Under the pieces are notes generated by a model, which was not told the origin of the DNA, searched no databases, and saw nothing but the letters and a program-made list of their open reading frames with translations. Positions 1 through 64,000 of a stretch of 64,000 nt of DNA are shown here, in pieces (position 1 is the first letter of the stretch; every line of letters begins with the position of its first letter). Source of the DNA: a virus. The stretch lies in the IMG/VR virus record IMGVR_UViG_3300029121_000001, one strand, 5' to 3'. The translations under genes and the position numbers were made by a program.

Positions 1-471
1 ATCTTCCTGGTTAGCTTCATACAGTGGACTACATAAATATCTAATGGAGCATAATACATTAGATATATTAGAAAGAATAATAGCTTCTTTACATGGACCA
101 TTAGCATAAAAAATATGTTCATGTGAATAAATAATATCATCAATTAAGGTATACAAAATTGAATCAGTATGAACCAATGTATCTATATCATCTCTATATT
201 TAGCATTAAATAGTTCATATATAATAGCGGTTATAGAATCTTCTATAGCATTAATAGTAAATACAGGAGCTTGCTCAAAAGAAGTACAAAATATATTACC
301 ACATATAGCAGAGATATCATTATGATTAATTGCAGATAAAAAATCTATGCATTCATTTATAGATCCAAATACATGATCTGATTTAATTCTTTCATTGAAT
401 TCAAAATATCTATCTGATCTAGACTTAAATTTCTTTTGACAAAATGCATTAATTTGTCTATCAGTCATCAT
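1..471 (-). CDS. hypothetical protein (3' end beyond window edge)
   Basis: Minus-strand frame open from ATGATG (471-466) to position 1 (157 codons, no stop); AAAGGAGAG Shine-Dalgarno upstream. Absent from ORF track because no stop lies in the window. Confidence 0.5.
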   Translation of the reverse strand, partial: MMTDRQINAFCQKKFKSRSDRYFEFNERIKSDHVFGSINECIDFLSAINHNDISAICGNIFCTSFEQAPVFTINAIEDSITAIIYELFNAKYRDDIDTLVHTDSILYTLIDDIIYSHEHIFYANGPCKEAIILSNISNVLCSIRYLCSPLYEANQED

Positions 472-554
472 ATTCTTTCTCTCCTTTTTAATCATTTAAT
501 GTAACGTTGAATTAATAAAAATATCGGGATAGAGCTTCTACTCTATCCCAAATG

Positions 555-1088
555 TTAAAAATTAAATGCTATCTTATCTAAAGCTTTAGTCCAATTATAA
601 AAATACAAATTATAATCTGCATTCTTATATAAATAATATAACGTCTTGAAATAATACTTCCCCATTAGAAGTATCCAACCTTTTTCATAAAAATTTTCAT
701 TATGATTTTTTCTTACAATCTTAAGAAGAATTTTTATTATTCTTTTAAAATAGAAATAAAAAGAATAATCAATATTCATATTATCTACTTCAGATAAAGA
801 AACCATATAATAAATTACAGCAAGTTCTGCAATATTATTTTCTTTAATAGCTTTAAAAATAGTATTAATGATATAGCAAATGCCAAAGTCAATACTATTA
901 ATTGCTTTTATATCATTATTTCTTTTTCTATGTTTTTCATATTCTTTATCAGAAAGATATTTAAGAGAATCTTTAATATCTACTAAAGCATACTTTATAT
1001 CATCGTATTCACAGCTAGAAGTTTCTACTCTAAGTCCAAAATCCAAAGGTCTAGATTCTGGTGTATATATTCTATTTCTCATACTCAT
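555..1088 (-). CDS. hypothetical protein
   Basis: 177-aa ORF, TAA stop, hairpin terminator just downstream (526-549). Confidence 0.6.
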   Translation of the reverse strand: MSMRNRIYTPESRPLDFGLRVETSSCEYDDIKYALVDIKDSLKYLSDKEYEKHRKRNNDIKAINSIDFGICYIINTIFKAIKENNIAELAVIYYMVSLSEVDNMNIDYSFYFYFKRIIKILLKIVRKNHNENFYEKGWILLMGKYYFKTLYYLYKNADYNLYFYNWTKALDKIAFNF

Positions 1089-1159
1089 AGATAATAATCA
1101 CCCCTTATATAATATTATTATAAATGTGGGATAGAGAGTACATCTCTATCCCATTATTT

Positions 1160-2140
1160 TTATACAACGGTAAGATATTTCTTATCTACATATCCAGTCA
1201 GTGCACCGGTTTGATATACAGAAATTCCAATTTTATTTCCACTAATAGATCTTATATATAGTTTAGAAGTATAAACCCAAGATGCGAAAGTCTTAGTAGA
1301 ATTATAAATTGGAGCATTCTTAGTAATGGTAACTTGCTTTCCAACTACCAGTGTATTACTAGCAGGAAGAAGTTTTGCCCAAGAAGGATCATATGCAATC
1401 CAGTTATTATTAGCAATTCTATACCGAGTATATCCACCCATATTCTCAGTAGCAGTATAGTTATAATAACCTTGCTTAGCATGTCCTATAGCTTTGCCAT
1501 TATTATCTCTAATTCTTAGATTATTTGTCATAACTTGAATTTGATTAACATTGGTATTTCTAGCTACAGGAACAGCTATAACAGATGTAGTGGATTCTTT
1601 TACTACTGTTGTATCTTTTACAGCTGGATTATAAATAAATCCTCTAAAATGATATTTACCAGCAGTTCCCCAGTTACCATCAGATCCTTTACTTCTGACT
1701 CTATTTCTAAAAGCAAAAGAATTATATCCAGATTCAGAAGTTTTGACACTAGTAGAGCTTATAACAGATTCTACAACTGCTACATGACCAGCACCATCAC
1801 TACGCTTAAGTGTAGCACCTTTTTGCCAAACCATAATAGCTCCAGCTTTAGGAGTAAGTCCAACGGACAATCCATATGCTTTTGCTACTTCAATAAAGTT
1901 TTCTGCATTGCAGCAAAAATTAGGATATTTGATTCCATTAAATCCAGTAAGAAGATTATAAATATGATTAAATCTACCACAAGCCCAACCAACACAATTA
2001 CACAGCACATTGCAATCAGAATCGGCAGGCTTACCAGTAATACATCTAGATTTACCACCTTTAGATGCATTATTGTATAGATATGCATACCTATCTGTCT
2101 TCCTTGGCTTAGAAGTCAAAATAGGAAAAGGATTAGCCAT
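1160..2140 (-). CDS. endolysin: CHAP-type cysteine peptidase/amidase plus two SH3b-like cell-wall-binding repeats
   Basis: NCVGWACGRFNHIY (catalytic Cys context) and GAGHVAVVESV (His) typical of CHAP; C-terminal SH3b-like halves; AGAGGTGA RBS; directly downstream of the holin genes. Confidence 0.8.
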   Translation of the reverse strand: MANPFPILTSKPRKTDRYAYLYNNASKGGKSRCITGKPADSDCNVLCNCVGWACGRFNHIYNLLTGFNGIKYPNFCCNAENFIEVAKAYGLSVGLTPKAGAIMVWQKGATLKRSDGAGHVAVVESVISSTSVKTSESGYNSFAFRNRVRSKGSDGNWGTAGKYHFRGFIYNPAVKDTTVVKESTTSVIAVPVARNTNVNQIQVMTNNLRIRDNNGKAIGHAKQGYYNYTATENMGGYTRYRIANNNWIAYDPSWAKLLPASNTLVVGKQVTITKNAPIYNSTKTFASWVYTSKLYIRSISGNKIGISVYQTGALTGYVDKKYLTVV

Positions 2141-2162
2141 TGGTAATCACCTCTTTAAAGAT

Positions 2163-2525
2163 TTATCCCAAATCTTCATCATAATCTGGGACATTTGATT
2201 CATCCTGCACATCAATGGCTTTCTCTTCGGAAACTTGAGCAGTGATAGTTTCTGGAATATCCTGAATATCAAGTTCATTTGTGTAATCTGGCATGTCTTT
2301 ATATTCAGTACTAGGAGCGTCTTTACTTTTGACCTTAATGCCAAACAGTAAAGCTAACTCAATTGTCCAAGCTGCAAACCAAGCAGTGGTCAATTCAGCA
2401 GGAACAGTATGATCATAGAAAGATAGTACCAGTACTACAATAGTGTACCAAATGATATTCATGATTGCTAAAATAGTAAACTTTGTTCTCCGTTTCATGG
2501 GAACTTTCTTTTTAGCATGCTTCAT
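2163..2525 (-). CDS. membrane protein of lysis cassette (2 TM, acidic C-terminal tail)
   Basis: Two hydrophobic helices (FTILAIMNIIWYTIVVLVLSF, TAWFAAWTIELALLFGI); ATGA start/stop overlap with upstream holin. Confidence 0.6.
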   Translation of the reverse strand: MKHAKKKVPMKRRTKFTILAIMNIIWYTIVVLVLSFYDHTVPAELTTAWFAAWTIELALLFGIKVKSKDAPSTEYKDMPDYTNELDIQDIPETITAQVSEEKAIDVQDESNVPDYDEDLG

Positions 2526-2794
2526 TGATCATCACTCTTATCGTTCTTAATAGTGGTAGTAGTAATGGTATTATTAGCAGTAGTATTAGCGGAGATACGG
2601 CTAGAATCAACCAGACCTTCACCAATAATATATGCAATCAGAGTTGCACCTGCCATGATAATAGAAGTTGCTTCTGCAATTTGATTATCAGAGAATCCAA
2701 ATGCGATAAGCAAAGGAGTAACAAAGCCAACAACGGCTGCCCAAAATTTACGAGAAGTAAGCTTCTGTTTCCAATTAATCTTATTGTCACTCAT
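2522..2794 (-). CDS. holin (holin 4_1 / LL-H-like)
   Basis: MSDNKINWKQKLTSRKFWAAVVGFV...AYIIGEGLVD matches the N-terminal signature of Firmicutes phage holin family 4_1; AAAGGAGAA RBS. Confidence 0.8.
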   Translation of the reverse strand: MSDNKINWKQKLTSRKFWAAVVGFVTPLLIAFGFSDNQIAEATSIIMAGATLIAYIIGEGLVDSSRISANTTANNTITTTTIKNDKSDDQ

Positions 2795-2867
2795 AATATT
2801 ATTCTCCTTTTGTAGTAAAGATTATCAGAATTAAAAGTTTCTGATTTTATTAGAATGTAGGAATAAA

Positions 2868-2931
2868 TTAATCAAAAAAAAAATAAAGAGGAGTGGGCAA
2901 ATGAGACCCACTCCTCAATATCAAATTACTT
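2868..2931 (-). repeat. 64-bp terminator module, copy 1 (includes rho-independent terminator 2871-2916)
   Basis: ttaatcaaaaaaaaaataaagaggagtgggcaaatgagacccactcctcaatatcaaattactt; near-identical to 62541-62604 (4 mismatches). Confidence 0.8.
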
Positions 2932-3560
2932 TAACCCTTCATCTCATCGTTCGGAGTATAACTCCGTTTGCACATTTTCTCAGTAAATGCAACAATATGA
3001 ACAGTGTAATTCTTACCATCCTTGTTTTTATGAACCCTGATATTTGTAAGAATATCGTTATCACGATAGTAAACATTAGACAGGTTGTTACACTTCTTGA
3101 ACTCCTCCTTTGCAGATTCGATGATACTCTTCACAAGGAAGATAACACCGGTATATGCATCATTATGAAGATCAAGATAATCAAAGCCATGGATGCTATG
3201 ATTAAAGTTATCAGCATCCATTAGTGCAGATTTCATCTTATCATCAATGGTCTCATTGATAAGAGTTTCCATCTGAGTATTAAAAATACTAGGTGCATCA
3301 TCTGCAGCAAGTCTGATGATTGCATTACGGGCGGTTTTAATTGCCTTGAAATTGTATCCAAACTTTTTATCGAAGTCGGATACAATGCAAGCGTTGATAA
3401 GGCTAAAGAGCATCCCATTGATATGAGGCGCATTTTCCCCATATTTTACATTGAAATCCGTCGACATGGTCTGAATACCATAAACAGTTTCATCCAGATT
3501 GTATGTCCTGGTAATGGAATCCTCGAACATCGCGGGAGCAATAAATTTCATTTCTGCCAT
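2931..3560 (-). CDS. hypothetical protein, paralog family 1 (MAEMKFIAP... type)
   Basis: Clear paralog of 4022-4606 (shared F.V.Y..GN.P...G..FSLIN and GF.Y.DL.N.AY.GV.F motifs); own promoter box and terminator. Confidence 0.7.
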   Translation of the reverse strand: MAEMKFIAPAMFEDSITRTYNLDETVYGIQTMSTDFNVKYGENAPHINGMLFSLINACIVSDFDKKFGYNFKAIKTARNAIIRLAADDAPSIFNTQMETLINETIDDKMKSALMDADNFNHSIHGFDYLDLHNDAYTGVIFLVKSIIESAKEEFKKCNNLSNVYYRDNDILTNIRVHKNKDGKNYTVHIVAFTEKMCKRSYTPNDEMKG

Positions 3561-3592
3561 CGTAAATACATCCTTTCTGATTATAAATATAT

Positions 3593-3631
3593 AATGATGA
3601 GGAATACCTTATCCCTCATCATTATAATACC
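3593..3631 (-). promoter_or_regulatory. TATTATAA box plus immediate stem-loop
   Basis: Minus strand GGTATTATAATGATGAGGGATAAGGTATTCCTCATCATT upstream of 2931-3560. Confidence 0.6.
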
Positions 3632-3686
3632 TAATTATTTTACAAATTCATTTAAATCATCGCAAATCTATAATAAGCATCAGCAA

Positions 3687-4019
3687 TTACTTCATAATGC
3701 TTTTAGATGCTCTGGAATTGGTTTTACTTAATTGACTATGCTGACGTTCCATGATTGTATCAAAAGCACTGCATCCATCATTAGGATCCATATTAGAAGT
3801 ATTGCCACTAAGTGTAGTACAGGATGGATTAGGGTCAATGCTTCTTACACCAGTACCATAGTAAATACTAGGAACAGGCTGAGTAGGAAATTCATTGGCA
3901 GTAGCAATGATCTCTCCATTACCATTGATAGAAACTTTAACAGAACCATCTTTAAAACCATAGATTCTGCTCAACATTTTTTCGATGTCCGTAGTGCTTA
4001 ATTTAATATTGATTTCCAT
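3687..4019 (-). CDS. hypothetical protein
   Basis: ORF 3687-4037; ATG at 4019 preferred because AGGGAGG lies 7 nt upstream. Confidence 0.6.
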   Translation of the reverse strand: MEINIKLSTTDIEKMLSRIYGFKDGSVKVSINGNGEIIATANEFPTQPVPSIYYGTGVRSIDPNPSCTTLSGNTSNMDPNDGCSAFDTIMERQHSQLSKTNSRASKSIMK

Positions 4020-4021
4020 AA

Positions 4022-4606
4022 TTAAACCTCCCTGCATTTATCTGCATATGCTTTAATGGTGATATTGTAAATATTTGGAGAGAAAGAAATTCTACGTATA
4101 GAGATAGAAGTGAAGGCATCACTGGTAATAATTTTAATCAGAGAAAGGTCTTTTTCCATCTCAGAGATGCTTTCCTCGATAACGTGATTAATGATAAACA
4201 TAACGCCTTCATATGCGTTATTCTTTAAATCAAAGTACGTAAACCCATCGATTTTAGTATTATAATTATCATTATCAAAGAGAGCAACTTCGAACTGAGG
4301 CTCAATGGTACAAGCCTGAAGAGATTTAAAAATCTTTTCAAGTTTGTTCTCATAATGATGAGTATCGAAACTCATAATGCGGCTATACTTTTCAGAGCTA
4401 CAATGGTAATCATTATCATCATTACCGATTGCAGCCATGTTGATCAGAGAGAACGTTAGTCCACTAAAGCTAGGCACATTGCCAATACGATAGTTGACAT
4501 CAAAACCTTCAGACAAAGCGCCAACAATAGAGATCACATGCTGAAGATTATAGTACCGAGTAGTCTTATCCGTATATATGAGTGGCATCGCAAATTTCAG
4601 TTCCAT
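4022..4606 (-). CDS. hypothetical protein, paralog family 1
   Basis: MELKFAMPLIYTDKTTRYYNL...; paralog of 2931-3560. Confidence 0.7.
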   Translation of the reverse strand: MELKFAMPLIYTDKTTRYYNLQHVISIVGALSEGFDVNYRIGNVPSFSGLTFSLINMAAIGNDDNDYHCSSEKYSRIMSFDTHHYENKLEKIFKSLQACTIEPQFEVALFDNDNYNTKIDGFTYFDLKNNAYEGVMFIINHVIEESISEMEKDLSLIKIITSDAFTSISIRRISFSPNIYNITIKAYADKCREV

Positions 4607-4633
4607 GTTTTATTTCCTTTCTGGTTATAGAGA

Positions 4634-5326
4634 TTATTGTTTCCTATTAATCTCTGAAGAAATTGTGAAAACAGCTGAATTATTTAGATTATCAATTTCA
4701 AGTTTAAATGAAATCTTCTTACTACTATCAGTGATTTCATAAACCGTTGTAATCGGATATTCAGCTGCTACATGCTGTTGGATACCATTCTTCATTCCTG
4801 CTCCAATATTATAAAGGATACTATAAAGCAGGAAATTAATGCATCTACTAATAGTAGATTTTGCATATTCATATGACTTTCCAGCAATGTACGGATTAAA
4901 TCCTTTTGCTTTATTCAGGAAATATCCATATTTCTTAATAATTGCATCAATCGGATTTTCTTCACCTCCTCTTGTCTTATTGATAAGATCATAAAGATCA
5001 AGATAGTCTTTAAAGAGTCTCCTGATCTTAATAATATTACCAGTATCAGTAATATCAGGAATCACAATTTTCAGCTTAGCGATTCTTTTTGTATCGTAAA
5101 GATCTCTGTATACTGTATACAGGATACTGTTATATTTAGAGACTCTATTATCACGATATGCATAGTTACTGCATATCATGATAACACCATTGCATAGATC
5201 TGCTAAGCCAGGATCGATAAAATTAATGATAGCATATCCTTCATCATTTTCTTTAGGAACGAAGTTTATGATATCATATTCCTTTGTAGTAGTTTCCTTA
5301 AATGGAGCTACGAATAATTCTGCCAT
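4634..5326 (-). CDS. hypothetical protein, distant member of paralog family 1
   Basis: N-terminus MAELFVAPFKETTTKEYDIINF resembles the family-1 N-termini. Confidence 0.6.
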   Translation of the reverse strand: MAELFVAPFKETTTKEYDIINFVPKENDEGYAIINFIDPGLADLCNGVIMICSNYAYRDNRVSKYNSILYTVYRDLYDTKRIAKLKIVIPDITDTGNIIKIRRLFKDYLDLYDLINKTRGGEENPIDAIIKKYGYFLNKAKGFNPYIAGKSYEYAKSTISRCINFLLYSILYNIGAGMKNGIQQHVAAEYPITTVYEITDSSKKISFKLEIDNLNNSAVFTISSEINRKQ

Positions 5327-5357
5327 ATATTACCACTCTTTTCTTTTTAACGAATTC

Positions 5358-5933
5358 TCAATACAAAACTGTTCTATTGCCATCCTTATCTATAACATCG
5401 CAAACTGGATAAATGGATAATACAAATGAGATTTTATCGGTATCATCTATTCTAGAAGCTGTGAATATAATGCTATTTTGATATTCATATCCTCCAGTAA
5501 TCATAATTTTCCAGATTTCATCTCTATGATTATCTAACAATTTTGCACTTGCGATCAGCATAGTGTCAATTAATTGAATTGCTGGATAATAACACTCTGC
5601 ATATTTTTTCAACTTTTTAGATACGGCTTCATATAAAGCATCTGAATGAATAAGCTTTGAAAATTTAAATGATGAATCGACTCTAATTACATAATGACCA
5701 ATTGTTGATGCTGATACCATAAAATCTATTTGATCTATATTAATGATTTTACTATAATAGGCTTTATGATCATGAATTTCATCAGCAATAGATCTATATA
5801 TCAAATTTAAATTTCCAAAAGCACAATCAATATCATATTCGTTATATCTTTTTTCTTCACACTCCTCTTTAGCTTTATCAATAAACCAATCAATGTCATA
5901 CGTGATATCTAGAATCTTTGGCTTCGACTTCAT
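5358..5933 (-). CDS. hypothetical protein
   Basis: ORF 5358-6047; internal ATG at 5933 (MKSKPKILD...) avoids most of the overlap with the upstream gene. Confidence 0.55.
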   Translation of the reverse strand: MKSKPKILDITYDIDWFIDKAKEECEEKRYNEYDIDCAFGNLNLIYRSIADEIHDHKAYYSKIINIDQIDFMVSASTIGHYVIRVDSSFKFSKLIHSDALYEAVSKKLKKYAECYYPAIQLIDTMLIASAKLLDNHRDEIWKIMITGGYEYQNSIIFTASRIDDTDKISFVLSIYPVCDVIDKDGNRTVLY

Positions 5934-6627
5934 ATTTTGCCCTTTCCAACATCTTCTCTTCTCTAAAAGTATGCATCTTAGAAAAGAAATCTTTAGTAAT
6001 CGGAAAAGAATCTCCAGGCATTCTGATTGTACAAATACATCCTTCATGAGTTTTCCTCATAGAAATCTTATGAAGAGAATTTGGATACATATAAAGTATC
6101 ACTGATTTTACAGATGGAGTTTCGTCAAGCATATTATACATTGCTTTAAGACAAAAATCCAAAAGGCCGATGGTATAGATCCAATGAGGATCATAGTCAT
6201 CTGATGGATCAAAACTGTATCGTCCATTATAGATACCAGGAAGATGATTTCCAAGAGCATCATAGTTATGAACAAAATCTTGGAACACTTTATAAATACC
6301 TGGTGCGACAAGACTACCAAATCTGAAATTGTTATCGAATTCGATAGTCAAAGTTTCAAGATCTCTATCAGTAGTCATATACTGACAAATTTTTCTGCCT
6401 TTATCTGATAATCCTGATACCTCTTCAAGATTACTAGCAATATTGATCATTGAATCTTCCCATGTTCGAAGCATATTATATGGAGAAGGATCAGTCTTAG
6501 TGAATTCCACCTTTGCTTTAGAATATTTTTCTTCATATTGCTTCCGAAAATCTTCGATATTGAACCCATATTCAATAGGATAAATATGAGTATTGACGAA
6601 AGAAAAAGAAATATTCATATCTTTCAT
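5896..6627 (-). CDS. hypothetical protein
   Basis: 243-aa ORF, TGA stop, tight packing with neighbours. Confidence 0.6.
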   Translation of the reverse strand: MKDMNISFSFVNTHIYPIEYGFNIEDFRKQYEEKYSKAKVEFTKTDPSPYNMLRTWEDSMINIASNLEEVSGLSDKGRKICQYMTTDRDLETLTIEFDNNFRFGSLVAPGIYKVFQDFVHNYDALGNHLPGIYNGRYSFDPSDDYDPHWIYTIGLLDFCLKAMYNMLDETPSVKSVILYMYPNSLHKISMRKTHEGCICTIRMPGDSFPITKDFFSKMHTFREEKMLERAKYEVEAKDSRYHV

Positions 6628-6935
6628 TATACATTCTCCTTTGTAACAGTGAACTTCCGAATATGTCTGCGGCCATTACTAGTATACATGAGCGTAATAT
6701 AACGCTCAGTAGCAGTATATCCAATGCTTTTATATTTAACCGTAGGCATTGTTTCGATATACTCTGTAAAATCCATTCTCTTGATGGATTCTGTAAGCAG
6801 TGTATTGATATCATTGAGAACACCAACAATTGCATTACTACTATCAGATGTCAGAAGATCATCATCACAATAAGGAATAACATTTTTACCATCAACAAAG
6901 TTATCATAGCAGTGAATCTTATAAATTTCAGACAT
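6627..6935 (-). CDS. hypothetical protein
   Basis: 102-aa ORF, RBS AAGGAGGAAAA upstream. Confidence 0.6.
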   Translation of the reverse strand: MSEIYKIHCYDNFVDGKNVIPYCDDDLLTSDSSNAIVGVLNDINTLLTESIKRMDFTEYIETMPTVKYKSIGYTATERYITLMYTSNGRRHIRKFTVTKENV

Positions 6936-6949
6936 TTTTATTTTCCTCC

Positions 6950-7612
6950 TTAAATTGCTTCGATAAAAATTTCGATTACATTTTTATCACTTTTATTGAG
7001 GGTTCGAACTTTTCTTTCTGCCCTGATAACAATATTGCTCGGACTATTTGGATCATTCATGAAGATGCATTCAAGTGTTTTATATCTCATAAACATATTC
7101 CGAATCTCAGAAATAATCGAATAAATCATGTACCGAGCAACTTCATAATGCGGATCAATAGGATTAAAGATATCCCAGGAGCATGCTTTGGTGCCAAAGT
7201 ACCTTCTGTAAATATCACATTTATCTTTACTCTTAGAAAAGACAAATGCATTCTTCCATTCATCCGGAGTCATATCAACACCGAATTTAAGAAGATCATT
7301 AATCTTATTGATATCTTCGGTATTATCAATATTAACCCAATAGAACATAACCGAATAACCATTCATATTGCCACGGAAACCTTGGTAATTGCTAGTAAAT
7401 GGATTATCGCTTTCAACTTCAGAAGGCGAATGATCGGTGTTATTGGTAACTGCCAGACTCAACAAAGCTGATACAATTGCAGGCATAGTAGGATCATCGT
7501 TACCGAAATTGAGAGTCTGACCGATCTCATTAGTATTGATAAATCCATTAACAATAGAAGTGCTATTGTAAGAGATGGACTTAATGTCGGAATTATTAAA
7601 AACATACTTCAT
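6950..7612 (-). CDS. hypothetical protein, possible paralog family 1 relative
   Basis: ATG at 7612 preceded by GGAAGAGGAGA; NFGNDDPTMPAIVSALLSLAV resembles NVKYGENAPHINGMLFSLINA of 2931-3560. Confidence 0.55.
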   Translation of the reverse strand: MKYVFNNSDIKSISYNSTSIVNGFINTNEIGQTLNFGNDDPTMPAIVSALLSLAVTNNTDHSPSEVESDNPFTSNYQGFRGNMNGYSVMFYWVNIDNTEDINKINDLLKFGVDMTPDEWKNAFVFSKSKDKCDIYRRYFGTKACSWDIFNPIDPHYEVARYMIYSIISEIRNMFMRYKTLECIFMNDPNSPSNIVIRAERKVRTLNKSDKNVIEIFIEAI

Positions 7613-7616
7613 AATT

Positions 7617-7976
7617 TTATTTCTCCTCTTCCATTTCATCTAACAGCAGAATGTTATCATTCCACAACTTGTCATAGTCGATTTTAATGTCTGGATAAAA
7701 ATCTTCCATAAACTCTGCCAGGATTTTAGCATTTTTCCGAAGATCTCTATGCTTCACTACAAGTTTGTTCAAATTCTCATAGATCTGCCTCTTGCAACAT
7801 CCCAAGAAACAAGTGCCATTTTCATGAAACTTGTTTTTGCACATGAAGAAGATAATCCCAGTCTTTACCTCACTAAATTTGAAATAATCTTCATCATTAA
7901 CACCTGCAACATCATCGAAGAAGTAATCGAGTGCTCGCTGAAATTCAATATACCGTTGCTTTTCTGTCTTTACCAT
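7617..7976 (-). CDS. hypothetical protein
   Basis: ORF 7617-8063; ATG at 7976 (MVKTEKQRY) has AAAGAAAGGAAAA RBS and lies downstream of promoter box/hairpin 8006-8046. Confidence 0.6.
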   Translation of the reverse strand: MVKTEKQRYIEFQRALDYFFDDVAGVNDEDYFKFSEVKTGIIFFMCKNKFHENGTCFLGCCKRQIYENLNKLVVKHRDLRKNAKILAEFMEDFYPDIKIDYDKLWNDNILLLDEMEEEK

Positions 7977-8005
7977 TTTTATTTTCCTTTCTTTTTTTTT
8001 TGTTA

Positions 8006-8046
8006 TTGAGAGCAATACATTCATACTCTCAATTATATAATATCTA
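8006..8046 (-). promoter_or_regulatory. TATTATAA box plus immediate stem-loop
   Basis: Minus strand TAGATATTATATAATTGAGAGTATGAATGTATTGCTCTCAA upstream of 7617-7976. Confidence 0.6.
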
Positions 8047-8082
8047 TTCAAAAGAATAAACATTATTAAAATATTAGATTTA

Positions 8083-8125
8083 TAATAAAAAATAAATCCC
8101 GTAGAGAGTTAATCTCTACAGGATT
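8083..8125 (-). terminator. rho-independent terminator
   Basis: aatcccgtagagagttaatctctacaggatt plus T-run on the minus strand, after 8165-8947. Confidence 0.7.
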
Positions 8126-8164
8126 TTTAACTATGCTTGATATACTTTGCTGATAATATTGATA

Positions 8165-8947
8165 TTAGCTATTTTTCTCATTCTCCTTATGGATAAAGTA
8201 TTTGGTAAAGACACTAAGTGCCTTACCATGAATAAACAGGAATACATTATCGGTAGGAATACCATGTTCATTCATAAAATCAAGAGTATTGTCGTTATCC
8301 ATATCAGGATATTCTCCAATATAAATAGATTTATCAGCTCCAACAGAGCAGCCGCATTCTTCATCATATCCAATATAGAATTTACCAATACCAGTAATAT
8401 GCTTACTGCCATCATTACCATCGACGATATTAGAGGTAATGTTACCAGACAATTTATCAATATCGGCATTGATATAAACGCATGCAGTATATTTATGCCC
8501 ACAGATATAGAAATCGAATTCTACATATGCAGGCATATCACTGGTAGGCTCATTGAATTTGATATTATCGCTATTTACTTCAATTACTTCTTTCGCAATA
8601 TCATAGAAGTAAGTCTTAGATACATCAGTACCAAAATCAGCTTTAGACCTGATACTTGTAGTACTATCAGGAGTATTTCGATACATATCACAGAAAGCCT
8701 GAAATTCATGAAAGCAATCATTATACTCATCCTCATTATAAGCACGAGAATTATAAATAGGCATATACTCAGGATAGTATTTCAAAGTATTGCTATTAGG
8801 CTCAAGAACTGCGCTATGGGTATATACCGCATCCTGGAAAATATATCTACGATGATTGGTAATAGTGCAGTAGTTCAGCTCAAAAATGGTCAAATAGTGA
8901 CCATTGATAAAGGTGCTGTTAACGATATCAGTACGAGTGAAGTTCAT
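8165..8947 (-). CDS. hypothetical protein
   Basis: ATG at 8947 (MNFTRTD) with AAAAGGAGAA RBS; natural amino-acid composition, unlike the mirror plus-strand ORF 8147-8974. Confidence 0.65.
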   Translation of the reverse strand: MNFTRTDIVNSTFINGHYLTIFELNYCTITNHRRYIFQDAVYTHSAVLEPNSNTLKYYPEYMPIYNSRAYNEDEYNDCFHEFQAFCDMYRNTPDSTTSIRSKADFGTDVSKTYFYDIAKEVIEVNSDNIKFNEPTSDMPAYVEFDFYICGHKYTACVYINADIDKLSGNITSNIVDGNDGSKHITGIGKFYIGYDEECGCSVGADKSIYIGEYPDMDNDNTLDFMNEHGIPTDNVFLFIHGKALSVFTKYFIHKENEKNS

Positions 8948-8951
8948 AATA

Positions 8952-9746
8952 TTATTCTCCTTTTTTATAGATAGCCTTATTGTATTCATTAATAATCGTG
9001 GGAGTAGCTTGCGTAATTATATGCTGACAAAGATACCCCGGATCAATACGATATTTACCAATGAAGTCATTAGATGTTTCACATTTCTGATTATAAGGTG
9101 AATGGTAGTACTTTACTAAGATTGCATTAATGAAATATTTTCCCTTTGCTTCCTTAGGCTTAGCTTTAATGCGATCAACATCACATTCTGCAGAATTCTT
9201 TACAACAAGATTTCCATCCGCATCTGTGATATCAATGATGATATAATCATTAGCCACACATACATCATTTGATTTTGCAAAATTAAAGTAGATATTTACA
9301 TCATATTCTGTATTATCAAATGCTGTAATATTGCCACTGAGTAGCATCATAGCAGTAGGCTCAATCATAAAGAAGTCTACTTTAAATTCGCTACAGGTAA
9401 ACATTTCCTTTGCGGAAATCAAATCAAAGTCACTAGTTTCACCAAAGTATCTCTGAAAAGCATCCCTGAAAGTAATGAGGCTGATATTTGCATACTGAGA
9501 AATAGCCTCTTCATATTTCTTTTCTGCATCTTCGATCTTATCGAAGAACCCATATTTATTGCAGTTGAAAATTTCATACCTTTCATATTTAGGATTAGAA
9601 GTAATCTGTTTGTAATACACGATATCATCCAAGACAAGATATTTGCAAATATCCTTGTCAGTATTACTTACCCATTCCTGAAGGGTAATTCTGTGGCCTT
9701 TGACAAGTTTGCGCTTTAGATCTCGAGTTCTAACATCAGAAACCAT
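8952..9746 (-). CDS. hypothetical protein
   Basis: ORF 8952-9755; second ATG (9746) is correctly spaced from AGAAAGGA. Confidence 0.6.
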   Translation of the reverse strand: MVSDVRTRDLKRKLVKGHRITLQEWVSNTDKDICKYLVLDDIVYYKQITSNPKYERYEIFNCNKYGFFDKIEDAEKKYEEAISQYANISLITFRDAFQRYFGETSDFDLISAKEMFTCSEFKVDFFMIEPTAMMLLSGNITAFDNTEYDVNIYFNFAKSNDVCVANDYIIIDITDADGNLVVKNSAECDVDRIKAKPKEAKGKYFINAILVKYYHSPYNQKCETSNDFIGKYRIDPGYLCQHIITQATPTIINEYNKAIYKKGE

Positions 9747-9777
9747 AGTGTACATCCTTTCTGTTTATAAAATATAT

Positions 9778-9814
9778 ATGGTAAAGATATCTTCCTTACC
9801 ATTATTATAATATC
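9778..9814 (-). promoter_or_regulatory. TATTATAA box plus immediate stem-loop
   Basis: Minus strand GATATTATAATAATGGTAAGGAAGATATCTTTACCAT upstream of 8952-9746. Confidence 0.6.
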
Positions 9815-9825
9815 TGCTTAAGTTT

Positions 9826-9874
9826 AAAAATAAAAAATAAATCCCAGTGGGTTTGGGTTTTAACCCACTGGGAT
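9826..9874 (-). terminator. rho-independent terminator
   Basis: atcccagtgggtttgggttttaacccactgggat plus T-run on the minus strand, after 9909-10745. Confidence 0.75.
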
Positions 9875-9908
9875 TATACTATTTATTCAGCTTATTTCTA
9901 TATTCCTT

Positions 9909-10745
9909 TTAGCTCAAAATAGCAATAACGATGCTTGCAATGAAATAATCGATCATGCCTCCATTGAACATCTTGCTGATATGATCTTTTGCCTTATCAA
10001 AAGGCATATCTCCAACAATATCCATGGCCAAACGAACGCTAGTATTATTGTTCTGCATATGGTCATAGATATAATTTGATATCACTGCATAGATAGCATT
10101 GATAATGCTATCGTTAGCGACACCAAACGTATCTCTCAGGATATGATTGATTTCAGGGTCGGAGAGATATGCATTGTATGGGCCCTTCAGTTCAATGCTA
10201 TATCCGTTAACGGAAGGAATAGCACTGAACGTTAAGATCGTGTCATTCCTGTGATTGCTGTTGATGCAGATATCTCCAATGAATTCATATTTGCCATTGT
10301 GGGTATATTCGTTGAAGCGTGCCACATGGATGATATTTGCAACAAAGTTGCAAATATTCACGGATACAAATGTTTCTGCATAGTTCATGGACTTCCACCC
10401 ATAAAATCTGGGTAAGTTGTAATTGAACTCACGGATATAGGAAACATCCTTTTCCGTGTGCTTGTAGTCTGCAACATTCCAATTGAAAATTGCATTCTTG
10501 ATAGCTTCTTCTTCATTGCTAAAACTGAAGAAATAGTTATCGATATTGTTTGCATTTGTATCAGTGCTATTGAGAGATACATAGCAATGCTCCTGATCAA
10601 ATTCAGACTTGAAATTGATCAATTCACCAACGAAAACGGTCTTGAGATGATAATCATCAAAGATGAATTCTTTGAACATCCTAACCTTAATAGTCGGTGC
10701 TGCCATGGTCGCAGCTTTCACCATTTCCATTTTTTCATTACCCAT
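9909..10745 (-). CDS. hypothetical protein
   Basis: 278-aa ORF, AAAGGAGGT RBS, own promoter box and terminator. Confidence 0.65.
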   Translation of the reverse strand: MGNEKMEMVKAATMAAPTIKVRMFKEFIFDDYHLKTVFVGELINFKSEFDQEHCYVSLNSTDTNANNIDNYFFSFSNEEEAIKNAIFNWNVADYKHTEKDVSYIREFNYNLPRFYGWKSMNYAETFVSVNICNFVANIIHVARFNEYTHNGKYEFIGDICINSNHRNDTILTFSAIPSVNGYSIELKGPYNAYLSDPEINHILRDTFGVANDSIINAIYAVISNYIYDHMQNNNTSVRLAMDIVGDMPFDKAKDHISKMFNGGMIDYFIASIVIAILS

Positions 10746-10785
10746 AATTTTAACCTCCTTTATTATGGATCTTAGAAATAATATA

Positions 10786-10834
10786 TTGAAGACAAAGATA
10801 CATTTTCCTTCATCTTCTCATTATTATAATATCC
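10786..10834 (-). promoter_or_regulatory. TATTATAA box plus imperfect stem-loop
   Basis: Minus strand GGATATTATAATAATGAGAAGATGAAGGAAAATGTATCTTTGTCTTCAA upstream of 9909-10745. Confidence 0.55.
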
Positions 10835-10855
10835 AATTGATAATATAAATTTATA

Positions 10856-10897
10856 AAAAAATAAAAGGAGTGGGTTTCATTCACCCACTCCTTTTTT
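10856..10897. terminator. bidirectional-looking terminator
   Basis: aaggagtgggtttcattcacccactcctt flanked by an A-run and a T-run. Confidence 0.7.
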
Positions 10898-10898
10898 A

Positions 10899-12200
10899 TC
10901 ATCCTTCTTTCTTTTTATCAACGTAATCTTTAGGTTTAAACTCTTTATCTTTATTGCGAATATAGTGCTCAACCCAGATTACTTTACCAGATTTGTAGTG
11001 ACGAAAATGTCCCTTGACAGTAACAGCATACTGACAAGGAGTATATTTCCGTTTCTCTTTAGCTTCTGCTTCAGTAACAGGAGTTACTTTCTTAGTAATT
11101 CCATATACTTTATGAGAGCAGATACTAGTTTCAAAGCGAGGTTTATTATTTTCTTTGGGAGTATAGTTACTAGAAGTTTCTATAGATCCAATAACTACAT
11201 CCTTTTTGGAAACGAGTTCTATATGATAAGCCATATATTTCAACACATCAAGCGTGAACATTAGATTTGCATCTTTAAAATTATCTCTTGCATGATCTGT
11301 ATTTATACGTGGATCTATTGGATAGTATTCATAATGACCATATATGCCTTTCTCGTTTTGATATTCATAATCAAGAGTATAATTTGTAACTTTACATATA
11401 CTACCATCTGTATACAGCATATATGCATCAAGATGAATAGTAGATTTTCTTATCATGTTAAATACAATGGCTAATTTTGAATGATAGCAATCATCATTTA
11501 ATTTATCTATATTTTCCTTTCGCATAATATTTATTGTATCTGAAATAATAATACCAGATTTTAAAGGAAATATAGGATTAAGAAGATGCTTTGGATCATA
11601 TCTAATATATTCTCCTGATATTTTGATACGATCAAGTGACATATATTTTTCACCAATATAATCAGTGATAAAATATTGTTTATTAAATCTGTATTCAAGT
11701 ATTCTATGAGGAGTTTTATTTCCTTTTTTACTTGTATTTTTAATATATACAACTTTTTGATTAAAATATTCTGAATGTATAGCAAGAATTTTAAGTTGAA
11801 TAATTATATTTGATACCATGTATTTAATATAATTATTTATTTCTTTTTTACCAGCAATTAAAACTTTTGCATTAGTTATGCGATCAATATTTGTATCAAA
11901 TATATCAGATAGATAATATGTATTTTTATCAATAGATGATTCAATTTTATAATCGCTGCCAATATTAGAACCAACCATAATTGATACTTTTTCATCATCT
12001 AAATATGTAATGATGATAAATGATCTATTCTCAGTAATCGCAACGGTATTTCCAATAAATTGTTGTATACTAGATGAATTAAACAAATATGCAAGTCTAA
12101 CATTATCATCATTAGAATCAATTATTCTATGAAGTAATAATTCTCTATCATTATTTAATCCACCTGAAATAAAAAGTTTATTCATTTTACTGATGTCCAT
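10899..12200 (-). CDS. hypothetical protein (basic C-terminal TVKGHFRHYKSGKVIWVEHYIRN segment)
   Basis: 433-aa ORF, TAAGGAGGT RBS, flanked by terminators. Confidence 0.6.
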   Translation of the reverse strand: MDISKMNKLFISGGLNNDRELLLHRIIDSNDDNVRLAYLFNSSSIQQFIGNTVAITENRSFIIITYLDDEKVSIMVGSNIGSDYKIESSIDKNTYYLSDIFDTNIDRITNAKVLIAGKKEINNYIKYMVSNIIIQLKILAIHSEYFNQKVVYIKNTSKKGNKTPHRILEYRFNKQYFITDYIGEKYMSLDRIKISGEYIRYDPKHLLNPIFPLKSGIIISDTINIMRKENIDKLNDDCYHSKLAIVFNMIRKSTIHLDAYMLYTDGSICKVTNYTLDYEYQNEKGIYGHYEYYPIDPRINTDHARDNFKDANLMFTLDVLKYMAYHIELVSKKDVVIGSIETSSNYTPKENNKPRFETSICSHKVYGITKKVTPVTEAEAKEKRKYTPCQYAVTVKGHFRHYKSGKVIWVEHYIRNKDKEFKPKDYVDKKKEG

Positions 12201-12235
12201 AATCTTTGGACCTCCTTATAAAAGATTTTTATACT

Positions 12236-12278
12236 TTGATAAAGAAACTATTTGCCTTTATCAATTTTATAATATCTA
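12236..12278 (-). promoter_or_regulatory. TATTATAA box plus immediate stem-loop
   Basis: Minus strand TAGATATTATAAAATTGATAAAGGCAAATAGTTTCTTTATCAA upstream of 10899-12200. Confidence 0.6.
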
Positions 12279-12282
12279 ATTA

Positions 12283-12320
12283 AAATAAATAAAATCCGGA
12301 AGAGATTATACTCTTCCGGA
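12283..12320 (-). terminator. rho-independent terminator
   Basis: tccggaagagattatactcttccgga plus T-run on the minus strand. Confidence 0.7.
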
Positions 12321-12365
12321 ATATTTTATCATTAAAATTGTCTATAGATATATCTTGGTTCTAAT

Positions 12366-12728
12366 TTAATTTTCATTGTTAATTTCCATAAATCCTTTCC
12401 ATGCAGGATTATAATAAATATACATTAATAGAAATGCCATAAAATCTAGTTGACCAATATATTCATAAGGTAATTCTTTTATAATCTCATAAGATTTTTT
12501 ATTATAGCATATTTCATATTTAATCTCTCCAATGATATTATCATCGGCATCTCTAAATACAAAATTATCTAATGTATTTTTATATGTAGTATATTTGCTG
12601 GTATGTCTTTCAATGATACATTTTCTAGTATGCTCATCTTTAATAATACATTCGGCAAATTCTTCTACATAATCTACAGTAGAACATTTATGAAGTTCAT
12701 GTTTAATAGATTTAAGTTGTACTTCCAT
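12366..12728 (-). CDS. hypothetical protein
   Basis: ATG at 12728 (MEVQLKSIKH) preceded by TAAGGAGAA. Confidence 0.55.
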   Translation of the reverse strand: MEVQLKSIKHELHKCSTVDYVEEFAECIIKDEHTRKCIIERHTSKYTTYKNTLDNFVFRDADDNIIGEIKYEICYNKKSYEIIKELPYEYIGQLDFMAFLLMYIYYNPAWKGFMEINNEN

Positions 12729-13395
12729 TTTTATTCTCCTTACTCTTTTCACGAAAAGCATCTACTTTTTCATTTAGAATATTTTCAATAATGTTACCAA
12801 ATGTATCAGTATCATATCCATGCTTTTTAAATACATCATAATTATGAATATAGTTTCCATTTAGATCATAGCATTCAAGTATAAAATTATTAAGTAAATC
12901 TTTTAAATCATCAGCACTTGCTGTATCATAATCATATACAAAAATATACGTATCGCCATCGGCAAATTTCAGAGTTCCGGAATATACGTATTCATTACTA
13001 TCAGCACATTCATTTATAGAAACTTCAATATCATGCTCAATAGTTCCTCTTAACAGATAATATCCATTTGGAATATGAACTTTATCTTTATCTGAATCTA
13101 CATATTTAGGATATTCAAGAAATGCAATGGTATCGGAATCAATATCAATATTATTGATTTCTGTTACCCAATCTGCATAAGTATCAAGAATTTGTTTATA
13201 GTCTTCATTGAAGTTAGAATATCTATCAGCTGCAGAAATTGCAGTAGACGGATAATCTTTAAAGATTTGCTTAATTCCAGGTATGTGAAGATGAACTCTA
13301 TAAGTAGTATATTTTTCAGGTAAACTATACTCCTCTAGGACAACAATATATCCACGAATACTAGAAACCTTAAGTGCTTTAATTTTATATTCCAT
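12712..13395 (-). CDS. hypothetical protein
   Basis: 227-aa ORF with AAAAGGAGT RBS. Confidence 0.6.
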   Translation of the reverse strand: MEYKIKALKVSSIRGYIVVLEEYSLPEKYTTYRVHLHIPGIKQIFKDYPSTAISAADRYSNFNEDYKQILDTYADWVTEINNIDIDSDTIAFLEYPKYVDSDKDKVHIPNGYYLLRGTIEHDIEVSINECADSNEYVYSGTLKFADGDTYIFVYDYDTASADDLKDLLNNFILECYDLNGNYIHNYDVFKKHGYDTDTFGNIIENILNEKVDAFREKSKENKNGSTT

Positions 13396-13807
13396 TTTTT
13401 ATACTCCTTTTAAATTCTTCACAGTTATCAAATAGATCTATACCTCCATATGGATCTTTATAAAATTCTTTTCCTGCATTAAAAATATTATATTCTCTAT
13501 AATCATTTTTAATATCTTTATATTCTGTAATATCATCAATATCTGGAAGATTTTTTAATGCTAAGATTTGATCATTATAATTATTTTCTGCAGCATCTTT
13601 TAATGAAAACTCAGACCTTGTATATATTTTTAGCCAAGGCATATTATGTTCGATTCCCCAATTTGAATTTAAAAAATTTACATGCCCGATACAATATAAT
13701 TCTTTTCCATTTAATGACCATCTTTCTAAGAATATAGCATATCTCTTAATATTTATATGATATGCAAATGCCTTAATAATAGAAATTCTAAGAATATTAT
13801 CTTTCAT
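13385..13807 (-). CDS. hypothetical protein
   Basis: 140-aa ORF with TTAGGAGGT RBS. Confidence 0.6.
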   Translation of the reverse strand: MKDNILRISIIKAFAYHINIKRYAIFLERWSLNGKELYCIGHVNFLNSNWGIEHNMPWLKIYTRSEFSLKDAAENNYNDQILALKNLPDIDDITEYKDIKNDYREYNIFNAGKEFYKDPYGGIDLFDNCEEFKRSIKNGI

Positions 13808-13850
13808 ATTATAAACCTCCTAATTATTATAATGCTAAGTCAAAAATCAA

Positions 13851-13885
13851 AAATTAATAGAGGATAGAGAGTGATCTCTATCCTC
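13851..13885 (-). terminator. rho-independent terminator ending the tail-fibre/rSAM operon
   Basis: gaggatagagagtgatctctatcctc directly after the rSAM stop codon. Confidence 0.7.
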
Positions 13886-13924
13886 TATATTATATTTCAG
13901 TATTTATAAAATGGATATTATTCG

Positions 13925-15286
13925 TTACTTATTAAATGCTTCTTTTTCTAGATTAAATAGATAATCTGCTTCTTCTTTACCAAGAATATCTACTACCTCA
14001 TTATATGGAAGATTGATCTTCTTAGGTTCAACATCATTTAATTCCATATGCCGTTTATTATAATAATAACAAGATGACAATACTCTACCTTTATGTGCAT
14101 AGCAGATTCCAGTATATCTTTTATTTGCTGTCCCATAAAGTTCGTAATTATATCCAGAACACCAGCCACATCCCTGAGATACTGGGCAAATCATGCATTT
14201 TTCAGGAGATTGAGATTCTCTAGTGATAGAATCTAATTCTTCTTTTATTTTCTTTTCACTATCTCGTTGATAAATGCCATTAAAGCAATCTCCAATACAA
14301 ATTTTAGATGCTTTTTCATCACCAATGGATATAGGCGCATATCTAATACAAGGATATACTTTTCCATCAGGAGCAAATGCAAGCATTGCTCCAGTGCCTC
14401 CACAATAATTTCTTACAGAGATATCAATATCTCCTATATTGTCATTAATCATTGTGATATATCCATTATATTTAGATTTTATCAAATAATTAGATAATTT
14501 CTTTAATTCTGCATATATTTCATTTGCTGTTTTTATTGTATATTCTGGCTCATATGCAAAATTACAATGAATATTCATGCAGCCATTATTTATCATCATC
14601 TTAATAGAATCAGAAATATATTTAATAGACCCAGGAGTAAATGTCATTTTACTATCTATCCAGCCATATTTCTTTTTTCCATCAAGAAAAGCAGCATATG
14701 CTTTTTCAAATGATCCATTTCCGAATTGATCTATTCTATATTTATCATGTAATTCCTGTACCCCATCAATCGATACTGTACATCTTAAAAAATTATGATA
14801 TTTTTTAAATAGGTGTTGAGCATTTGGAGTAAACCATAAAAGTCCATTGGTTGCAAATGAAAATCTTGTAAATGGTGCTAGTGGTATATTTCTTTCTTCA
14901 CATTGGTAAAAATAATAATCGATAATCGATTCAATTAACTTTGCTTCTATCAAAGGCTCGCCACCAATAAAATCGATTATCAATCCTTTAGAAAAATCAC
15001 CAATAAAATCACCATTATTATACATATCTAAAAGTGTATCGACACACTTTCTAGCCGTATAAATGTTCATTGATCCACATTTCTTATTATGCTCATAACA
15101 ATATGAACATCTCAAATTGCATTGATTGGTGACTTGAAATGTTACTGTTCTACATTTAAAATAATTTTCATTGTTATTATTATCATTTCTAAAAATTCTT
15201 TCGATAAATTTAGAATAATCTTCAGATCGTTTAATCACTATATCGTACCTCACGATTTTCAAAATCAAAAATATATTCAATCTCAT
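13925..15286 (-). CDS. radical SAM enzyme with C-terminal SPASM domain (anSME/peptide-maturase-like)
   Basis: CNLRCSYC = CxxxCxxC radical-SAM cluster motif; auxiliary-cluster motifs CGGTGAMLAFAPDGKVYPC and CMICPVSQGCGWC. True start may be GTG at 15238 (GAGG 8 nt upstream, overlaps upstream stop). Confidence 0.8.
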   Translation of the reverse strand: MRLNIFLILKIVRYDIVIKRSEDYSKFIERIFRNDNNNNENYFKCRTVTFQVTNQCNLRCSYCYEHNKKCGSMNIYTARKCVDTLLDMYNNGDFIGDFSKGLIIDFIGGEPLIEAKLIESIIDYYFYQCEERNIPLAPFTRFSFATNGLLWFTPNAQHLFKKYHNFLRCTVSIDGVQELHDKYRIDQFGNGSFEKAYAAFLDGKKKYGWIDSKMTFTPGSIKYISDSIKMMINNGCMNIHCNFAYEPEYTIKTANEIYAELKKLSNYLIKSKYNGYITMINDNIGDIDISVRNYCGGTGAMLAFAPDGKVYPCIRYAPISIGDEKASKICIGDCFNGIYQRDSEKKIKEELDSITRESQSPEKCMICPVSQGCGWCSGYNYELYGTANKRYTGICYAHKGRVLSSCYYYNKRHMELNDVEPKKINLPYNEVVDILGKEEADYLFNLEKEAFNK

Positions 15287-15527
15287 GATCTAATTTTGGT
15301 AAGTGATTAGAAATAATTTTTCTACGGGCATAATCTAATTCAATAAAAGACAGTCTTAATTTATCTGAATATTTCTTTAGCACTTCTTCTTTTTTACTAT
15401 TAGATTCATTCTCTTGTAGTGAATCGAAAATAATTTTAACCATTATTTCATAGCTTTTATATATATAAAATAATCGTTCAATATATTCCAATTCTGCTTC
15501 TTGAATATCTTCAATTTTATGTTCCAT
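15231..15527 (-). CDS. small helical protein, candidate accessory factor of the radical-SAM system
   Basis: ATG at 15527 (TAATATG junction with upstream gene, GGAGAAAAC RBS); 98 aa, acidic and helical; sits directly before the rSAM gene. Confidence 0.5.
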   Translation of the reverse strand: MEHKIEDIQEAELEYIERLFYIYKSYEIMVKIIFDSLQENESNSKKEEVLKKYSDKLRLSFIELDYARRKIISNHLPKLDHEIEYIFDFENREVRYSD

Positions 15528-15528
15528 A

Positions 15529-16122
15529 TTAGTTTTCTCCATGGATTATATTATATTGAGTATTACTGATCTTTTCAAAAGATTCTTGAATATCCATTCT
15601 CATTTTTATTAATTTAATCATGGTTGAAAAATTATCATCAGTAGAATTTCTAAAAAATAAAATCATACTTGAAATTATATAATATAAAGAAAATATAATT
15701 TCATCAGATAATTCACTAAGATTAAGATTAATAATTGAATCTGTAAAATCTTTTGTAAAAACATTTTGAAAATATTTTTTATTATTATCTAAGATTTTGA
15801 AATAAAAAGTTCTTATTGCAAGTCCTAAAGAGATAATATATTTTTCATAATCATTATTAAATTTATAATTGCATCCATTTGCAATAATATCTATTTTCGA
15901 CTTTACATAATTTAGCCAAGAATTAAAAACATAATTACTATCTATTTTATTGAATTGACCCATATAATATAAAATATAAACTATATTATTTTTATTGATA
16001 TTTCCATTTATATGATTATAAATATCATTAACAGAGAAATCTTCTCTATTCAAAAAATGAAAAAGAGCTAGATCTTGATCAACAATTTTATCTGGATCTA
16101 TTGATTTTATATAATATTCCAT
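15529..16122 (-). CDS. hypothetical protein
   Basis: 197-aa ORF, TAAGGAGAT RBS, lies between the Cys-rich protein and the rSAM genes. Confidence 0.6.
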   Translation of the reverse strand: MEYYIKSIDPDKIVDQDLALFHFLNREDFSVNDIYNHINGNINKNNIVYILYYMGQFNKIDSNYVFNSWLNYVKSKIDIIANGCNYKFNNDYEKYIISLGLAIRTFYFKILDNNKKYFQNVFTKDFTDSIINLNLSELSDEIIFSLYYIISSMILFFRNSTDDNFSTMIKLIKMRMDIQESFEKISNTQYNIIHGEN

Positions 16123-16133
16123 ATTTTATCTCC

Positions 16134-16700
16134 TTAATTCAACCAAAATTTAGCATTTCCACAGGATCCACCACAATCTGCAGTACAATTACCTCCATCA
16201 CAATTTTCATAGCATGCTCCCATACAATTACCACTCATAAGTTGGCTAGCACATGCTACGTCACACATACCATCACAGCTTCCGCTGCAACCACCACTAC
16301 AGCCACTACAGCCACTATAGCATCCTGTATAGCACAATCCACTGCAGCTAGATTTACATCCTGTATCTGCCCTAGATGATGCTGTAACAGATTTAGAACT
16401 TAAACTAGAAACTGTACTAGTAGCAGTTGTGATTTGATTAGCATAAACAATAGTATCTGTATTAGGAGTTAATTTGCCTCCATTTACAGCATCTAGTGGA
16501 TTAGTAATCTTTTGAATGTGCTCTAGTTTTATATTTTTGCCTTTTGCAGGTGTAATAGTATAATCATATGAAGTTCCATTATAGGATTTCATACTTCCAA
16601 CACTTGCTGAATTTGATCTACGCGTAATCTCCGATTTTACAAGTTTCTTAAGTGCAGTAAAATCACTAGCACTAATTAATCCACCTTTATTAGTAGCCAT
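16134..16700 (-). CDS. tail-fibre-associated protein with CXXX-repeat cysteine-rich C-terminus
   Basis: ATG at 16700 with AAGGAG RBS. C-terminus GCKSSCSGLCYTGCYSGCSGCSGGCSGSCDGMCDVAC...NCMGACYENCDGGNCTADCGGSC has 16 Cys in about 75 aa, mostly spaced C-x3-C. Confidence 0.7.
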   Translation of the reverse strand: MATNKGGLISASDFTALKKLVKSEITRRSNSASVGSMKSYNGTSYDYTITPAKGKNIKLEHIQKITNPLDAVNGGKLTPNTDTIVYANQITTATSTVSSLSSKSVTASSRADTGCKSSCSGLCYTGCYSGCSGCSGGCSGSCDGMCDVACASQLMSGNCMGACYENCDGGNCTADCGGSCGNAKFWLN

Positions 16701-16707
16701 AATTATA

Positions 16708-17649
16708 TTACTCCTTTCCAATAATAATTCTTACTTTATGAATATTATTATTACTATTAGAAGATTCTATTACTCTGCCTACAGATAGATTAGAATATTC
16801 TTTACTAGACTTTCCAACTCCAGGAATATCAGAAGGGATAATATAATCTCCAATATCTACATTACCAATACACTTTACATATACACGTCCACATAATCCT
16901 ATGGGAATATATTTCTTAATATTCTTAGAAATATAATCATCTCCAGTATCTACTGTTTCTCCACCAATAATCATAGCATATTCATCAGAATGAACTCCTG
17001 CAATAATACTACTTTTATTAGTAGCTTTAATATATTTCTCTTCTTTATTATTTTCATCTAATGCAATAATATCTCCAGGTTCTGTATATTCTCCTCTAGG
17101 GAAGAACTCTGCATAGTCATTATATACAGCACCATAACATTTACTAAATTTTGCTACACCATTTTTATCTACATAATAACTAGCACTACCAAAATTAATA
17201 GTACCAGTCATTGTTCCTCCTGCTATAGGAAGATAAGCGTCATTTAGCGAAGTCAGAGTCTGATTCATAGAATAGATCAGAGCAGAGGTAGGAATGTAGT
17301 CATTGGAGTTAACTTGAGTACTAGAAGTAGGTAGTTGAGCAACCTTATGAGAGTGATTAGAAGGTGCTTTGCCATCAATTTGGCCCTTAACAGTAGAGCC
17401 AGTAGAGAAGCCAGTACCAAGAACATTGTACAGATAGCGGACATTTTTTGCCATCTGAGTAATCTTAGTAAAGATACTAGCATGGTTATCGGAAGTAGTA
17501 ATTTGACCTACATTAGTCCAAGATGTTGCACTTGCTTGGGCAACATCGCTAGAAGAGAATCCACCAGTACCTGTAGTAAGAGTACCAGTAGGGGAAGGAG
17601 ATATGTCGTAAGACGTAGATCCTACCTTAATATGATCAACATTAGCCAT
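16708..17649 (-). CDS. tail fibre protein with C-terminal autoproteolytic/chaperone-like domain
   Basis: LPIAGGTMTGTINF tail-fibre motif; C-terminal GLCGRVYVKCIGNVDIGDYIIPSDIPGVG resembles the phi29 gp12-type (Peptidase_G2) intramolecular chaperone domain. Confidence 0.7.
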   Translation of the reverse strand: MANVDHIKVGSTSYDISPSPTGTLTTGTGGFSSSDVAQASATSWTNVGQITTSDNHASIFTKITQMAKNVRYLYNVLGTGFSTGSTVKGQIDGKAPSNHSHKVAQLPTSSTQVNSNDYIPTSALIYSMNQTLTSLNDAYLPIAGGTMTGTINFGSASYYVDKNGVAKFSKCYGAVYNDYAEFFPRGEYTEPGDIIALDENNKEEKYIKATNKSSIIAGVHSDEYAMIIGGETVDTGDDYISKNIKKYIPIGLCGRVYVKCIGNVDIGDYIIPSDIPGVGKSSKEYSNLSVGRVIESSNSNNNIHKVRIIIGKE

Positions 17650-17751
17650 ATTTTTTAGTTTCCTTTCTCTAAATTTACCTGTTTTGGCTTGATTTTGAGT
17701 AACTATTTTAAAAAAGAAATTGCGGGGTGATCATAAAGACCACACCGAATA

Positions 17752-17904
17752 AGATCTTAAACGTAGCCTTCAATAAAATAAATTCAACGAAACCTTCAAA
17801 TTATCTGACGCTTCTTATAGTCTTCAATTACAATGGATAAATCTGTATATCGAAATCTTCAAAACATTTTAACGAATCGTTCATTCATTTTAACGCAATC
17901 TTCA
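17752..17904. repeat. six direct copies of a 12-mer (minus-strand TTGAAGRTTTCG), iteron-like array
   Basis: Plus-strand copies cgtagccttcaa 17752, cgaaaccttcaa 17778, tagtcttcaa 17818, cgaaatcttcaa 17851, cgaatcgttca 17873, cgcaatcttca 17894; followed by a nearly pure AT stretch 17905-17975. Confidence 0.6.
17804..17872 (+). other. short plus-strand cassette remnant starting at an inverted copy of the junction core
   Basis: tctgacgcttct at 17804-17815 opens SDASYSLQLQWINLYIEIFKTF*; no start codon. Confidence 0.4.
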
Positions 17905-17979
17905 TTATCATATTGTTACATATTTTTAAATTAAAAATGATATTATATGAAACATATACTAAATAAGATATAAAAATAT

Positions 17980-18009
17980 GAGGGTAGAAATCGTCAAATT
18001 TCTACCCTC
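17980..18009. terminator. strong stem-loop (gagggtagaaa/tttctaccctc)
   Basis: 11-bp perfect stem seen directly; followed by tandem ccattttag ccattttag. Confidence 0.5.
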
Positions 18010-18099
18010 TAAATACCCCATTTTAGGCCATTTTAGAGGCGTTTGGCAGATTTCTCAGACTACTTCGTAATAGCGTCATATTATTTAAAAAATAATAAA

Positions 18100-18137
18100 A
18101 ATAAAAAGAAAAGCCAATAGAGATTTCTCTCTATTGG
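18100..18137 (-). terminator. rho-independent terminator after cassette A
   Basis: Hairpin ccaatagagatttctctctattgg plus T-run on the minus strand. Confidence 0.7.
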
Positions 18138-18145
18138 TTTATAAT

Positions 18146-18373
18146 TTAAATATAGACAATGTTTGCATGATAATCTGTATTACCAGATACTGCACTATCA
18201 GAGTAGTGATTTATGTATTTGCAATATAATTTTCCATTTTCTTTACAAACCTAGTAGATTGTACTGCCGTATGTACTTAAATTCAATAATTCATATCCAA
18301 TCATTATATCATTTAATTTATATCCTTTAGTATCAATATAAATATTATTAAGTCTTTTTATAGAAGCGTCAGA
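18146..18373 (-). other. start-less ORF cassette A (type I, SDASIKRL...), with in-frame TAG
   Basis: Begins at junction core 18361-18375. Reads SDASIKRLNNIYIDTKGYKLNDIMIGYELLNLSTYGSTIY*VCKENGKLYCKYINHYSDSAVSGNTDYHANIVYI*; TAG at 18251-18253. Homologous to cassette D along its whole length. Confidence 0.6.
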
Positions 18374-18379
18374 TTGCTA

Positions 18380-18676
18380 TTATATAGAAATATAATAAAT
18401 ATTTATGGTTCCAACCATAGGTGATCTAATAAATGTAAAATTATTACTATTATTAATTTTACATGAATAAAATAAATAAATAATAAATCTTTCATTTGTA
18501 GATGTATATTGTGAATGTGCTACATTTACTAATATCATCGTAATATTGTCAGTCGTATCTGGAATTGCATTAATTAGATACTCACTAGAATAATCTGTTG
18601 AAGTCATTTTCACTTCAATCATATATGTATTATTTATACTCTGAGTTCGCTGCTTAATTTTAGTAGAAGCGTCAGA
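18380..18676 (-). other. start-less ORF cassette B (type II, SDASTKIK...)
   Basis: Begins at junction core 18664-18678 immediately after an in-frame TAA and a terminator. 98 codons ending INIYYISI*; no RBS, and the first in-frame ATG is 19 codons in. Confidence 0.6.
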
Positions 18677-18683
18677 TTAATAG

Positions 18684-18722
18684 AAAAAAAAATAAAGAGG
18701 AAGTAGTTTTATCTACTTCCTC
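18684..18722 (-). terminator. rho-independent terminator of 18731-19576, immediately upstream of cassette B
   Basis: Hairpin gaggaagtag...ctacttcctc followed on the minus strand by TTTATTTTTTTTT. Confidence 0.75.
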
Positions 18723-18730
18723 TTTTACAT

Positions 18731-19576
18731 TTATAGAGCAGATAATGGATTTATTACCATCATGATAGTAATCTTTCTATTTTCATCATCAATAGTAAAA
18801 CTTATATCATCGATATTATCTCCAAATGTTTTAATGCAAACATTTCTCACAAACAATTTAGTTTCGATATATACTTGTTTATTATTTATATTCATTGGTA
18901 TAAGTTCAAGATTACTAAAATATTTTATTTTACTAATATCAGTAATGCTATATCCAGCACATCCACATAGTTTAGCAAAATCTTCATATTGCATTTCGAT
19001 AGTATACCTTGTTTTTATGGCAGTATCTACTTTTGCACCAATCTTTTCATCATTTAAGAATTTGATAATTGGATCATTATCTGCTGGTTTATTATCCGAT
19101 TTTGCATTATCATCAATATGATCTGTATCAATAGTAATATTTTTCTTAGGTCTACCTCTTTTTGCTTTAGGTTGTTTGGGTACAATGATTTTATCATAAT
19201 CATCTATTTCAATATTCTTTAATTTGGGACGAACTTTTTCATTTTCATTATCTCCATAATCATCGTAGTTAAATGATTGATATGCTATAATTGTAACTTC
19301 TCCATTTTTATCATCAATAGAAAAAGAACAATTATAAAGATCATTTGCATCGAAAATACGTTTAGCTATTCTTTTTGTAATATAGATTAGATCCATACCA
19401 TTATGGCCATGGCTATCAATATCACTTGCAGATACTCCTAGCATATCTTGGATATAATAATTTGAAAATTTAAATCCAGATTGAAAGATAATGTTTGCAA
19501 ATGTATCCCAATCCAATATTGCAGTTCTTTTTATTTCGAACTTACATTCTTTTTTATATTTTATATTGTTATACAT
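18731..19576 (-). CDS. internally duplicated protein with central AT-hook (KAKRGRPKKN)
   Basis: ATG at 19576 with AGGAGAT RBS just after terminator 19590-19625. Two homologous halves (SFSIDDKNGEVTIIA / SFTIDDENRKITIMM) joined by a Lys/Arg-rich RGRP linker. Confidence 0.6.
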   Translation of the reverse strand: MYNNIKYKKECKFEIKRTAILDWDTFANIIFQSGFKFSNYYIQDMLGVSASDIDSHGHNGMDLIYITKRIAKRIFDANDLYNCSFSIDDKNGEVTIIAYQSFNYDDYGDNENEKVRPKLKNIEIDDYDKIIVPKQPKAKRGRPKKNITIDTDHIDDNAKSDNKPADNDPIIKFLNDEKIGAKVDTAIKTRYTIEMQYEDFAKLCGCAGYSITDISKIKYFSNLELIPMNINNKQVYIETKLFVRNVCIKTFGDNIDDISFTIDDENRKITIMMVINPLSAL

Positions 19577-19589
19577 ATATAAATCTCCT

Positions 19590-19625
19590 AAAAATAAATG
19601 GTGGTGAGCATTTCTACTCACCACC
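19590..19625 (-). terminator. rho-independent terminator
   Basis: ggtggtgagcatttctactcaccacc plus TTTATTTTT on the minus strand. Confidence 0.75.
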
Positions 19626-19631
19626 ACATAA

Positions 19632-20168
19632 TCAAAACAGAATAACGAAGATTCTATCAATAATATTGATCCGAATTGCGAATCCTTCCGATTCAGGATT
19701 CCATACAGGAATCAATACATGAATCTTCTTGATTTCACCAGAATCTTCATCCTTCATCGCTTTATCATAGGCTTTCTTACAGGCCTTGACAGCATTGTTG
19801 AGAATGATGTCAGGAACTTTATCAAGAGCCTCATTGATAGATCCAATGAAGTTGTAGATGGGCATCAGAACACCTTTGTCTCGACGAACATCAGTCAACA
19901 CAGTTTTAATATTCTGACTCTTCAAAGACTTATCTTTCCTGATAAAAATCTTAGGAAGTCTTCTATCAAATACATTGATATAGTCTTTGTGCCGTTCAGG
20001 AATGTTTTGAACGCCTTCTTGCTGCTGGTGATCTTTATAGTCACCAACATAGATGACATAATCGCCATCATCTACGCTTTCAATTGTATAGTCGATCAGC
20101 ATATTAACGTCACGACCATCGTCATGAGTATCAACATTGATACGGATTGCAGAGATAAATTTTTTCAT
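19632..20168 (-). CDS. hypothetical protein
   Basis: 178-aa ORF, GAAAGGAAG RBS, promoter box upstream. Confidence 0.6.
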   Translation of the reverse strand: MKKFISAIRINVDTHDDGRDVNMLIDYTIESVDDGDYVIYVGDYKDHQQQEGVQNIPERHKDYINVFDRRLPKIFIRKDKSLKSQNIKTVLTDVRRDKGVLMPIYNFIGSINEALDKVPDIILNNAVKACKKAYDKAMKDEDSGEIKKIHVLIPVWNPESEGFAIRINIIDRIFVILF

Positions 20169-20177
20169 AATAAATAC

Positions 20178-20267
20178 TACTTCCTTTCAATTGATAAGTA
20201 CGTCTTGATCCAATAATAGTCTACTATCGGATTCAATTATATAATATCTTATTGAAAGGAAGTAAAT
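20178..20267 (-). promoter_or_regulatory. TATTATATAA box plus stem-loop, enclosed by a 14+4-nt inverted repeat that includes the RBS of 19632-20168
   Basis: Box/hairpin at 20207-20248. Arms acttcctttcaa..taag (20178-20199) and cttattgaaaggaagt (20248-20267); the GAAAGGAAG RBS lies in one arm. Confidence 0.5.
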
Positions 20268-20274
20268 ATTGAAA

Positions 20275-21153
20275 TTAATCTACCTTAATACCCATACTCT
20301 CAACTTCATCAATGGCTTTGCAAATATGATAATAATTTCCAAAGCTAATAGATCTCAAAGAGAATCTACCAGAAACACCAGACTTCTTTAATTCGTCTTC
20401 ATATTCAATAATGATATCCTTAATTTCATCCTCATCCATAGTATTGAGAATATCAAGAATAGCATTTGATACTGTAGAATATACATACCTTTCATTCTCG
20501 TCATCAAAGGTATCAAATCTATCAGTCATAATGGAGATGAATAAATTAGTAAGTTGATCATTAAATGTCTTAGAGAAGATATTAATGATCATTTGTTCAT
20601 CCATAATACCAGGATCAACATGTTGCATAGTTCTTACCATGCGTCTGATATTTCTACGTTCATCTGTACTAGAATTTCTATTTACAGAAATCCATAATGC
20701 ATGATTGTCAGGTAAACCAATCTCGACGAGAATATTAACGAGATCATCATTAAACTTATATGCAATCTTACCAAGTAATTTTGCATTCTCTTCATTATAG
20801 ATAACATTATTAGCTGGATTAATTACATAAGCACGATAAACTCTATTAAATCTATTGGTATACTCTCTATTCAAAGTAATACCAGACATATCTAAAGCTG
20901 TTAAGAAATCAATGTCTGTAATTGTTTTTAAAGCTTTAGGCTGTTTATCAACAGCAGAAGATAATAGAATCATAATGTTTTGTGTAACATAATCAATCAT
21001 TTTAGTATATCCTTCATAAGGAATACTAGATTTGATTTCCATGAATCTTTCATAAATTCTATTAGGATTAGAAAATCTCTCAATATTAGTGCTTACATTT
21101 CCATCATCAATAAGAGAGCTCATATTGATAATTACATTATTCAGTTCCATCAT
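20275..21153 (-). CDS. hypothetical protein
   Basis: 292-aa ORF starting ATGATG; shares the junction sequence with the DHFR start. Confidence 0.6.
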   Translation of the reverse strand: MMELNNVIINMSSLIDDGNVSTNIERFSNPNRIYERFMEIKSSIPYEGYTKMIDYVTQNIMILLSSAVDKQPKALKTITDIDFLTALDMSGITLNREYTNRFNRVYRAYVINPANNVIYNEENAKLLGKIAYKFNDDLVNILVEIGLPDNHALWISVNRNSSTDERRNIRRMVRTMQHVDPGIMDEQMIINIFSKTFNDQLTNLFISIMTDRFDTFDDENERYVYSTVSNAILDILNTMDEDEIKDIIIEYEDELKKSGVSGRFSLRSISFGNYYHICKAIDEVESMGIKVD

Positions 21154-21166
21154 AGCGAATTATTTC
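21148..21166 (-). repeat. 19-nt gene-junction repeat, copy 1 (downstream flank of DHFR)
   Basis: catcatagcgaattatttc; minus strand GAAATAATTCGCTATGATG = stop TAA + 5 nt + ATGATG start. Confidence 0.75.
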
Positions 21167-21810
21167 CTCTTATAAGTCATAAATTTAAAGGTGAAGTCAT
21201 ACTTACCATGGACATTTCTCCAAGCCTCTGTTTCAGCAACTCTCCAATTATCATCTTCATCCAGATTAGGAAATACTGCATCATATTCAGGAGCAATAGC
21301 AGCAACCTTAGTTACATATACAGTATCACAATAAGGAAGAAGAAGTCTATAGATTTGTTCTCCACCACATACAATAGTATTTTCACTGTCTCCAATGATT
21401 TCTACTGTATCTAGTAGACCACGAAGATTTTCTACCCAGAAAATCATGGTTCTATTGTTAGGAGTTTTAACTTCAGGATTACTTCTAACAGCAAAAGAAG
21501 ATCTATACTCTGCTTCATCTATATCAGGATTACGAATTCCACCTTCAGGAGCTAAGAAAAATCCCGCATACTTAGCGCCAAATAAAGATTTATGGTCAAG
21601 TTTATCCCAATGCTTAGTCATGACAATATTTTTTCTTCCAGGAAGAGGTTTCTTTCCAGGAAACGATTCTAATGTCTTACGACCACATACAATAGTTTTA
21701 CCCATTGTAATATCCTTGAATCGAGCCATATCCTCTTTGATATTAAAAAGAAGGCTATTATTATTTCCAATTGCCCAATTTTTATCTACGCACACAATAG
21801 CTTTCATCAT
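21160..21810 (-). CDS. folA: dihydrofolate reductase
   Basis: VDKNWAIGNNNSLLFNIKEDMARFKDITMGKTIVCGRKTLESFPGKKPLPGRKNIVMT matches the DHFR N-terminal signature; adjacent to ThyA. Confidence 0.8.
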   Translation of the reverse strand: MMKAIVCVDKNWAIGNNNSLLFNIKEDMARFKDITMGKTIVCGRKTLESFPGKKPLPGRKNIVMTKHWDKLDHKSLFGAKYAGFFLAPEGGIRNPDIDEAEYRSSFAVRSNPEVKTPNNRTMIFWVENLRGLLDTVEIIGDSENTIVCGGEQIYRLLLPYCDTVYVTKVAAIAPEYDAVFPNLDEDDNWRVAETEAWRNVHGKYDFTFKFMTYKRK

Positions 21811-21823
21811 AGCGAATTATTTC
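21805..21823 (-). repeat. 19-nt gene-junction repeat, copy 2 (upstream flank of DHFR)
   Basis: Identical catcatagcgaattatttc; similarity extends to about 28 nt including the AGGAGA/AGAGGA RBS. Confidence 0.75.
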
Positions 21824-22080
21824 TCCTTATTAAATTCAGTAAAGCGAGTTACTCCAGGTTTTACTTCATCGAACCACATACTTTCAGGTCTTACCCAAAT
21901 AGTATCACCAGGCTTGGTAAAGAATAAATTAGGATCTGTGTTTTCTTTTCTTGCATTATATACATGAATATATGCAATCATATTTTCACTAGTTTCAGTA
22001 TGCTTACATTTAGCAAGTACTTTTACATAGTTACCTTTATGATGTACATAGATTTCTCCTACATGAATCTCAGTATTCAT
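21817..22080 (-). CDS. DUF1653-like protein
   Basis: ATG at 22080; YVHHKGNYVKVL...WVRPESMWFDEV...RFTEF resembles the DUF1653 pattern. Confidence 0.5.
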   Translation of the reverse strand: MNTEIHVGEIYVHHKGNYVKVLAKCKHTETSENMIAYIHVYNARKENTDPNLFFTKPGDTIWVRPESMWFDEVKPGVTRFTEFNKEK

Positions 22081-22084
22081 TTTA

Positions 22085-22318
22085 TCATGTCCTATCTGCT
22101 CTATGAGCAATTTTTCTCCATTGTGAAATAGGCATTAATCTCACATTATCTGTAGTATCACTAGATTTACAATCTTCTTCAATATAATTAAAAGGACAAT
22201 ATGCAACAAGATATTCACCAGTGTCATTACGCTGAGCAATATACAATACTCGCACAACATCATTACCTACTCGGTAATCTTCACCAACCTTGGCTCCACG
22301 GACAGCTAGTTTTTCCAT
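22085..22318 (-). CDS. small protein, possibly DUF1653-related
   Basis: 77-aa ORF, TGA stop, tandem with 21817-22080. Confidence 0.45.
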   Translation of the reverse strand: MEKLAVRGAKVGEDYRVGNDVVRVLYIAQRNDTGEYLVAYCPFNYIEEDCKSSDTTDNVRLMPISQWRKIAHRADRT

Positions 22319-22345
22319 TTTGATGTATTCTCCTTTTAATTTATA

Positions 22346-23278
22346 TTAAATTGCTACAGGGAATTTTACATTAGGACCAGCATTATAATTTTCAATGTGA
22401 ATATTATCTACTGTAAAATCATAAAAACTATCTACTTTATCAATCCATACTGTAGGAGCATCAAGAATAGGTCTCTCAATAAGTTTCTGTACTACAGGAA
22501 CATGACGATCATAGATATGGCAATCAGAAATTACGTGAACCAATTCACCAGGATACATATCACATACCTTAGCAAACATCATCACTAGAGCCGCATACTG
22601 AACCACGTTCCAGTTACTAGCAGTAAGCATATCCTGAGAACGCTGATTTAGAATAGCGTTCAACGTCATACGACCATCTTCCTTATCTCTAGTAACATTA
22701 AAAGTCATAGAGTAAGCACAAGGATAAAGATTCATTTCATGAAGGTCATTGAAATTATAAATATTGGTCATGATACGGCGAGAGAAAGGATTATGCTTCA
22801 GATCCCATAGAACTCCATCGACCTGATCAAGAGCAACATAGTATTTACCGTTCTTCATAATAACAGAAGAACTAGGATAAGCAGCTAACTCTTCATACAA
22901 TTCATGGGTAGGATAATCAGGGATAGTATGATGAAGATACTTTTTACCAAGCTGGTATCCATAAGCTTTGCCAATAGTACTATTTTCATCAGCCCAAGAA
23001 TCCCAAATATGAGAATTAAGATCTTTCACATTGTTACTCTTCTTCTGCCAAATCCAAAGGAGTTCATCAATAGCAGCTTTAATATTAATCTTGCGTAGAG
23101 TAAGTGCAGGAAACTCTTTCTGAAGATTATATCGATTAACTACACCAAATTTCTTAATGGTATATGCAGGCTCATTAGTATCGGCCCATTTTGCACGAAC
23201 CTCTTCACCTGTAGTATCAATACCATTTTCAATAATATCGGTACAAGTTTTAATAAAAATATTATCCGCCTGAGACAT
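22346..23278 (-). CDS. thyA: thymidylate synthase (ThyA family)
   Basis: ATG at 23278 with TAGGAGGT RBS. ELLWIWQ, IWDSWADE, YPCA (active-site Cys), QRSQD, DCHIYDRH and C-terminal FPVAI align with ThyA; Firmicutes-type insert present. Confidence 0.85.
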   Translation of the reverse strand: MSQADNIFIKTCTDIIENGIDTTGEEVRAKWADTNEPAYTIKKFGVVNRYNLQKEFPALTLRKINIKAAIDELLWIWQKKSNNVKDLNSHIWDSWADENSTIGKAYGYQLGKKYLHHTIPDYPTHELYEELAAYPSSSVIMKNGKYYVALDQVDGVLWDLKHNPFSRRIMTNIYNFNDLHEMNLYPCAYSMTFNVTRDKEDGRMTLNAILNQRSQDMLTASNWNVVQYAALVMMFAKVCDMYPGELVHVISDCHIYDRHVPVVQKLIERPILDAPTVWIDKVDSFYDFTVDNIHIENYNAGPNVKFPVAI

Positions 23279-23376
23279 AGTTGGAAACCTCCTATATAAT
23301 AAGTAATTATATAAAAGTGCTTCATCTAGTAAAAAATAAAGAGGGATTGGAGTTAAATCCAATCCCTCTTTAATTG

Positions 23377-23790
23377 TCAACTAATCATGAAGTAACAAAG
23401 TTCAATGAAACTCTCAACATCTGAGAGCTTTGAAGTTACTTTATGAGGAAATACTCTAGGAGTATCAATAAACCCTTTATAGAGATCATTGATAATGCAG
23501 CAATAATCATTAATTGCATACATGATCTGGCATTTCATAATGCCGATGATTTCCATTTTAGGAATTTTATATTCCTTTACGTATTTCTCATACTGGACTT
23601 CTGGCGAAGCCCCAATCATAGATTGGGTTTCTTCACCGTTATAAACGCGATAAATTTCAAATCGCGTTCCTGTGAATTTTAACATCCCCTGATAGATCTT
23701 CTTGGTTGCAGAATGAGTAGAATAAACATTAATCTCAACCATAGGAAGCTCACTATCTTTATGGACTTTTTCAACGACCAAATGATTCAT
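23377..23790 (-). CDS. hypothetical protein
   Basis: ORF 23377-23898; ATG at 23790 abuts the stop of the upstream gene (23792). Confidence 0.55.
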   Translation of the reverse strand: MNHLVVEKVHKDSELPMVEINVYSTHSATKKIYQGMLKFTGTRFEIYRVYNGEETQSMIGASPEVQYEKYVKEYKIPKMEIIGIMKCQIMYAINDYCCIINDLYKGFIDTPRVFPHKVTSKLSDVESFIELCYFMIS

Positions 23791-23791
23791 T

Positions 23792-24748
23792 TTATTCTTT
23801 AGCCTCTTCTTTCTTCTCAGGAATTTCAAATTCATTATGGTGCTTGATAAAGAACTGTTTTGCAGTTTTCTTATCATTAAAAGTTGCCATAAATCCACCA
23901 GGATGGCAGAAGGTCATTCCAGACTCAGAATGAAGTTCCTCGAAATTGGGGCTCTTGATAGAAAGTCCACGATACTTATTAGGGAACAACTTCTTGTTTA
24001 CTCCATCGGTATCTTTTGCTGCAATGACATTGTATTTGCCAATGTCACGATTAGATGGAGAACCATAGAATTCAAGCCCATCAACGTCGCTCATGAATTT
24101 GCCAATAGGAGCGTAATAGTCAAGATATACAACTCCATATTCGATATCTTGAGCGTTCTCCAGAACTGCCTTGGCTCTGTAATCGGATCTAATACGTTCA
24201 AGCTTATAGCTTAACGTATCCTTAGCTTTAGAGATTGCCAAAGCAACTCGAATATTGATATTGGGATCAGGACAATCCCATGTCGGATTCATACAACTGA
24301 TTTCATCACTGATACCATTATATGCACCAGTGTTATCAGTATAATCAATTGTCTTAACCCACTTATCAAATTCCTGATATTCGTAATCGTTCAAGAATCC
24401 ATCATGAAATTCTCGAACGATTAGTCCAAATGCAGCATAAGGACTGCCATCAGGACGACGCTGCTTAAGCTCCTCTCTAAAGTGATGATCAAAACGACCA
24501 CCGCCTACATCGTAGACGAGGTAGCCGTTCTGCTCTGTCATTTCATCAGAAATGACGTTCTTCCTTTCCCATTTGGGGAAAGGAATTCCAAGCCAATCAT
24601 AGACCAGCATAAGATATGCTGATGCGAAAACTTCATCAGCATGGAATACACCGCTATGGAATATAATGTGATCATACTTTTCAAGTTTGCTCTTAAGGAT
24701 AAGAGCTTCATTAGAAAGTGAATAATCGATAAGTGCACTGTTGTTCAT
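23792..24748 (-). CDS. MYG1/UPF0160-family metal-dependent hydrolase (exonuclease-like)
   Basis: FHSGVFHADEVFASAYL and YDVGGGRFDHHF match the MYG1 family His/Asp motifs. Confidence 0.7.
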   Translation of the reverse strand: MNNSALIDYSLSNEALILKSKLEKYDHIIFHSGVFHADEVFASAYLMLVYDWLGIPFPKWERKNVISDEMTEQNGYLVYDVGGGRFDHHFREELKQRRPDGSPYAAFGLIVREFHDGFLNDYEYQEFDKWVKTIDYTDNTGAYNGISDEISCMNPTWDCPDPNINIRVALAISKAKDTLSYKLERIRSDYRAKAVLENAQDIEYGVVYLDYYAPIGKFMSDVDGLEFYGSPSNRDIGKYNVIAAKDTDGVNKKLFPNKYRGLSIKSPNFEELHSESGMTFCHPGGFMATFNDKKTAKQFFIKHHNEFEIPEKKEEAKE

Positions 24749-24762
24749 AATACAATCTCCTT

Positions 24763-25350
24763 TTAATTGTCAATATTTTTCTTAATGGTGATAGTTACTT
24801 CACCACTGAAGCCATTGCTTTTCAGCATCTTTACAATATCGTCTGTATCGATGTTGAAACTTACCTCCATGCTCATGGAATTGATGTGAATATTGCCGTT
24901 TGTTTTTTCTTCTTTCTTGACACTATTCTTATACTCCACACCAAAGTCCTTATAAAACTGCTCAATGCTTTCTTTGGCTGTTTTATAAGGGTTGCCAGAT
25001 TTGCCGATGGGAATAATGTTTCCTAGATCAATATTGATCTTATAGAAAGTTTTGTAACAGCAATGCATCATATTGGCAATAGCAGCCACAGTGACAGAAG
25101 GATATTTATTAATAATACCAGTGAGATATTTAATTTGAATATCCTTAGGCCAATGGATAAAGTCTGCATACGATACTTTCCTATCCATAGAATATGTTTT
25201 GCAAACCCCCTCTTCATCAGTAATCCTGAAGGTGCGATTGTACTTCCTCTTCTGTCGAGGAAGAGATTGACGCTTTTCCTTGGTGTCCTCGAAAAATTCT
25301 TCGCGAGGAGTGATATCGAAAGTTCCTTTGCCGATAGTTTTGTTGTCCAT
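24763..25350 (-). CDS. hypothetical protein
   Basis: 195-aa ORF, AAAGGAGGT RBS, promoter box upstream. Confidence 0.6.
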   Translation of the reverse strand: MDNKTIGKGTFDITPREEFFEDTKEKRQSLPRQKRKYNRTFRITDEEGVCKTYSMDRKVSYADFIHWPKDIQIKYLTGIINKYPSVTVAAIANMMHCCYKTFYKINIDLGNIIPIGKSGNPYKTAKESIEQFYKDFGVEYKNSVKKEEKTNGNIHINSMSMEVSFNIDTDDIVKMLKSNGFSGEVTITIKKNIDN

Positions 25351-25387
25351 AATATTGGACCTCCTTTAAATAAAATATAGAATACTT

Positions 25388-25428
25388 CTGATAAGGAAAT
25401 CATTTATCCTCATCATTGTTATAATACC
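25388..25428 (-). promoter_or_regulatory. TATTATAA box plus immediate stem-loop
   Basis: Minus strand GGTATTATAACAATGATGAGGATAAATGATTTCCTTATCAG upstream of 24763-25350. Confidence 0.6.
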
Positions 25429-25447
25429 TATTTGAATTTAAGTATTG

Positions 25448-25484
25448 TAAAAAAAAATAAAGGGATAGACGAAAAGTCTATCCC
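25448..25484 (-). terminator. rho-independent terminator after PolB
   Basis: agggatagacgaaaagtctatccct plus T-run on the minus strand. Confidence 0.75.
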
Positions 25485-25495
25485 TTTCTTAAAAT

Positions 25496-27318
25496 TTACA
25501 TTCGAACAGAATTAGAGAAGTTTGCTCTCTTTGCACCGAATTGGCCAATACCAGCAGACGATGCAGGGAAATTACCAAGATTATCAGAAATGATCTGTTC
25601 ATAATCAATCAATTTTCTCAACCAATCAGGAACAGGAAGATCTTTAGGTAGTGCAATAGTATCAAGCTTTCCTTTGAAAACTTTATTAATTGTTCTACCT
25701 TCTACTAATCCTGTATTATTAAGATCAATCAATTCACAGATCTTTACATACTGCATTGGATAATCTTCTCTAATAGTTTCCAAGGTATATTTATCAACTT
25801 TAACCTTGATTACATCAATGGCATTTCTATCATTCAAATCAAATCCAGGAAGATCACACTTGATATAATTCCATGCCATTGCTGCTTTAACACCTTGAAT
25901 TCTAGTAGGATCATCATAGTTATCCATAGACTTAATAGTTGCAGGCTTGTAATATTTCTTAGATCCGGAAACAAGATCATTATAAATGGTCTTTTCAAGA
26001 ATAGCAATGTCTTTGATCAACTTCAATTGATCAATAGAATCTCCAGTAAGCATATCTTCAAGAAGAATCTTTTTCAATGCTTTCTGGGTATCTTTAGAAG
26101 TAGAAGATTTAGTTAGACAATCAATACCCTTGACATCCAATACGCCACTTCCAAGATAATTGCCTTCCTGCAGAATCTGAAGACTTGCATAATGTTTCTT
26201 TGCATCTGTCAACATGATTCGAGACATATAGAACTCATTCTTCATGTTGATCTTACATTTATCAGCTCCTCTAAAAGATTTAGATTCCTTAGTAAAATCA
26301 ATCATATACTGATTAATTACAGAAGAGAGAATATAACACATGATATTGATCAATGCAAATTTTACATTATCCTGAGGAATAATCTTCGTAGCATCAATCA
26401 TTCTCTTTTGCTCAATAATCTCTTCATTAAAGAAATCATAATCTTTTTTATTTTCCAGAAATTCAATAGCTGCTAATTCATCAGGGTTTGCAATGTCACC
26501 AAAACTATCAGTTTTTAAGAAACTTATTGCAACCTGTTTATCTACAGCATTATACCAATCTGGGGTTTCTGTATCTTTCCAGAAATAATCTTCTTTCTTC
26601 TTTTCAGCTTCTAGATACTTAAATACATCAATCTGTTGATGCATAATAGGACAGTCATAATTCTGAAGATACTGGATATTATAATTATACCAAGCATCCA
26701 AAGAAATGAAAGACGAGTCAGTATCAGATACAATAGATACTGTCTTAATCATTTCTTTATTTCTAATCATTCTATCCATATATTGATGACAGTAGAAGAC
26801 ATATTCCATCAATAGATCACGAAGCTGATCAAGATATCCGATTATTTCTTTCGGAGGTTTAGCAGGTTCAATATAAGGAGTTTTCATTCCAGTAATAATC
26901 TTTATCATCAAATCTCTTGCAATAGGCAAGTCCATAAAACAATAAAGATTATTCTTATAGAACAATCTATTCAATTCAATCTGATTACAATTTTGAATAA
27001 TTCTCCATACAGTTTCCATATCCTGTTCTGTAGGAACATATTTAAAACCACAATTTAGAATGATCTTATTAAAACATTCATCTGGAGAAATAAAACCATT
27101 AAATCCAAGAACTTCATAATCATTATATTTCCAGTCATTTCCCTCCATTCTTACATTGTCAATAAAGATGAGAACATCATTAAGACTTCCAAACTTAACA
27201 TTGTTCCCAAGGAATCCTTCAAAGCAAAGAATTGCAGAACTAATTAGAGATCTACCGATAGATGTTACAGAAGGTGCAATGTTGAGGTCGAACAAAATCG
27301 ATACATACAAACCAACCA
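25496..27318 (-). CDS. family-B DNA polymerase, exon 3 (second half of motif B, motif C, KKxY, thumb)
   Basis: VSDTDSSF (motif C, DTDS), KKHYASL (KKRY-type motif). Exon start set at 27318, directly after the omega-G of intron 2. Confidence 0.8.
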
Positions 27319-27653
27319 CAAAATCTTCACGTAGCTCGTTGGAGTTAATCAATGGATTAATCCTCTCTTCTACGCAGTTCTCTTATGAACTTCTCTAGGT
27401 GTTGCCTAGAAGTTGTGACTATATAATAGTCTATATAAATTATTTTATATAGACCCAGGATTTTCGAATTAAACGGTCTTACGTTTACAAGACAGCCGTC
27501 CCCACTTGGGGCCTACTCCTCTTAAGAGGATAGTCGATAAGCGTCTCTTATGATTTCTCATAAGCTTTCGCAATTGATTAGAGCCGTAGCCCTTTCCCAA
27601 TTTTAACCCTTGTTATCATTCTTGACTCACATCAAGAAGGGGCAGTTTAGTTT
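27319..27653 (-). ncRNA. group I intron 2 (ORF-less, 335 nt)
   Basis: P-like AAAUUGGGAAAGGGCU with UACG-capped hairpin (27588-27603), R-like CUUAUCGACUAUCC (27528-27541), S-like UAUUAUAUAGUCAC (27415-27428). Preceded by U, ends in G; GCCC near the 5' end can pair with exon GGGU. Confidence 0.7.
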
Positions 27654-27665
27654 ACCCGTATATCG
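27654..27665 (-). CDS. family-B DNA polymerase, 12-nt micro-exon (encodes part of SIYG in motif B)
   Basis: CGAUAUACGGGU between the two introns; needed to restore NGSIYGLVG and to keep the frame (442+12+1823 nt). Confidence 0.65.
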
Positions 27666-28041
27666 CAATATTCATGTAAGTCGTTGATATTATCTCTCAC
27701 TTACACAGTTCTCTAATGAACTTCCCTAGATTATCTCTAGGATACTAGACTATATCACTACCATATCATATTTCTATGACTTAGGTACACCAGATTTCGA
27801 GACTCACTTGAGCTCTACAACTAGTCGTTGAACCTATTAGAGAATTATTTCTCTAAGCTGGATGCTGATTGTCTATTTTGGTTTAAAAATACTTAGGCTT
27901 ACTATCACCATATATCATCCTAATTATTATTTCTGCTTTCGCTCTAATATCTACACATATTAGCAATTAGGCTTTAAGACTTCCCAGCAATTTCTTGGTG
28001 TTACCATTTGACCGTTTCCAGCCTAATGGGGCTATATAGTT
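27666..28041 (-). ncRNA. group I intron 1 (ORF-less, 376 nt)
   Basis: P-like AAAUUGCUGGGAAG (27980-27993), R-like GGUUCAACGACUAGUUG (27818-27834), S-like GAUAUAGUCUAG (27745-27756). Preceded by U, ends in G; 5' end and roughly 80-nt 3' tail homologous to intron 2. Confidence 0.7.
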
Positions 28042-28483
28042 AACCATTTACATCTATCTTGTCCAAAGCTTGTAATAGATTATATTTCTCAAATTGTTCT
28101 GATCCTTTAGGATATTTAAACATTTCCTTTTTATGAATTTTTCGAAGGTCTAGGAAGTTTTGAATGACTCTCGCCATAGGATTAGGAACTACATCATGTC
28201 TTCTAAACATAGTTCCATAACTTGTCAGAATTGGTTCTCTTCGTGCAATATAATCAATCAACTCTAGCATTGTTAGTTGAGGATCAGAGTTTGTATAATT
28301 ATTTTTTACAGTCAGAGTAAAATTCTGAAATCGCTTAGCTATCGAATATTCTACACCAGCATAAATGTCTCTAATATCCATTTCTGGATGAATAGAGTGA
28401 ATTATTCTAGACATAGTATCTCGATAATGCATAAGCATCTCGTGATCTTTCGGATTTACTGTTCCATTAATGTCTCTTATCAT
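28042..28483 (-). CDS. family-B DNA polymerase, exon 1 (motif A region to first half of motif B)
   Basis: ATG at 28483 with AAAGGAGAA RBS (track start 28504 is a TTG). DIRDIYAGV (motif A-like), VVPNPMARVIQNFLDLRKIHKKEM, QALDKIDVNG (start of Kx3NSxYG). Confidence 0.75.
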
Positions 28484-28571
28484 TCCATATAGTTCTCCTT
28501 TCAAAATGTTATATTACTAAAATATTGACCCAGAGGTAACTTTATACCTCTGGGCCGATATTCAAGTCAAG

Positions 28572-29054
28572 TTAACAATTGGGACACTCATTGCAACATC
28601 CAGGACAGGTATTATCAAATTCAGTAGGTATAAAAGGATTCTTTGTATAGATTCCAAACATTTCACCGAATTCGATTACCTTGTTCTTTAGACCAGCATA
28701 AGGGATCTGATCTACTTCTACAGGATTGTAAGTAATAATCAGATTAGGTGCACCTTGCTGATCAGGATCGAATTTAAACTGACCAGAGAAAGATCTGCAG
28801 AGTTTATAAGAATTCTCTACAATATTCTTGTTCAGTTCTTCATCGAATTTTTCTTTATAGAAGTCTCTCAGATTGATATAATGAAGATATGGCATAAAAA
28901 TCTGAAACTTTTCAAGTATGGACATTTGATCCCATCCAGATAGAAGCCAATCCCATCTATCAAGAGCATCATTCTTATAAGTATCGTCAGTTACAACGGT
29001 AGTGTTAGAAGATGAGCATGAGCAATCATCTTCGCGTTCGATGTAATTAGCCAT
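28572..29054 (-). CDS. hypothetical protein with C-terminal CPGCCNECPNC cluster
   Basis: ATG at 29054 (ATGGCTAA overlap with upstream stop); Cys-rich at both termini. Confidence 0.55.
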   Translation of the reverse strand: MANYIEREDDCSCSSSNTTVVTDDTYKNDALDRWDWLLSGWDQMSILEKFQIFMPYLHYINLRDFYKEKFDEELNKNIVENSYKLCRSFSGQFKFDPDQQGAPNLIITYNPVEVDQIPYAGLKNKVIEFGEMFGIYTKNPFIPTEFDNTCPGCCNECPNC

Positions 29055-29508
29055 TCTTCTTTTCTTCCATAACAGTCTTGTAGCCCTCACCGTTGGTGTC
29101 AACCCATTTTAGCAGAGCAGGATAGTTCTTCATCATATTCTCAATACGCTCATGAAGTTCCTTCTTAAAAGTAGTCTTCATACGCTCATGGAAATACAGA
29201 ACACGAATGTTCATACGATCATCGGAGATATACTTATTCATACGGCCATTGGCAATATCAATGATGATATCATTGAGACGAGAAACAGAACGAGTCTCGT
29301 CTGCGCTATATCCCTTTTCACCGTTCAGATAAGCAAGCAGATCACGCATAGCGATCTTGTGAACACTTGCATCAGAGATCTTCTTCTCAAGGAAATCACA
29401 AGTTGCTTCAATGATCTCAACACTCTTAGTCTGGAAAGCTAGCTTCTCAGCCTTAATCTTTGCATATTCTTCATTGGACATACGAGGCTTACCGTTGTAA
29501 TTGTTCAT
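29047..29508 (-). CDS. hypothetical protein
   Basis: 153-aa ORF; AGAAAGGAT RBS; first gene after the divergent promoter region. Confidence 0.6.
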   Translation of the reverse strand: MNNYNGKPRMSNEEYAKIKAEKLAFQTKSVEIIEATCDFLEKKISDASVHKIAMRDLLAYLNGEKGYSADETRSVSRLNDIIIDIANGRMNKYISDDRMNIRVLYFHERMKTTFKKELHERIENMMKNYPALLKWVDTNGEGYKTVMEEKKNG

Positions 29509-29644
29509 AACTTTATTATCCTTTCTAAATTAAAAAGAGAGCTTTCTACTCTCATTGATTAATATAAAGTATACAAAATTATCAATTATAAATGTAACTT
29601 TACATTTTTTATAATTGAACTATTTTATAATACCTCATAATAGA

Positions 29645-29696
29645 GATTATAAAATGAGGATGGAGAGCTCGATCTATCATTTTTATAATATCTATC
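29645..29696. promoter_or_regulatory. bidirectional pair of TTATAA boxes flanking one shared stem-loop
   Basis: Plus strand GATTATAAAATGAGGATGGAGAGCTCGATCTATCATTTTTATAATATCTA; read on either strand it gives ATTATAAAA(A)TGA + hairpin. Sits between divergent genes 29047-29508 and 29737-30186. Confidence 0.55.
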
Positions 29697-29736
29697 TATT
29701 ATGAAAATTCTACATGTAGAAAGGACTTATATTATT

Positions 29737-30186
29737 ATGGGCATTTATTCTGAAAACGGATATAACGATGAATTTGGAATCGATATGGATGCTCTGGTTG
29801 AAGCATTCTTGGTTGATGATCTGACTCATCATTATAGTAATAATGTTATCCAGGAGTTCTGCGCTCCTAATGGTGTTGGCGAATCTCTGCTTGAAGCTAA
29901 GGTTCTGTCTAATAAGCGTACTATGGTTCGTCTGTCTAAGGCAACTGACCTGCAGCGTCGTAAGACTATTGCTGCTATCATGATGGCTAAGGCTAAGAAC
30001 GATCCTCTGTATAAGAAGCTTGTTAAGTATCAGCTGCTTCGTAAGCAGACTCGTGCAAAGATTATGGAGAAGTATGGTAATAAGGCTGCTCGTGCTGCTA
30101 CGATTGCTCAGAAGCAGTATCTGAAGACCATGAGAAATGTTAACCTGACTAACACCAGCTTTATTACTGCTGATCCTAATCGTTAA
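29737..30186 (+). CDS. hypothetical, probably very highly expressed basic helical protein
   Basis: ATG at 29737 (MGIYSENGY) with AGAAAGGAC RBS. Codon usage switches to CTG/CGT/GCT/AAG, unlike neighbouring genes; strong terminator at 30231. Confidence 0.65.
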   Translation: MGIYSENGYNDEFGIDMDALVEAFLVDDLTHHYSNNVIQEFCAPNGVGESLLEAKVLSNKRTMVRLSKATDLQRRKTIAAIMMAKAKNDPLYKKLVKYQLLRKQTRAKIMEKYGNKAARAATIAQKQYLKTMRNVNLTNTSFITADPNR

Positions 30187-30230
30187 TTAAGTCATTATCT
30201 CATAGTCGAGATTCCTTTTCTTTCTATATA

Positions 30231-30263
30231 CCCGGTAGGGCAATAGCTCTACCGGGTATTTTT
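30231..30263 (+). terminator. rho-independent terminator
   Basis: cccggtagggcaatagctctaccggg + tattttt after 29737-30186. Confidence 0.8.
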
Positions 30264-30300
30264 AACTTCATAATAAAAATATTCAAGGAGGTTAAGTATC

Positions 30301-30609
30301 ATGCATGTACCTAATCCGCTAGGATCATATCCTCTAGTTCTAAGAAGCAAAGATGCAGCAAATCCTAGAAATAATGAGCTAATGTATGATTACGTTAGCA
30401 ATGATTTATATTTTGTGAATAATGGCAAAAAAGATAAACTTGCTAAAGATATATATGATAAAATGATTAGATCTAAAATTGAAAATGCAAATATTATTGT
30501 ATGCAAAAGCGATAAAGAAGGAACTGAATCTACTGCTCCAGATATTAAAAATCGTGAAATGAATTATTGGTATATAAATATACAAAGCAGATCAAATGCT
30601 GTAGGATAA
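30301..30609 (+). CDS. hypothetical protein
   Basis: 102-aa ORF with CAAGGAGGT RBS. Confidence 0.6.
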   Translation: MHVPNPLGSYPLVLRSKDAANPRNNELMYDYVSNDLYFVNNGKKDKLAKDIYDKMIRSKIENANIIVCKSDKEGTESTAPDIKNREMNYWYINIQSRSNAVG

Positions 30610-30610
30610 A

Positions 30611-30650
30611 TAAAAATGGAGAAGGATTTAGAAATCCTTCTCCTATAATT
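30611..30650. terminator. bidirectional terminator between convergent genes
   Basis: ggagaaggatttagaaatccttctcc flanked by A- and T-runs. Confidence 0.7.
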
Positions 30651-31280
30651 TTAACTAATTGTAATACTAAATACTCCATTAGATTGAGAATGCCTTGCTT
30701 TTAGTATTCTGGTAGAAGTAGCAAGATCCACTTTACCAAATCTAGATTTATAGACAATATTATTGTCCCTTGTTCTAATAACACAACAAGGGCTTTTATC
30801 ACATACCTTAATAGCTTCTTCTTTATTAGGAGTTTTTATAATGATTTCACCATTACGAGTATTTTGCACACTATACATTTCTACAGGTTTAATATTTCTT
30901 TTATTGAATTCATCAACTTTGTGAAGATATGTAGTAAGAATAGCTGTAATATCTGCTAATAGAAAATCACAAGTATCAGAAATAATAATATTTCTATCTG
31001 CATTTTCAGAATACCAAATACTATCTTTTACAGCTACAATTTCTTTTCTCTTTGTGAAATTAAGAATTCCTTGAATAAAATCTTTATCCTGTTGAGTAGG
31101 AACAGCAATGTCACAATCAGCCAGATGAGTATAAACCACATATAATTGGCAATTGTTAATTCTTGCTTTAACTTCTGACATAGTATTTCCAAAGATTACA
31201 TCAACAGGATATGTATTAATCTTCTTTGGAATATCAAAATTTGTATGATTGTTATAAAAGAATATCTTGATATGCTTCAT
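30651..31280 (-). CDS. hypothetical protein
   Basis: 209-aa ORF, AGAAAGGAT RBS. Confidence 0.6.
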   Translation of the reverse strand: MKHIKIFFYNNHTNFDIPKKINTYPVDVIFGNTMSEVKARINNCQLYVVYTHLADCDIAVPTQQDKDFIQGILNFTKRKEIVAVKDSIWYSENADRNIIISDTCDFLLADITAILTTYLHKVDEFNKRNIKPVEMYSVQNTRNGEIIIKTPNKEEAIKVCDKSPCCVIRTRDNNIVYKSRFGKVDLATSTRILKARHSQSNGVFSITIS

Positions 31281-31294
31281 CTTAATATCCTTTC

Positions 31295-32323
31295 TTATTG
31301 ATTGATATTAATATATCCAAGAATATAACTAGGATTCTTCTTAATCATATGCTGTGTAGCAGTAATCTTTGCACGACCATTTACAATAGTCTCATCATAA
31401 AAATAGAATCTACCAGAAATCTGCTTAAAATACATTTTATCAGAAGCATTTCTATATACAGGAGTATTATGAAGATCAATAACTCTACCCTGGAAAGGAT
31501 GGATAACATCTTTAACACCAGGAATATTTGTAGGCATTGTAACAGGTTTTACTTCTTCTTTCTTAATCCAAGGATCTTCAAATAGTTCTCCATCGTCATC
31601 GATATAAATCTTATATCCTTCATGTTCTAGAGCCTTTGATTTAGCAGCTTCATAGTTAGGACTTGCAAAGATCTGAGTATCAGGCTTGTCCCAATCAAGA
31701 CGAACACGATACATATGAGAAACATATTCTTCAGCAGAAATAGATTGTACAGCTGATTGAGGAGCTCTATTGCTACGTTTCTTTCTAGACATATTTTCTT
31801 TAACCTCATTATCCCAATCATATAGCTTCGCATTCTCAATAATACTTACACATGTATTAAAGAAATAAGAAGTTGTTGTATACATAAATTCTTTTACGAA
31901 TCCAAGTCTACTAAGTTTATTAATAGTATTTTTATAATCCATATCTCCTACAATTGAATTATATTTAAGAGGACCATTCTCAGATCTTCTAGATGTATTA
32001 ATAAACTCAATAAATTGGCTAATAGATTCTCCAGTATTAGAAAATACTTTAAGTAGTGTAGTAGAATGCTCTTTACAATCTTTTACATTATCATAGATAC
32101 AATTAGAATCAAAAGAATAACATCTTCCAACCCAATTATCATCTACTTTAAGCATAAATAAATTATTAGTAACTTTATAGACATTAGAGTTACCATAATT
32201 AGAAATGAGAGCTGCAATTCCTCCAATTATAGAAGGAAGAATATTATTCTGAGTAGATATTTTAATGCAATCATCTTTAATTCCATTAAAGAATTCTTGC
32301 TGTTCAATTGTAATATTTCCCAT
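31295..32323 (-). CDS. peptidoglycan-binding/hydrolase-like protein (glucosaminidase-like N-terminus, SPOR/SH3-like C-terminus)
   Basis: ILPSIIGGIAALISNYGNSNVYKVTNNLFMLKV resembles the glucosaminidase motif I.PS..IAQA.LESGWG.S...NNLFGIK, but LES is replaced by ISN. C-terminal YRVRLDW...GYKIYIDDDG is SPOR-like. Confidence 0.4.
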   Translation of the reverse strand: MGNITIEQQEFFNGIKDDCIKISTQNNILPSIIGGIAALISNYGNSNVYKVTNNLFMLKVDDNWVGRCYSFDSNCIYDNVKDCKEHSTTLLKVFSNTGESISQFIEFINTSRRSENGPLKYNSIVGDMDYKNTINKLSRLGFVKEFMYTTTSYFFNTCVSIIENAKLYDWDNEVKENMSRKKRSNRAPQSAVQSISAEEYVSHMYRVRLDWDKPDTQIFASPNYEAAKSKALEHEGYKIYIDDDGELFEDPWIKKEEVKPVTMPTNIPGVKDVIHPFQGRVIDLHNTPVYRNASDKMYFKQISGRFYFYDETIVNGRAKITATQHMIKKNPSYILGYININQ

Positions 32324-32389
32324 AACGGTGCCTCCTTATAATTTTATAATGATGTTTTGCCGTATTTTATTTTCATCAATCGTCAAAAA

Positions 32390-32449
32390 GATATTATAAC
32401 AATGAGAGAATAAAAGATTATTTTATTTTCTCGGAATTATAATATAAGG
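32390..32449. promoter_or_regulatory. bidirectional pair of TATTATAA boxes flanking one shared stem-loop
   Basis: Plus strand GATATTATAACAATGAGAGAATAAAAGATTATTTTATTTTCTCGGAATTATAATATAAGG, between divergent genes 31295-32323 and 32464-32688. Confidence 0.55.
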
Positions 32450-32463
32450 ACTGGTAAAACAAA

Positions 32464-32688
32464 ATGTTCAACTTCAGAAAAAAGACTGCAAATTTTAAAC
32501 ATCGTACTTGTGGTGAAGATACTACAACATATGGAAGAGCATTTACAGAAGTAGAAGAAAGTACAGCTCAAAATAATAGACCATTGCATGATTATATTCA
32601 AGATATGAGAGATGAATATGAGATTTCACATCAGCAATCTGTAGAAACATCAGGATTTATATCTTATAATAATAAATATAGATATTAA
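32464..32688 (+). CDS. hypothetical small protein
   Basis: 74-aa ORF downstream of plus-strand promoter box 32390-32400. Confidence 0.5.
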   Translation: MFNFRKKTANFKHRTCGEDTTTYGRAFTEVEESTAQNNRPLHDYIQDMRDEYEISHQQSVETSGFISYNNKYRY

Positions 32689-32748
32689 AATAAAATATAA
32701 GAATAAAAAAGATGAGTAAGGCATAAAGCCTTACCCACCTTTTATTTT

Positions 32749-33303
32749 TTATCGTCTACCGTTTCCGTGGCGCTTCTTATTGTTGTTATGATAATTCTGA
32801 TTGTAATTATTCTGCTGAACAGGCTTCACTTCAGGAGGAGTAGTATCTGTAACTTCTTCCTGTTCATCTTCAATTACATCAGATTCTTGAACATCTTCTT
32901 CAGATGTATCTTCATTTTCAATTACTTCTTCTTCCATAGGAGACTCTTCAACAGTCTCAACAGTAGGTTCAGGATCTGCAACTTTACGAACATCATACTC
33001 TACAATGTTAGATTCAACTACAGGAATAGGCTTAATAGGTTCTTTAACAGGATCTGTATACGCTTCATCCAATGCCTTATAATTACCACTACTAATAGCA
33101 ATCCATTCATTGGTAAGATTATTCAGAACTTCAATATCTGTCCAATCAAAGATTCTTTTAGTAATAGGATAAGGAGTATCTTCTAGAGTAATGACATCAG
33201 TACCTTTAAGATATTCTTCTCTAGAAATTAGACCTTTATTAAAAATTAGATCTGCCTTGGTAGAAGGAAACTTAATGGTACGACAATTATTAATATAATT
33301 CAT
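32749..33303 (-). CDS. hypothetical protein with acidic Glu/Asp/Val-rich C-terminal half
   Basis: 184-aa ORF, AAAAGGAGAA RBS. Confidence 0.6.
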   Translation of the reverse strand: MNYINNCRTIKFPSTKADLIFNKGLISREEYLKGTDVITLEDTPYPITKRIFDWTDIEVLNNLTNEWIAISSGNYKALDEAYTDPVKEPIKPIPVVESNIVEYDVRKVADPEPTVETVEESPMEEEVIENEDTSEEDVQESDVIEDEQEEVTDTTPPEVKPVQQNNYNQNYHNNNKKRHGNGRR

Positions 33304-33395
33304 TAAAAGTTCTCCTTTTATTTTTTTTTTGATTATTACAAGGTTCTTTTAATTAAAAGCCATAGAGAATTGACTTCTCTATGGCAATTATTTAA

Positions 33396-35057
33396 TTACT
33401 CTTTGACAACTTCAAAAGTTCCAGTGAAGTTCTTTTCAGCCTTATATCCCTTAGCAAGATACTTTTCATCAGGCTCTTCTGCACAACGAGCATCATAAAT
33501 GAAATTCTTGCAATCATTCTCAGGATCAAGAGTTAGAACCTTACCATTTAGAGTAGTGCCATTCTTAATAATAATGGTAGTCTGATTGGTAGCTTCAGGA
33601 TTCTTCTGAGGATTGCCTTCCATAAATGCTGCAGAACCGGTCAGAATGCAATTATTAATAATTGCATTGACATTCTTCTTAGTGGTATGCTGAGCAACAG
33701 CAAATGCAATATTCGTTGCAGTAGTACCATTACCATTAGGAGTCATAATAGGCTCACCTGCATTGGTAGAAATAACCTTACTGTTACAAATATCAACGGT
33801 ACCAGCACGAAGTTCAATACCACTATCTGTACCTTCGATAATAGAATTACTAATGGTAGCTCCAATATTACCAGCTAGATACATACCAGTGCCAACAGTT
33901 CCTTCAGTACTACCAACGAAGACCATAGATGCCTGAAGAACATTACCATTGCAGTAAACACCAGCACCATTATCGGATCCATCGTTATTACCAACGACAT
34001 GACCACAGCATCTAGCATTCAGATTGACAGATTTACCATCAAACATCAATCCAGCCCAGCCCCATAGAGTAATACCACTGCCAATATGAACATTAGCAGA
34101 AACATTTTCATCGGTATTCTTCAGAATAACAGGAGCAAAGTAAGGTTTAGCTTCCTTAACAGTACCTTCACCAGTAATGGTTAGGCTACCATTAGTAACC
34201 ATGAAATATCCATTGATAGTAACAGTAATTCCATGGACCAGCTTCAGAACAACATTCTTACCACTATTAATGGTAATAGTCTTAGGAACTGTAATGGACT
34301 TGTAAATATCAATAACATCACCAGAGGAAGCTGCTGCAATAGCCATGCTCAGTTCCTCATACTGGATACCATTTAGCATACAATTAGGCAGATCATCTGT
34401 ATCAATCAGTACTTTACAGATCAGAGAATTATCAAAGATTGTTAGATTATCTCCAGATTCACCATCGACAGTTAGAGTGCTATCGATGCCGAAGAATGTA
34501 GAATTCAGAGAAGCATCATCGGTACCAAAGTAAATATAGTTAGTACCATCAACTAGTTCCTCAGTCTCACAAAGAATATGAGCCTTAGAATATCCTTCTG
34601 CTTCTGCTTCAGCCTTATCATACTCGAACATCATCCAGAAACCATTCTTATCGATCTTCTCATCGCCAATCTTCTTAAAATCTGTGACCTTAAATAGCTG
34701 GCCAGTAAGAATACCATTATAAATAGCACAATCCTGAATCTTCTTTGCTGTTTCAGAAGTACTAGCAGTAATAAAGTTTTCCATCTTCTTGACACCGAAC
34801 TTTTCATCAGCATCAACTGTAGGAGCTTCTCCAGCAACAGCCAGAGCAAACTGCTCCTTGTAGTTATCCTTATTGACAGGATAATACTTACCAGCAGTAT
34901 CAATAAGTGCTACATGTGCAGTATCCAAGATGGAAAGAATATGCCGATCAGAATACTCGTCAATAACATCGAGGAAGTTTCCTTCATTAAATAGTACCTT
35001 ATCAGTAGCACGACGAGTAGGATACTTAGGCTTAATCGCAATACGAATATTAGACAT
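33396..35057 (-). CDS. tail spike / depolymerase-like protein with right-handed beta-helix repeats
   Basis: Repeated Gly/Asn/Thr-rich rungs (GAGVYCNGNVLQASMVFVGS, GTGMYLAGNIGATISNSIIEGTDSGIELRAGTVDICNSKVIS) typical of pectate-lyase-fold spikes. Confidence 0.6.
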   Translation of the reverse strand: MSNIRIAIKPKYPTRRATDKVLFNEGNFLDVIDEYSDRHILSILDTAHVALIDTAGKYYPVNKDNYKEQFALAVAGEAPTVDADEKFGVKKMENFITASTSETAKKIQDCAIYNGILTGQLFKVTDFKKIGDEKIDKNGFWMMFEYDKAEAEAEGYSKAHILCETEELVDGTNYIYFGTDDASLNSTFFGIDSTLTVDGESGDNLTIFDNSLICKVLIDTDDLPNCMLNGIQYEELSMAIAAASSGDVIDIYKSITVPKTITINSGKNVVLKLVHGITVTINGYFMVTNGSLTITGEGTVKEAKPYFAPVILKNTDENVSANVHIGSGITLWGWAGLMFDGKSVNLNARCCGHVVGNNDGSDNGAGVYCNGNVLQASMVFVGSTEGTVGTGMYLAGNIGATISNSIIEGTDSGIELRAGTVDICNSKVISTNAGEPIMTPNGNGTTATNIAFAVAQHTTKKNVNAIINNCILTGSAAFMEGNPQKNPEATNQTTIIIKNGTTLNGKVLTLDPENDCKNFIYDARCAEEPDEKYLAKGYKAEKNFTGTFEVVKE

Positions 35058-35078
35058 GATAGAATATCCTCCTTAAGT

Positions 35079-35450
35079 TTAAATTTCAGAAATGTCATCA
35101 TCGTCATCAAGATCATCTGCTGCTACATCAATACCATCATCTACATTCATAGCAATATCAATCAGCTCATCGTCCTCAAAAGGATCCATTGCAATATCTC
35201 TTTCAGCAGCAATGATTTCATCAGCATCTGCACCTTCAATATTGAGATCTGTCATATCTTCAGAATAATCTTGATTAGTATCGACAGGAATATCCTCATC
35301 GTCATCTACAAGATCATCATCGGAGATACCTTCAGACTCAATATCATCGAGTGCATCCTCAACAGAATCATCATCGAGAATTGCACAATCTTCAGGGTCT
35401 TCAATAGAATTCACACAATCAAAGACCTCAGGATCAATAATCTTTTGCAT
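35079..35450 (-). CDS. extremely acidic protein
   Basis: 123 aa, roughly 40% Asp/Glu by eye (DDDSVEDALDDIESEGISDDDLVDDDEDIPVD). Confidence 0.6.
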   Translation of the reverse strand: MQKIIDPEVFDCVNSIEDPEDCAILDDDSVEDALDDIESEGISDDDLVDDDEDIPVDTNQDYSEDMTDLNIEGADADEIIAAERDIAMDPFEDDELIDIAMNVDDGIDVAADDLDDDDDISEI

Positions 35451-35461
35451 ATTTTATCTCC

Positions 35462-35746
35462 TTATAGGTCATCAATGTCATCGTCATCTAGCAAATCTGC
35501 AACTTCAGAATCAGGAGCATTAAGCATTGCTACCATAATTTCCTGCTCTTCATCAGCTGTAAGCCCATCATCATTAACAGGCTTTGCATTTTCAAATAGA
35601 TGAACCTTACCATCATCAACAGGATTTCTATCTTCCATTACTCCAATAATGATATCTTCAGTTTCATCAGCAATTCCACCGAGACTAGCTTCTAGAGTAA
35701 CTTGATCTTCAATATCTTCTGCAAAAAGAGAAGTCAATCGTTCCAT
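35462..35746 (-). CDS. acidic protein
   Basis: ATG at 35746 (MERLTSLF) with AAAGGAGG RBS; Asp/Glu-rich. Confidence 0.6.
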   Translation of the reverse strand: MERLTSLFAEDIEDQVTLEASLGGIADETEDIIIGVMEDRNPVDDGKVHLFENAKPVNDDGLTADEEQEIMVAMLNAPDSEVADLLDDDDIDDL

Positions 35747-35767
35747 TGATCTATACCTCCTTTTCAT

Positions 35768-37039
35768 TTAATTAGGAATTCTTGCCATAGTATTCTTAAT
35801 ATTTCTTTCGATAATATAAATAATCATTGGAATTAAGAAATAATTTTCCATATTATTCTCGGTTTCAATGATTCTTTCGAGAGGTAGAATATCTTCAGTT
35901 CCAATAGTATCATCAAAGTTAAAATACTTAATGAGTAAATTATACTTAGCATATTTACTATCAGAAGGAAAGATTTGATTTTCTAGAATATGACCAATCA
36001 TTTGGTTATCTAGAATATTAAGTGCAGGAGCATATACTTCTTGAGCTGGATCTGGATTAACATAAGTTAATTCAAAATAATTCTCATATCTTGTTCCAAA
36101 GATAGTTCCAGGATCGCTTATATAAACAGCAGTAGACGCATGTTTACATCCAGGAAGTAAATCCTTTTCTCTATTTTCTATGACTTTCCAGATAGACTTA
36201 TTATACTTGATATTGAAATCAGGTTTTAAATTAGTCTTATGATCAATAAAGTCATATTTTTCTCCAGAATTAGATAGAATCTTATGTCTAATACAAAATT
36301 CTATCATATACGGATCATAGAAAAAATCTGAATTCATGCCTGTTTGACAGACATGATATAGATGAACAAAAGTATATGTTTGCACTTTATCATTGAAGTA
36401 TAATCCTTTAAACAGTTGCTTAAGATTTACACAAACATCATCAAGATGCTTACATACATCATATTTAGACTGCTGTAGAATAGGAGTATACTCGGTGCCA
36501 ATATTACCAGAAACAAATCTGAATTCATCCACAATGTTATTGACCATTCTAGAATCATCATTGTGAATAAGTGCATATTCGATTCTATAATAATTGGCTC
36601 CATTATCGAAAGTGTCAGGAGTTACACTTGTAACCTCAAACTGATACCGCTGCTTAATCATCTTGATAACAAATTGATCTCCAGGATATGGAGTAATAGT
36701 ATCAGGAAGAATATAAGCATCTCCAGAAACATCTCCTCCAGCAACACCGAAATCATTGTTTTCTAGAGCAACGGTAATACGATCTAATCCATATAGATAC
36801 ATATCATGAATCAGATTAAATCTAAATGGAGTATCCTTACCATCATCAGCATAGTTAATTTTAAGAGATTTATCAAGTGTAGATTTGTTTTTATTGATAT
36901 TATAATAATCTACAGGGAGTGCTTTCTTGTCATTGAACAAATAAAATGGATTTTTGAGTAGATCTCCCTGTAGATCAATTACTGATTGAGTCATCTGAGA
37001 ATGACTTATATTAAGCAATCCCACAGTATCTACCTCCAT
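35768..37039 (-). CDS. hypothetical (probable virion) protein
   Basis: 423-aa ORF. ATG 37039 has no RBS, and GGAGG sits inside codons 1-3, so GTG at 37024 is a plausible true start. Confidence 0.6.
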   Translation of the reverse strand: MEVDTVGLLNISHSQMTQSVIDLQGDLLKNPFYLFNDKKALPVDYYNINKNKSTLDKSLKINYADDGKDTPFRFNLIHDMYLYGLDRITVALENNDFGVAGGDVSGDAYILPDTITPYPGDQFVIKMIKQRYQFEVTSVTPDTFDNGANYYRIEYALIHNDDSRMVNNIVDEFRFVSGNIGTEYTPILQQSKYDVCKHLDDVCVNLKQLFKGLYFNDKVQTYTFVHLYHVCQTGMNSDFFYDPYMIEFCIRHKILSNSGEKYDFIDHKTNLKPDFNIKYNKSIWKVIENREKDLLPGCKHASTAVYISDPGTIFGTRYENYFELTYVNPDPAQEVYAPALNILDNQMIGHILENQIFPSDSKYAKYNLLIKYFNFDDTIGTEDILPLERIIETENNMENYFLIPMIIYIIERNIKNTMARIPN

Positions 37040-37065
37040 TTAAATAATTATATGGATGTTTTTGA

Positions 37066-37593
37066 TCAGCCTTTGTTGTTAGAATCCCAAATTACGGGCA
37101 TGTGGTTATAGAAAGTGATAAATGCAGCTTTCTGAACAGCATTATCAAATGTAGGAAGAATCTCATTTATTACAATCTTATTGATATCATCGATATTTGT
37201 ATTATTCACAAGACGTGTATTTGTTGAATCAAGGAAAGCTTTTTCTCTATCAAGAACGTCTGCATCTGAATAACCATTAAAATGAGGAGCATGAGGAATT
37301 TCAGGAACTTTAAAATCATTCCAGTATTCATTATCGCAATGATAAGTTACCATTCCATTAGGTGTAGGGAATCCAACAACAAACATTCCATCGAACATTG
37401 TTCCATCTTCATGTTTTCTTGCCTTCCAAGCATAAGGAAGATGAATCATTGCAAGGGCAAGTAGATAAGTACGATGTTTATAAAGATCACCAAAAGTATG
37501 ATATCCATCAGAAATATCATCTGCAGAGTTTTTAGTACGGTCTTTATATTCTTTGATCTCATTATTGATCTTTTCAATTATTGCATTTGTCAT
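37066..37593 (-). CDS. hypothetical protein
   Basis: 175-aa ORF, TAAGGAGTA RBS. Confidence 0.6.
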   Translation of the reverse strand: MTNAIIEKINNEIKEYKDRTKNSADDISDGYHTFGDLYKHRTYLLALAMIHLPYAWKARKHEDGTMFDGMFVVGFPTPNGMVTYHCDNEYWNDFKVPEIPHAPHFNGYSDADVLDREKAFLDSTNTRLVNNTNIDDINKIVINEILPTFDNAVQKAAFITFYNHMPVIWDSNNKG

Positions 37594-37613
37594 GTTTATT
37601 TACTCCTTATAAA

Positions 37614-38093
37614 TTAAATAATATCAGAAAGATTAGTACTCTGAATAATTTGTTTAAATTGAGCATCAGAATCTTGATAAATCTTTATCAAGAATTTACA
37701 GTAGTGATAATAATCATGGAAAATTTGTTCAGCTTTTTGTCTATTGTTTACGATAGAATTGATATTAGGAATATTGATAGAATCCATATCAATTGTGATA
37801 TTTCCATTATCACAATTACCAAATGGGAAATCATTAATCCATCCAGTATCATTATCTTGATCAATTATACTATCAATCAAATCATTGAAGAATTCTATAA
37901 ATTCAGGTGCTTTTGCTTTTAGAGAATTAAACCAAAATACAGAATTAATAGGTCTTATTCTTTGTGTAAGATAGTTGTACTCATATCCAAGACTTGACGA
38001 ATAAAGAATAACCTTATGTTTAAGGTTATTAAATTTCAAACGTTCATCAAGGATATTAACCATTGCTTTAGTATAAACATCTTGATCCATCAT
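37614..38093 (-). CDS. hypothetical protein
   Basis: 159-aa ORF, AGAAAGAGGT RBS. Confidence 0.6.
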   Translation of the reverse strand: MMDQDVYTKAMVNILDERLKFNNLKHKVILYSSSLGYEYNYLTQRIRPINSVFWFNSLKAKAPEFIEFFNDLIDSIIDQDNDTGWINDFPFGNCDNGNITIDMDSINIPNINSIVNNRQKAEQIFHDYYHYCKFLIKIYQDSDAQFKQIIQSTNLSDII

Positions 38094-38146
38094 TATTACC
38101 TCTTTCTAAAAATAATTTAATATACAAAGAGTATATTATTAATAAG

Positions 38147-38965
38147 TCAAAGATCGAAAATATGCTTTTTATAAGCATTCGTATTTTTAGATTGTTTAAT
38201 AGATACAGATTCATTAGAATTACAGATATCATCCGGATCTTCATAATATGGAGCATATCTAGACGATCCTTTATATCCACTATCTATATCAGAAACAGCA
38301 TTTCCAGGAAGCATTGATAGAAATGATTGAATCATTTGAAATCCCAACATTGTTAGATCACATCTACTCAATCTATAGATAATCTCCAACCATGTATTAT
38401 CTGCATCTACAATAAATGAATATTCTTTATTCATTGTAAATCTAACTCCAGGACATTTACCATATTGACTATGAACATAAACATCTGGAGTTACTTCAAT
38501 AGAAGAACCATTATATGGATTTGAGAAAATCTCAACTGATTTTACTTTATCTGAATATATGATGAGATTATTATTATTAATGCCAAAACAACGATTCAAT
38601 ACCTTTGAATTAAAGTATTTCATATTGTTTACGATATCATCAATCGCATATCCATTAATATAAATACCAGTTGATCTTAACTCATCTCCAGGATGATCTT
38701 TCGAATAATTCGGATTGGGATACTCAAAAAATAAATAAGTGTTGAGTTTATATGAAGCACTGATAAGATGATCTACATTCTTATATTTATCAGATCTATA
38801 TCTGATTTCATTATAAAATCTATGCTTATTTCCTTGAGGATCCTTCCAGCTTAGATCTGCTACTACTTTTAAATTTACCCCAGGAGCAATATATGGTACA
38901 AGATATGATTTTATATTCTCTAATTCAAATAAAAGATTTAATCTTTCTTTTTCTTCTTTAGTCAT
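38147..38965 (-). CDS. hypothetical protein
   Basis: 272-aa ORF, AGAGAGGT RBS. Confidence 0.6.
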   Translation of the reverse strand: MTKEEKERLNLLFELENIKSYLVPYIAPGVNLKVVADLSWKDPQGNKHRFYNEIRYRSDKYKNVDHLISASYKLNTYLFFEYPNPNYSKDHPGDELRSTGIYINGYAIDDIVNNMKYFNSKVLNRCFGINNNNLIIYSDKVKSVEIFSNPYNGSSIEVTPDVYVHSQYGKCPGVRFTMNKEYSFIVDADNTWLEIIYRLSRCDLTMLGFQMIQSFLSMLPGNAVSDIDSGYKGSSRYAPYYEDPDDICNSNESVSIKQSKNTNAYKKHIFDL

Positions 38966-39068
38966 TTATATATACCTCTCTAGCGAATTCTTTTATATAT
39001 AAAAGTCTCATAAAAAATAAAAGTCTAGCAGAGGGAGGAACCCTCCACCAGACTTTTAAATTTACTTG

Positions 39069-41000
39069 TTACTTACTATTCTTCTTATTGGTGCGAATAG
39101 AGTAACGAACTTCACCCTCCTTATGAGGCTTAGTGTTATCAACAGAGACAGTAAGTTCATCAGCTGCTGCATTCGTGTTCTGCACACAGCTCATGATCTT
39201 GCTGGGGAACGGATAATTCACACGACTATCCGCGACCATGATAAACTTATCAGGATTGGTATAAGAGCTAATCCGGAAACGAATATTATCAAGGCTCTTG
39301 TTTCCGAGAACCTTGTAAATATTCTTGACCAATTTCACCCAATCATCATAAGTGATCTCAGGAAGATTGCTCATGTCCATTCTATCAGCAAACATGAATC
39401 CATTGTTAATGGCGATAATCTCAGGAGGAATCTGAGCATTGAGCATACGATTGTCTTCCTGAGTAATAGTACCAAGAATAAACTTAGTTACCATTGCCTG
39501 ATCATGCAAGCAGATGCTCGGTTCACGACGAATATCATGACCTTTGATCAGGGGCATGACCCGGATATCATCGCCATAGATCGTCTTATAATCTACGCCA
39601 ATGATCTTAAGCAAGATCCAATTGCCATGCTGATCAAGCAAGGCAGGATTATAGATTCCTGCTGCAATGACACCAGGATAATCGGAGCTACCATAACTCA
39701 CGACCAGACCGAAACTATTGATCAAATTGGTCAACCGTTCAATGCCAGGATAAGTTCTGGCAAAGAGCTCGTTGTTTCCAGCCTCAACAGCAGCAATCTG
39801 AGGAGGCTTATTGGAAACAGGCTGTGCAGGAGCAGTAGGAGTTGCAGGAGCAGGCTGATTAGCCTCAGGAGCAGGAGTTACAGGAATAGCTTTTGCGACC
39901 CCATTGCCAGCAAGAACATCATCAAAAGTGATGTTCTGCTCATTGGGATCGGTGCCAGGCAAAGTAATTGCCTGAACCATCTGGACCTGACCTTCCGGAG
40001 GATCAACAACATGGAGATCAGTCACAGGAGTTACATTTCCTGCACTCTGAGGAGGCTGAGAAATTGCAGACGACACACGACGAATGGCTGCTGCGATAGG
40101 TTGTTCATTCGGACGAACAATCTCAGGAGCTCCATTATTGTTGTTTGCAATCGGCGCTGCTCCTTTAGGATTCTGTTGAGGAACAACAGCTTCCATGGGC
40201 TTTGCTGCATTCGCATCCAAGCTAATATCCTCTTCGGAATTATTAGCAGATGGCGTTACAATTGGCGTATCATCTGTAGGAGCTCGATAATCTACAGGGT
40301 CATCAAAATGACCTGCCTCAACATAGCCATTCTTTTCTGCGATGAACATATTGCGGACTTCTTCAGGAATGTCAGTCTGCATATCCACAGCCTCATTCCA
40401 GGCCTTGATCTTCTTATGGTCAATCCCATTGGCTTCATTATAGAAGTCGGGGATAAATTCCATAATAAGATCAAAATCCATGGTCCCGGTAATGAAGCCA
40501 TGGACGATGCCAAACGCAATAACTTTATAAACGTTGGCATTGCCTTGTTCATAAAGTTTCTTCGCGTTGCGGATGGTCTCCTTCTCATCTTCAGCGGATC
40601 CAATGTTGGTAAGAATAACTCTACCCAACACATTGAAATATCTATGAATAGTCATCATAGAGATTTCAGGTGCGCTATCATTGAAAGGAAGCTGGAACCA
40701 TCTATTTGCGATAGAGAATACGTGTCCATCAGCCGGAGTATACATGTTTGTGAATTGTCCCATCTCGAATTTGTCAATATAATTATTCACATAACGAGAT
40801 GCTTGATCACAAACATCCTGATCAATGCAGCTATCTGCAAGGAGCGTACTGAAGCAAATTTTGTGTTCAGGATCTTTCCCATACTCAGGGCACAGTCTGT
40901 CCATAGATTCCCAAAATTTTTCTTCATCGATAACGATACCGTATTTCTTGTTGAATTCAACAATGTCTTTAGGAATTTCACGATTTCTAGTTGCGGCCAT
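39069..41000 (-). CDS. hypothetical abundant protein with central Pro/Ala/Gln-rich linker
   Basis: 643-aa ORF, AAAAGGAGAT RBS, terminator downstream, GC-richer 'optimal' codons. About 190 aa of low-complexity linker (PAPEANQPAPATPTAPAQPVSNKPPQ). Confidence 0.7.
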   Translation of the reverse strand: MAATRNREIPKDIVEFNKKYGIVIDEEKFWESMDRLCPEYGKDPEHKICFSTLLADSCIDQDVCDQASRYVNNYIDKFEMGQFTNMYTPADGHVFSIANRWFQLPFNDSAPEISMMTIHRYFNVLGRVILTNIGSAEDEKETIRNAKKLYEQGNANVYKVIAFGIVHGFITGTMDFDLIMEFIPDFYNEANGIDHKKIKAWNEAVDMQTDIPEEVRNMFIAEKNGYVEAGHFDDPVDYRAPTDDTPIVTPSANNSEEDISLDANAAKPMEAVVPQQNPKGAAPIANNNNGAPEIVRPNEQPIAAAIRRVSSAISQPPQSAGNVTPVTDLHVVDPPEGQVQMVQAITLPGTDPNEQNITFDDVLAGNGVAKAIPVTPAPEANQPAPATPTAPAQPVSNKPPQIAAVEAGNNELFARTYPGIERLTNLINSFGLVVSYGSSDYPGVIAAGIYNPALLDQHGNWILLKIIGVDYKTIYGDDIRVMPLIKGHDIRREPSICLHDQAMVTKFILGTITQEDNRMLNAQIPPEIIAINNGFMFADRMDMSNLPEITYDDWVKLVKNIYKVLGNKSLDNIRFRISSYTNPDKFIMVADSRVNYPFPSKIMSCVQNTNAAADELTVSVDNTKPHKEGEVRYSIRTNKKNSK

Positions 41001-41025
41001 AATAAATATATCTCCTTTTATTCGT

Positions 41026-41061
41026 AAAAATAAAGACCGTAGGAATTTTATCCTACGGTCT
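41026..41061 (-). terminator. rho-independent terminator
   Basis: agaccgtaggaattttatcctacggtct plus T-run on the minus strand. Confidence 0.75.
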
Positions 41062-41072
41062 GGCTAACACTA

Positions 41073-41255
41073 TTACTTCTTCTGATTCTGTGACGCTTTA
41101 GTATTGGATACTGTGCTCCAGAATTTTGCGCCACTTCCTGCAAAGAAGCAGACTACCACCATTTCGATGAAGCACAAGATCAACCGTGCATAGTCAGAAA
41201 TACCTTTGCATTTCTTTTTGAGAAACGCAAAATATACCATGCTATAAGTCAGCAT
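41073..41255 (-). CDS. small membrane protein
   Basis: 60-aa ORF, AAAGGAGGT RBS, one or two hydrophobic helices. Confidence 0.55.
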   Translation of the reverse strand: MLTYSMVYFAFLKKKCKGISDYARLILCFIEMVVVCFFAGSGAKFWSTVSNTKASQNQKK

Positions 41256-41270
41256 ATTTTTACCTCCTTT

Positions 41271-41735
41271 TTATGCTAACACATTTTCCTTCCGAGGGAT
41301 GTCCTCAAAAACCTTTTCAACACTGTTTGCAGCTTTGAGGATCTTAGCAAACTGCCGCAGCTTGAAGATGTCTGCATGCAGAAGCTCAATGCGGTAATTC
41401 GCTAACCCATCAGGACGATTGATCTTTCTGATGGAGATGCGTGCGTGATCCCATACCCAGAAAGTACTGCATGCGTCCTGAATCGTCCTTGCGATATCAT
41501 CGCCTTTAGATCCGCTCACCATGCCCTGAAAAATGAAGGCACGAACATATTTGCTTTCAACGCCAGTGCTGGTGCAAGCAACATCATTGCCATGAGAGAT
41601 GATCGATTTCCCCTCAAAGGTATTACGGATATCGTAATCCGCGGGATTCCAGTCGATTTTGGCCTGAATGAGTTTCTTGATTTCAGACTTATCGAAATTG
41701 TTGATAGACTTCTTCTCATTGTTGTTACTAGTCAT
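41271..41735 (-). CDS. hypothetical protein
   Basis: ATG at 41735 (MTSNNNEKK) with TAAGGAGGT RBS, downstream of promoter box/hairpin 41787-41829. Confidence 0.6.
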   Translation of the reverse strand: MTSNNNEKKSINNFDKSEIKKLIQAKIDWNPADYDIRNTFEGKSIISHGNDVACTSTGVESKYVRAFIFQGMVSGSKGDDIARTIQDACSTFWVWDHARISIRKINRPDGLANYRIELLHADIFKLRQFAKILKAANSVEKVFEDIPRKENVLA

Positions 41736-41786
41736 AATTTTGTACCTCCTTAAAAGTACGTTTAAAAAGTGTGAATAAAATGTTTT

Positions 41787-41829
41787 GATGGAAGATATTT
41801 CTACTTCCATTCACTATTATTATATCTAC
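41787..41829 (-). promoter_or_regulatory. TATAATAA box plus immediate stem-loop
   Basis: Minus strand GTAGATATAATAATAGTGAATGGAAGTAGAAATATCTTCCATC upstream of 41271-41735. Confidence 0.55.
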
Positions 41830-41895
41830 TCAAATTTAAGAGAAATTAAAAAAAAATAATGAGTAAGGTATTTCTACCTTACTCATTATTATCAT

Positions 41896-42228
41896 TTACT
41901 TAATCTCAATAGAATTCTCATACAAAGGATACTCATAGATATTAAATCTATAGATATATTTGGGTCCTTGTGGATTATCACTCTTAGGAATAACGTTTAC
42001 AAAAGCACTATAAATAAGATGATTTTTAATATCTTTCTCACTCATATCACTATTGTAAATATTAACCTTTATGTCATTATTCTTTTCAAATTTCTTTGAA
42101 ATTTCTCCACATTTAGTCCCAATATAAAATATAGCACTATCTAAGCTAGTGAAGCAAATACCTGCTTCAACATCCATTTCAGTACCACAAATTACATTTT
42201 GACTATTTACATAATAAACATTTGGCAT
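41896..42228 (-). CDS. hypothetical protein
   Basis: ATG at 42228 immediately after the helicase stop (TAATATG). Confidence 0.55.
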   Translation of the reverse strand: MPNVYYVNSQNVICGTEMDVEAGICFTSLDSAIFYIGTKCGEISKKFEKNNDIKVNIYNSDMSEKDIKNHLIYSAFVNVIPKSDNPQGPKYIYRFNIYEYPLYENSIEIK

Positions 42229-42229
42229 A

Positions 42230-43882
42230 TTAATCATCCTTTCTGTTTTGAGTTTCTGATGCAAAATATATAGCTGGCATATCTTTTTGTTTAATAAACT
42301 CAATTGCTTGAATATTCTTTGGACAATTATATTCAATGGGATATTTAAATCTGTCTCGCATCTGAATGCGAGTCTCTTCATCTATATTAGCCAATTTCGG
42401 ATTATCTACAAACATCACTTTTGTTTTTGAGGCGTATTTATTAAATATAGGTCTCTTAGCATTGAAGTATGATGTAAGTTGCTTAAATCCGACATCTACT
42501 AGCTCAATATATGATGTATTATGATTTCTTGTTCTACCAAGTGTCTGTCTTGTAATAACTTCAGATTTAAAAGGTTCTGCTAAAACAACAGAATATTTCA
42601 GATCTGGAATATCCTCACCTGCACCTGCAGATTTAGTAGTTGTAAGAATATACTTCTTAAGTTTTTCATTTTGTTTATCATCACTAATAGAAGTATAAAT
42701 TCCAACATCATTCCACAGTTCAGGATAGTTGAACATAATCCTTTCATAAACTTTTTGAATTGCAGAATTGGTTCCAATATAAAATAATGCTTTGCCTCCA
42801 GTTCTATATATCAAAGAGAAGATATAATCAAACATTATCCAGAATCTATTATTCTTCATCAGATATTCAATATATAATGGATTACTCAATCCATATACAC
42901 TATTCTTACAATAGTTAATATCTGAAGGTTTAGGATAAGAATTATATTTAATAGCAATATAATTTGTATGAGCATCTACATCCGGATTAAACAAATTGAT
43001 AGATGGCACATTCTTCATATATAGCTTATAAATAATATCTTCTTGTCTATCAGATCTAGAAGGAGTTGCCGTGATATAATAAGTTCTCCATACGTCTTTT
43101 GTAGCAAAATCTATCAAAGCCATATTTTGAAAATTCTGATGAGCTTCGTCAAAAAACTTAATTCCGATTTTAAGTTTTTCAAATAACAATCCTACCTTAT
43201 CCCATCCATGAGTAGATCCATACGTCTGTAAAGTAGAATGTGTACAAAGATAAAGAGACTTATTGCTTATCATAGTAGAACCACTAATGATTCTACTAAT
43301 CATAGATCCTCCCTCAATCTTAACAATTTCAGAATCTTCTATATCTGTATATTCTTTAAACTTCTCTCTCCATTGATCAAGAATACCAGATTGAGAAGTA
43401 ATTACCATAGACCTTATTCCCAAATAACTAAGAGCACAAGCGGCAATAAAAGTCTTTCCTTTACCAGTAGTAAGATTCAATGAAAATTGTGATTTACTAC
43501 TATTCACATAATACTTATCCTTACAAAGAACAAACTTTAAAGATTCAGTTTGTACATCATCTCTAGGAAGCATTTTCATTCTAATAGATTTAGTTACTTT
43601 TGCGTATTGATGTGCATGAACAACAGAAGAACTAAAAGATCCATCATCGATAGTAGATTCTACTTTTCTTCGTACAAAATCTACATCAATTCCTCTAGGA
43701 AGATATAATCTTCTATTCTCTTTATCATAATAAATTCCAATGTATTCAATTCTATGGCAGAGTTTATTCCATATTCCAAATTGTCGTAATAGTGTAGGAA
43801 AATCAGATGGATCACAATCATTAATTACTATAGCAGAATTATGAAGAACCATCTTACATTCATTAGCTGATTTAAGTCCCAT
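42230..43882 (-). CDS. superfamily-2 DEAD/DEAH-box helicase
   Basis: Walker A TTGKGKT, DEAH box FDEAHQ, motif III ITATP, motif VI QTLGRTRN. ATG at 43882 lies after terminator 43899-43933. Confidence 0.8.
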   Translation of the reverse strand: MGLKSANECKMVLHNSAIVINDCDPSDFPTLLRQFGIWNKLCHRIEYIGIYYDKENRRLYLPRGIDVDFVRRKVESTIDDGSFSSSVVHAHQYAKVTKSIRMKMLPRDDVQTESLKFVLCKDKYYVNSSKSQFSLNLTTGKGKTFIAACALSYLGIRSMVITSQSGILDQWREKFKEYTDIEDSEIVKIEGGSMISRIISGSTMISNKSLYLCTHSTLQTYGSTHGWDKVGLLFEKLKIGIKFFDEAHQNFQNMALIDFATKDVWRTYYITATPSRSDRQEDIIYKLYMKNVPSINLFNPDVDAHTNYIAIKYNSYPKPSDINYCKNSVYGLSNPLYIEYLMKNNRFWIMFDYIFSLIYRTGGKALFYIGTNSAIQKVYERIMFNYPELWNDVGIYTSISDDKQNEKLKKYILTTTKSAGAGEDIPDLKYSVVLAEPFKSEVITRQTLGRTRNHNTSYIELVDVGFKQLTSYFNAKRPIFNKYASKTKVMFVDNPKLANIDEETRIQMRDRFKYPIEYNCPKNIQAIEFIKQKDMPAIYFASETQNRKDD

Positions 43883-43898
43883 GATTAATACCTTCTTA

Positions 43899-43933
43899 AA
43901 AATAAAGACCGGAGAGTATTTAGCTCTCCGGTC
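43899..43933 (-). terminator. rho-independent terminator after the RNAP beta-prime-like gene
   Basis: gaccggagagtatttagctctccggtc plus T-run on the minus strand. Confidence 0.75.
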
Positions 43934-43940
43934 CATTTAA

Positions 43941-46067
43941 TTATTCTTGCTGATCTCCTTTATCATTAGATACAAAATAAATTGCATCTACATTACCCTT
44001 CATATCATATTCATCATTAGAACGGAATTCATCAGAAACCATTTCATCATTAACCATGAATTTCTGAGGTTGTTCCATAAAGTAAAGATCAAAGATACTG
44101 GGTTTATGCTTTTTAGTAGACAAAGGAGAAACCAGAGTCTTACCAACACGCTGATATTCGAAGTTAACAGTAATACTCGGAGAATAATTTAATGCAGAAC
44201 TTAGAGTGAGGATCTTATAAGGTGCATTCTCAATAGCCCAATTAGGCATTTCAAGAATATTATCAGGATCTCTCATCTGATTTGCAAGAATAGTCTCCAA
44301 ATGAACAGCAGAAATTACCAGACCACCTTCAAGGTTTGCATTGATAAATTCTGCAACGATACTATCCTTATCAAAGGAAGAAGTATCTTTCTTTCTATCA
44401 ATGATATGCTTAGATCTTTCAAGAGTTCTCTGAAGTTCCTTATTCTGAATCTTGACACTAAAGATACTAGGCAAACCTTTAATAGCATCAAGAGGAATAG
44501 TATATACTCCATCATCTTCTTTAGCTTTCTTAGATTTAAGAATTCTATTAAGATCTTCTGTTAGATAGATATTATCTTCATCCACTGTATGGAATGTTAC
44601 AATTCTACCATCAGGATACAGCACATCAAAAGATGGAGTGAATTCTTCATAAATAATTCCATCACTGTCATCATCGTCATCAGAATCAAATTTACTAGAA
44701 TCCAAAACCAGATAATATCCAGATACATCCGTATCTTCATCGATATTGATAGAATTCAATTCGATTTTAAAGATATCAAAGAACTCAGGATTCCACTTCA
44801 TTTCGATGACTGCAGATTCAAGCAAATGCTTTGCGGACAGAAGCATCTGTGTATATTTCTCAGACAGAAGCTCAGCAGCCAACTTGCCAGGATTGATATC
44901 TCTATTAGTATAATAAAGATCACCATAGCATTTATGGCAAATGCCATGACCTCTAGCATAAGACTGACATGTGATAGGAGATCTGAAATATAGAGTCTTT
45001 CCAATAAGATCAGTATCTTTATCAGAATCCAAAAGATAATCAGGACCATGAGGATTAAACTTATAATATCTCTTATCATAGAGCTTTAAAAGTTTAGCAT
45101 CCTTGATAGTCATCTTAATGAAGTTTGCAGTATCACAGCAATAATTAGGATCATCGTTCAAGAATGTATCCAGATTATTAGTTTCCAGTAAACGTGCAAA
45201 TGCACCAGAGGTACCGACATTCATCTTCTGCAGAATCTGGGCAATTCTACCGACAGAGGAGTCAATAACATAAGATTCAGGATTCTCGACACCACCATTC
45301 ATGAAAGAATTATTAATGATATATGGGAAAATTCCTCCCTGACCATCAGGTTTAGTGCCAATATTGACAGACACTTCCTTAAACTGTTTCGGAGAAATAG
45401 CTTCACCTGAAGTAAAAGAGTCTCTCAAGCAATGATCATTTGCTTTGATATATTTGATCTGCATATTGGTATAATCCATGCCAATAGCTTTTACATCTTC
45501 AATAGGTGTATTAGACAGATCAGCATGGATAGACTCATTAAAATCAGGATACCTTTCCATCAGTTTAATGGTATCAGTGAAATTGACAGTATTTGCTAGA
45601 TACATAGCAAATTCATCAATATACTTCATCTTGGAAATCATATCATCAAAAAGATTATTGAGCACCATAAAGTTAATATCTTTTCTATGTGCTTTAATAA
45701 GCTTATTACAATAAGCTTCAATATTCTTTTTGGTAATAGCTGTCGTATTAAAGATATACCTTACGGTAATAATATCTCCAATGCAAATCGAGAATGTCCA
45801 GAAAATTAGATTATACCAATAATCTACCAAAGTAAATGTTACAAACTCATCAGAAGGATCAAGTCTATACTCAGGATCATGATTAAAATGAACTCCAATC
45901 TTATATGCTTGAACATCAGGTTGCTCAATGCCATCTCTCATTATATTGAGAATTCCATTAAAGTGATCCATAAAATTATCAGGATTAATTGTGTTTACAT
46001 CAATCTCCTGATATCCAGTTTGTGCGAGTTGAACATATGGGCCATAGTTTTCATAATAAGTAACCAT
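43941..46067 (-). CDS. multisubunit RNA polymerase beta-prime-like subunit (C-terminal half)
   Basis: FRSPITCQSYARGHGICHKCYGDL aligns with beta-prime RSPLTC..G.C..CYG.DL. Upstream DSSVGRIAQILQKMNVGTSGAFARLLE is bridge-helix-like; downstream LSEKYTQMLLSAKH is trigger-loop-like. Confidence 0.55.
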   Translation of the reverse strand: MVTYYENYGPYVQLAQTGYQEIDVNTINPDNFMDHFNGILNIMRDGIEQPDVQAYKIGVHFNHDPEYRLDPSDEFVTFTLVDYWYNLIFWTFSICIGDIITVRYIFNTTAITKKNIEAYCNKLIKAHRKDINFMVLNNLFDDMISKMKYIDEFAMYLANTVNFTDTIKLMERYPDFNESIHADLSNTPIEDVKAIGMDYTNMQIKYIKANDHCLRDSFTSGEAISPKQFKEVSVNIGTKPDGQGGIFPYIINNSFMNGGVENPESYVIDSSVGRIAQILQKMNVGTSGAFARLLETNNLDTFLNDDPNYCCDTANFIKMTIKDAKLLKLYDKRYYKFNPHGPDYLLDSDKDTDLIGKTLYFRSPITCQSYARGHGICHKCYGDLYYTNRDINPGKLAAELLSEKYTQMLLSAKHLLESAVIEMKWNPEFFDIFKIELNSINIDEDTDVSGYYLVLDSSKFDSDDDDDSDGIIYEEFTPSFDVLYPDGRIVTFHTVDEDNIYLTEDLNRILKSKKAKEDDGVYTIPLDAIKGLPSIFSVKIQNKELQRTLERSKHIIDRKKDTSSFDKDSIVAEFINANLEGGLVISAVHLETILANQMRDPDNILEMPNWAIENAPYKILTLSSALNYSPSITVNFEYQRVGKTLVSPLSTKKHKPSIFDLYFMEQPQKFMVNDEMVSDEFRSNDEYDMKGNVDAIYFVSNDKGDQQE

Positions 46068-46123
46068 TTATAATTCTCTCCTTTTATAGAACTATAATAT
46101 GTATCCATCAGTAATATTGAGTT

Positions 46124-46354
46124 TCAGAAACTATCAGTTTTAAAATAATCTCCTGCTGGAGTACTGATCTTATCTTCATCCAATACTGCTAGTATACAAT
46201 AATACAATTCAGGAAATTGTTTCTTTAAAGCTTCTTTATCAATATCAAATATTGCTTGAAGCTTTTCTTTATTAGATAAAGATTCCATTTTCATAATATT
46301 TTGCTTTGAGCTAGGATCTGCATGATAGACATGCATTTCAAGGAATTTATTCAT
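46124..46354 (-). CDS. hypothetical small protein
   Basis: ATG at 46354 with TGGAGGT RBS. Confidence 0.5.
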   Translation of the reverse strand: MNKFLEMHVYHADPSSKQNIMKMESLSNKEKLQAIFDIDKEALKKQFPELYYCILAVLDEDKISTPAGDYFKTDSF

Positions 46355-46384
46355 AATACAACCTCCATTTATTAATTGATAATT

Positions 46385-46434
46385 AGAATAATAAAATATC
46401 ACTTCTGGTATTCTATTCATAGTTATAATATCTT
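46385..46434 (-). promoter_or_regulatory. TATTATAA box plus imperfect stem-loop
   Basis: Minus strand AAGATATTATAACTATGAATAGAATACCAGAAGTGATATTTTATTATTC upstream of 46124-46354. Confidence 0.5.
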
Positions 46435-46501
46435 ACTAAGCAAAAAATTAAAAGGAGTTGCATGGGAGGCATATGCCTCCCATGTACTTTCCTTTCAAAT
46501 T

Positions 46502-46942
46502 TCATTTGACTGCATTGGGAGACATACAATCTTCCTTCAGCTCATATTTATAAATAGGTACAAGTATGACGCTATCATATTGAAGAATGCTAGCATCATT
46601 TTCGAGGCAATCATTTGCCTCTATGATGGCATACATCTCAAAACGATAATCCTTTGAATCAGTCATATCGAATCGAGATGCAATACTACTAAGAGTATCA
46701 CCATCCTTAACCCTGTAGCTGACATAGTGATCAACCACGAGTTTGCGGCTGGTGATCTTATCAACCCAACCTCCAAGCTTGAAGGTCATCATCAATACAA
46801 TGATGGCGGCAATGCAGTAAAGAATGCAACGATTACGACGTGCATTCTTGCGAGCCTTAGCAGCGGCACGCTTGTTACGGCGATACTCTGCATCGCTTAC
46901 GTAATTGTAATCCTTCTTCATACCAGTAGTCATAGTAGCCAT
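46502..46942 (-). CDS. membrane-anchored LysM-domain protein
   Basis: TM helix ILYCIAAIIVLMMTF followed by YRVKDGDTLSSIASRF (LysM signature). Confidence 0.65.
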   Translation of the reverse strand: MATMTTGMKKDYNYVSDAEYRRNKRAAAKARKNARRNRCILYCIAAIIVLMMTFKLGGWVDKITSRKLVVDHYVSYRVKDGDTLSSIASRFDMTDSKDYRFEMYAIIEANDCLENDASILQYDSVILVPIYKYELKEDCMSPNAVK

Positions 46943-46980
46943 AGTTCATAACTCCTTTATTTTTTACATCATTTATTTTT

Positions 46981-47027
46981 CGAAAGACTATAATCTAAGT
47001 CCTTCTTTCAATTTTATACTATACAAG
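46981..47027 (-). promoter_or_regulatory. variant TAGTATAAAA box plus stem-loop
   Basis: Minus strand TTGTATAGTATAAAATTGAAAGAAGGACTTAGATTATAGTCTTTCG upstream of 46502-46942. Confidence 0.45.
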
Positions 47028-47080
47028 TGAAATTTTGAATTATTAAAAAGCGGAAGGGACATGAATCCCTTCCGCAATTA

Positions 47081-49621
47081 TTAATCTTGACTATTGGCAA
47101 GAATAAACTTTTGTCCATCTTTGACGTCTTCTGTATCAGCAACAAGATCAGTAGCAATATAATTGAGTAGTTTATCCTTATCGGGGAATAGACGTACAAT
47201 CTTAGTATTACTACCTTCTGCTTCGTTATCAAAATACTCAGGATGGAAGTCATAGACGAATTTATCTCCAGTGCTGACATCATTACGACCCAGATAGAAG
47301 TCAATAATAACATCATAGAGAATTGTCTTAAGACTAGCAAAGTTATCCTTATAATTTTCAGCAGGAGTTTCGAGTTCATAGATAGTGCCAAAGATCTTCT
47401 GAAGTCCAGCATAAGATTTACCAGATTCAGCATAAGTAGTAAGTAGAGTATTGATAAATGTTTTCCAAGTATCAGTAATAGACTTACCATTCTTATATAA
47501 ATATTTAGCTATCTCAGAATTTCCTGTAATATATTCCATAATGGTTACATTATCTACAGAATCTGCATAATGTCTACTTTCGGATTTATTATTAGTACCA
47601 TCAATAACAATATTTCCATTAGCATCTCTGACATACTTATCCATATTGATCAAAAGAGTATTTAGATCAATATCTTTAATATCCATAGGATTAACTTTGA
47701 GACCATTAATAAATAGCATGCAAGTATCTTTGGATAGAGGATATGTAGTAGGATAATTTACATCAGTAGGAGTATCTGTTAGAGTAAGTAATCCACTCTT
47801 AGGAATAGATACTTGTTTATATTTTTCTACTAGTATTTCAGGAATATAGAAGATATCAATATAATCTCCTTTATCTAGAATAGTAGTAAAATACAAAATA
47901 AGTTTATCAAAAGGCCGATACTTATTCATGAAAGTGATTGCATACTCAGTCTTATCAATCTTCTTACCATTAATAAAGATCATATATTGATCTGGATTAT
48001 GACAATAGTTGAACTGAGTTGGAAGTATAACTTTATACTGATTATCTTTTTGCTTGAATCGATAATATCTGAATTGCTTCTTAGGAACTATCTTAAGCTT
48101 TCTACCATAATATTCAGTATTAGTGAATTTAATCTTATAGTAGTCTTCTTTAGTATTCTCAAAAGTAAATTCTACAATGTAATTCTTTCTATCTTCATTG
48201 CTATCAGGAACTTCATATGTAGAATCAGGGCAATATTCAGACATTAGATAACAATCATTGAGATTATATTCAGAATGAAGATATACAGAAGTATTAGCAT
48301 CTGGAACTGTAACTTCAAGAATCTTATTATTACAATTTGTAAACATAAGAATCTCAACATGATCATCATCTAGAATTCCAAATATAGGAATATTAATAGT
48401 ATTTGTAGTATAAACTACATCAATCATATATTGATATAGCCTATTATTTACAAATACCATTACTACACTTTGGATAATATCTCCATATCTTCTTGATAGA
48501 TGTATGTATCCATCAGAATCTGCAAGCTCTTTGAAATCATGCCCTTCATAAGTAAAAGACTTGATATTTGATTCATCCACGAATACATCTTTCCACATGC
48601 TAAAATCATATTGAGTAATATATTCTGCTGCATTACTAATATTCTTTTCATAAGAAAGATTTCTGGAATGATCAAAATCAAAGCTCTGCAATAGAGGAGA
48701 TATAATAGCTTTCCAATCAGTACTAGAAGTATTGTTTTTATTTTTATCAATAATAGCTTTTACAAGATCTTTATTTACATCTTCTCTATTAAACAGAGAT
48801 TTATATTCAGTACAATGCTTTGTATTGTACATGCATATAGCCCATTTAATAGGAGTTGTAGTTGAAAGAACTTCGAATAATCCAAAAGTTCCTTTATAAA
48901 TATCATCAATTTTCTTATCTGTTCCAGTCATATTGAATAGACCAGTATCCATAAATGTGATAATATTATCCAATGTAGGAATATATCCATCAGGAAGATC
49001 GTCTAATTTCATTAATCCATTAGGAACTTCATACAGATTAATTTCTTTATAATAAATATCTGGATCTAGAATCTCAAGTCTCATATCAATCTGTACAAAA
49101 TCTGTGGATTCTAGTCTCTTACCATCTCTAAAATAAAATCCTTTTCTATCATGATCTAGAAGAACATCGCTATCTTCACCATATCTAATATATTTAGAAG
49201 CAATAGGGAAGATAACTATCTTAGCATCAAAATGAGTAGCGCCTTTCTTGAAACCATCAATTCTTAAATAGCTATAATCATAATCATGAATAATAGTTAT
49301 TTTACTCCATGGAATTGCAGATCCTTCAACGAATAGGATGAAAGGCCATACCTTATCTTCATTCACTAGATTATCTAGTCTATCCATAAATACAGTATTA
49401 TTCAATTCATTATCATAGCAATAAGGAATATCATTTACTGCATATACCTGAACATCTGTTTCCCAAACATTATACTTATATCCATCATACCAATATTCCC
49501 ATTGATGACGCATATAAAGATTTCTAACCATTGGACACAGATTTCTCTGCAATTCTGTAATACGAGAATATGTATGATGTCTCAAGTCTTCAATTTTATC
49601 AATGAATTTTTGATCCATCAT
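47081..49621 (-). CDS. large hypothetical (probable virion structural) protein
   Basis: 846-aa ORF, TAATG overlap with upstream gene, within the tail/baseplate gene block. Confidence 0.65.
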   Translation of the reverse strand: MMDQKFIDKIEDLRHHTYSRITELQRNLCPMVRNLYMRHQWEYWYDGYKYNVWETDVQVYAVNDIPYCYDNELNNTVFMDRLDNLVNEDKVWPFILFVEGSAIPWSKITIIHDYDYSYLRIDGFKKGATHFDAKIVIFPIASKYIRYGEDSDVLLDHDRKGFYFRDGKRLESTDFVQIDMRLEILDPDIYYKEINLYEVPNGLMKLDDLPDGYIPTLDNIITFMDTGLFNMTGTDKKIDDIYKGTFGLFEVLSTTTPIKWAICMYNTKHCTEYKSLFNREDVNKDLVKAIIDKNKNNTSSTDWKAIISPLLQSFDFDHSRNLSYEKNISNAAEYITQYDFSMWKDVFVDESNIKSFTYEGHDFKELADSDGYIHLSRRYGDIIQSVVMVFVNNRLYQYMIDVVYTTNTINIPIFGILDDDHVEILMFTNCNNKILEVTVPDANTSVYLHSEYNLNDCYLMSEYCPDSTYEVPDSNEDRKNYIVEFTFENTKEDYYKIKFTNTEYYGRKLKIVPKKQFRYYRFKQKDNQYKVILPTQFNYCHNPDQYMIFINGKKIDKTEYAITFMNKYRPFDKLILYFTTILDKGDYIDIFYIPEILVEKYKQVSIPKSGLLTLTDTPTDVNYPTTYPLSKDTCMLFINGLKVNPMDIKDIDLNTLLINMDKYVRDANGNIVIDGTNNKSESRHYADSVDNVTIMEYITGNSEIAKYLYKNGKSITDTWKTFINTLLTTYAESGKSYAGLQKIFGTIYELETPAENYKDNFASLKTILYDVIIDFYLGRNDVSTGDKFVYDFHPEYFDNEAEGSNTKIVRLFPDKDKLLNYIATDLVADTEDVKDGQKFILANSQD

Positions 49622-50592
49622 TATGCATTCTCCCCTCCGATTCTAAGTAGCTCATTAGTGAAGTTAAGAACAGTTTTACTACCAGCAACTTTTTCAATAG
49701 TATTCTGCTGATTAATAAATGCACCATTATAACAGTCTGTCAGTATCTGAGAAAAAGGTACAAAGCATTCTAGACCAAGGAAAGTACTAGGGCCATATGC
49801 ATACATCCATCGCTGAACAAAAGAATCAACTGTAAGCTTAGCTCTATTCTTAGGGCTTATAGATCCTTCTTTTTGATCAAGAAATACTTCTGCAAATTTC
49901 ATAAGGAATTGATTAAAGTCAGCTGCTCCATCTTCAAATGTAAAAGAAAATAGTGTATGTAGATAGTCACAAACCTTTTTATCTTTAATGCCAGAAATTT
50001 GTTTTGCTACATTATAAATTGTTTCTCCAGGAGCAACACCTTCTACGCATAGCAAATAATATTCTGCTAGAACAAAAGACATTCTTTCCTTATTATCAGC
50101 ATAAGTAATAGGCACTTTAAGATATCCAAATACATAGAGCATCATATCTGCAAATGCTCCAGCACCATTCTTCATTAGAGTTACACTGCCAGTAATTAGC
50201 TTAGGATTATTATAGTATATAATATAAGTCATAGCAGCTGTCAAATAAGATATAAGAACTCCAACTTTCTTACACTTATAAACGCCATTTTCAATAGAAA
50301 TAATTCCAGAGCAATCGATAAATACTTTCTTTACATCTTTATCTTCTTTGATATCTTTTACATAGATTACCTTAAATGCTCTAGAAATTCCATTCTCTCT
50401 TACCATTAAAACAACTTTGTTGCTCAATAGAACCTTTAATAGAACTGAAGTAGCCTGTTGCTTAACCGCATAAACTATATCTTGAAAACTAGAGTTATTC
50501 TTATCTACTCGATCAGCTTCCATAAGGTATTTAAAAATTTCCTTATTATAATCGGTGACCTTATATAGATAAGAGTCAGATATTGCCTTCAT
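49621..50592 (-). CDS. hypothetical (probable structural) protein
   Basis: 323-aa ORF, GTGGAGGG RBS. Confidence 0.6.
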   Translation of the reverse strand: MKAISDSYLYKVTDYNKEIFKYLMEADRVDKNNSSFQDIVYAVKQQATSVLLKVLLSNKVVLMVRENGISRAFKVIYVKDIKEDKDVKKVFIDCSGIISIENGVYKCKKVGVLISYLTAAMTYIIYYNNPKLITGSVTLMKNGAGAFADMMLYVFGYLKVPITYADNKERMSFVLAEYYLLCVEGVAPGETIYNVAKQISGIKDKKVCDYLHTLFSFTFEDGAADFNQFLMKFAEVFLDQKEGSISPKNRAKLTVDSFVQRWMYAYGPSTFLGLECFVPFSQILTDCYNGAFINQQNTIEKVAGSKTVLNFTNELLRIGGENA

Positions 50593-50679
50593 AATCGGCC
50601 CTCCACTATATTAATTTATATTGATGTTTAATTTTGAAGAAATAACCACTACTTGGATATCCAAGTAGTGGTTATTATT

Positions 50680-51297
50680 TTACGGTAAAACAACAGTTGT
50701 CTTATCAATATAAGCCTTATTAGCTGCATCTGCAGACATAGCAGCTGTAGTTACATATAGGCTATCAAAGTATATAGTTGCACCAGTATCAGGTAGAACA
50801 ATTAGTTCAATCTTAATCATATAAGATCCAGTAGCAGATCCCTTGAAATCAACAGTATGTCCAAGACTTACATACTTATTTGCAGTTCTAATCTGATCTC
50901 CATTAATTGTTTGAGTATCAATCTTAGTTTCCTTAGGATTAGTTGCAGAAGTATCCACAAAATAGGTATTAATTTCAAGTAGATTCTGAACACCAGATGC
51001 AATAGAAGACTTAATACGATAAACAATAGAAGTATTTCCAAAAGGAATATTAGCAATCTTTGTAGAAAATAGAATCTTTCTTACACTAGATGAACTTACA
51101 ATAATAGACTCACCATTATTTGCATCTCCATCAGCTGTCTTGATTCCTTCTGTATGAGTATTATCATTTTTATCTGTCGAAGCATTAGTAGAATCTAATA
51201 CTATTCCACCACCAGAATTTTCAGATGTTCCAATAGGGAAATATCTATTTCCTTGCCAGTCTTCGATTCTTATATGTCGATTTTCAATTTTGGCCAT
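50680..51297 (-). CDS. hypothetical (probable tail/baseplate) protein
   Basis: 205-aa ORF, AAAGGAGAC RBS, directly downstream of the large tail fibre gene. Confidence 0.6.
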   Translation of the reverse strand: MAKIENRHIRIEDWQGNRYFPIGTSENSGGGIVLDSTNASTDKNDNTHTEGIKTADGDANNGESIIVSSSSVRKILFSTKIANIPFGNTSIVYRIKSSIASGVQNLLEINTYFVDTSATNPKETKIDTQTINGDQIRTANKYVSLGHTVDFKGSATGSYMIKIELIVLPDTGATIYFDSLYVTTAAMSADAANKAYIDKTTVVLP

Positions 51298-51355
51298 AAT
51301 GAATCGTCTCCTTTAATTAGAAATTTAAATCAAATCTTTTATTATCATGTTTTGA

Positions 51356-54300
51356 TTACATTATTATATCTGCTGTAATAACTAGATCAGTATTTGTATC
51401 GATATAGCCATCATCATTAGGTAATAGAGATTGAGTAGGAGCTTCATATTCAGCACTAGTACCAGTAAGATCAAGAACATTATTACCATACAAACTGTAA
51501 ATATGAACAGGGCTAGCATAATATCCAGCAGGTAGAATAATATCATTACCAGCAACTATTCTAAGTTTAGAAGTGGTATATGTAGGTATATTGCCTGTAA
51601 TCTTTTGGCCATTAACCCAAGCAGTCTTAGGAGCAAGTATATCAGAAGATGTAGCATCAGATACTGTTTGTTCTGCTAGAGATTGTGTAGAAATAATACC
51701 AGATCCATTATGGAATCCACTAGGAACAGTAATTTGAACTCCAGCAGGTATTTCCAATTCAGACCAGTCCATATTATTAGGCATGGTACCGATAACTTTT
51801 TTACCATTAACCCATGCAGTCTTTGCTGTGAGAATATTATATGCAATTGCAGTACCATCTGTTTGACTAGAAAGATCTTTCAAAACAATCTTTCCATTAC
51901 CATCATGATATCCCTTAGGAATAGCAATAGTAGAACCTGCTGTAACATCATCTTTTCCAAAACCAGTATTATCAGGCATAGTGCCCGTAATCTTTTTACC
52001 ATTAACCCAAGCTGTTTTATTAATCAAAAGATTAGCAGATACAGCATCAGATACTGTTTGTTCTGCTAGAGCCTGAGTAGTAATAGTACCATATCCAGAA
52101 TAATAGCCTTCAGGAATTTGAACAGTAGTTCCGGCTGCTAGATTGATAAAAGAAGTAGAACTCTTATTAGGCATTGTACCATCTACTTTTTTACCATTAA
52201 CCCAAGCGGATTTACTAATCAAAATATCATTAGCTGTAGCATCTGCTTTTGTTTGTGTAGCTAGGTCAACAGCAGATACAATAGATTTACCACTATGATA
52301 TCCAGCAGGAATTGTATAAGAATCTCCAGCATATAGAGAAGTCATTGTATCGGGAGATTGATACATTGTACCAATAAGCTTCTGCTTAAGATTATCACTA
52401 TAGAATGTAACTCCAGAAACTACTTTATCTGCTGTAGCATTACCGGTTAATTCCAAAGTGCCAACAACTTTTTCACCGTTAACCCATGCAGTAGATCCTT
52501 TGACAATATCATCAGCAGATGCAGTGCCAGAAGTCTGTCCTCCTAATCCTTTTGCAGTAATAACACCAGATCCATCATGATATCCCTTAGGAATCTTATA
52601 TGATTCATTTGCTTCTAGTGTAGCAGACACAGCACCATTATTAGGCATTGTACCAACTATCTTAGCCTTAGGATTTGTACTATAGAAAGTTTTATCTTCT
52701 AGAACATTCTCAGATTTTGCAGATCCAGTAAAAGTAAGTGAACCAACTTGTTTCTTCTTAGGATCTGTAGTATAGAATGTAGAGCCAGCAACTACATCAT
52801 CAGATAGAGCATTGCCAGTAAGTGCAAGAGTACCAGTTCTCTTAGTCTTTGAATCAATATTGTAGAAAGTCTTTCCTACTAATACATCATCAAGAGCTGC
52901 ACTACCTGTCAATTCAAGTGTGCCTGTTACCTTTTTACCATTCACCCAAGCTGTTCTATTTTTTAGAATATCAGTATTATCTGCATTGGCTATTGTCTGA
53001 GAAGCTAGATCTTTAGATATAATAATACCAGATCCATTATGATATCCTTTAGGAACAGTATAAGATTCTCCTGCTAGTAGAGTAGAAGATACAGCACCAT
53101 TATTAGGCATTGTACCATCTACCTTTTTACCATTAACCCATGCATTCTTAGTAATAAGAATATCAGGAGATGTAGCATTAGCTTGAGTATAATCAGATAG
53201 AGGTTTTACCCAAACATTACCAGTACCATCATGATATCCTTTTTTAATTTCATAAGATTCGCCAGGACCAATAGTTACAGAAGATCCTCCATTGTTAGGC
53301 ATAGTGCCAACAATCTTTTTGCCATTAACCCAAGCAGAAGATCCTTCTAGAATAGAGTCAGAAGTTGCTGTACCAACAGTTTCAGAAGAAAGTGTTTTTG
53401 CTTTTACTTTTCCATTACCAGTATGAAATCCTTTAGCAATATCAAATATTTCTCCTTCACCAAGTTCAACAACTTTAGGATCAATCATTGGTACAGTACC
53501 AACAATCTTTTGACCATTAACCCAAGCAGTTCTATCTGCAACGAGTGAATCTGGAGTAGCACTACCAACAGTAGCATCTTTTAAAGATTGAACTTTGATT
53601 GTTGTGCGTCCAGAATAATATCCCTCGGGAATAGTAAATGTAACACCATTTCTAAGAATCCTTTCAGGATCATTACTGTGATCTGGCATAGTACCAGATC
53701 GTACTTCTGCATATACAGAAGAATAAAAATTCTTACCACTCAGAACCTGATTCTGAGTAGCATTTGTAGTTTTTAAATATTCTTTTGTATTTTGTGCAAT
53801 ATCGAATGTACCAACAATCTTTTGACCATTAACCCAGGCTATTTGTCCTTTAATAATTTGACTAGACAAAGCATTGCCTACAGTTTGAGATGCTAGATCT
53901 GCAGCTGAAATAACTGTAGTACCAGCAGATAATCCATAAGGAAAAGTATAAGACTCTCCTGCAAGAAGATTCTTATCTTTTCTAGGTAATTTAGGAATAG
54001 TACCAGTAACTTTTTTGCCATTAACCCATGCTGTTCTAGGAGAAACAATATCAGAAGCAGTAGCATCTGCTTCTTGAGTAGCTTGTTTAATATCAAGAGT
54101 ACCGGTAACCTTCTTACCATTTACCCAGAATGTCTTAGTATTGATAACATCAGCAGCTGTTGCTGTGCCAGGTGTATACTCACTAAGATCTCCTACATAT
54201 ACAGATCCTGTTCCATCATGATATCCACGTGGAATGATATATCTATTATTAGTATGGCCATCATACTTAGGATCTATCTTTATCTTTTCTGCAGTATTAA

Positions 54301-54529
54301 GAGGCATTGTACCTACCAATACATCTCTTGTTACTGCATCTTTATATGCATATTTATCTTTAACTGACGATGGAGTAGCAATAGATTCGTCAGGCTCTTG
54401 TTGTGCTAATGCATCAAGATTGTTTGCACTAGATGTATCAAAATACATTTTGCCAGCCATATGTTGATCCAACTCCTCTCCTTTAATAATATTAATATAA
54501 TGTGCGAAAGCTCCTAAGTTCAACTTCAT
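51356..54529 (-). CDS. large tail fibre protein built of about 17 tandem repeats
   Basis: Repeated [ST]AWVNG[KQ]K[IV].GTMPN...AGESY.IP.GYH.GSG units plus short TFY..D.K.K..GTL variants. ATG 54529 lacks an RBS; the alternative ATG at 54460 follows AAAGGAGAGGAG. Confidence 0.75.
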   Translation of the reverse strand: MKLNLGAFAHYINIIKGEELDQHMAGKMYFDTSSANNLDALAQQEPDESIATPSSVKDKYAYKDAVTRDVLVGTMPLNTAEKIKIDPKYDGHTNNRYIIPRGYHDGTGSVYVGDLSEYTPGTATAADVINTKTFWVNGKKVTGTLDIKQATQEADATASDIVSPRTAWVNGKKVTGTIPKLPRKDKNLLAGESYTFPYGLSAGTTVISAADLASQTVGNALSSQIIKGQIAWVNGQKIVGTFDIAQNTKEYLKTTNATQNQVLSGKNFYSSVYAEVRSGTMPDHSNDPERILRNGVTFTIPEGYYSGRTTIKVQSLKDATVGSATPDSLVADRTAWVNGQKIVGTVPMIDPKVVELGEGEIFDIAKGFHTGNGKVKAKTLSSETVGTATSDSILEGSSAWVNGKKIVGTMPNNGGSSVTIGPGESYEIKKGYHDGTGNVWVKPLSDYTQANATSPDILITKNAWVNGKKVDGTMPNNGAVSSTLLAGESYTVPKGYHNGSGIIISKDLASQTIANADNTDILKNRTAWVNGKKVTGTLELTGSAALDDVLVGKTFYNIDSKTKRTGTLALTGNALSDDVVAGSTFYTTDPKKKQVGSLTFTGSAKSENVLEDKTFYSTNPKAKIVGTMPNNGAVSATLEANESYKIPKGYHDGSGVITAKGLGGQTSGTASADDIVKGSTAWVNGEKVVGTLELTGNATADKVVSGVTFYSDNLKQKLIGTMYQSPDTMTSLYAGDSYTIPAGYHSGKSIVSAVDLATQTKADATANDILISKSAWVNGKKVDGTMPNKSSTSFINLAAGTTVQIPEGYYSGYGTITTQALAEQTVSDAVSANLLINKTAWVNGKKITGTMPDNTGFGKDDVTAGSTIAIPKGYHDGNGKIVLKDLSSQTDGTAIAYNILTAKTAWVNGKKVIGTMPNNMDWSELEIPAGVQITVPSGFHNGSGIISTQSLAEQTVSDATSSDILAPKTAWVNGQKITGNIPTYTTSKLRIVAGNDIILPAGYYASPVHIYSLYGNNVLDLTGTSAEYEAPTQSLLPNDDGYIDTNTDLVITADIIM
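51530..54170 (-). repeat. coding tandem repeats (about 180-nt and 60-nt units) inside the tail fibre gene
   Basis: Recurring plus-strand ccattaacccaagc/ccattaacccatgc (reverse of GCTTGGGTTAATGG) roughly every 180 nt. Confidence 0.8.
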
Positions 54530-54569
54530 AGTAATTTAGAGACATTTCCATACAGGGAGGTAAAACATT

Positions 54570-55883
54570 ATGCCCTTTACTGATTCTATTAATATCGTAA
54601 ATGTAGTTGTTACAGATAGATCTTTACTAAATGCTACACCTTCTGATGTTGCACAAGGTAAACAATTTATTGGTTCTACTCAGCATGTAGAAACAGGTAC
54701 AGTTCCTGTAAATAATCCTATCTCTGATATGACACTTCCTGCTGGTAGTACTCTTACAGTACCTTATGGTATCAATCCCAAACAATTTACTATCACTGCA
54801 CAAAGTATTGGAAGTGTAACTGCTGATGCAGATGCTACAGATGAAGACATCCTATGGGGAAAGACTGCTTGGGTTAATGGCCAAAAAATAAAAGGAGCTA
54901 TGCCTAACATTGGAGCAGAAAATGATATTATCCTATGTGATAACGTTCATACTATCTCTAGAGGATATCATGATGGCAATGGTGTTATTAGAGCCGAATC
55001 TCTAATGAAACAAACTCCTGCTTCAATTGTAGCTAAAGATATCATTGTTGGCTCTACATGTTGGGCAAATGGTAAGAAGATTACAGGAACAATGCCTGTA
55101 ATTAAAGATAATAGTGTTACTCGTGCATTGTATGCAGGAGAATCTTATACAGTTCCTGAAGGATATCACAGTGGTAAAGCTGTAATAAGTGCTGCTTCTC
55201 TAGCATCTCAAACTGGTGGTAATGCTATACCTGAAACCATTATTGAAGGATATACTGCTTGGGTTAATGGTCAGATGGTTAATGGTACAATTAAAAAGAT
55301 TAATCCAGAAAAAATTACTCTAGAAACTAATAAAACTTATTATATTCCTGCTGGATATCATACAGGAAAAGGATATGTAACTCAAAATGTTCCTAATATG
55401 GATGGTCAAACTGTTGCTCCTGGAAAGGATGCTCAGACCATTGAATGTGGCGGTTACTACATGAATAGTGATATTATTATTTCTGGAGTAGATGCTCTAA
55501 ATTATAGATTTCTCAATAATGATCCAGTAATAAATTCTTCTAATAAAGAGATTACTAATTATAATCTTACAGTAGAAAATAATTATGCTAGTGTTAAAGT
55601 CAATGTCGATAACTGGCATGATAATGCTACATTAAATGTATATAATTTGATATTTGATAATCTAATTGATTCTAATGGTAATAGAGTTAATCTAAATACC
55701 ACAGTTGTATTTAACTGGAAAGATCAATCCACAAATATTTATACATTAGGAAATATCACCATTGGTACTAAATATGAAGAAAATACTAATGCTCATATGA
55801 TCATTATTGGTGGTATTAAGAGTGGTATTCTAACTATGACTGAAGTTTTCTCTGCTCGTCAATTTGGTGTTATAAAAGAATAA
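54570..55883 (+). CDS. second tail fibre protein with the same repeat type (about 4 copies)
   Basis: TAWVNGQKIKGAMPN, TCWANGKKITGTMPV, TAWVNGQMVNGTIKK; AGGGAGGT RBS; divergent from 51356-54529. Confidence 0.7.
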   Translation: MPFTDSINIVNVVVTDRSLLNATPSDVAQGKQFIGSTQHVETGTVPVNNPISDMTLPAGSTLTVPYGINPKQFTITAQSIGSVTADADATDEDILWGKTAWVNGQKIKGAMPNIGAENDIILCDNVHTISRGYHDGNGVIRAESLMKQTPASIVAKDIIVGSTCWANGKKITGTMPVIKDNSVTRALYAGESYTVPEGYHSGKAVISAASLASQTGGNAIPETIIEGYTAWVNGQMVNGTIKKINPEKITLETNKTYYIPAGYHTGKGYVTQNVPNMDGQTVAPGKDAQTIECGGYYMNSDIIISGVDALNYRFLNNDPVINSSNKEITNYNLTVENNYASVKVNVDNWHDNATLNVYNLIFDNLIDSNGNRVNLNTTVVFNWKDQSTNIYTLGNITIGTKYEENTNAHMIIIGGIKSGILTMTEVFSARQFGVIKE

Positions 55884-55885
55884 AA

Positions 55886-55916
55886 TTTGGGAGTAGGATT
55901 TTATCCTACTCCCATT
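55886..55916. terminator. bidirectional terminator between convergent genes
   Basis: gggagtaggattttatcctactccc. Confidence 0.7.
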
Positions 55917-55919
55917 TGT

Positions 55920-56318
55920 TTACTTAATCTTATTCAGAAGACAATTAATAGTTGCATATAGAGTATAAGATAGCTTAGGTACTGTACCATTTACAGTATA
56001 TTTATAATGTGCTTTAATGCTTTCTTTAGCATTATTAAGAGTTTTTAATATATCATCTTTTAGATTATATCCATCATCTATCCATACCATATTTGTTTCT
56101 CTAAAATATGTACTACATAATTTTGTAAATCCTCTGGAAATTGCATATGCATCAATAGTCTCATTGTCAATCTCTACTCTAGGAGTTTCAATAGCAGTGA
56201 ACATATCACTCGTTGTTGAAATAAAAATTCCTAGTGATTCAATATACAAGAGATAGCAATACTTGTTATAATCTGCATATAGATCATTATAATAGATTCT
56301 TATATTCATATTATTCAT
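55920..56318 (-). CDS. hypothetical protein
   Basis: 132-aa ORF, AAGAGGT RBS. Confidence 0.55.
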   Translation of the reverse strand: MNNMNIRIYYNDLYADYNKYCYLLYIESLGIFISTTSDMFTAIETPRVEIDNETIDAYAISRGFTKLCSTYFRETNMVWIDDGYNLKDDILKTLNNAKESIKAHYKYTVNGTVPKLSYTLYATINCLLNKIK

Positions 56319-56412
56319 TAATATTACCTCTTATTAAATACTAGGTGATGGATTATCTATATGTTTTGTACCAGAAAAACATCCTTATAAACTTATAAAG
56401 GAGGTAACCACG

Positions 56413-57606
56413 GTGGCTAAAAAGAAAAAAGAATATCTTATCGAAGATACTATTATTATAGATAATATATATCCTCTTGTAGAATCTAATCTAAATACTA
56501 GAGTTTCATCACTAAAGAAATGTATTGAGCGATTCATTAATTCTAGGCAAGCTGCTCTATATGATTATGCTCCAGTAGATAGAATCTATTTTAAGAAAAG
56601 TGATGTCAATGATTTCTTCAAGAGCATTAATGTAGATCTGAAAACTGTCACCAATATTCTTCCTAATTTGTATTATTGGAAAGAGGATGAACTTCAGGCA
56701 TGTAAAGATGAATTTTCTCTTACAGCTTTAATGGCTCTTAGGTATCTACTTAGAGAAAAGAAAGATAAGAATATTATTGAACTTACTGCAATTTATATTG
56801 CATTTTCTGGTAAATTCTATGCATCTTGTCATTATCAACAATGGCCTCATTATACTCCTAAAAGAGAAGTCATGGATTATGTTGTTAATTATATGCTTTC
56901 TCAGAAATATGATCTTGTTAAAGAGAAATCGGTATTTGGAGCTATAAGAAATCTAGTTCTTACTTGGCTTGGCAGATATAAAGATGAATTAGCATCTGAT
57001 ATTACTGATGAAAGATTATGCTATATAATTCATCAATTACATAATAGAATTCAAGCATCTCTTAGAAATATAGCAAATCTTTATTATAAAGCTTATGACA
57101 ATAAACTTTATTTGAATAAAGAGTCTGATAATTATGATAAAGAAGATTACAGAATAGCTAATAATAATTCTACTGTTATTTCTAATATCACAGAAAGAAC
57201 AATGAATTATTTTGTTAGTACTCAAATCAGTATTAATGTATGCTATAGTGTATCTGGATCTGGTGTTGATCCTTATGATGTAAAAGCAATCTTTGAAAAT
57301 ATTCTTAATAGTAATGAAGCTCTTGATGATCTTAGAACTGTTATTAATACTCTACTTACAGATTTCTGTAGTAAGTATCCTGAAGAAAAAGATCTTACTG
57401 GAACCAATTTCATTGCTAATAGTATTACAATGAAGCCTAATACTAAAGATAAAAATATTATTGAAATGAAGAATATTATTCTAGGCTGGCTTAACACTAG
57501 TGATAGATATAGACATATTAAAACTCAAGCTACAAAAAATAATTACTATAAAGCTATTCTTAGTTATATTGCAATCACTGTAAATATAGCTAATAAACAA
57601 TCTTAA
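56413..57606 (+). CDS. hypothetical protein
   Basis: 397-aa ORF with GTG start 7 nt after AAAGGAGGT. Confidence 0.6.
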   Translation: MAKKKKEYLIEDTIIIDNIYPLVESNLNTRVSSLKKCIERFINSRQAALYDYAPVDRIYFKKSDVNDFFKSINVDLKTVTNILPNLYYWKEDELQACKDEFSLTALMALRYLLREKKDKNIIELTAIYIAFSGKFYASCHYQQWPHYTPKREVMDYVVNYMLSQKYDLVKEKSVFGAIRNLVLTWLGRYKDELASDITDERLCYIIHQLHNRIQASLRNIANLYYKAYDNKLYLNKESDNYDKEDYRIANNNSTVISNITERTMNYFVSTQISINVCYSVSGSGVDPYDVKAIFENILNSNEALDDLRTVINTLLTDFCSKYPEEKDLTGTNFIANSITMKPNTKDKNIIEMKNIILGWLNTSDRYRHIKTQATKNNYYKAILSYIAITVNIANKQS

Positions 57607-57623
57607 AGGAGAAAGAAGTAACT

Positions 57624-58367
57624 ATGCCAAAAACTATAACTCCTGAAATTCGTCAAAAATGTGAAGAGATTATTTATAAAACATTTTCTGCAATTGATCC
57701 TACTGGTGCTAATACAGAATATTATCAAAAACTATTTGCAGATATGTCTGATGCTGAATTCACTAAACTAATTTCTGGTAGACTTCCTTTTAGATATCAT
57801 GTAGCTCCTTTTGATAATGAGCCTAAGATGCCTGATATATTTAAGGCATTTAAAGTTCTTGGTAAACCTCTAATGGAAACTGTTAAGCTTCCTTATCTAG
57901 CAAAAAATGCTGATGGTACACCTATCGAAAGTCAAGAGTGTATGGTAGGATATTTAAATATCAAACGTCTAAAGCAGATGCTTACCAAAAAGAATAATAC
58001 TGCTATTGAAATTGCTAAGCGTGATATGAAACTAACTGGCAGACTTCAGAGTACAGATAAGGGTGGTCTAGAATCAAATAAGGAATTCGAGGGAGCAATG
58101 GCTCTAAACCTAGAGAATACTACTGTAGAATATGCTCGTGTTAAAGCTGCTGCTATGAAATCTAAAGCGGAAGCTTATAATACAATCAATGTTAAGGGTG
58201 AAGTTAGTTTCAATGATATTGATATGGATAAAAATGATAGTATTCCTAAGAATGCTATGAATGTGTATCTAATCGGTGCTAATATTCATAGTAATCTTAT
58301 TGATGAAAATTATTATACTCCATATACATTGGAACGTCATGCTAAACGTCTAGAAAGAAATAATTAA
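57624..58367 (+). CDS. possible multisubunit RNA polymerase beta-like C-terminal fragment
   Basis: Weak resemblance only: MVGYLNIKRLKQMLTKK versus beta G.MYMLKLHHLVDDK, and DKGGLESNKEFEGAMAL versus GGQRFGEMEVWAL. AAAGGAGAA RBS. Confidence 0.35.
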   Translation: MPKTITPEIRQKCEEIIYKTFSAIDPTGANTEYYQKLFADMSDAEFTKLISGRLPFRYHVAPFDNEPKMPDIFKAFKVLGKPLMETVKLPYLAKNADGTPIESQECMVGYLNIKRLKQMLTKKNNTAIEIAKRDMKLTGRLQSTDKGGLESNKEFEGAMALNLENTTVEYARVKAAAMKSKAEAYNTINVKGEVSFNDIDMDKNDSIPKNAMNVYLIGANIHSNLIDENYYTPYTLERHAKRLERNN

Positions 58368-58370
58368 AAA

Positions 58371-58415
58371 AAAAATAAAACCGGTAGAGGATTAAATCCT
58401 CTACCGGTCTTTTTA
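58371..58415. terminator. bidirectional terminator closing cassette locus 2 and gene 57624-58367
   Basis: ccggtagaggattaaatcctctaccgg flanked by an A-run and a T-run. Confidence 0.75.
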
Positions 58416-58513
58416 GGAGAAAATATTATGCCAACCAATATCCATCGTAGCAATGATATCGGCTAAATAAGATATCCAACCAGCACCGAAATCAGATATC
58501 TTTAATATTATGT

Positions 58514-58774
58514 TTAAATATAAAGTATTTTAGAAGTGACTTTTCCTGAATATTCAGCTTGTAGACGTATCAATATAAAATAGCCTTTATTATCTTCATT
58601 ACGCTCCATATAAATGCCTGATATTGTAAATGGATGACTAGTATTATCACTAACATCTTTTATATATATTATTTGTAATGGAATTTTTGGATCTGGTACA
58701 TAATATATTGCTAACGTGCCACGCTGTACAGTAGTAATTGCGTCATCTATTTTAATTTTAGTAGAAGCGTCATT
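58514..58774 (-). other. start-less ORF cassette C (type II, NDASTKIK...)
   Basis: Begins at variant junction AATGACGCTTCTA (58762-58774), 7 nt after the stop of cassette D. 86 codons ending SKILYI*; no RBS or start codon. Confidence 0.6.
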
Positions 58775-58780
58775 ATGCTT

Positions 58781-59014
58781 TTAAATATATATTATATTTG
58801 CATAGGTGCTATATTTATCAAAATAAAATGTATCATTACCACTACCATGTGCATATGCAGCATATAGTTTATTATTATATTTATATATACCAGAATATTC
58901 TTCTCTAATTGATGGTGAATTTAATAAATCGTATCCTATTATTATACCTGCTAGTACATATCCTTTGGTTGCATCGATATATATTCCATCAAGCCTTTTT
59001 ATAGAAGCGTCAGA
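58781..59014 (-). other. start-less ORF cassette D (type I, SDASIKRL...)
   Basis: Begins at junction core 59002-59016 directly after an in-frame TAA and terminator 59019-59060. 77 codons with no Met at all, ending ANIIYI*. Differs from cassette A partly by synonymous changes. Confidence 0.6.
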
Positions 59015-59018
59015 TTAT

Positions 59019-59060
59019 AAAAAAAAATAAAAAGGAGTGAAGAGTAAAATCTTCACTCCT
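59019..59060 (-). terminator. rho-independent terminator immediately upstream of cassette D
   Basis: aggagtgaagagtaaaatcttcactcct followed on the minus strand by TTTTTATTTTTTTTTT. Confidence 0.75.
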
Positions 59061-59066
59061 TTTATC

Positions 59067-59237
59067 TTATTTGAAGAATATATTAAATGTGTCCATGTCT
59101 GGACCGTTGACCATTACACGTACATTTCGTGCACACACACAACATGGTCCGATGCAGTATTGTTCTCTGCAAGAGCAGTGGCAGCTCTTTTCATCTGCAG
59201 CAATTGCATAATTGCTACCATATGTATAAACTACTTT
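59067..59237 (-). other. Cys-rich 56-codon ORF in frame with, and directly after, the TGA of 59238-59402
   Basis: KVVYTYGSNYAIAADEKSCHCSCREQYCIGPCCVCARNVRVMVNGPDMDTFNIFFK*. No in-frame ATG before codon 42, no RBS; the terminator follows this ORF, not the TGA. Confidence 0.45.
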
Positions 59238-59402
59238 TCATCCTTTAAAAGGAGGAATATAGTTCTCAACATCGATCGGGACAAATGCTCCGGATAGGAA
59301 ATCCAGTTCATTGATCCCGAGGATCTTGCACCTCCTAATATATTCTTCTTTACCGATTTTAAAATCGATGGGTTTACGACTCATGCGTAATACGTCAGCC
59401 AT
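59238..59402 (-). CDS. small hypothetical protein ending in TGA
   Basis: ATG at 59402 (MADVLRMSRK) with TAAGGAGGA RBS, downstream of promoter box/hairpin 59443-59491. Confidence 0.6.
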   Translation of the reverse strand: MADVLRMSRKPIDFKIGKEEYIRRCKILGINELDFLSGAFVPIDVENYIPPFKG

Positions 59403-59442
59403 AATAGTCCTCCTTAAGACTTTCAATATAATGAATATTCTT

Positions 59443-59491
59443 TCTAAGAAGGAATACATTTATCCTTCTTATCACTTTTATAATATATCAG
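59443..59491 (-). promoter_or_regulatory. TATTATAA box plus immediate stem-loop
   Basis: Minus strand CTGATATATTATAAAAGTGATAAGAAGGATAAATGTATTCCTTCTTAGA upstream of 59238-59402. Confidence 0.6.
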
Positions 59492-59540
59492 TGAAATATT
59501 AAAAAATGAAATAGGATATAAAATCCTATTTCATTTATAT

Positions 59541-60185
59541 TTAATTTCCTTTAGTACTCTTAACACCAAAGCTTATAGCATCATCTTCCCTATCAGGTCC
59601 TACCATGAACTTAGCTTTGATATTCCTATCTTCAAGAATTTCATTAACTTTCTTTACATAGTTATGAGCATCCTTTTCATAATTCTCACTACCGTGATCC
59701 TTAAAATCAGGATATCCACTATAAGTATCACCATTCATAAGTTCGATAAATGCTTTCGGAGAACTACTGTAGTATTTACCAAAAGAAGATTCTCGTTCAC
59801 CCTCATCATTAATATGATCTTTATCATTAAGATCAACATAATCACAACATCTTTTCAACTTTGGAAAATCCATTAAAGTAGATGTAGCAATTGTCATGAT
59901 TCTACGAATTTCTTCTTTTGTCAAATGCTCAGGAGTTTGTTCTTTTTTCTCTTCACTTTTGTTCTTATCAGATTCAGACTTTGAATCTGAAGAAGATGAT
60001 TTCTTATCGTTTGATTTAGAAGAAGTTTTTTCTTTTTTATCGTCTTCTTCATCATCTTCCTCGTCGTCATCCTCATCTTCGTCATCATCATTATCTTCAT
60101 CTTTATCATCGTCATCATCCAAATATTGTGCATATTTAGAAACATATTTTTCATTCAAGATAAACTTTTTGTTGAATATAGACAT
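59541..60185 (-). CDS. protein with poly-acidic and Ser/Lys-rich N-terminal half
   Basis: DDDDDKDEDNDDDEDEDDDEEDDEEDDKKEKTSSKSNDKKSSSSDSKSESDK; TAGGAGAA RBS. Confidence 0.6.
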   Translation of the reverse strand: MSIFNKKFILNEKYVSKYAQYLDDDDDKDEDNDDDEDEDDDEEDDEEDDKKEKTSSKSNDKKSSSSDSKSESDKNKSEEKKEQTPEHLTKEEIRRIMTIATSTLMDFPKLKRCCDYVDLNDKDHINDEGERESSFGKYYSSSPKAFIELMNGDTYSGYPDFKDHGSENYEKDAHNYVKKVNEILEDRNIKAKFMVGPDREDDAISFGVKSTKGN

Positions 60186-60211
60186 AATATATTCTCCTAA
60201 AAATAAAAGAA

Positions 60212-60721
60212 TTATTCAAGAAAATTATTATTTCTATCTCTAGTCATATAATCTTCTTTAATTCTTTCAGCCGTCATTTTAGTCATATCATTCTTAAATT
60301 CTTTATGGTTAAGACAATAATTATTATAATTGGTAATATCAAATAGTACTTGTTGGAAATGATCACGAGAATGATTCTTTCCATGACTAACTTCATCACC
60401 GAATCTTAAAATACGAGTTCTAGCTTCAACTGCTTTATTTTCATCAATAGTATAATCTATTTTATCGATCTTAGATTCTATACTATCAATTTGTTTTTGG
60501 ACCCTTTTGTTATTTTCATCTATCTTATTATTCATTCCATCAATCTTTTCTGATAAATCTTTAGTAATTGTACTCACTAGCCAATTATTAATATGGCCAA
60601 TAGGATCTATCTTTAAAGGATTAATTTTAATAAGAGTTCCGATAACAATAAGAATTCCAATTACAAGTCCAAGGTCTCCAGGCTTAGCAGTTATAGTTGT
60701 AAAGATCTCATATATAGACAT
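60212..60721 (-). CDS. membrane-anchored coiled-coil protein
   Basis: N-terminal TM (LGLVIGILIVIGTLI) followed by a heptad-rich segment; AAAAGGAGAT RBS. Confidence 0.6.
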   Translation of the reverse strand: MSIYEIFTTITAKPGDLGLVIGILIVIGTLIKINPLKIDPIGHINNWLVSTITKDLSEKIDGMNNKIDENNKRVQKQIDSIESKIDKIDYTIDENKAVEARTRILRFGDEVSHGKNHSRDHFQQVLFDITNYNNYCLNHKEFKNDMTKMTAERIKEDYMTRDRNNNFLE

Positions 60722-60784
60722 CTGGAAAAATCTCCTTTTATAATAAATATATTTGGTGCTTAACCAGAGCTATTAATGAGAACG

Positions 60785-62278
60785 CTATTTGTTAACAATA
60801 AATCTTGCTTTGTTCCCTCGTTTCAGATTTGTAGTAGTTTGAGGTTTACTATCTTCTATGATATGTCCATCATAGTAACATTTTTTCATGGACTCTTCAG
60901 TATCATGATCAGAAGTCCGTTCACTTTCTACAATTCTATTGCTCTGTGCTTTTGTCTTTTCGATAATCTTCTCATTTACATAACCACGGTCAATATAAAT
61001 TGCAATATAGAAATAGGTGTTAGGCGTATTAGAAGGAAGAATAATTTTTCTTTTTTTCCAATCCATTTGAATTGGTAACCGTCCAGTACCATCTATTGCT
61101 AAATCATTGGTATATATAGCGACTTCTATAAATACATCGGGATTTATGAATTGATTAATAGCATCTTGAATAAGATCATCCAAAGATGTACCAACCTTAA
61201 TATCTACCGGAGCTTTGAAAAGTTCTGTAATGTCTATGGATTCTATGCATTCTCCATCATCATTATCAGATGTATAATTACTATGACCATAGATAGGCCA
61301 ATGCTTATAATTTTCTTCAGGAATATCAAATACCTTCATAGAAACAACTTTAATAGCATCGTCTTTCTCAAGCTTAATAAATTCCTGAGTGTGCATTTCA
61401 TCATACAATGCAAATGTACGTACTGCAGGGAATCTAACTGCTATTTGAAATTCGATCATAAAGTTATTCTGAATCATTCCTACCTGATTTCCATCATCAA
61501 CATCAAGTTGATCTTGAAAATCAAGATGCACAGGAAGATTCCTCATTCTAAGAAAGTATTCATATTTCTGATTAATTTCTCTAAGCTTATATAGTATAGG
61601 CATCTGAGAATATTGATTAAGAAATCTTGTAAAATTCCATGGATCACTTACTTCTGTATTTGCAGCATCAACCATAAAACCAGAAGCTTTAGCCATCTCA
61701 ATAATCATGTCATTATCGAGATGAAAATCGCAATCTATATCTACTGTTTCTGTGCATCCTAAACGAAATACTTTACGAATTCTATTAAATAAATCTAACT
61801 GCTGAGCCTTTGTACTTACTCTAAATCTGAAGTTATAATTAATCATCATAGCTTCAAGATCCATACCAAGGTATACGCCTTTATGTGGACATTTAAAGAA
61901 GCTTCTCTGCCACTGAGACTTCTTTAAATACTTATTGGTACTAAGCAGATTCATATCGATATTATTGTCATTATAATCATATTGCACAGTGTAAGAAATT
62001 GCAACTGCAGGGTTATCCCTAATAGGGAAATTACCCTTCTGCAGTCTTCTGAAATCCTCAAATGGATGCTTACCTGAAACATGAATCGTAGTGAAATAAT
62101 TCTTAGGAAATCTACTCAAGACGTAATTGTAAATAAACTCAGTAGCTATAGATAAGGAGTGCACATAAGACGGTATAAAAAGATCACACTTTAGTGATGG
62201 ACGAAATCTATCTACATTAACTATATTTAGCATTTCTTCATCACTGATTTCCTGCTTAGAATCTATACTACTCGGCAT
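60785..62278 (-). CDS. hypothetical (possibly structural) protein; the only gene in the window ending in TAG
   Basis: 497-aa ORF, GAAAGGAGT RBS. TAG stop is followed 3 codons later by an in-frame TAA. Confidence 0.65.
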   Translation of the reverse strand: MPSSIDSKQEISDEEMLNIVNVDRFRPSLKCDLFIPSYVHSLSIATEFIYNYVLSRFPKNYFTTIHVSGKHPFEDFRRLQKGNFPIRDNPAVAISYTVQYDYNDNNIDMNLLSTNKYLKKSQWQRSFFKCPHKGVYLGMDLEAMMINYNFRFRVSTKAQQLDLFNRIRKVFRLGCTETVDIDCDFHLDNDMIIEMAKASGFMVDAANTEVSDPWNFTRFLNQYSQMPILYKLREINQKYEYFLRMRNLPVHLDFQDQLDVDDGNQVGMIQNNFMIEFQIAVRFPAVRTFALYDEMHTQEFIKLEKDDAIKVVSMKVFDIPEENYKHWPIYGHSNYTSDNDDGECIESIDITELFKAPVDIKVGTSLDDLIQDAINQFINPDVFIEVAIYTNDLAIDGTGRLPIQMDWKKRKIILPSNTPNTYFYIAIYIDRGYVNEKIIEKTKAQSNRIVESERTSDHDTEESMKKCYYDGHIIEDSKPQTTTNLKRGNKARFIVNK

Positions 62279-62311
62279 TATTCTACTCCTTTCTCTATAG
62301 AGATTATTATA

Positions 62312-62488
62312 TTAAAGTTCTGGATCACCAACAACGCACTCAGGACATTTTCTTTTATCAAGGCAATACTTGCAATCATATTTAAACTCACATGATTCTA
62401 TACACTTAGAATATGTAATCATGCAAAACATTTCTCCATCTTCTGATATAGATGAATAAATACAATTAAACTTAGATTTGTGTTCCAT
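62312..62488 (-). CDS. small Cys-rich protein (58 aa), not in ORF track
   Basis: MEHKSKFNCIYSSISEDGEMFCMITYSKCIESCEFKYDCKYCLDKRKCPECVVGDPEL*; AACAGGAGGT RBS 7 nt before the ATG; 9 Cys. Confidence 0.6.
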   Translation of the reverse strand: MEHKSKFNCIYSSISEDGEMFCMITYSKCIESCEFKYDCKYCLDKRKCPECVVGDPEL

Positions 62489-62540
62489 AATAAAACCTCC
62501 TGTTTATTAAAGTTTTAATATGGTGTTTTAAAATATGTAT

Positions 62541-62604
62541 TTAATCAAAAAAAAAATAAAGAGGAGTGGGCAAATGGAACCCACTCCTCAATATCGGATT
62601 ACTT
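62541..62604 (-). repeat. 64-bp terminator module, copy 2 (includes terminator 62547-62589)
   Basis: ttaatcaaaaaaaaaataaagaggagtgggcaaatggaacccactcctcaatatcggattactt. Confidence 0.8.
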
Positions 62605-62979
62605 CTTATCGATATTGGTATCGGTATCAGTAGTCTTGCCCGTTTCGCCCAATGCCAATGCTGAGTCAGTCATAAACCCAACATGATACGATGCCATCTG
62701 AAGTCTCATGATATTATCGAGCATATTGATACACACATCGATGATTGCGATCTGTGTATCAAGATCGCAATGCTTTTCGGTGATCTCCTGAATGCCATCG
62801 ATATTTTTGCAGATGGCATTGACAAGCTTATCACGATCAACACGGGCATTGATATATGCAAGATACTTCTTCCCTTCACGAGAACTGAGAAGCATCTCAG
62901 CAGCAACGTCTTCAATGCTCATGTTAACATTCTTATCACCATCCTGATGAATAAATCCGCGTCCTTTGTTCATGTCCAT
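62599..62979 (-). CDS. hypothetical protein
   Basis: ATG at 62979 (MDMNKGRG) with TTGGAGGT RBS (track start is a TTG inside the RBS). Confidence 0.6.
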   Translation of the reverse strand: MDMNKGRGFIHQDGDKNVNMSIEDVAAEMLLSSREGKKYLAYINARVDRDKLVNAICKNIDGIQEITEKHCDLDTQIAIIDVCINMLDNIMRLQMASYHVGFMTDSALALGETGKTTDTDTNIDKK

Positions 62980-63003
62980 AGTTTTAACCTCCAAAAATTA
63001 TTT

Positions 63004-63048
63004 CTAACAAAGGATCCATTTCCCTTTGTTTCATCTTTATAATATCTA
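63004..63048 (-). promoter_or_regulatory. TATTATAA box plus immediate stem-loop
   Basis: Minus strand TAGATATTATAAAGATGAAACAAAGGGAAATGGATCCTTTGTTAG upstream of 62599-62979. Confidence 0.6.
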
Positions 63049-63064
63049 TTTAAGATAATATAAA

Positions 63065-64000
63065 TTACAATTTATCGAGATCTATCGGAGTATTGTAATA
63101 ATATCTCGAGATGATATTTTTTAATCCTTGTACATCTTCAAGATCAAACAACTGATAATCTACCAATTCAGGTTTCTCGATAGGAAGAATATACATAGAT
63201 TGAAACTGAGTAGAGATAGCCTTGTATCTCATATCAAATTCTATAGGATTGTATCCTGATACATCCATAACTGCAAGTGCAGTATTTACAGATGCTTGAT
63301 TATAGAATTTAGTAGGATCAAGAAATCCATTTTGAATAGCCATAGATAGAATCTTCATAGCTTTAGGAATAGTAAATATAGCACTAATTCCTCTCTCAGT
63401 CACATTAGTCATTGTAAGAATATTTGATATAAAATTATTAGGAATATTATCTATTGGTGTAGATTTAAGTTTTCTATAAAATCCATAGAAATGAATCCAT
63501 AGATTACTATTATCTACAATAATAGAGCAATCTCCATCTTTATTCTTTATAGGCCTTAAAATTCTTACATTATACTCAGGAACCAATTGAAGCATTAAGA
63601 TATCTTTACTAATAACTATATTTTCAAAGCCATTAGCTATAGCATTTGATTTCTTAATAATGTGAGCTATCATAGATGATACTTCACATTGTCCAATATT
63701 AAAGAAATATATTTTAGGAAGATATTGTGTTATAACATTCAAGATTGCAAGATTATCATCTATAAGATTAGTAATTGGCTCTTTCTTCATATAGGATCTC
63801 ACAAATTTGCTGTTATATCCAGATACATAAGTCGAATTGGATTTAGGACAATTCAATCCATAAATAAGATATATTGTTGTACTTACACCAAGTCTTCTAA
63901 AGAATTGTCTATAATGTCCACACATATTCAATATAATAGCAGACATTTCATATCTACTTACAGATTTATATCCCCAAGCATCGATACTGTATAGACCTTT
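63065..64000 (-). CDS. possible FEN/RNase H-like 5'-3' exonuclease (5' end beyond window)
   Basis: Frame stays open upstream of ATG 63946 to the window edge. Loose colinearity with T4 RNase H (CEVSSMIAHIIKK versus YEADDHIAVLVKK; IVISKDILMLQL versus ILIISSDGDFTQL), with several acidic residues not conserved. Confidence 0.35.
   Translation of the reverse strand, partial: KGLYSIDAWGYKSVSRYEMSAIILNMCGHYRQFFRRLGVSTTIYLIYGLNCPKSNSTYVSGYNSKFVRSYMKKEPITNLIDDNLAILNVITQYLPKIYFFNIGQCEVSSMIAHIIKKSNAIANGFENIVISKDILMLQLVPEYNVRILRPIKNKDGDCSIIVDNSNLWIHFYGFYRKLKSTPIDNIPNNFISNILTMTNVTERGISAIFTIPKAMKILSMAIQNGFLDPTKFYNQASVNTALAVMDVSGYNPIEFDMRYKAISTQFQSMYILPIEKPELVDYQLFDLEDVQGLKNIISRYYYNTPIDLDKL

Follow-up and report, generated by a model that had tools for sequence, protein, structure and literature searches.

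Start-less cassettes in a human gut jumbo phage as probable exchangeable tips of a tail fibre gene

Cassette loci and fibre gene of the window

The window is the whole 64-kb stretch of viral DNA that was analysed. It has an A+T content of 68% and is phage-like. The gene at 57624-58367, which adjoins cassette locus 2, had a PHROG match annotated as RNA polymerase beta subunit. Its closest relatives were located on IMG/VR contigs of 160-271 kb and on human-gut metagenome contigs. The window is a piece of a human-gut jumbo phage of approximately 250 kb. No nucleotide or cassette-level match to it was found among GenBank phages by megablast or tblastn.

Locus 2 contains two start-less cassettes in tandem on the minus strand. 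Cassette D (58781-59014) is first in the array and comprises 77 codons with no Met, reading SDASIKRLDG...ANIIYI followed by a stop. Cassette C (58514-58774) is second and comprises 86 codons reading NDASTKIKIDD...SKILYI followed by a stop. Both frames had been given in a preliminary description of the locus and were confirmed by translation. The placing of D after a terminator, a T-run and an in-frame TAA was confirmed by a hairpin with T-run at 59063-59030 (minus strand), which closes the upstream transcription unit. It is followed by TAA-TC-TGACGCT, a layout that opens nearly all arrays in the relatives. A bidirectional terminator (58377-58411) lies between the array and the RNA-polymerase-beta-like gene. 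With terminators on both sides, locus 2 is a terminator-bounded pocket in which a promoter is not evident.

Both cassettes open with the junction xxTGACGCTTCTA (codons x-D-A-S). The 7-bp core TGACGCT is found on the minus strand at 59006-59012 in D, where it is the predicted landing site for the head element described below, and at 58766-58772 in C. The perfect junction copy AATCTGACGCTTCTA at 59002-59016 (minus strand) and the variant AATGACGCTTCTA at 58762-58774 were present as first described. The gap between D and C is 6 nt (AAGCAT) and not 7 nt as then reported, and C is in frame with the stop of D. When the junction 15-mer was searched with up to three mismatches, nine matches were found in the window; shuffled sequences gave a mean of 2.5 and 0 of 100 reached nine.

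Of ten occurrences of the core TGACGCT in the window, seven are those of the cassettes and the head element, and by our own estimate the remaining three are close to the expectation from base composition. Every cassette found in scans allowing GAY-GCN carried GAC-GCT. Asp is encoded by GAT at 90% of Asp codons in the long ORFs of the window, and the retention of GAC-GCT despite this preference indicates a constraint on the DNA and not on the protein alone.

Locus 1 also contains two cassettes on the minus strand. Cassette B (18380-18676, 98 codons) is first in the array and is followed by cassette A (18146-18373, 75 codons), a homologue of D interrupted in frame by a TAG (18251-18253). An RNA-level explanation of this TAG, such as an intron or a suppressor tRNA, gained no support, as the window had zero matches in Rfam and tRNA scans. 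The homology of D and A that had been proposed held, with an amino acid identity of 43-44% outside the junction. The proposed homology of C and B could not be demonstrated. Their global identity is 19% and they have only the junction and TKIK in common. The claim that the order is inverted between the loci (B-A versus D-C) consequently has no basis. C is closest to the fused protein P0012 (34%) and to the lone cassette that sister contig L001 has at locus 2 (27%).

The fibre gene (16708-17649, minus strand) encodes a 135-residue N-terminal module, a junction and a C-terminal module. The N-terminal module (17246-17649, minus strand, residues 1-135) ends in ...YSMNQTLTSL and is the constant part to which cassettes join. 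The C-terminal module that is now joined to the head occupies 16708-17245 (minus strand) and begins NDAYLPIAGGTMTG. It had a weak match to the Peptidase_G2 intramolecular chaperone. The junction between the two is AATGACGCTTAT (N-D-A-Y) at 17245-17234 on the minus strand. A scan of long ORFs in the window for the internal motif DAS.K returned the cassettes only; the fibre gene, which has NDAY at its junction, was missed. No PDB entry matched the fibre in a sequence search.

Coding capacity of the cassettes and their fusion to the fibre module

No matches were found in Pfam and PHROG searches with the cassettes. A protein search with cassette D alone returned a single near-identical fragment, since start-less cassettes are seldom called as genes. 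IMG/VR was scanned with a 14-base junction pattern. This matched 118 stretches, mostly noise, and the sister loci came from it. From related genomes 67 distinct start-less junctions were collected. The junction frame was open for at least 65 codons after 56 of the 67 (median 80), while the other two frames reached this length at two and zero junctions and had median open lengths of 11 and 0 codons. Among the 11 short cases, eight were the inverted core inside the head element and not cassettes. Thus 56 of approximately 59 cassettes are open to a conserved ...YYI stop despite an amino acid divergence of 50-80%. Frame-disrupting lesions are rare, and the three damaged cassettes are A, with its TAG, one L002 cassette with a frameshift and one short L139 cassette.

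The D family has the pattern IKKL-NIYI...GY.L.G..IG...ANIVYI and is a fibre-tip module. AlphaFold2 predicted cassette D, from an alignment of 15 sequences, to be a compact seven-strand all-beta domain (pLDDT 91.9, pTM 0.79). The prediction of a cassette structure had been suggested with the preliminary description, and the fold obtained for D is confident. Foldseek searches with the model found no significant structural relative in the PDB or BFVD.

The preliminary description had argued for selection at the protein level from synonymous substitutions between A and D. The reading itself was supported by the evidence in this section, but the substitution argument is weak alone, as dS between A and D is saturated (dS 1.7, dN/dS 0.32). 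The dN/dS of close cassette pairs exceeded 1 (2.07, 2.07, and 3.0), on few synonymous changes. With distant pairs saturated, dN/dS is of limited use for these cassettes.

When the N-terminal module of the fibre was used as a protein query, 85 proteins were returned. Sixty of these are 202-242 residues long and consist of the N-terminal module and small C-terminal modules, always joined at ...YSMNQTLTSL-NDAS. The N-terminal module was 83-98% identical in 56 of the 60 and 53-55% identical in four outliers. The C-terminal modules fall into at least 19 families; those of D, A and B are among them, and C has distant relatives there. The NNAS sequence of P0021 implies a junction mutated to TAACGCT. 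The fused relatives of D are P0003 (nearest, 51% identity) and P0045, those of A are P0016 (nearest, 52%) and P0022, and those of B are P0008 (nearest, 53%), P0042 and P0027; for C the nearest is the aforementioned P0012. As cassette families are fused to the N-terminal module at N-D-A-S, the start-less cassettes are alternative fibre C-termini. In L121 the N-terminal module (135 residues, 84% identical) is followed, again at N-D-A-S, by another module of 283 residues. In sister contig L102 the C-terminal module of the window fibre is a start-less cassette after a terminator, and the homology between this cassette and the window fibre gene begins exactly at the core.

The N-terminal module in L126 is chimeric, and ordinary homologous recombination between paralogous fibre genes also happens.

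The cassettes have no start codon, RBS or evident promoter and lie between terminators. With the TAG in A and the frameshift in the L002 cassette, this would suit decaying fragments of former fibre genes that are functionless now. Such an origin is disfavoured and we consider it very unlikely, given the open frames with the conserved stop, the confident predicted fold of D, the expression of the same module families as fusions elsewhere and the presence of a head at locus 2 in L142 (see below). The cassettes could also be independent small genes, with a non-canonical start (ATA or ATT, one of which is found at codons 5-7) or with re-initiation across the 6-10 nt from the previous stop. No Shine-Dalgarno was present at the cassettes, though the ordinary genes of the phage use AAGGAGG. 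The first cassette of an array comes after a terminator and the junction is the exact fusion point of the N-terminal module in 60 proteins, which makes independent genes extremely unlikely.

The missing 5' ends, and nothing more, would agree with an assembly artefact in which the 3' ends of genes were cut off by mis-assembly. Many samples, assembled in IMG/VR, by ENA MEGAHIT, by SPAdes and in Logan, contain the same architecture. That it recurs in over 15 independent assemblies from several assemblers shows that it is not an assembly error, and the junction states described below are precise and reciprocal. This explanation is refuted. The sequence and model evidence indicates that the cassettes encode real proteins.

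Head element, junction states and movement between loci

The fibre N-terminal module is carried on a head element of approximately 0.84 kb (17236-18078, minus strand). Across genomes its length is 0.84-0.94 kb and its ends are two direct TGACGCT cores. The left core (18072-18078, minus strand) has the sequence xxTGACGCT-ATTACGAAG, read as DAITK followed by a stop. After it come approximately 240 nt of non-coding DNA with a hairpin at 18009-17980. An inverted third core, J_inv (17806-17812, plus strand), is located approximately 155 nt upstream of the fibre ATG and is kept in all heads. The right core (17236-17242, minus strand) has the sequence CTAAA-TGACGCT and is followed by the C-terminal module. 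A promoter and RBS are presumably present inside the head, upstream of the N-terminal module. P0057 was considered as a product of inversion at the inverted core and was rejected, as its contig (coverage 1.5) mismatches the prediction.

The same head unit was found in L121, L125, L132-L139, L142, L161 and L162. Wherever a head was present there was one per contig. The sister contig has no head, and all of its cassettes, at least 18 at five loci, are start-less. The window is collinear with L102 and the sole difference is the 0.84-kb head inserted at the core. The empty junction reads aaataata-TGACGCT-tatcttc, the left junction aaataata-TGACGCT-attacgaag and the right junction cgctaaa-TGACGCT-tatcttc. 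A fourth, circle junction reads cgctaaa-TGACGCT-attacgaag. At the level of sequence, these four states match those expected from conservative site-specific recombination with a 7-bp overlap.

The circle junction was present in L125, an ENA MEGAHIT contig (k141_685194) of 1085 nt. It has a terminal repeat of 141 nt, equal to the assembler k-mer, which leaves a circular unit of 944 bp. A terminal repeat in a contig is the usual sign of circularity. Aligned to the L121 head (943 bp between cores), L125 is a collinear circular permutation whose joint lies at the core. An identity of 7 bp is too short to make this join in a k=141 graph, so molecules in which the right end of the head is joined to its left end must exist. 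They are either free circles or tandem head dimers. Ribosomal bypassing, read-through, trans-splicing, a peptidase-S74 cleavage motif (SDxxxK) and DGR templating had been considered for the start-less frames and were superseded by the fusions and the junction states.

Movement of the head was seen between L161 (276-kb contig) and L162 (122-kb scaffold), which are from two samples and of the same phage type. The 3,245 bp that separate two cassette cores are 99.97% identical in the two. The head of L161 (944 bp) is at the first core, fused to a KNFGNGS-type module to give P0092 (307 aa), and the head of L162 (943 bp) is at the second core. Each has an exact empty site where the other carries the head. 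The heads are only 95.9% identical while the flanks are approximately 100% identical, which hints at inter-genome exchange rather than a simple hop.

The head was found in at least four genomic neighbourhoods across the relatives. These are locus 1 of the window; a site beside recombinase and dCMP-deaminase/RNA-polymerase genes (L121, L134); a site between the prohead-protease block and an RNase-H-like gene (L132, L133, L137, L138); and a site near the 167-aa and 812-aa genes, where the head has either orientation relative to its flanking genes (L135, L139). In L142 the head is inserted in locus 2 and fused to a 99-residue module corresponding to P0005, and the neighbouring gene is 99% identical to that of the window. 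Together with the open-frame counts, the fold of D and the fusions, this upholds the earlier proposal that selection at the protein level acts, or acted until recently, on the start-less frames and that they belong to fibre C-termini.

Locus 2 was compared in 15 human-gut relatives and L001; L002, which is from the same genome as L121, repeats the L150 array. Between the terminator and the RNA-polymerase-like gene, one to six cassettes were present across 16 genomes, window included. Six different contents were found among seven genomes, again with the window, in which the neighbouring gene is at least 98% identical to that of the window. The locus 2 flanks of the window and L001 are 94-96% identical and the cassettes between them are unrelated. 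Relatives with 72-82% identity had no cassettes at the locus 2 site. The head in L142 and the changes in content between like flanks make locus 2 a used landing pad with fast cassette turnover.

An overlap of 7 bp suits the tyrosine recombinase family. A Xer-like tyrosine recombinase was encoded in four of four related IMG/VR contigs (L131/L121, L127, L128, L129; five loci; at 1807-2796 in L121), and that of the sister contig had 91% identity. It matched Pfam Phage_integrase (3.9e-39), and the best NCBIfam match was XerA-like (209 bits, cut-off 220). The ENA contig behind L134 contains a gene with the same Pfam domains. In L121, L134 and L129 the recombinase is 3-7 kb from the fibre or a cassette locus. 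No recombinase gene, and no serine-recombinase motif in the ORFs, was found in the 64-kb window. From its conservation and proximity in relatives, this Xer-like recombinase is most likely the enzyme acting on the cores.

These arrangements might have arisen by evolutionary module shuffling only, that is by occasional homologous or micro-homology recombination between co-infecting related phages at a conserved linker, unprogrammed and with no dedicated recombinase. The cassettes would then be its leftovers and donors. The heads of L161 and L162, which suggest inter-genome exchange, the lack of a recombinase in the window and the chimeric module of L126 would agree with this. The identity at the crossover is only 7 bp, however, and flanking homology is absent. 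Occasional recombination would also have to yield exactly conservative products (empty, left, right and circle), to keep the rare Asp codon GAC at every junction and to account for a circular or permuted head. Four related IMG/VR contigs and one ENA contig share the conserved tyrosine recombinase, and cassette content varies among genomes with 98-100% identical flanks. Shuffling alone is thus judged an unlikely explanation.

Proposed mechanism and comparison with known systems

The cassettes belong to a system in which tail fibre tips are exchanged by recombination. C and D are, with good probability, silent and exchangeable tip modules of one tail fibre gene which are expressed via the mobile head. 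The head would carry the N-terminal 135 codons and presumably a promoter and ribosome-binding site, between direct 7-bp cores set within the x-Asp-Ala codons. Conservative site-specific recombination between the cores would excise it, and the excised circular or head-to-tail form is taken as the intermediate. The head could then re-insert at the core of any start-less cassette to give an in-frame fusion of the N-terminal module, N-D-A-S and the cassette. One tip would be expressed per genome at a time and many others stored. Locus 2 would be one of several landing pads, with the cassettes themselves turning over between loci. The tips probably bind receptors.

Several observations weigh against the mobile head. 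The recombinase is linked to the cores only by conservation and proximity in relatives, and there is none in the window. The events could be rare and on an evolutionary scale, and the circular L125 contig could derive from a tandem head dimer. The sister contig is without any head. The L161 and L162 heads are less similar than their flanks, and cassette A, one L002 cassette and one L139 cassette are damaged.

In a bolder form of the mobile-head reading, the phage would contain an 'inverse integron', in which the Xer-like recombinase repeatedly moves the circle of approximately 0.9 kb during infection to any of approximately 20 scattered, mobile tip modules, so that one burst carries many tips. 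We regard this form as about evenly balanced between true and false.

Tail fibre tips usually help decide which bacteria a phage infects. To our knowledge, programmed variation of the tip is limited to DGR mutagenesis and to small invertible segments with two to six alternatives. Here dozens of unrelated tip domains would be stored per genome, with at least 19 families across the relatives, and the part that moves to activate a tip would be the 5' half of the gene and not the 3' half. If switching is frequent, this would be a host-range bet-hedging device in abundant human-gut jumbo phages. It would also account for a large pool of functional coding sequence being missed by gene callers. It further shows that start-less ORFs of phages can be genuine signal and not noise. 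The 7-bp core and one recombinase may offer a compact natural scaffold for engineering phages with swappable receptor-binding modules.

Full-text literature searches yielded no description of such a phage system. Among known systems, Mycoplasma surface protein switching comes closest in logic, followed by the R64 shufflon and the invertases of Mu, P1 and p15B. The Mycoplasma systems include vsa/HvsR of M. pulmonis and, with Xer1/Mbr, vpma of M. agalactiae and vsp of M. bovis (PMC2268961). In both the phage and Mycoplasma one expression site is joined to silent family members, a surface protein changes and the genome is low in GC. The phage has this one expression site in its single head, with 67 distinct 5'-incomplete junctions and 60 fused proteins. 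A nearby Xer-like tyrosine recombinase does the exchange in Mycoplasma, and the phage candidate is 3-7 kb from a fibre or cassette locus in L121, L134 and L129, with none found in the window. Mycoplasma switching is by inversion within one locus, with the vpma and vsp sites in the 5' UTR. The phage sites fall within the reading frame, and its silent modules, for the most part direct repeats, are distributed over no fewer than five distant loci. The expression site itself would move, by excision and insertion, and the product is a tail fibre of a lytic-type jumbo phage. Inversion between inverted sites in one locus was not found in the phage, which has direct arrays, several loci and head excision and insertion.

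The R64/IncI shufflon (Rci, PilV) also swaps C-terminal segments of an adhesin in frame, at short asymmetric intragenic sites and with a tyrosine recombinase. It is one compact locus with inverted sites only, a fixed N-terminal part and inversions only. The phage has direct arrays at loci spread across its genome, with a mobile N-terminal part. All cores of cassettes A-D in the window, and those at the two ends of the head, are on the minus strand. In the Mu G/Gin, P1 C/Cin and p15B Min systems, phage DNA rearrangement swaps the host-range C-terminal part of the tail fibre. Gin, Cin and Min are serine invertases, with 26-bp inverted sites, an enhancer and two to six alternatives in one segment. 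The phage differs in having a 7-bp core, direct sites, a tyrosine recombinase candidate, excision and insertion, and dozens of alternatives.

Integrons resemble the phage in their promoter-less cassette arrays of variable number, circular intermediate and tyrosine recombinase, and in both new cassettes appear to gather at the head of the array. A circular intermediate is represented in the phage by the 944-bp head contig L125 (or a tandem dimer). An integron cassette brings its own start codon and a structured attC site, and it is the cassette that moves, to a promoter fixed in place. The phage cassettes are 5'-truncated coding sequences that carry a simple in-frame core, and it would be the N-terminal element that moves to them, together with the promoter presumed to lie on it. 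The phage recombinase scored 100 bits on TIGR02249 (cut-off 265) and is not an IntI-type integrase. No attC sites or cassette starts were found, the spacing being 6-10 nt and only the in-frame core being shared.

The orphan C-terminal toxin cassettes of CdiA/Rhs are likewise stored start-less modules with a short junction motif in common with the expressed gene (PMC3482391). Their retained homology is more extensive, and their exchange into a fixed gene is attributed to homologous recombination. We know of no mobile head or circular form in CdiA/Rhs systems. Gene conversion (pilE/pilS, vlsE) copies silent cassettes non-reciprocally into an expression site that stays fixed. In the phage the junction states were reciprocal and the expression module itself was relocated. 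DGRs also diversify phage receptor-binding proteins, by mutating a fixed variable repeat via reverse transcription. The relative L121 has a genuine DGR on one module type of this fibre (8 of 8 mismatches at TR adenines), and under the 'inverse integron' reading a DGR would also act on one tip type in some lineages. In the window no reverse transcriptase or TR was found, and C and D are different sequence families and not TR/VR copies. Compared with Mycoplasma, the shufflon and the invertases, the system proposed from these sequences would be set apart by its direct multi-locus arrays, its in-frame core, its use of excision and insertion and its mobile 5' half of a gene.

Inverted core and irregular junctions

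The head, the mobile element that carries the N-terminal fibre module, contained a third TGACGCT core in inverted orientation at 17806-17812 (+), in the upstream region of the fibre gene and approximately 155 nt from its ATG. This inverted core was present in every head of the relatives. Just 8-24 codons followed it and these were not conserved. It could be an OFF switch acting by inversion.

In the sister contig L102 a minus-strand cassette body (1700-1925) had no core of its own and ran directly into the core of the neighbouring cassette, which was on the plus strand, whereas the same body in L139 (3015-3233) had a normal junction. The breakpoint lay at a GTCA pseudo-site, and the core-less cassette looks like a product of off-target recombination. 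In L126 (ENA ERZ27271590 k95_34715) the 5' part of the fibre gene resembled a paralogous fibre (compare L123) and the 3' part was head-like, with a core joining the gene to the left end of the head (NDAITK*). This is evidence that paralogous N-terminal modules have undergone ordinary homologous recombination, or else that a head was inserted in a complete fibre gene. The six-cassette arrays of locus 2 in L002 and L150 were identical save for the first cassette, which had a frameshift in L002 (12503-12568) and was intact in L150 (6325-6564). The frameshift reflects an error of sequencing or, alternatively, recent decay.

Surroundings of locus 2 and a recurrent upstream motif

The 58429-58500 region, between locus 2, which holds a pair of start-less cassettes in the window, and the terminator, contained a very short ORF on the plus strand (MPTNIHRSNDIG; ribosome-binding site AGGAG) as well as a hairpin. 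The wobble pairs of the hairpin were consistent with the minus-strand RNA. The start of the ORF was kept in L001 and L002. The gene at 59541-60185 encoded a protein of 214 aa in which a long run of Asp/Glu preceded a tract rich in Ser and Lys.

Many minus-strand genes in the window had a recurrent motif immediately upstream, which read TTATAATATCT on the plus strand and AGATATTATAA on the minus strand. Copies were found at 8026-8062, 9795-9841, 10814-10860, 12245-12294, 25397-25455, 41807-41853, 59469-59505 and 63028-63064. The motif probably represents a phage promoter class. The cassette arrays were without it.

Possible fibre-associated proteins and a DGR in a relative

Directly downstream of the current C-module of the fibre, window positions 13925-16721 encoded a Cys-rich protein, two further proteins and a radical-SAM enzyme of 453 aa. 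In L102 the block (2739-5563) accompanied the start-less form of this C-module, and its Cys-rich homologue had CxxC-type repeats. The block may be a modification system for the fibre.

A divergent gene pair at 51356-55883 encoded a 1,057-aa protein (minus strand) and a 437-aa protein (plus strand). Both had common repeats of approximately 65 aa (AWVNGxKIxGTMP; period 192-195 nt, up to 12 copies), which appeared at the DNA level as long inverted repeats between the two genes. These are probably additional fibre or adhesin proteins.

Relative L121 (contig IMGVR_UViG_3300045988_139374) carried a genuine DGR at 6409-9767 whose target is the fibre encoded in part by the head. The VR (7173-7246) lay at the end of the 283-aa C-module joined to the head. 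It differed from the TR (8253-8326) by eight mismatches, all eight at TR adenines. The reverse transcriptase (RVT_1) was encoded at 8481-9767. Start-less copies of this DGR-target module type were carried by L071, L123, L129 and L135.
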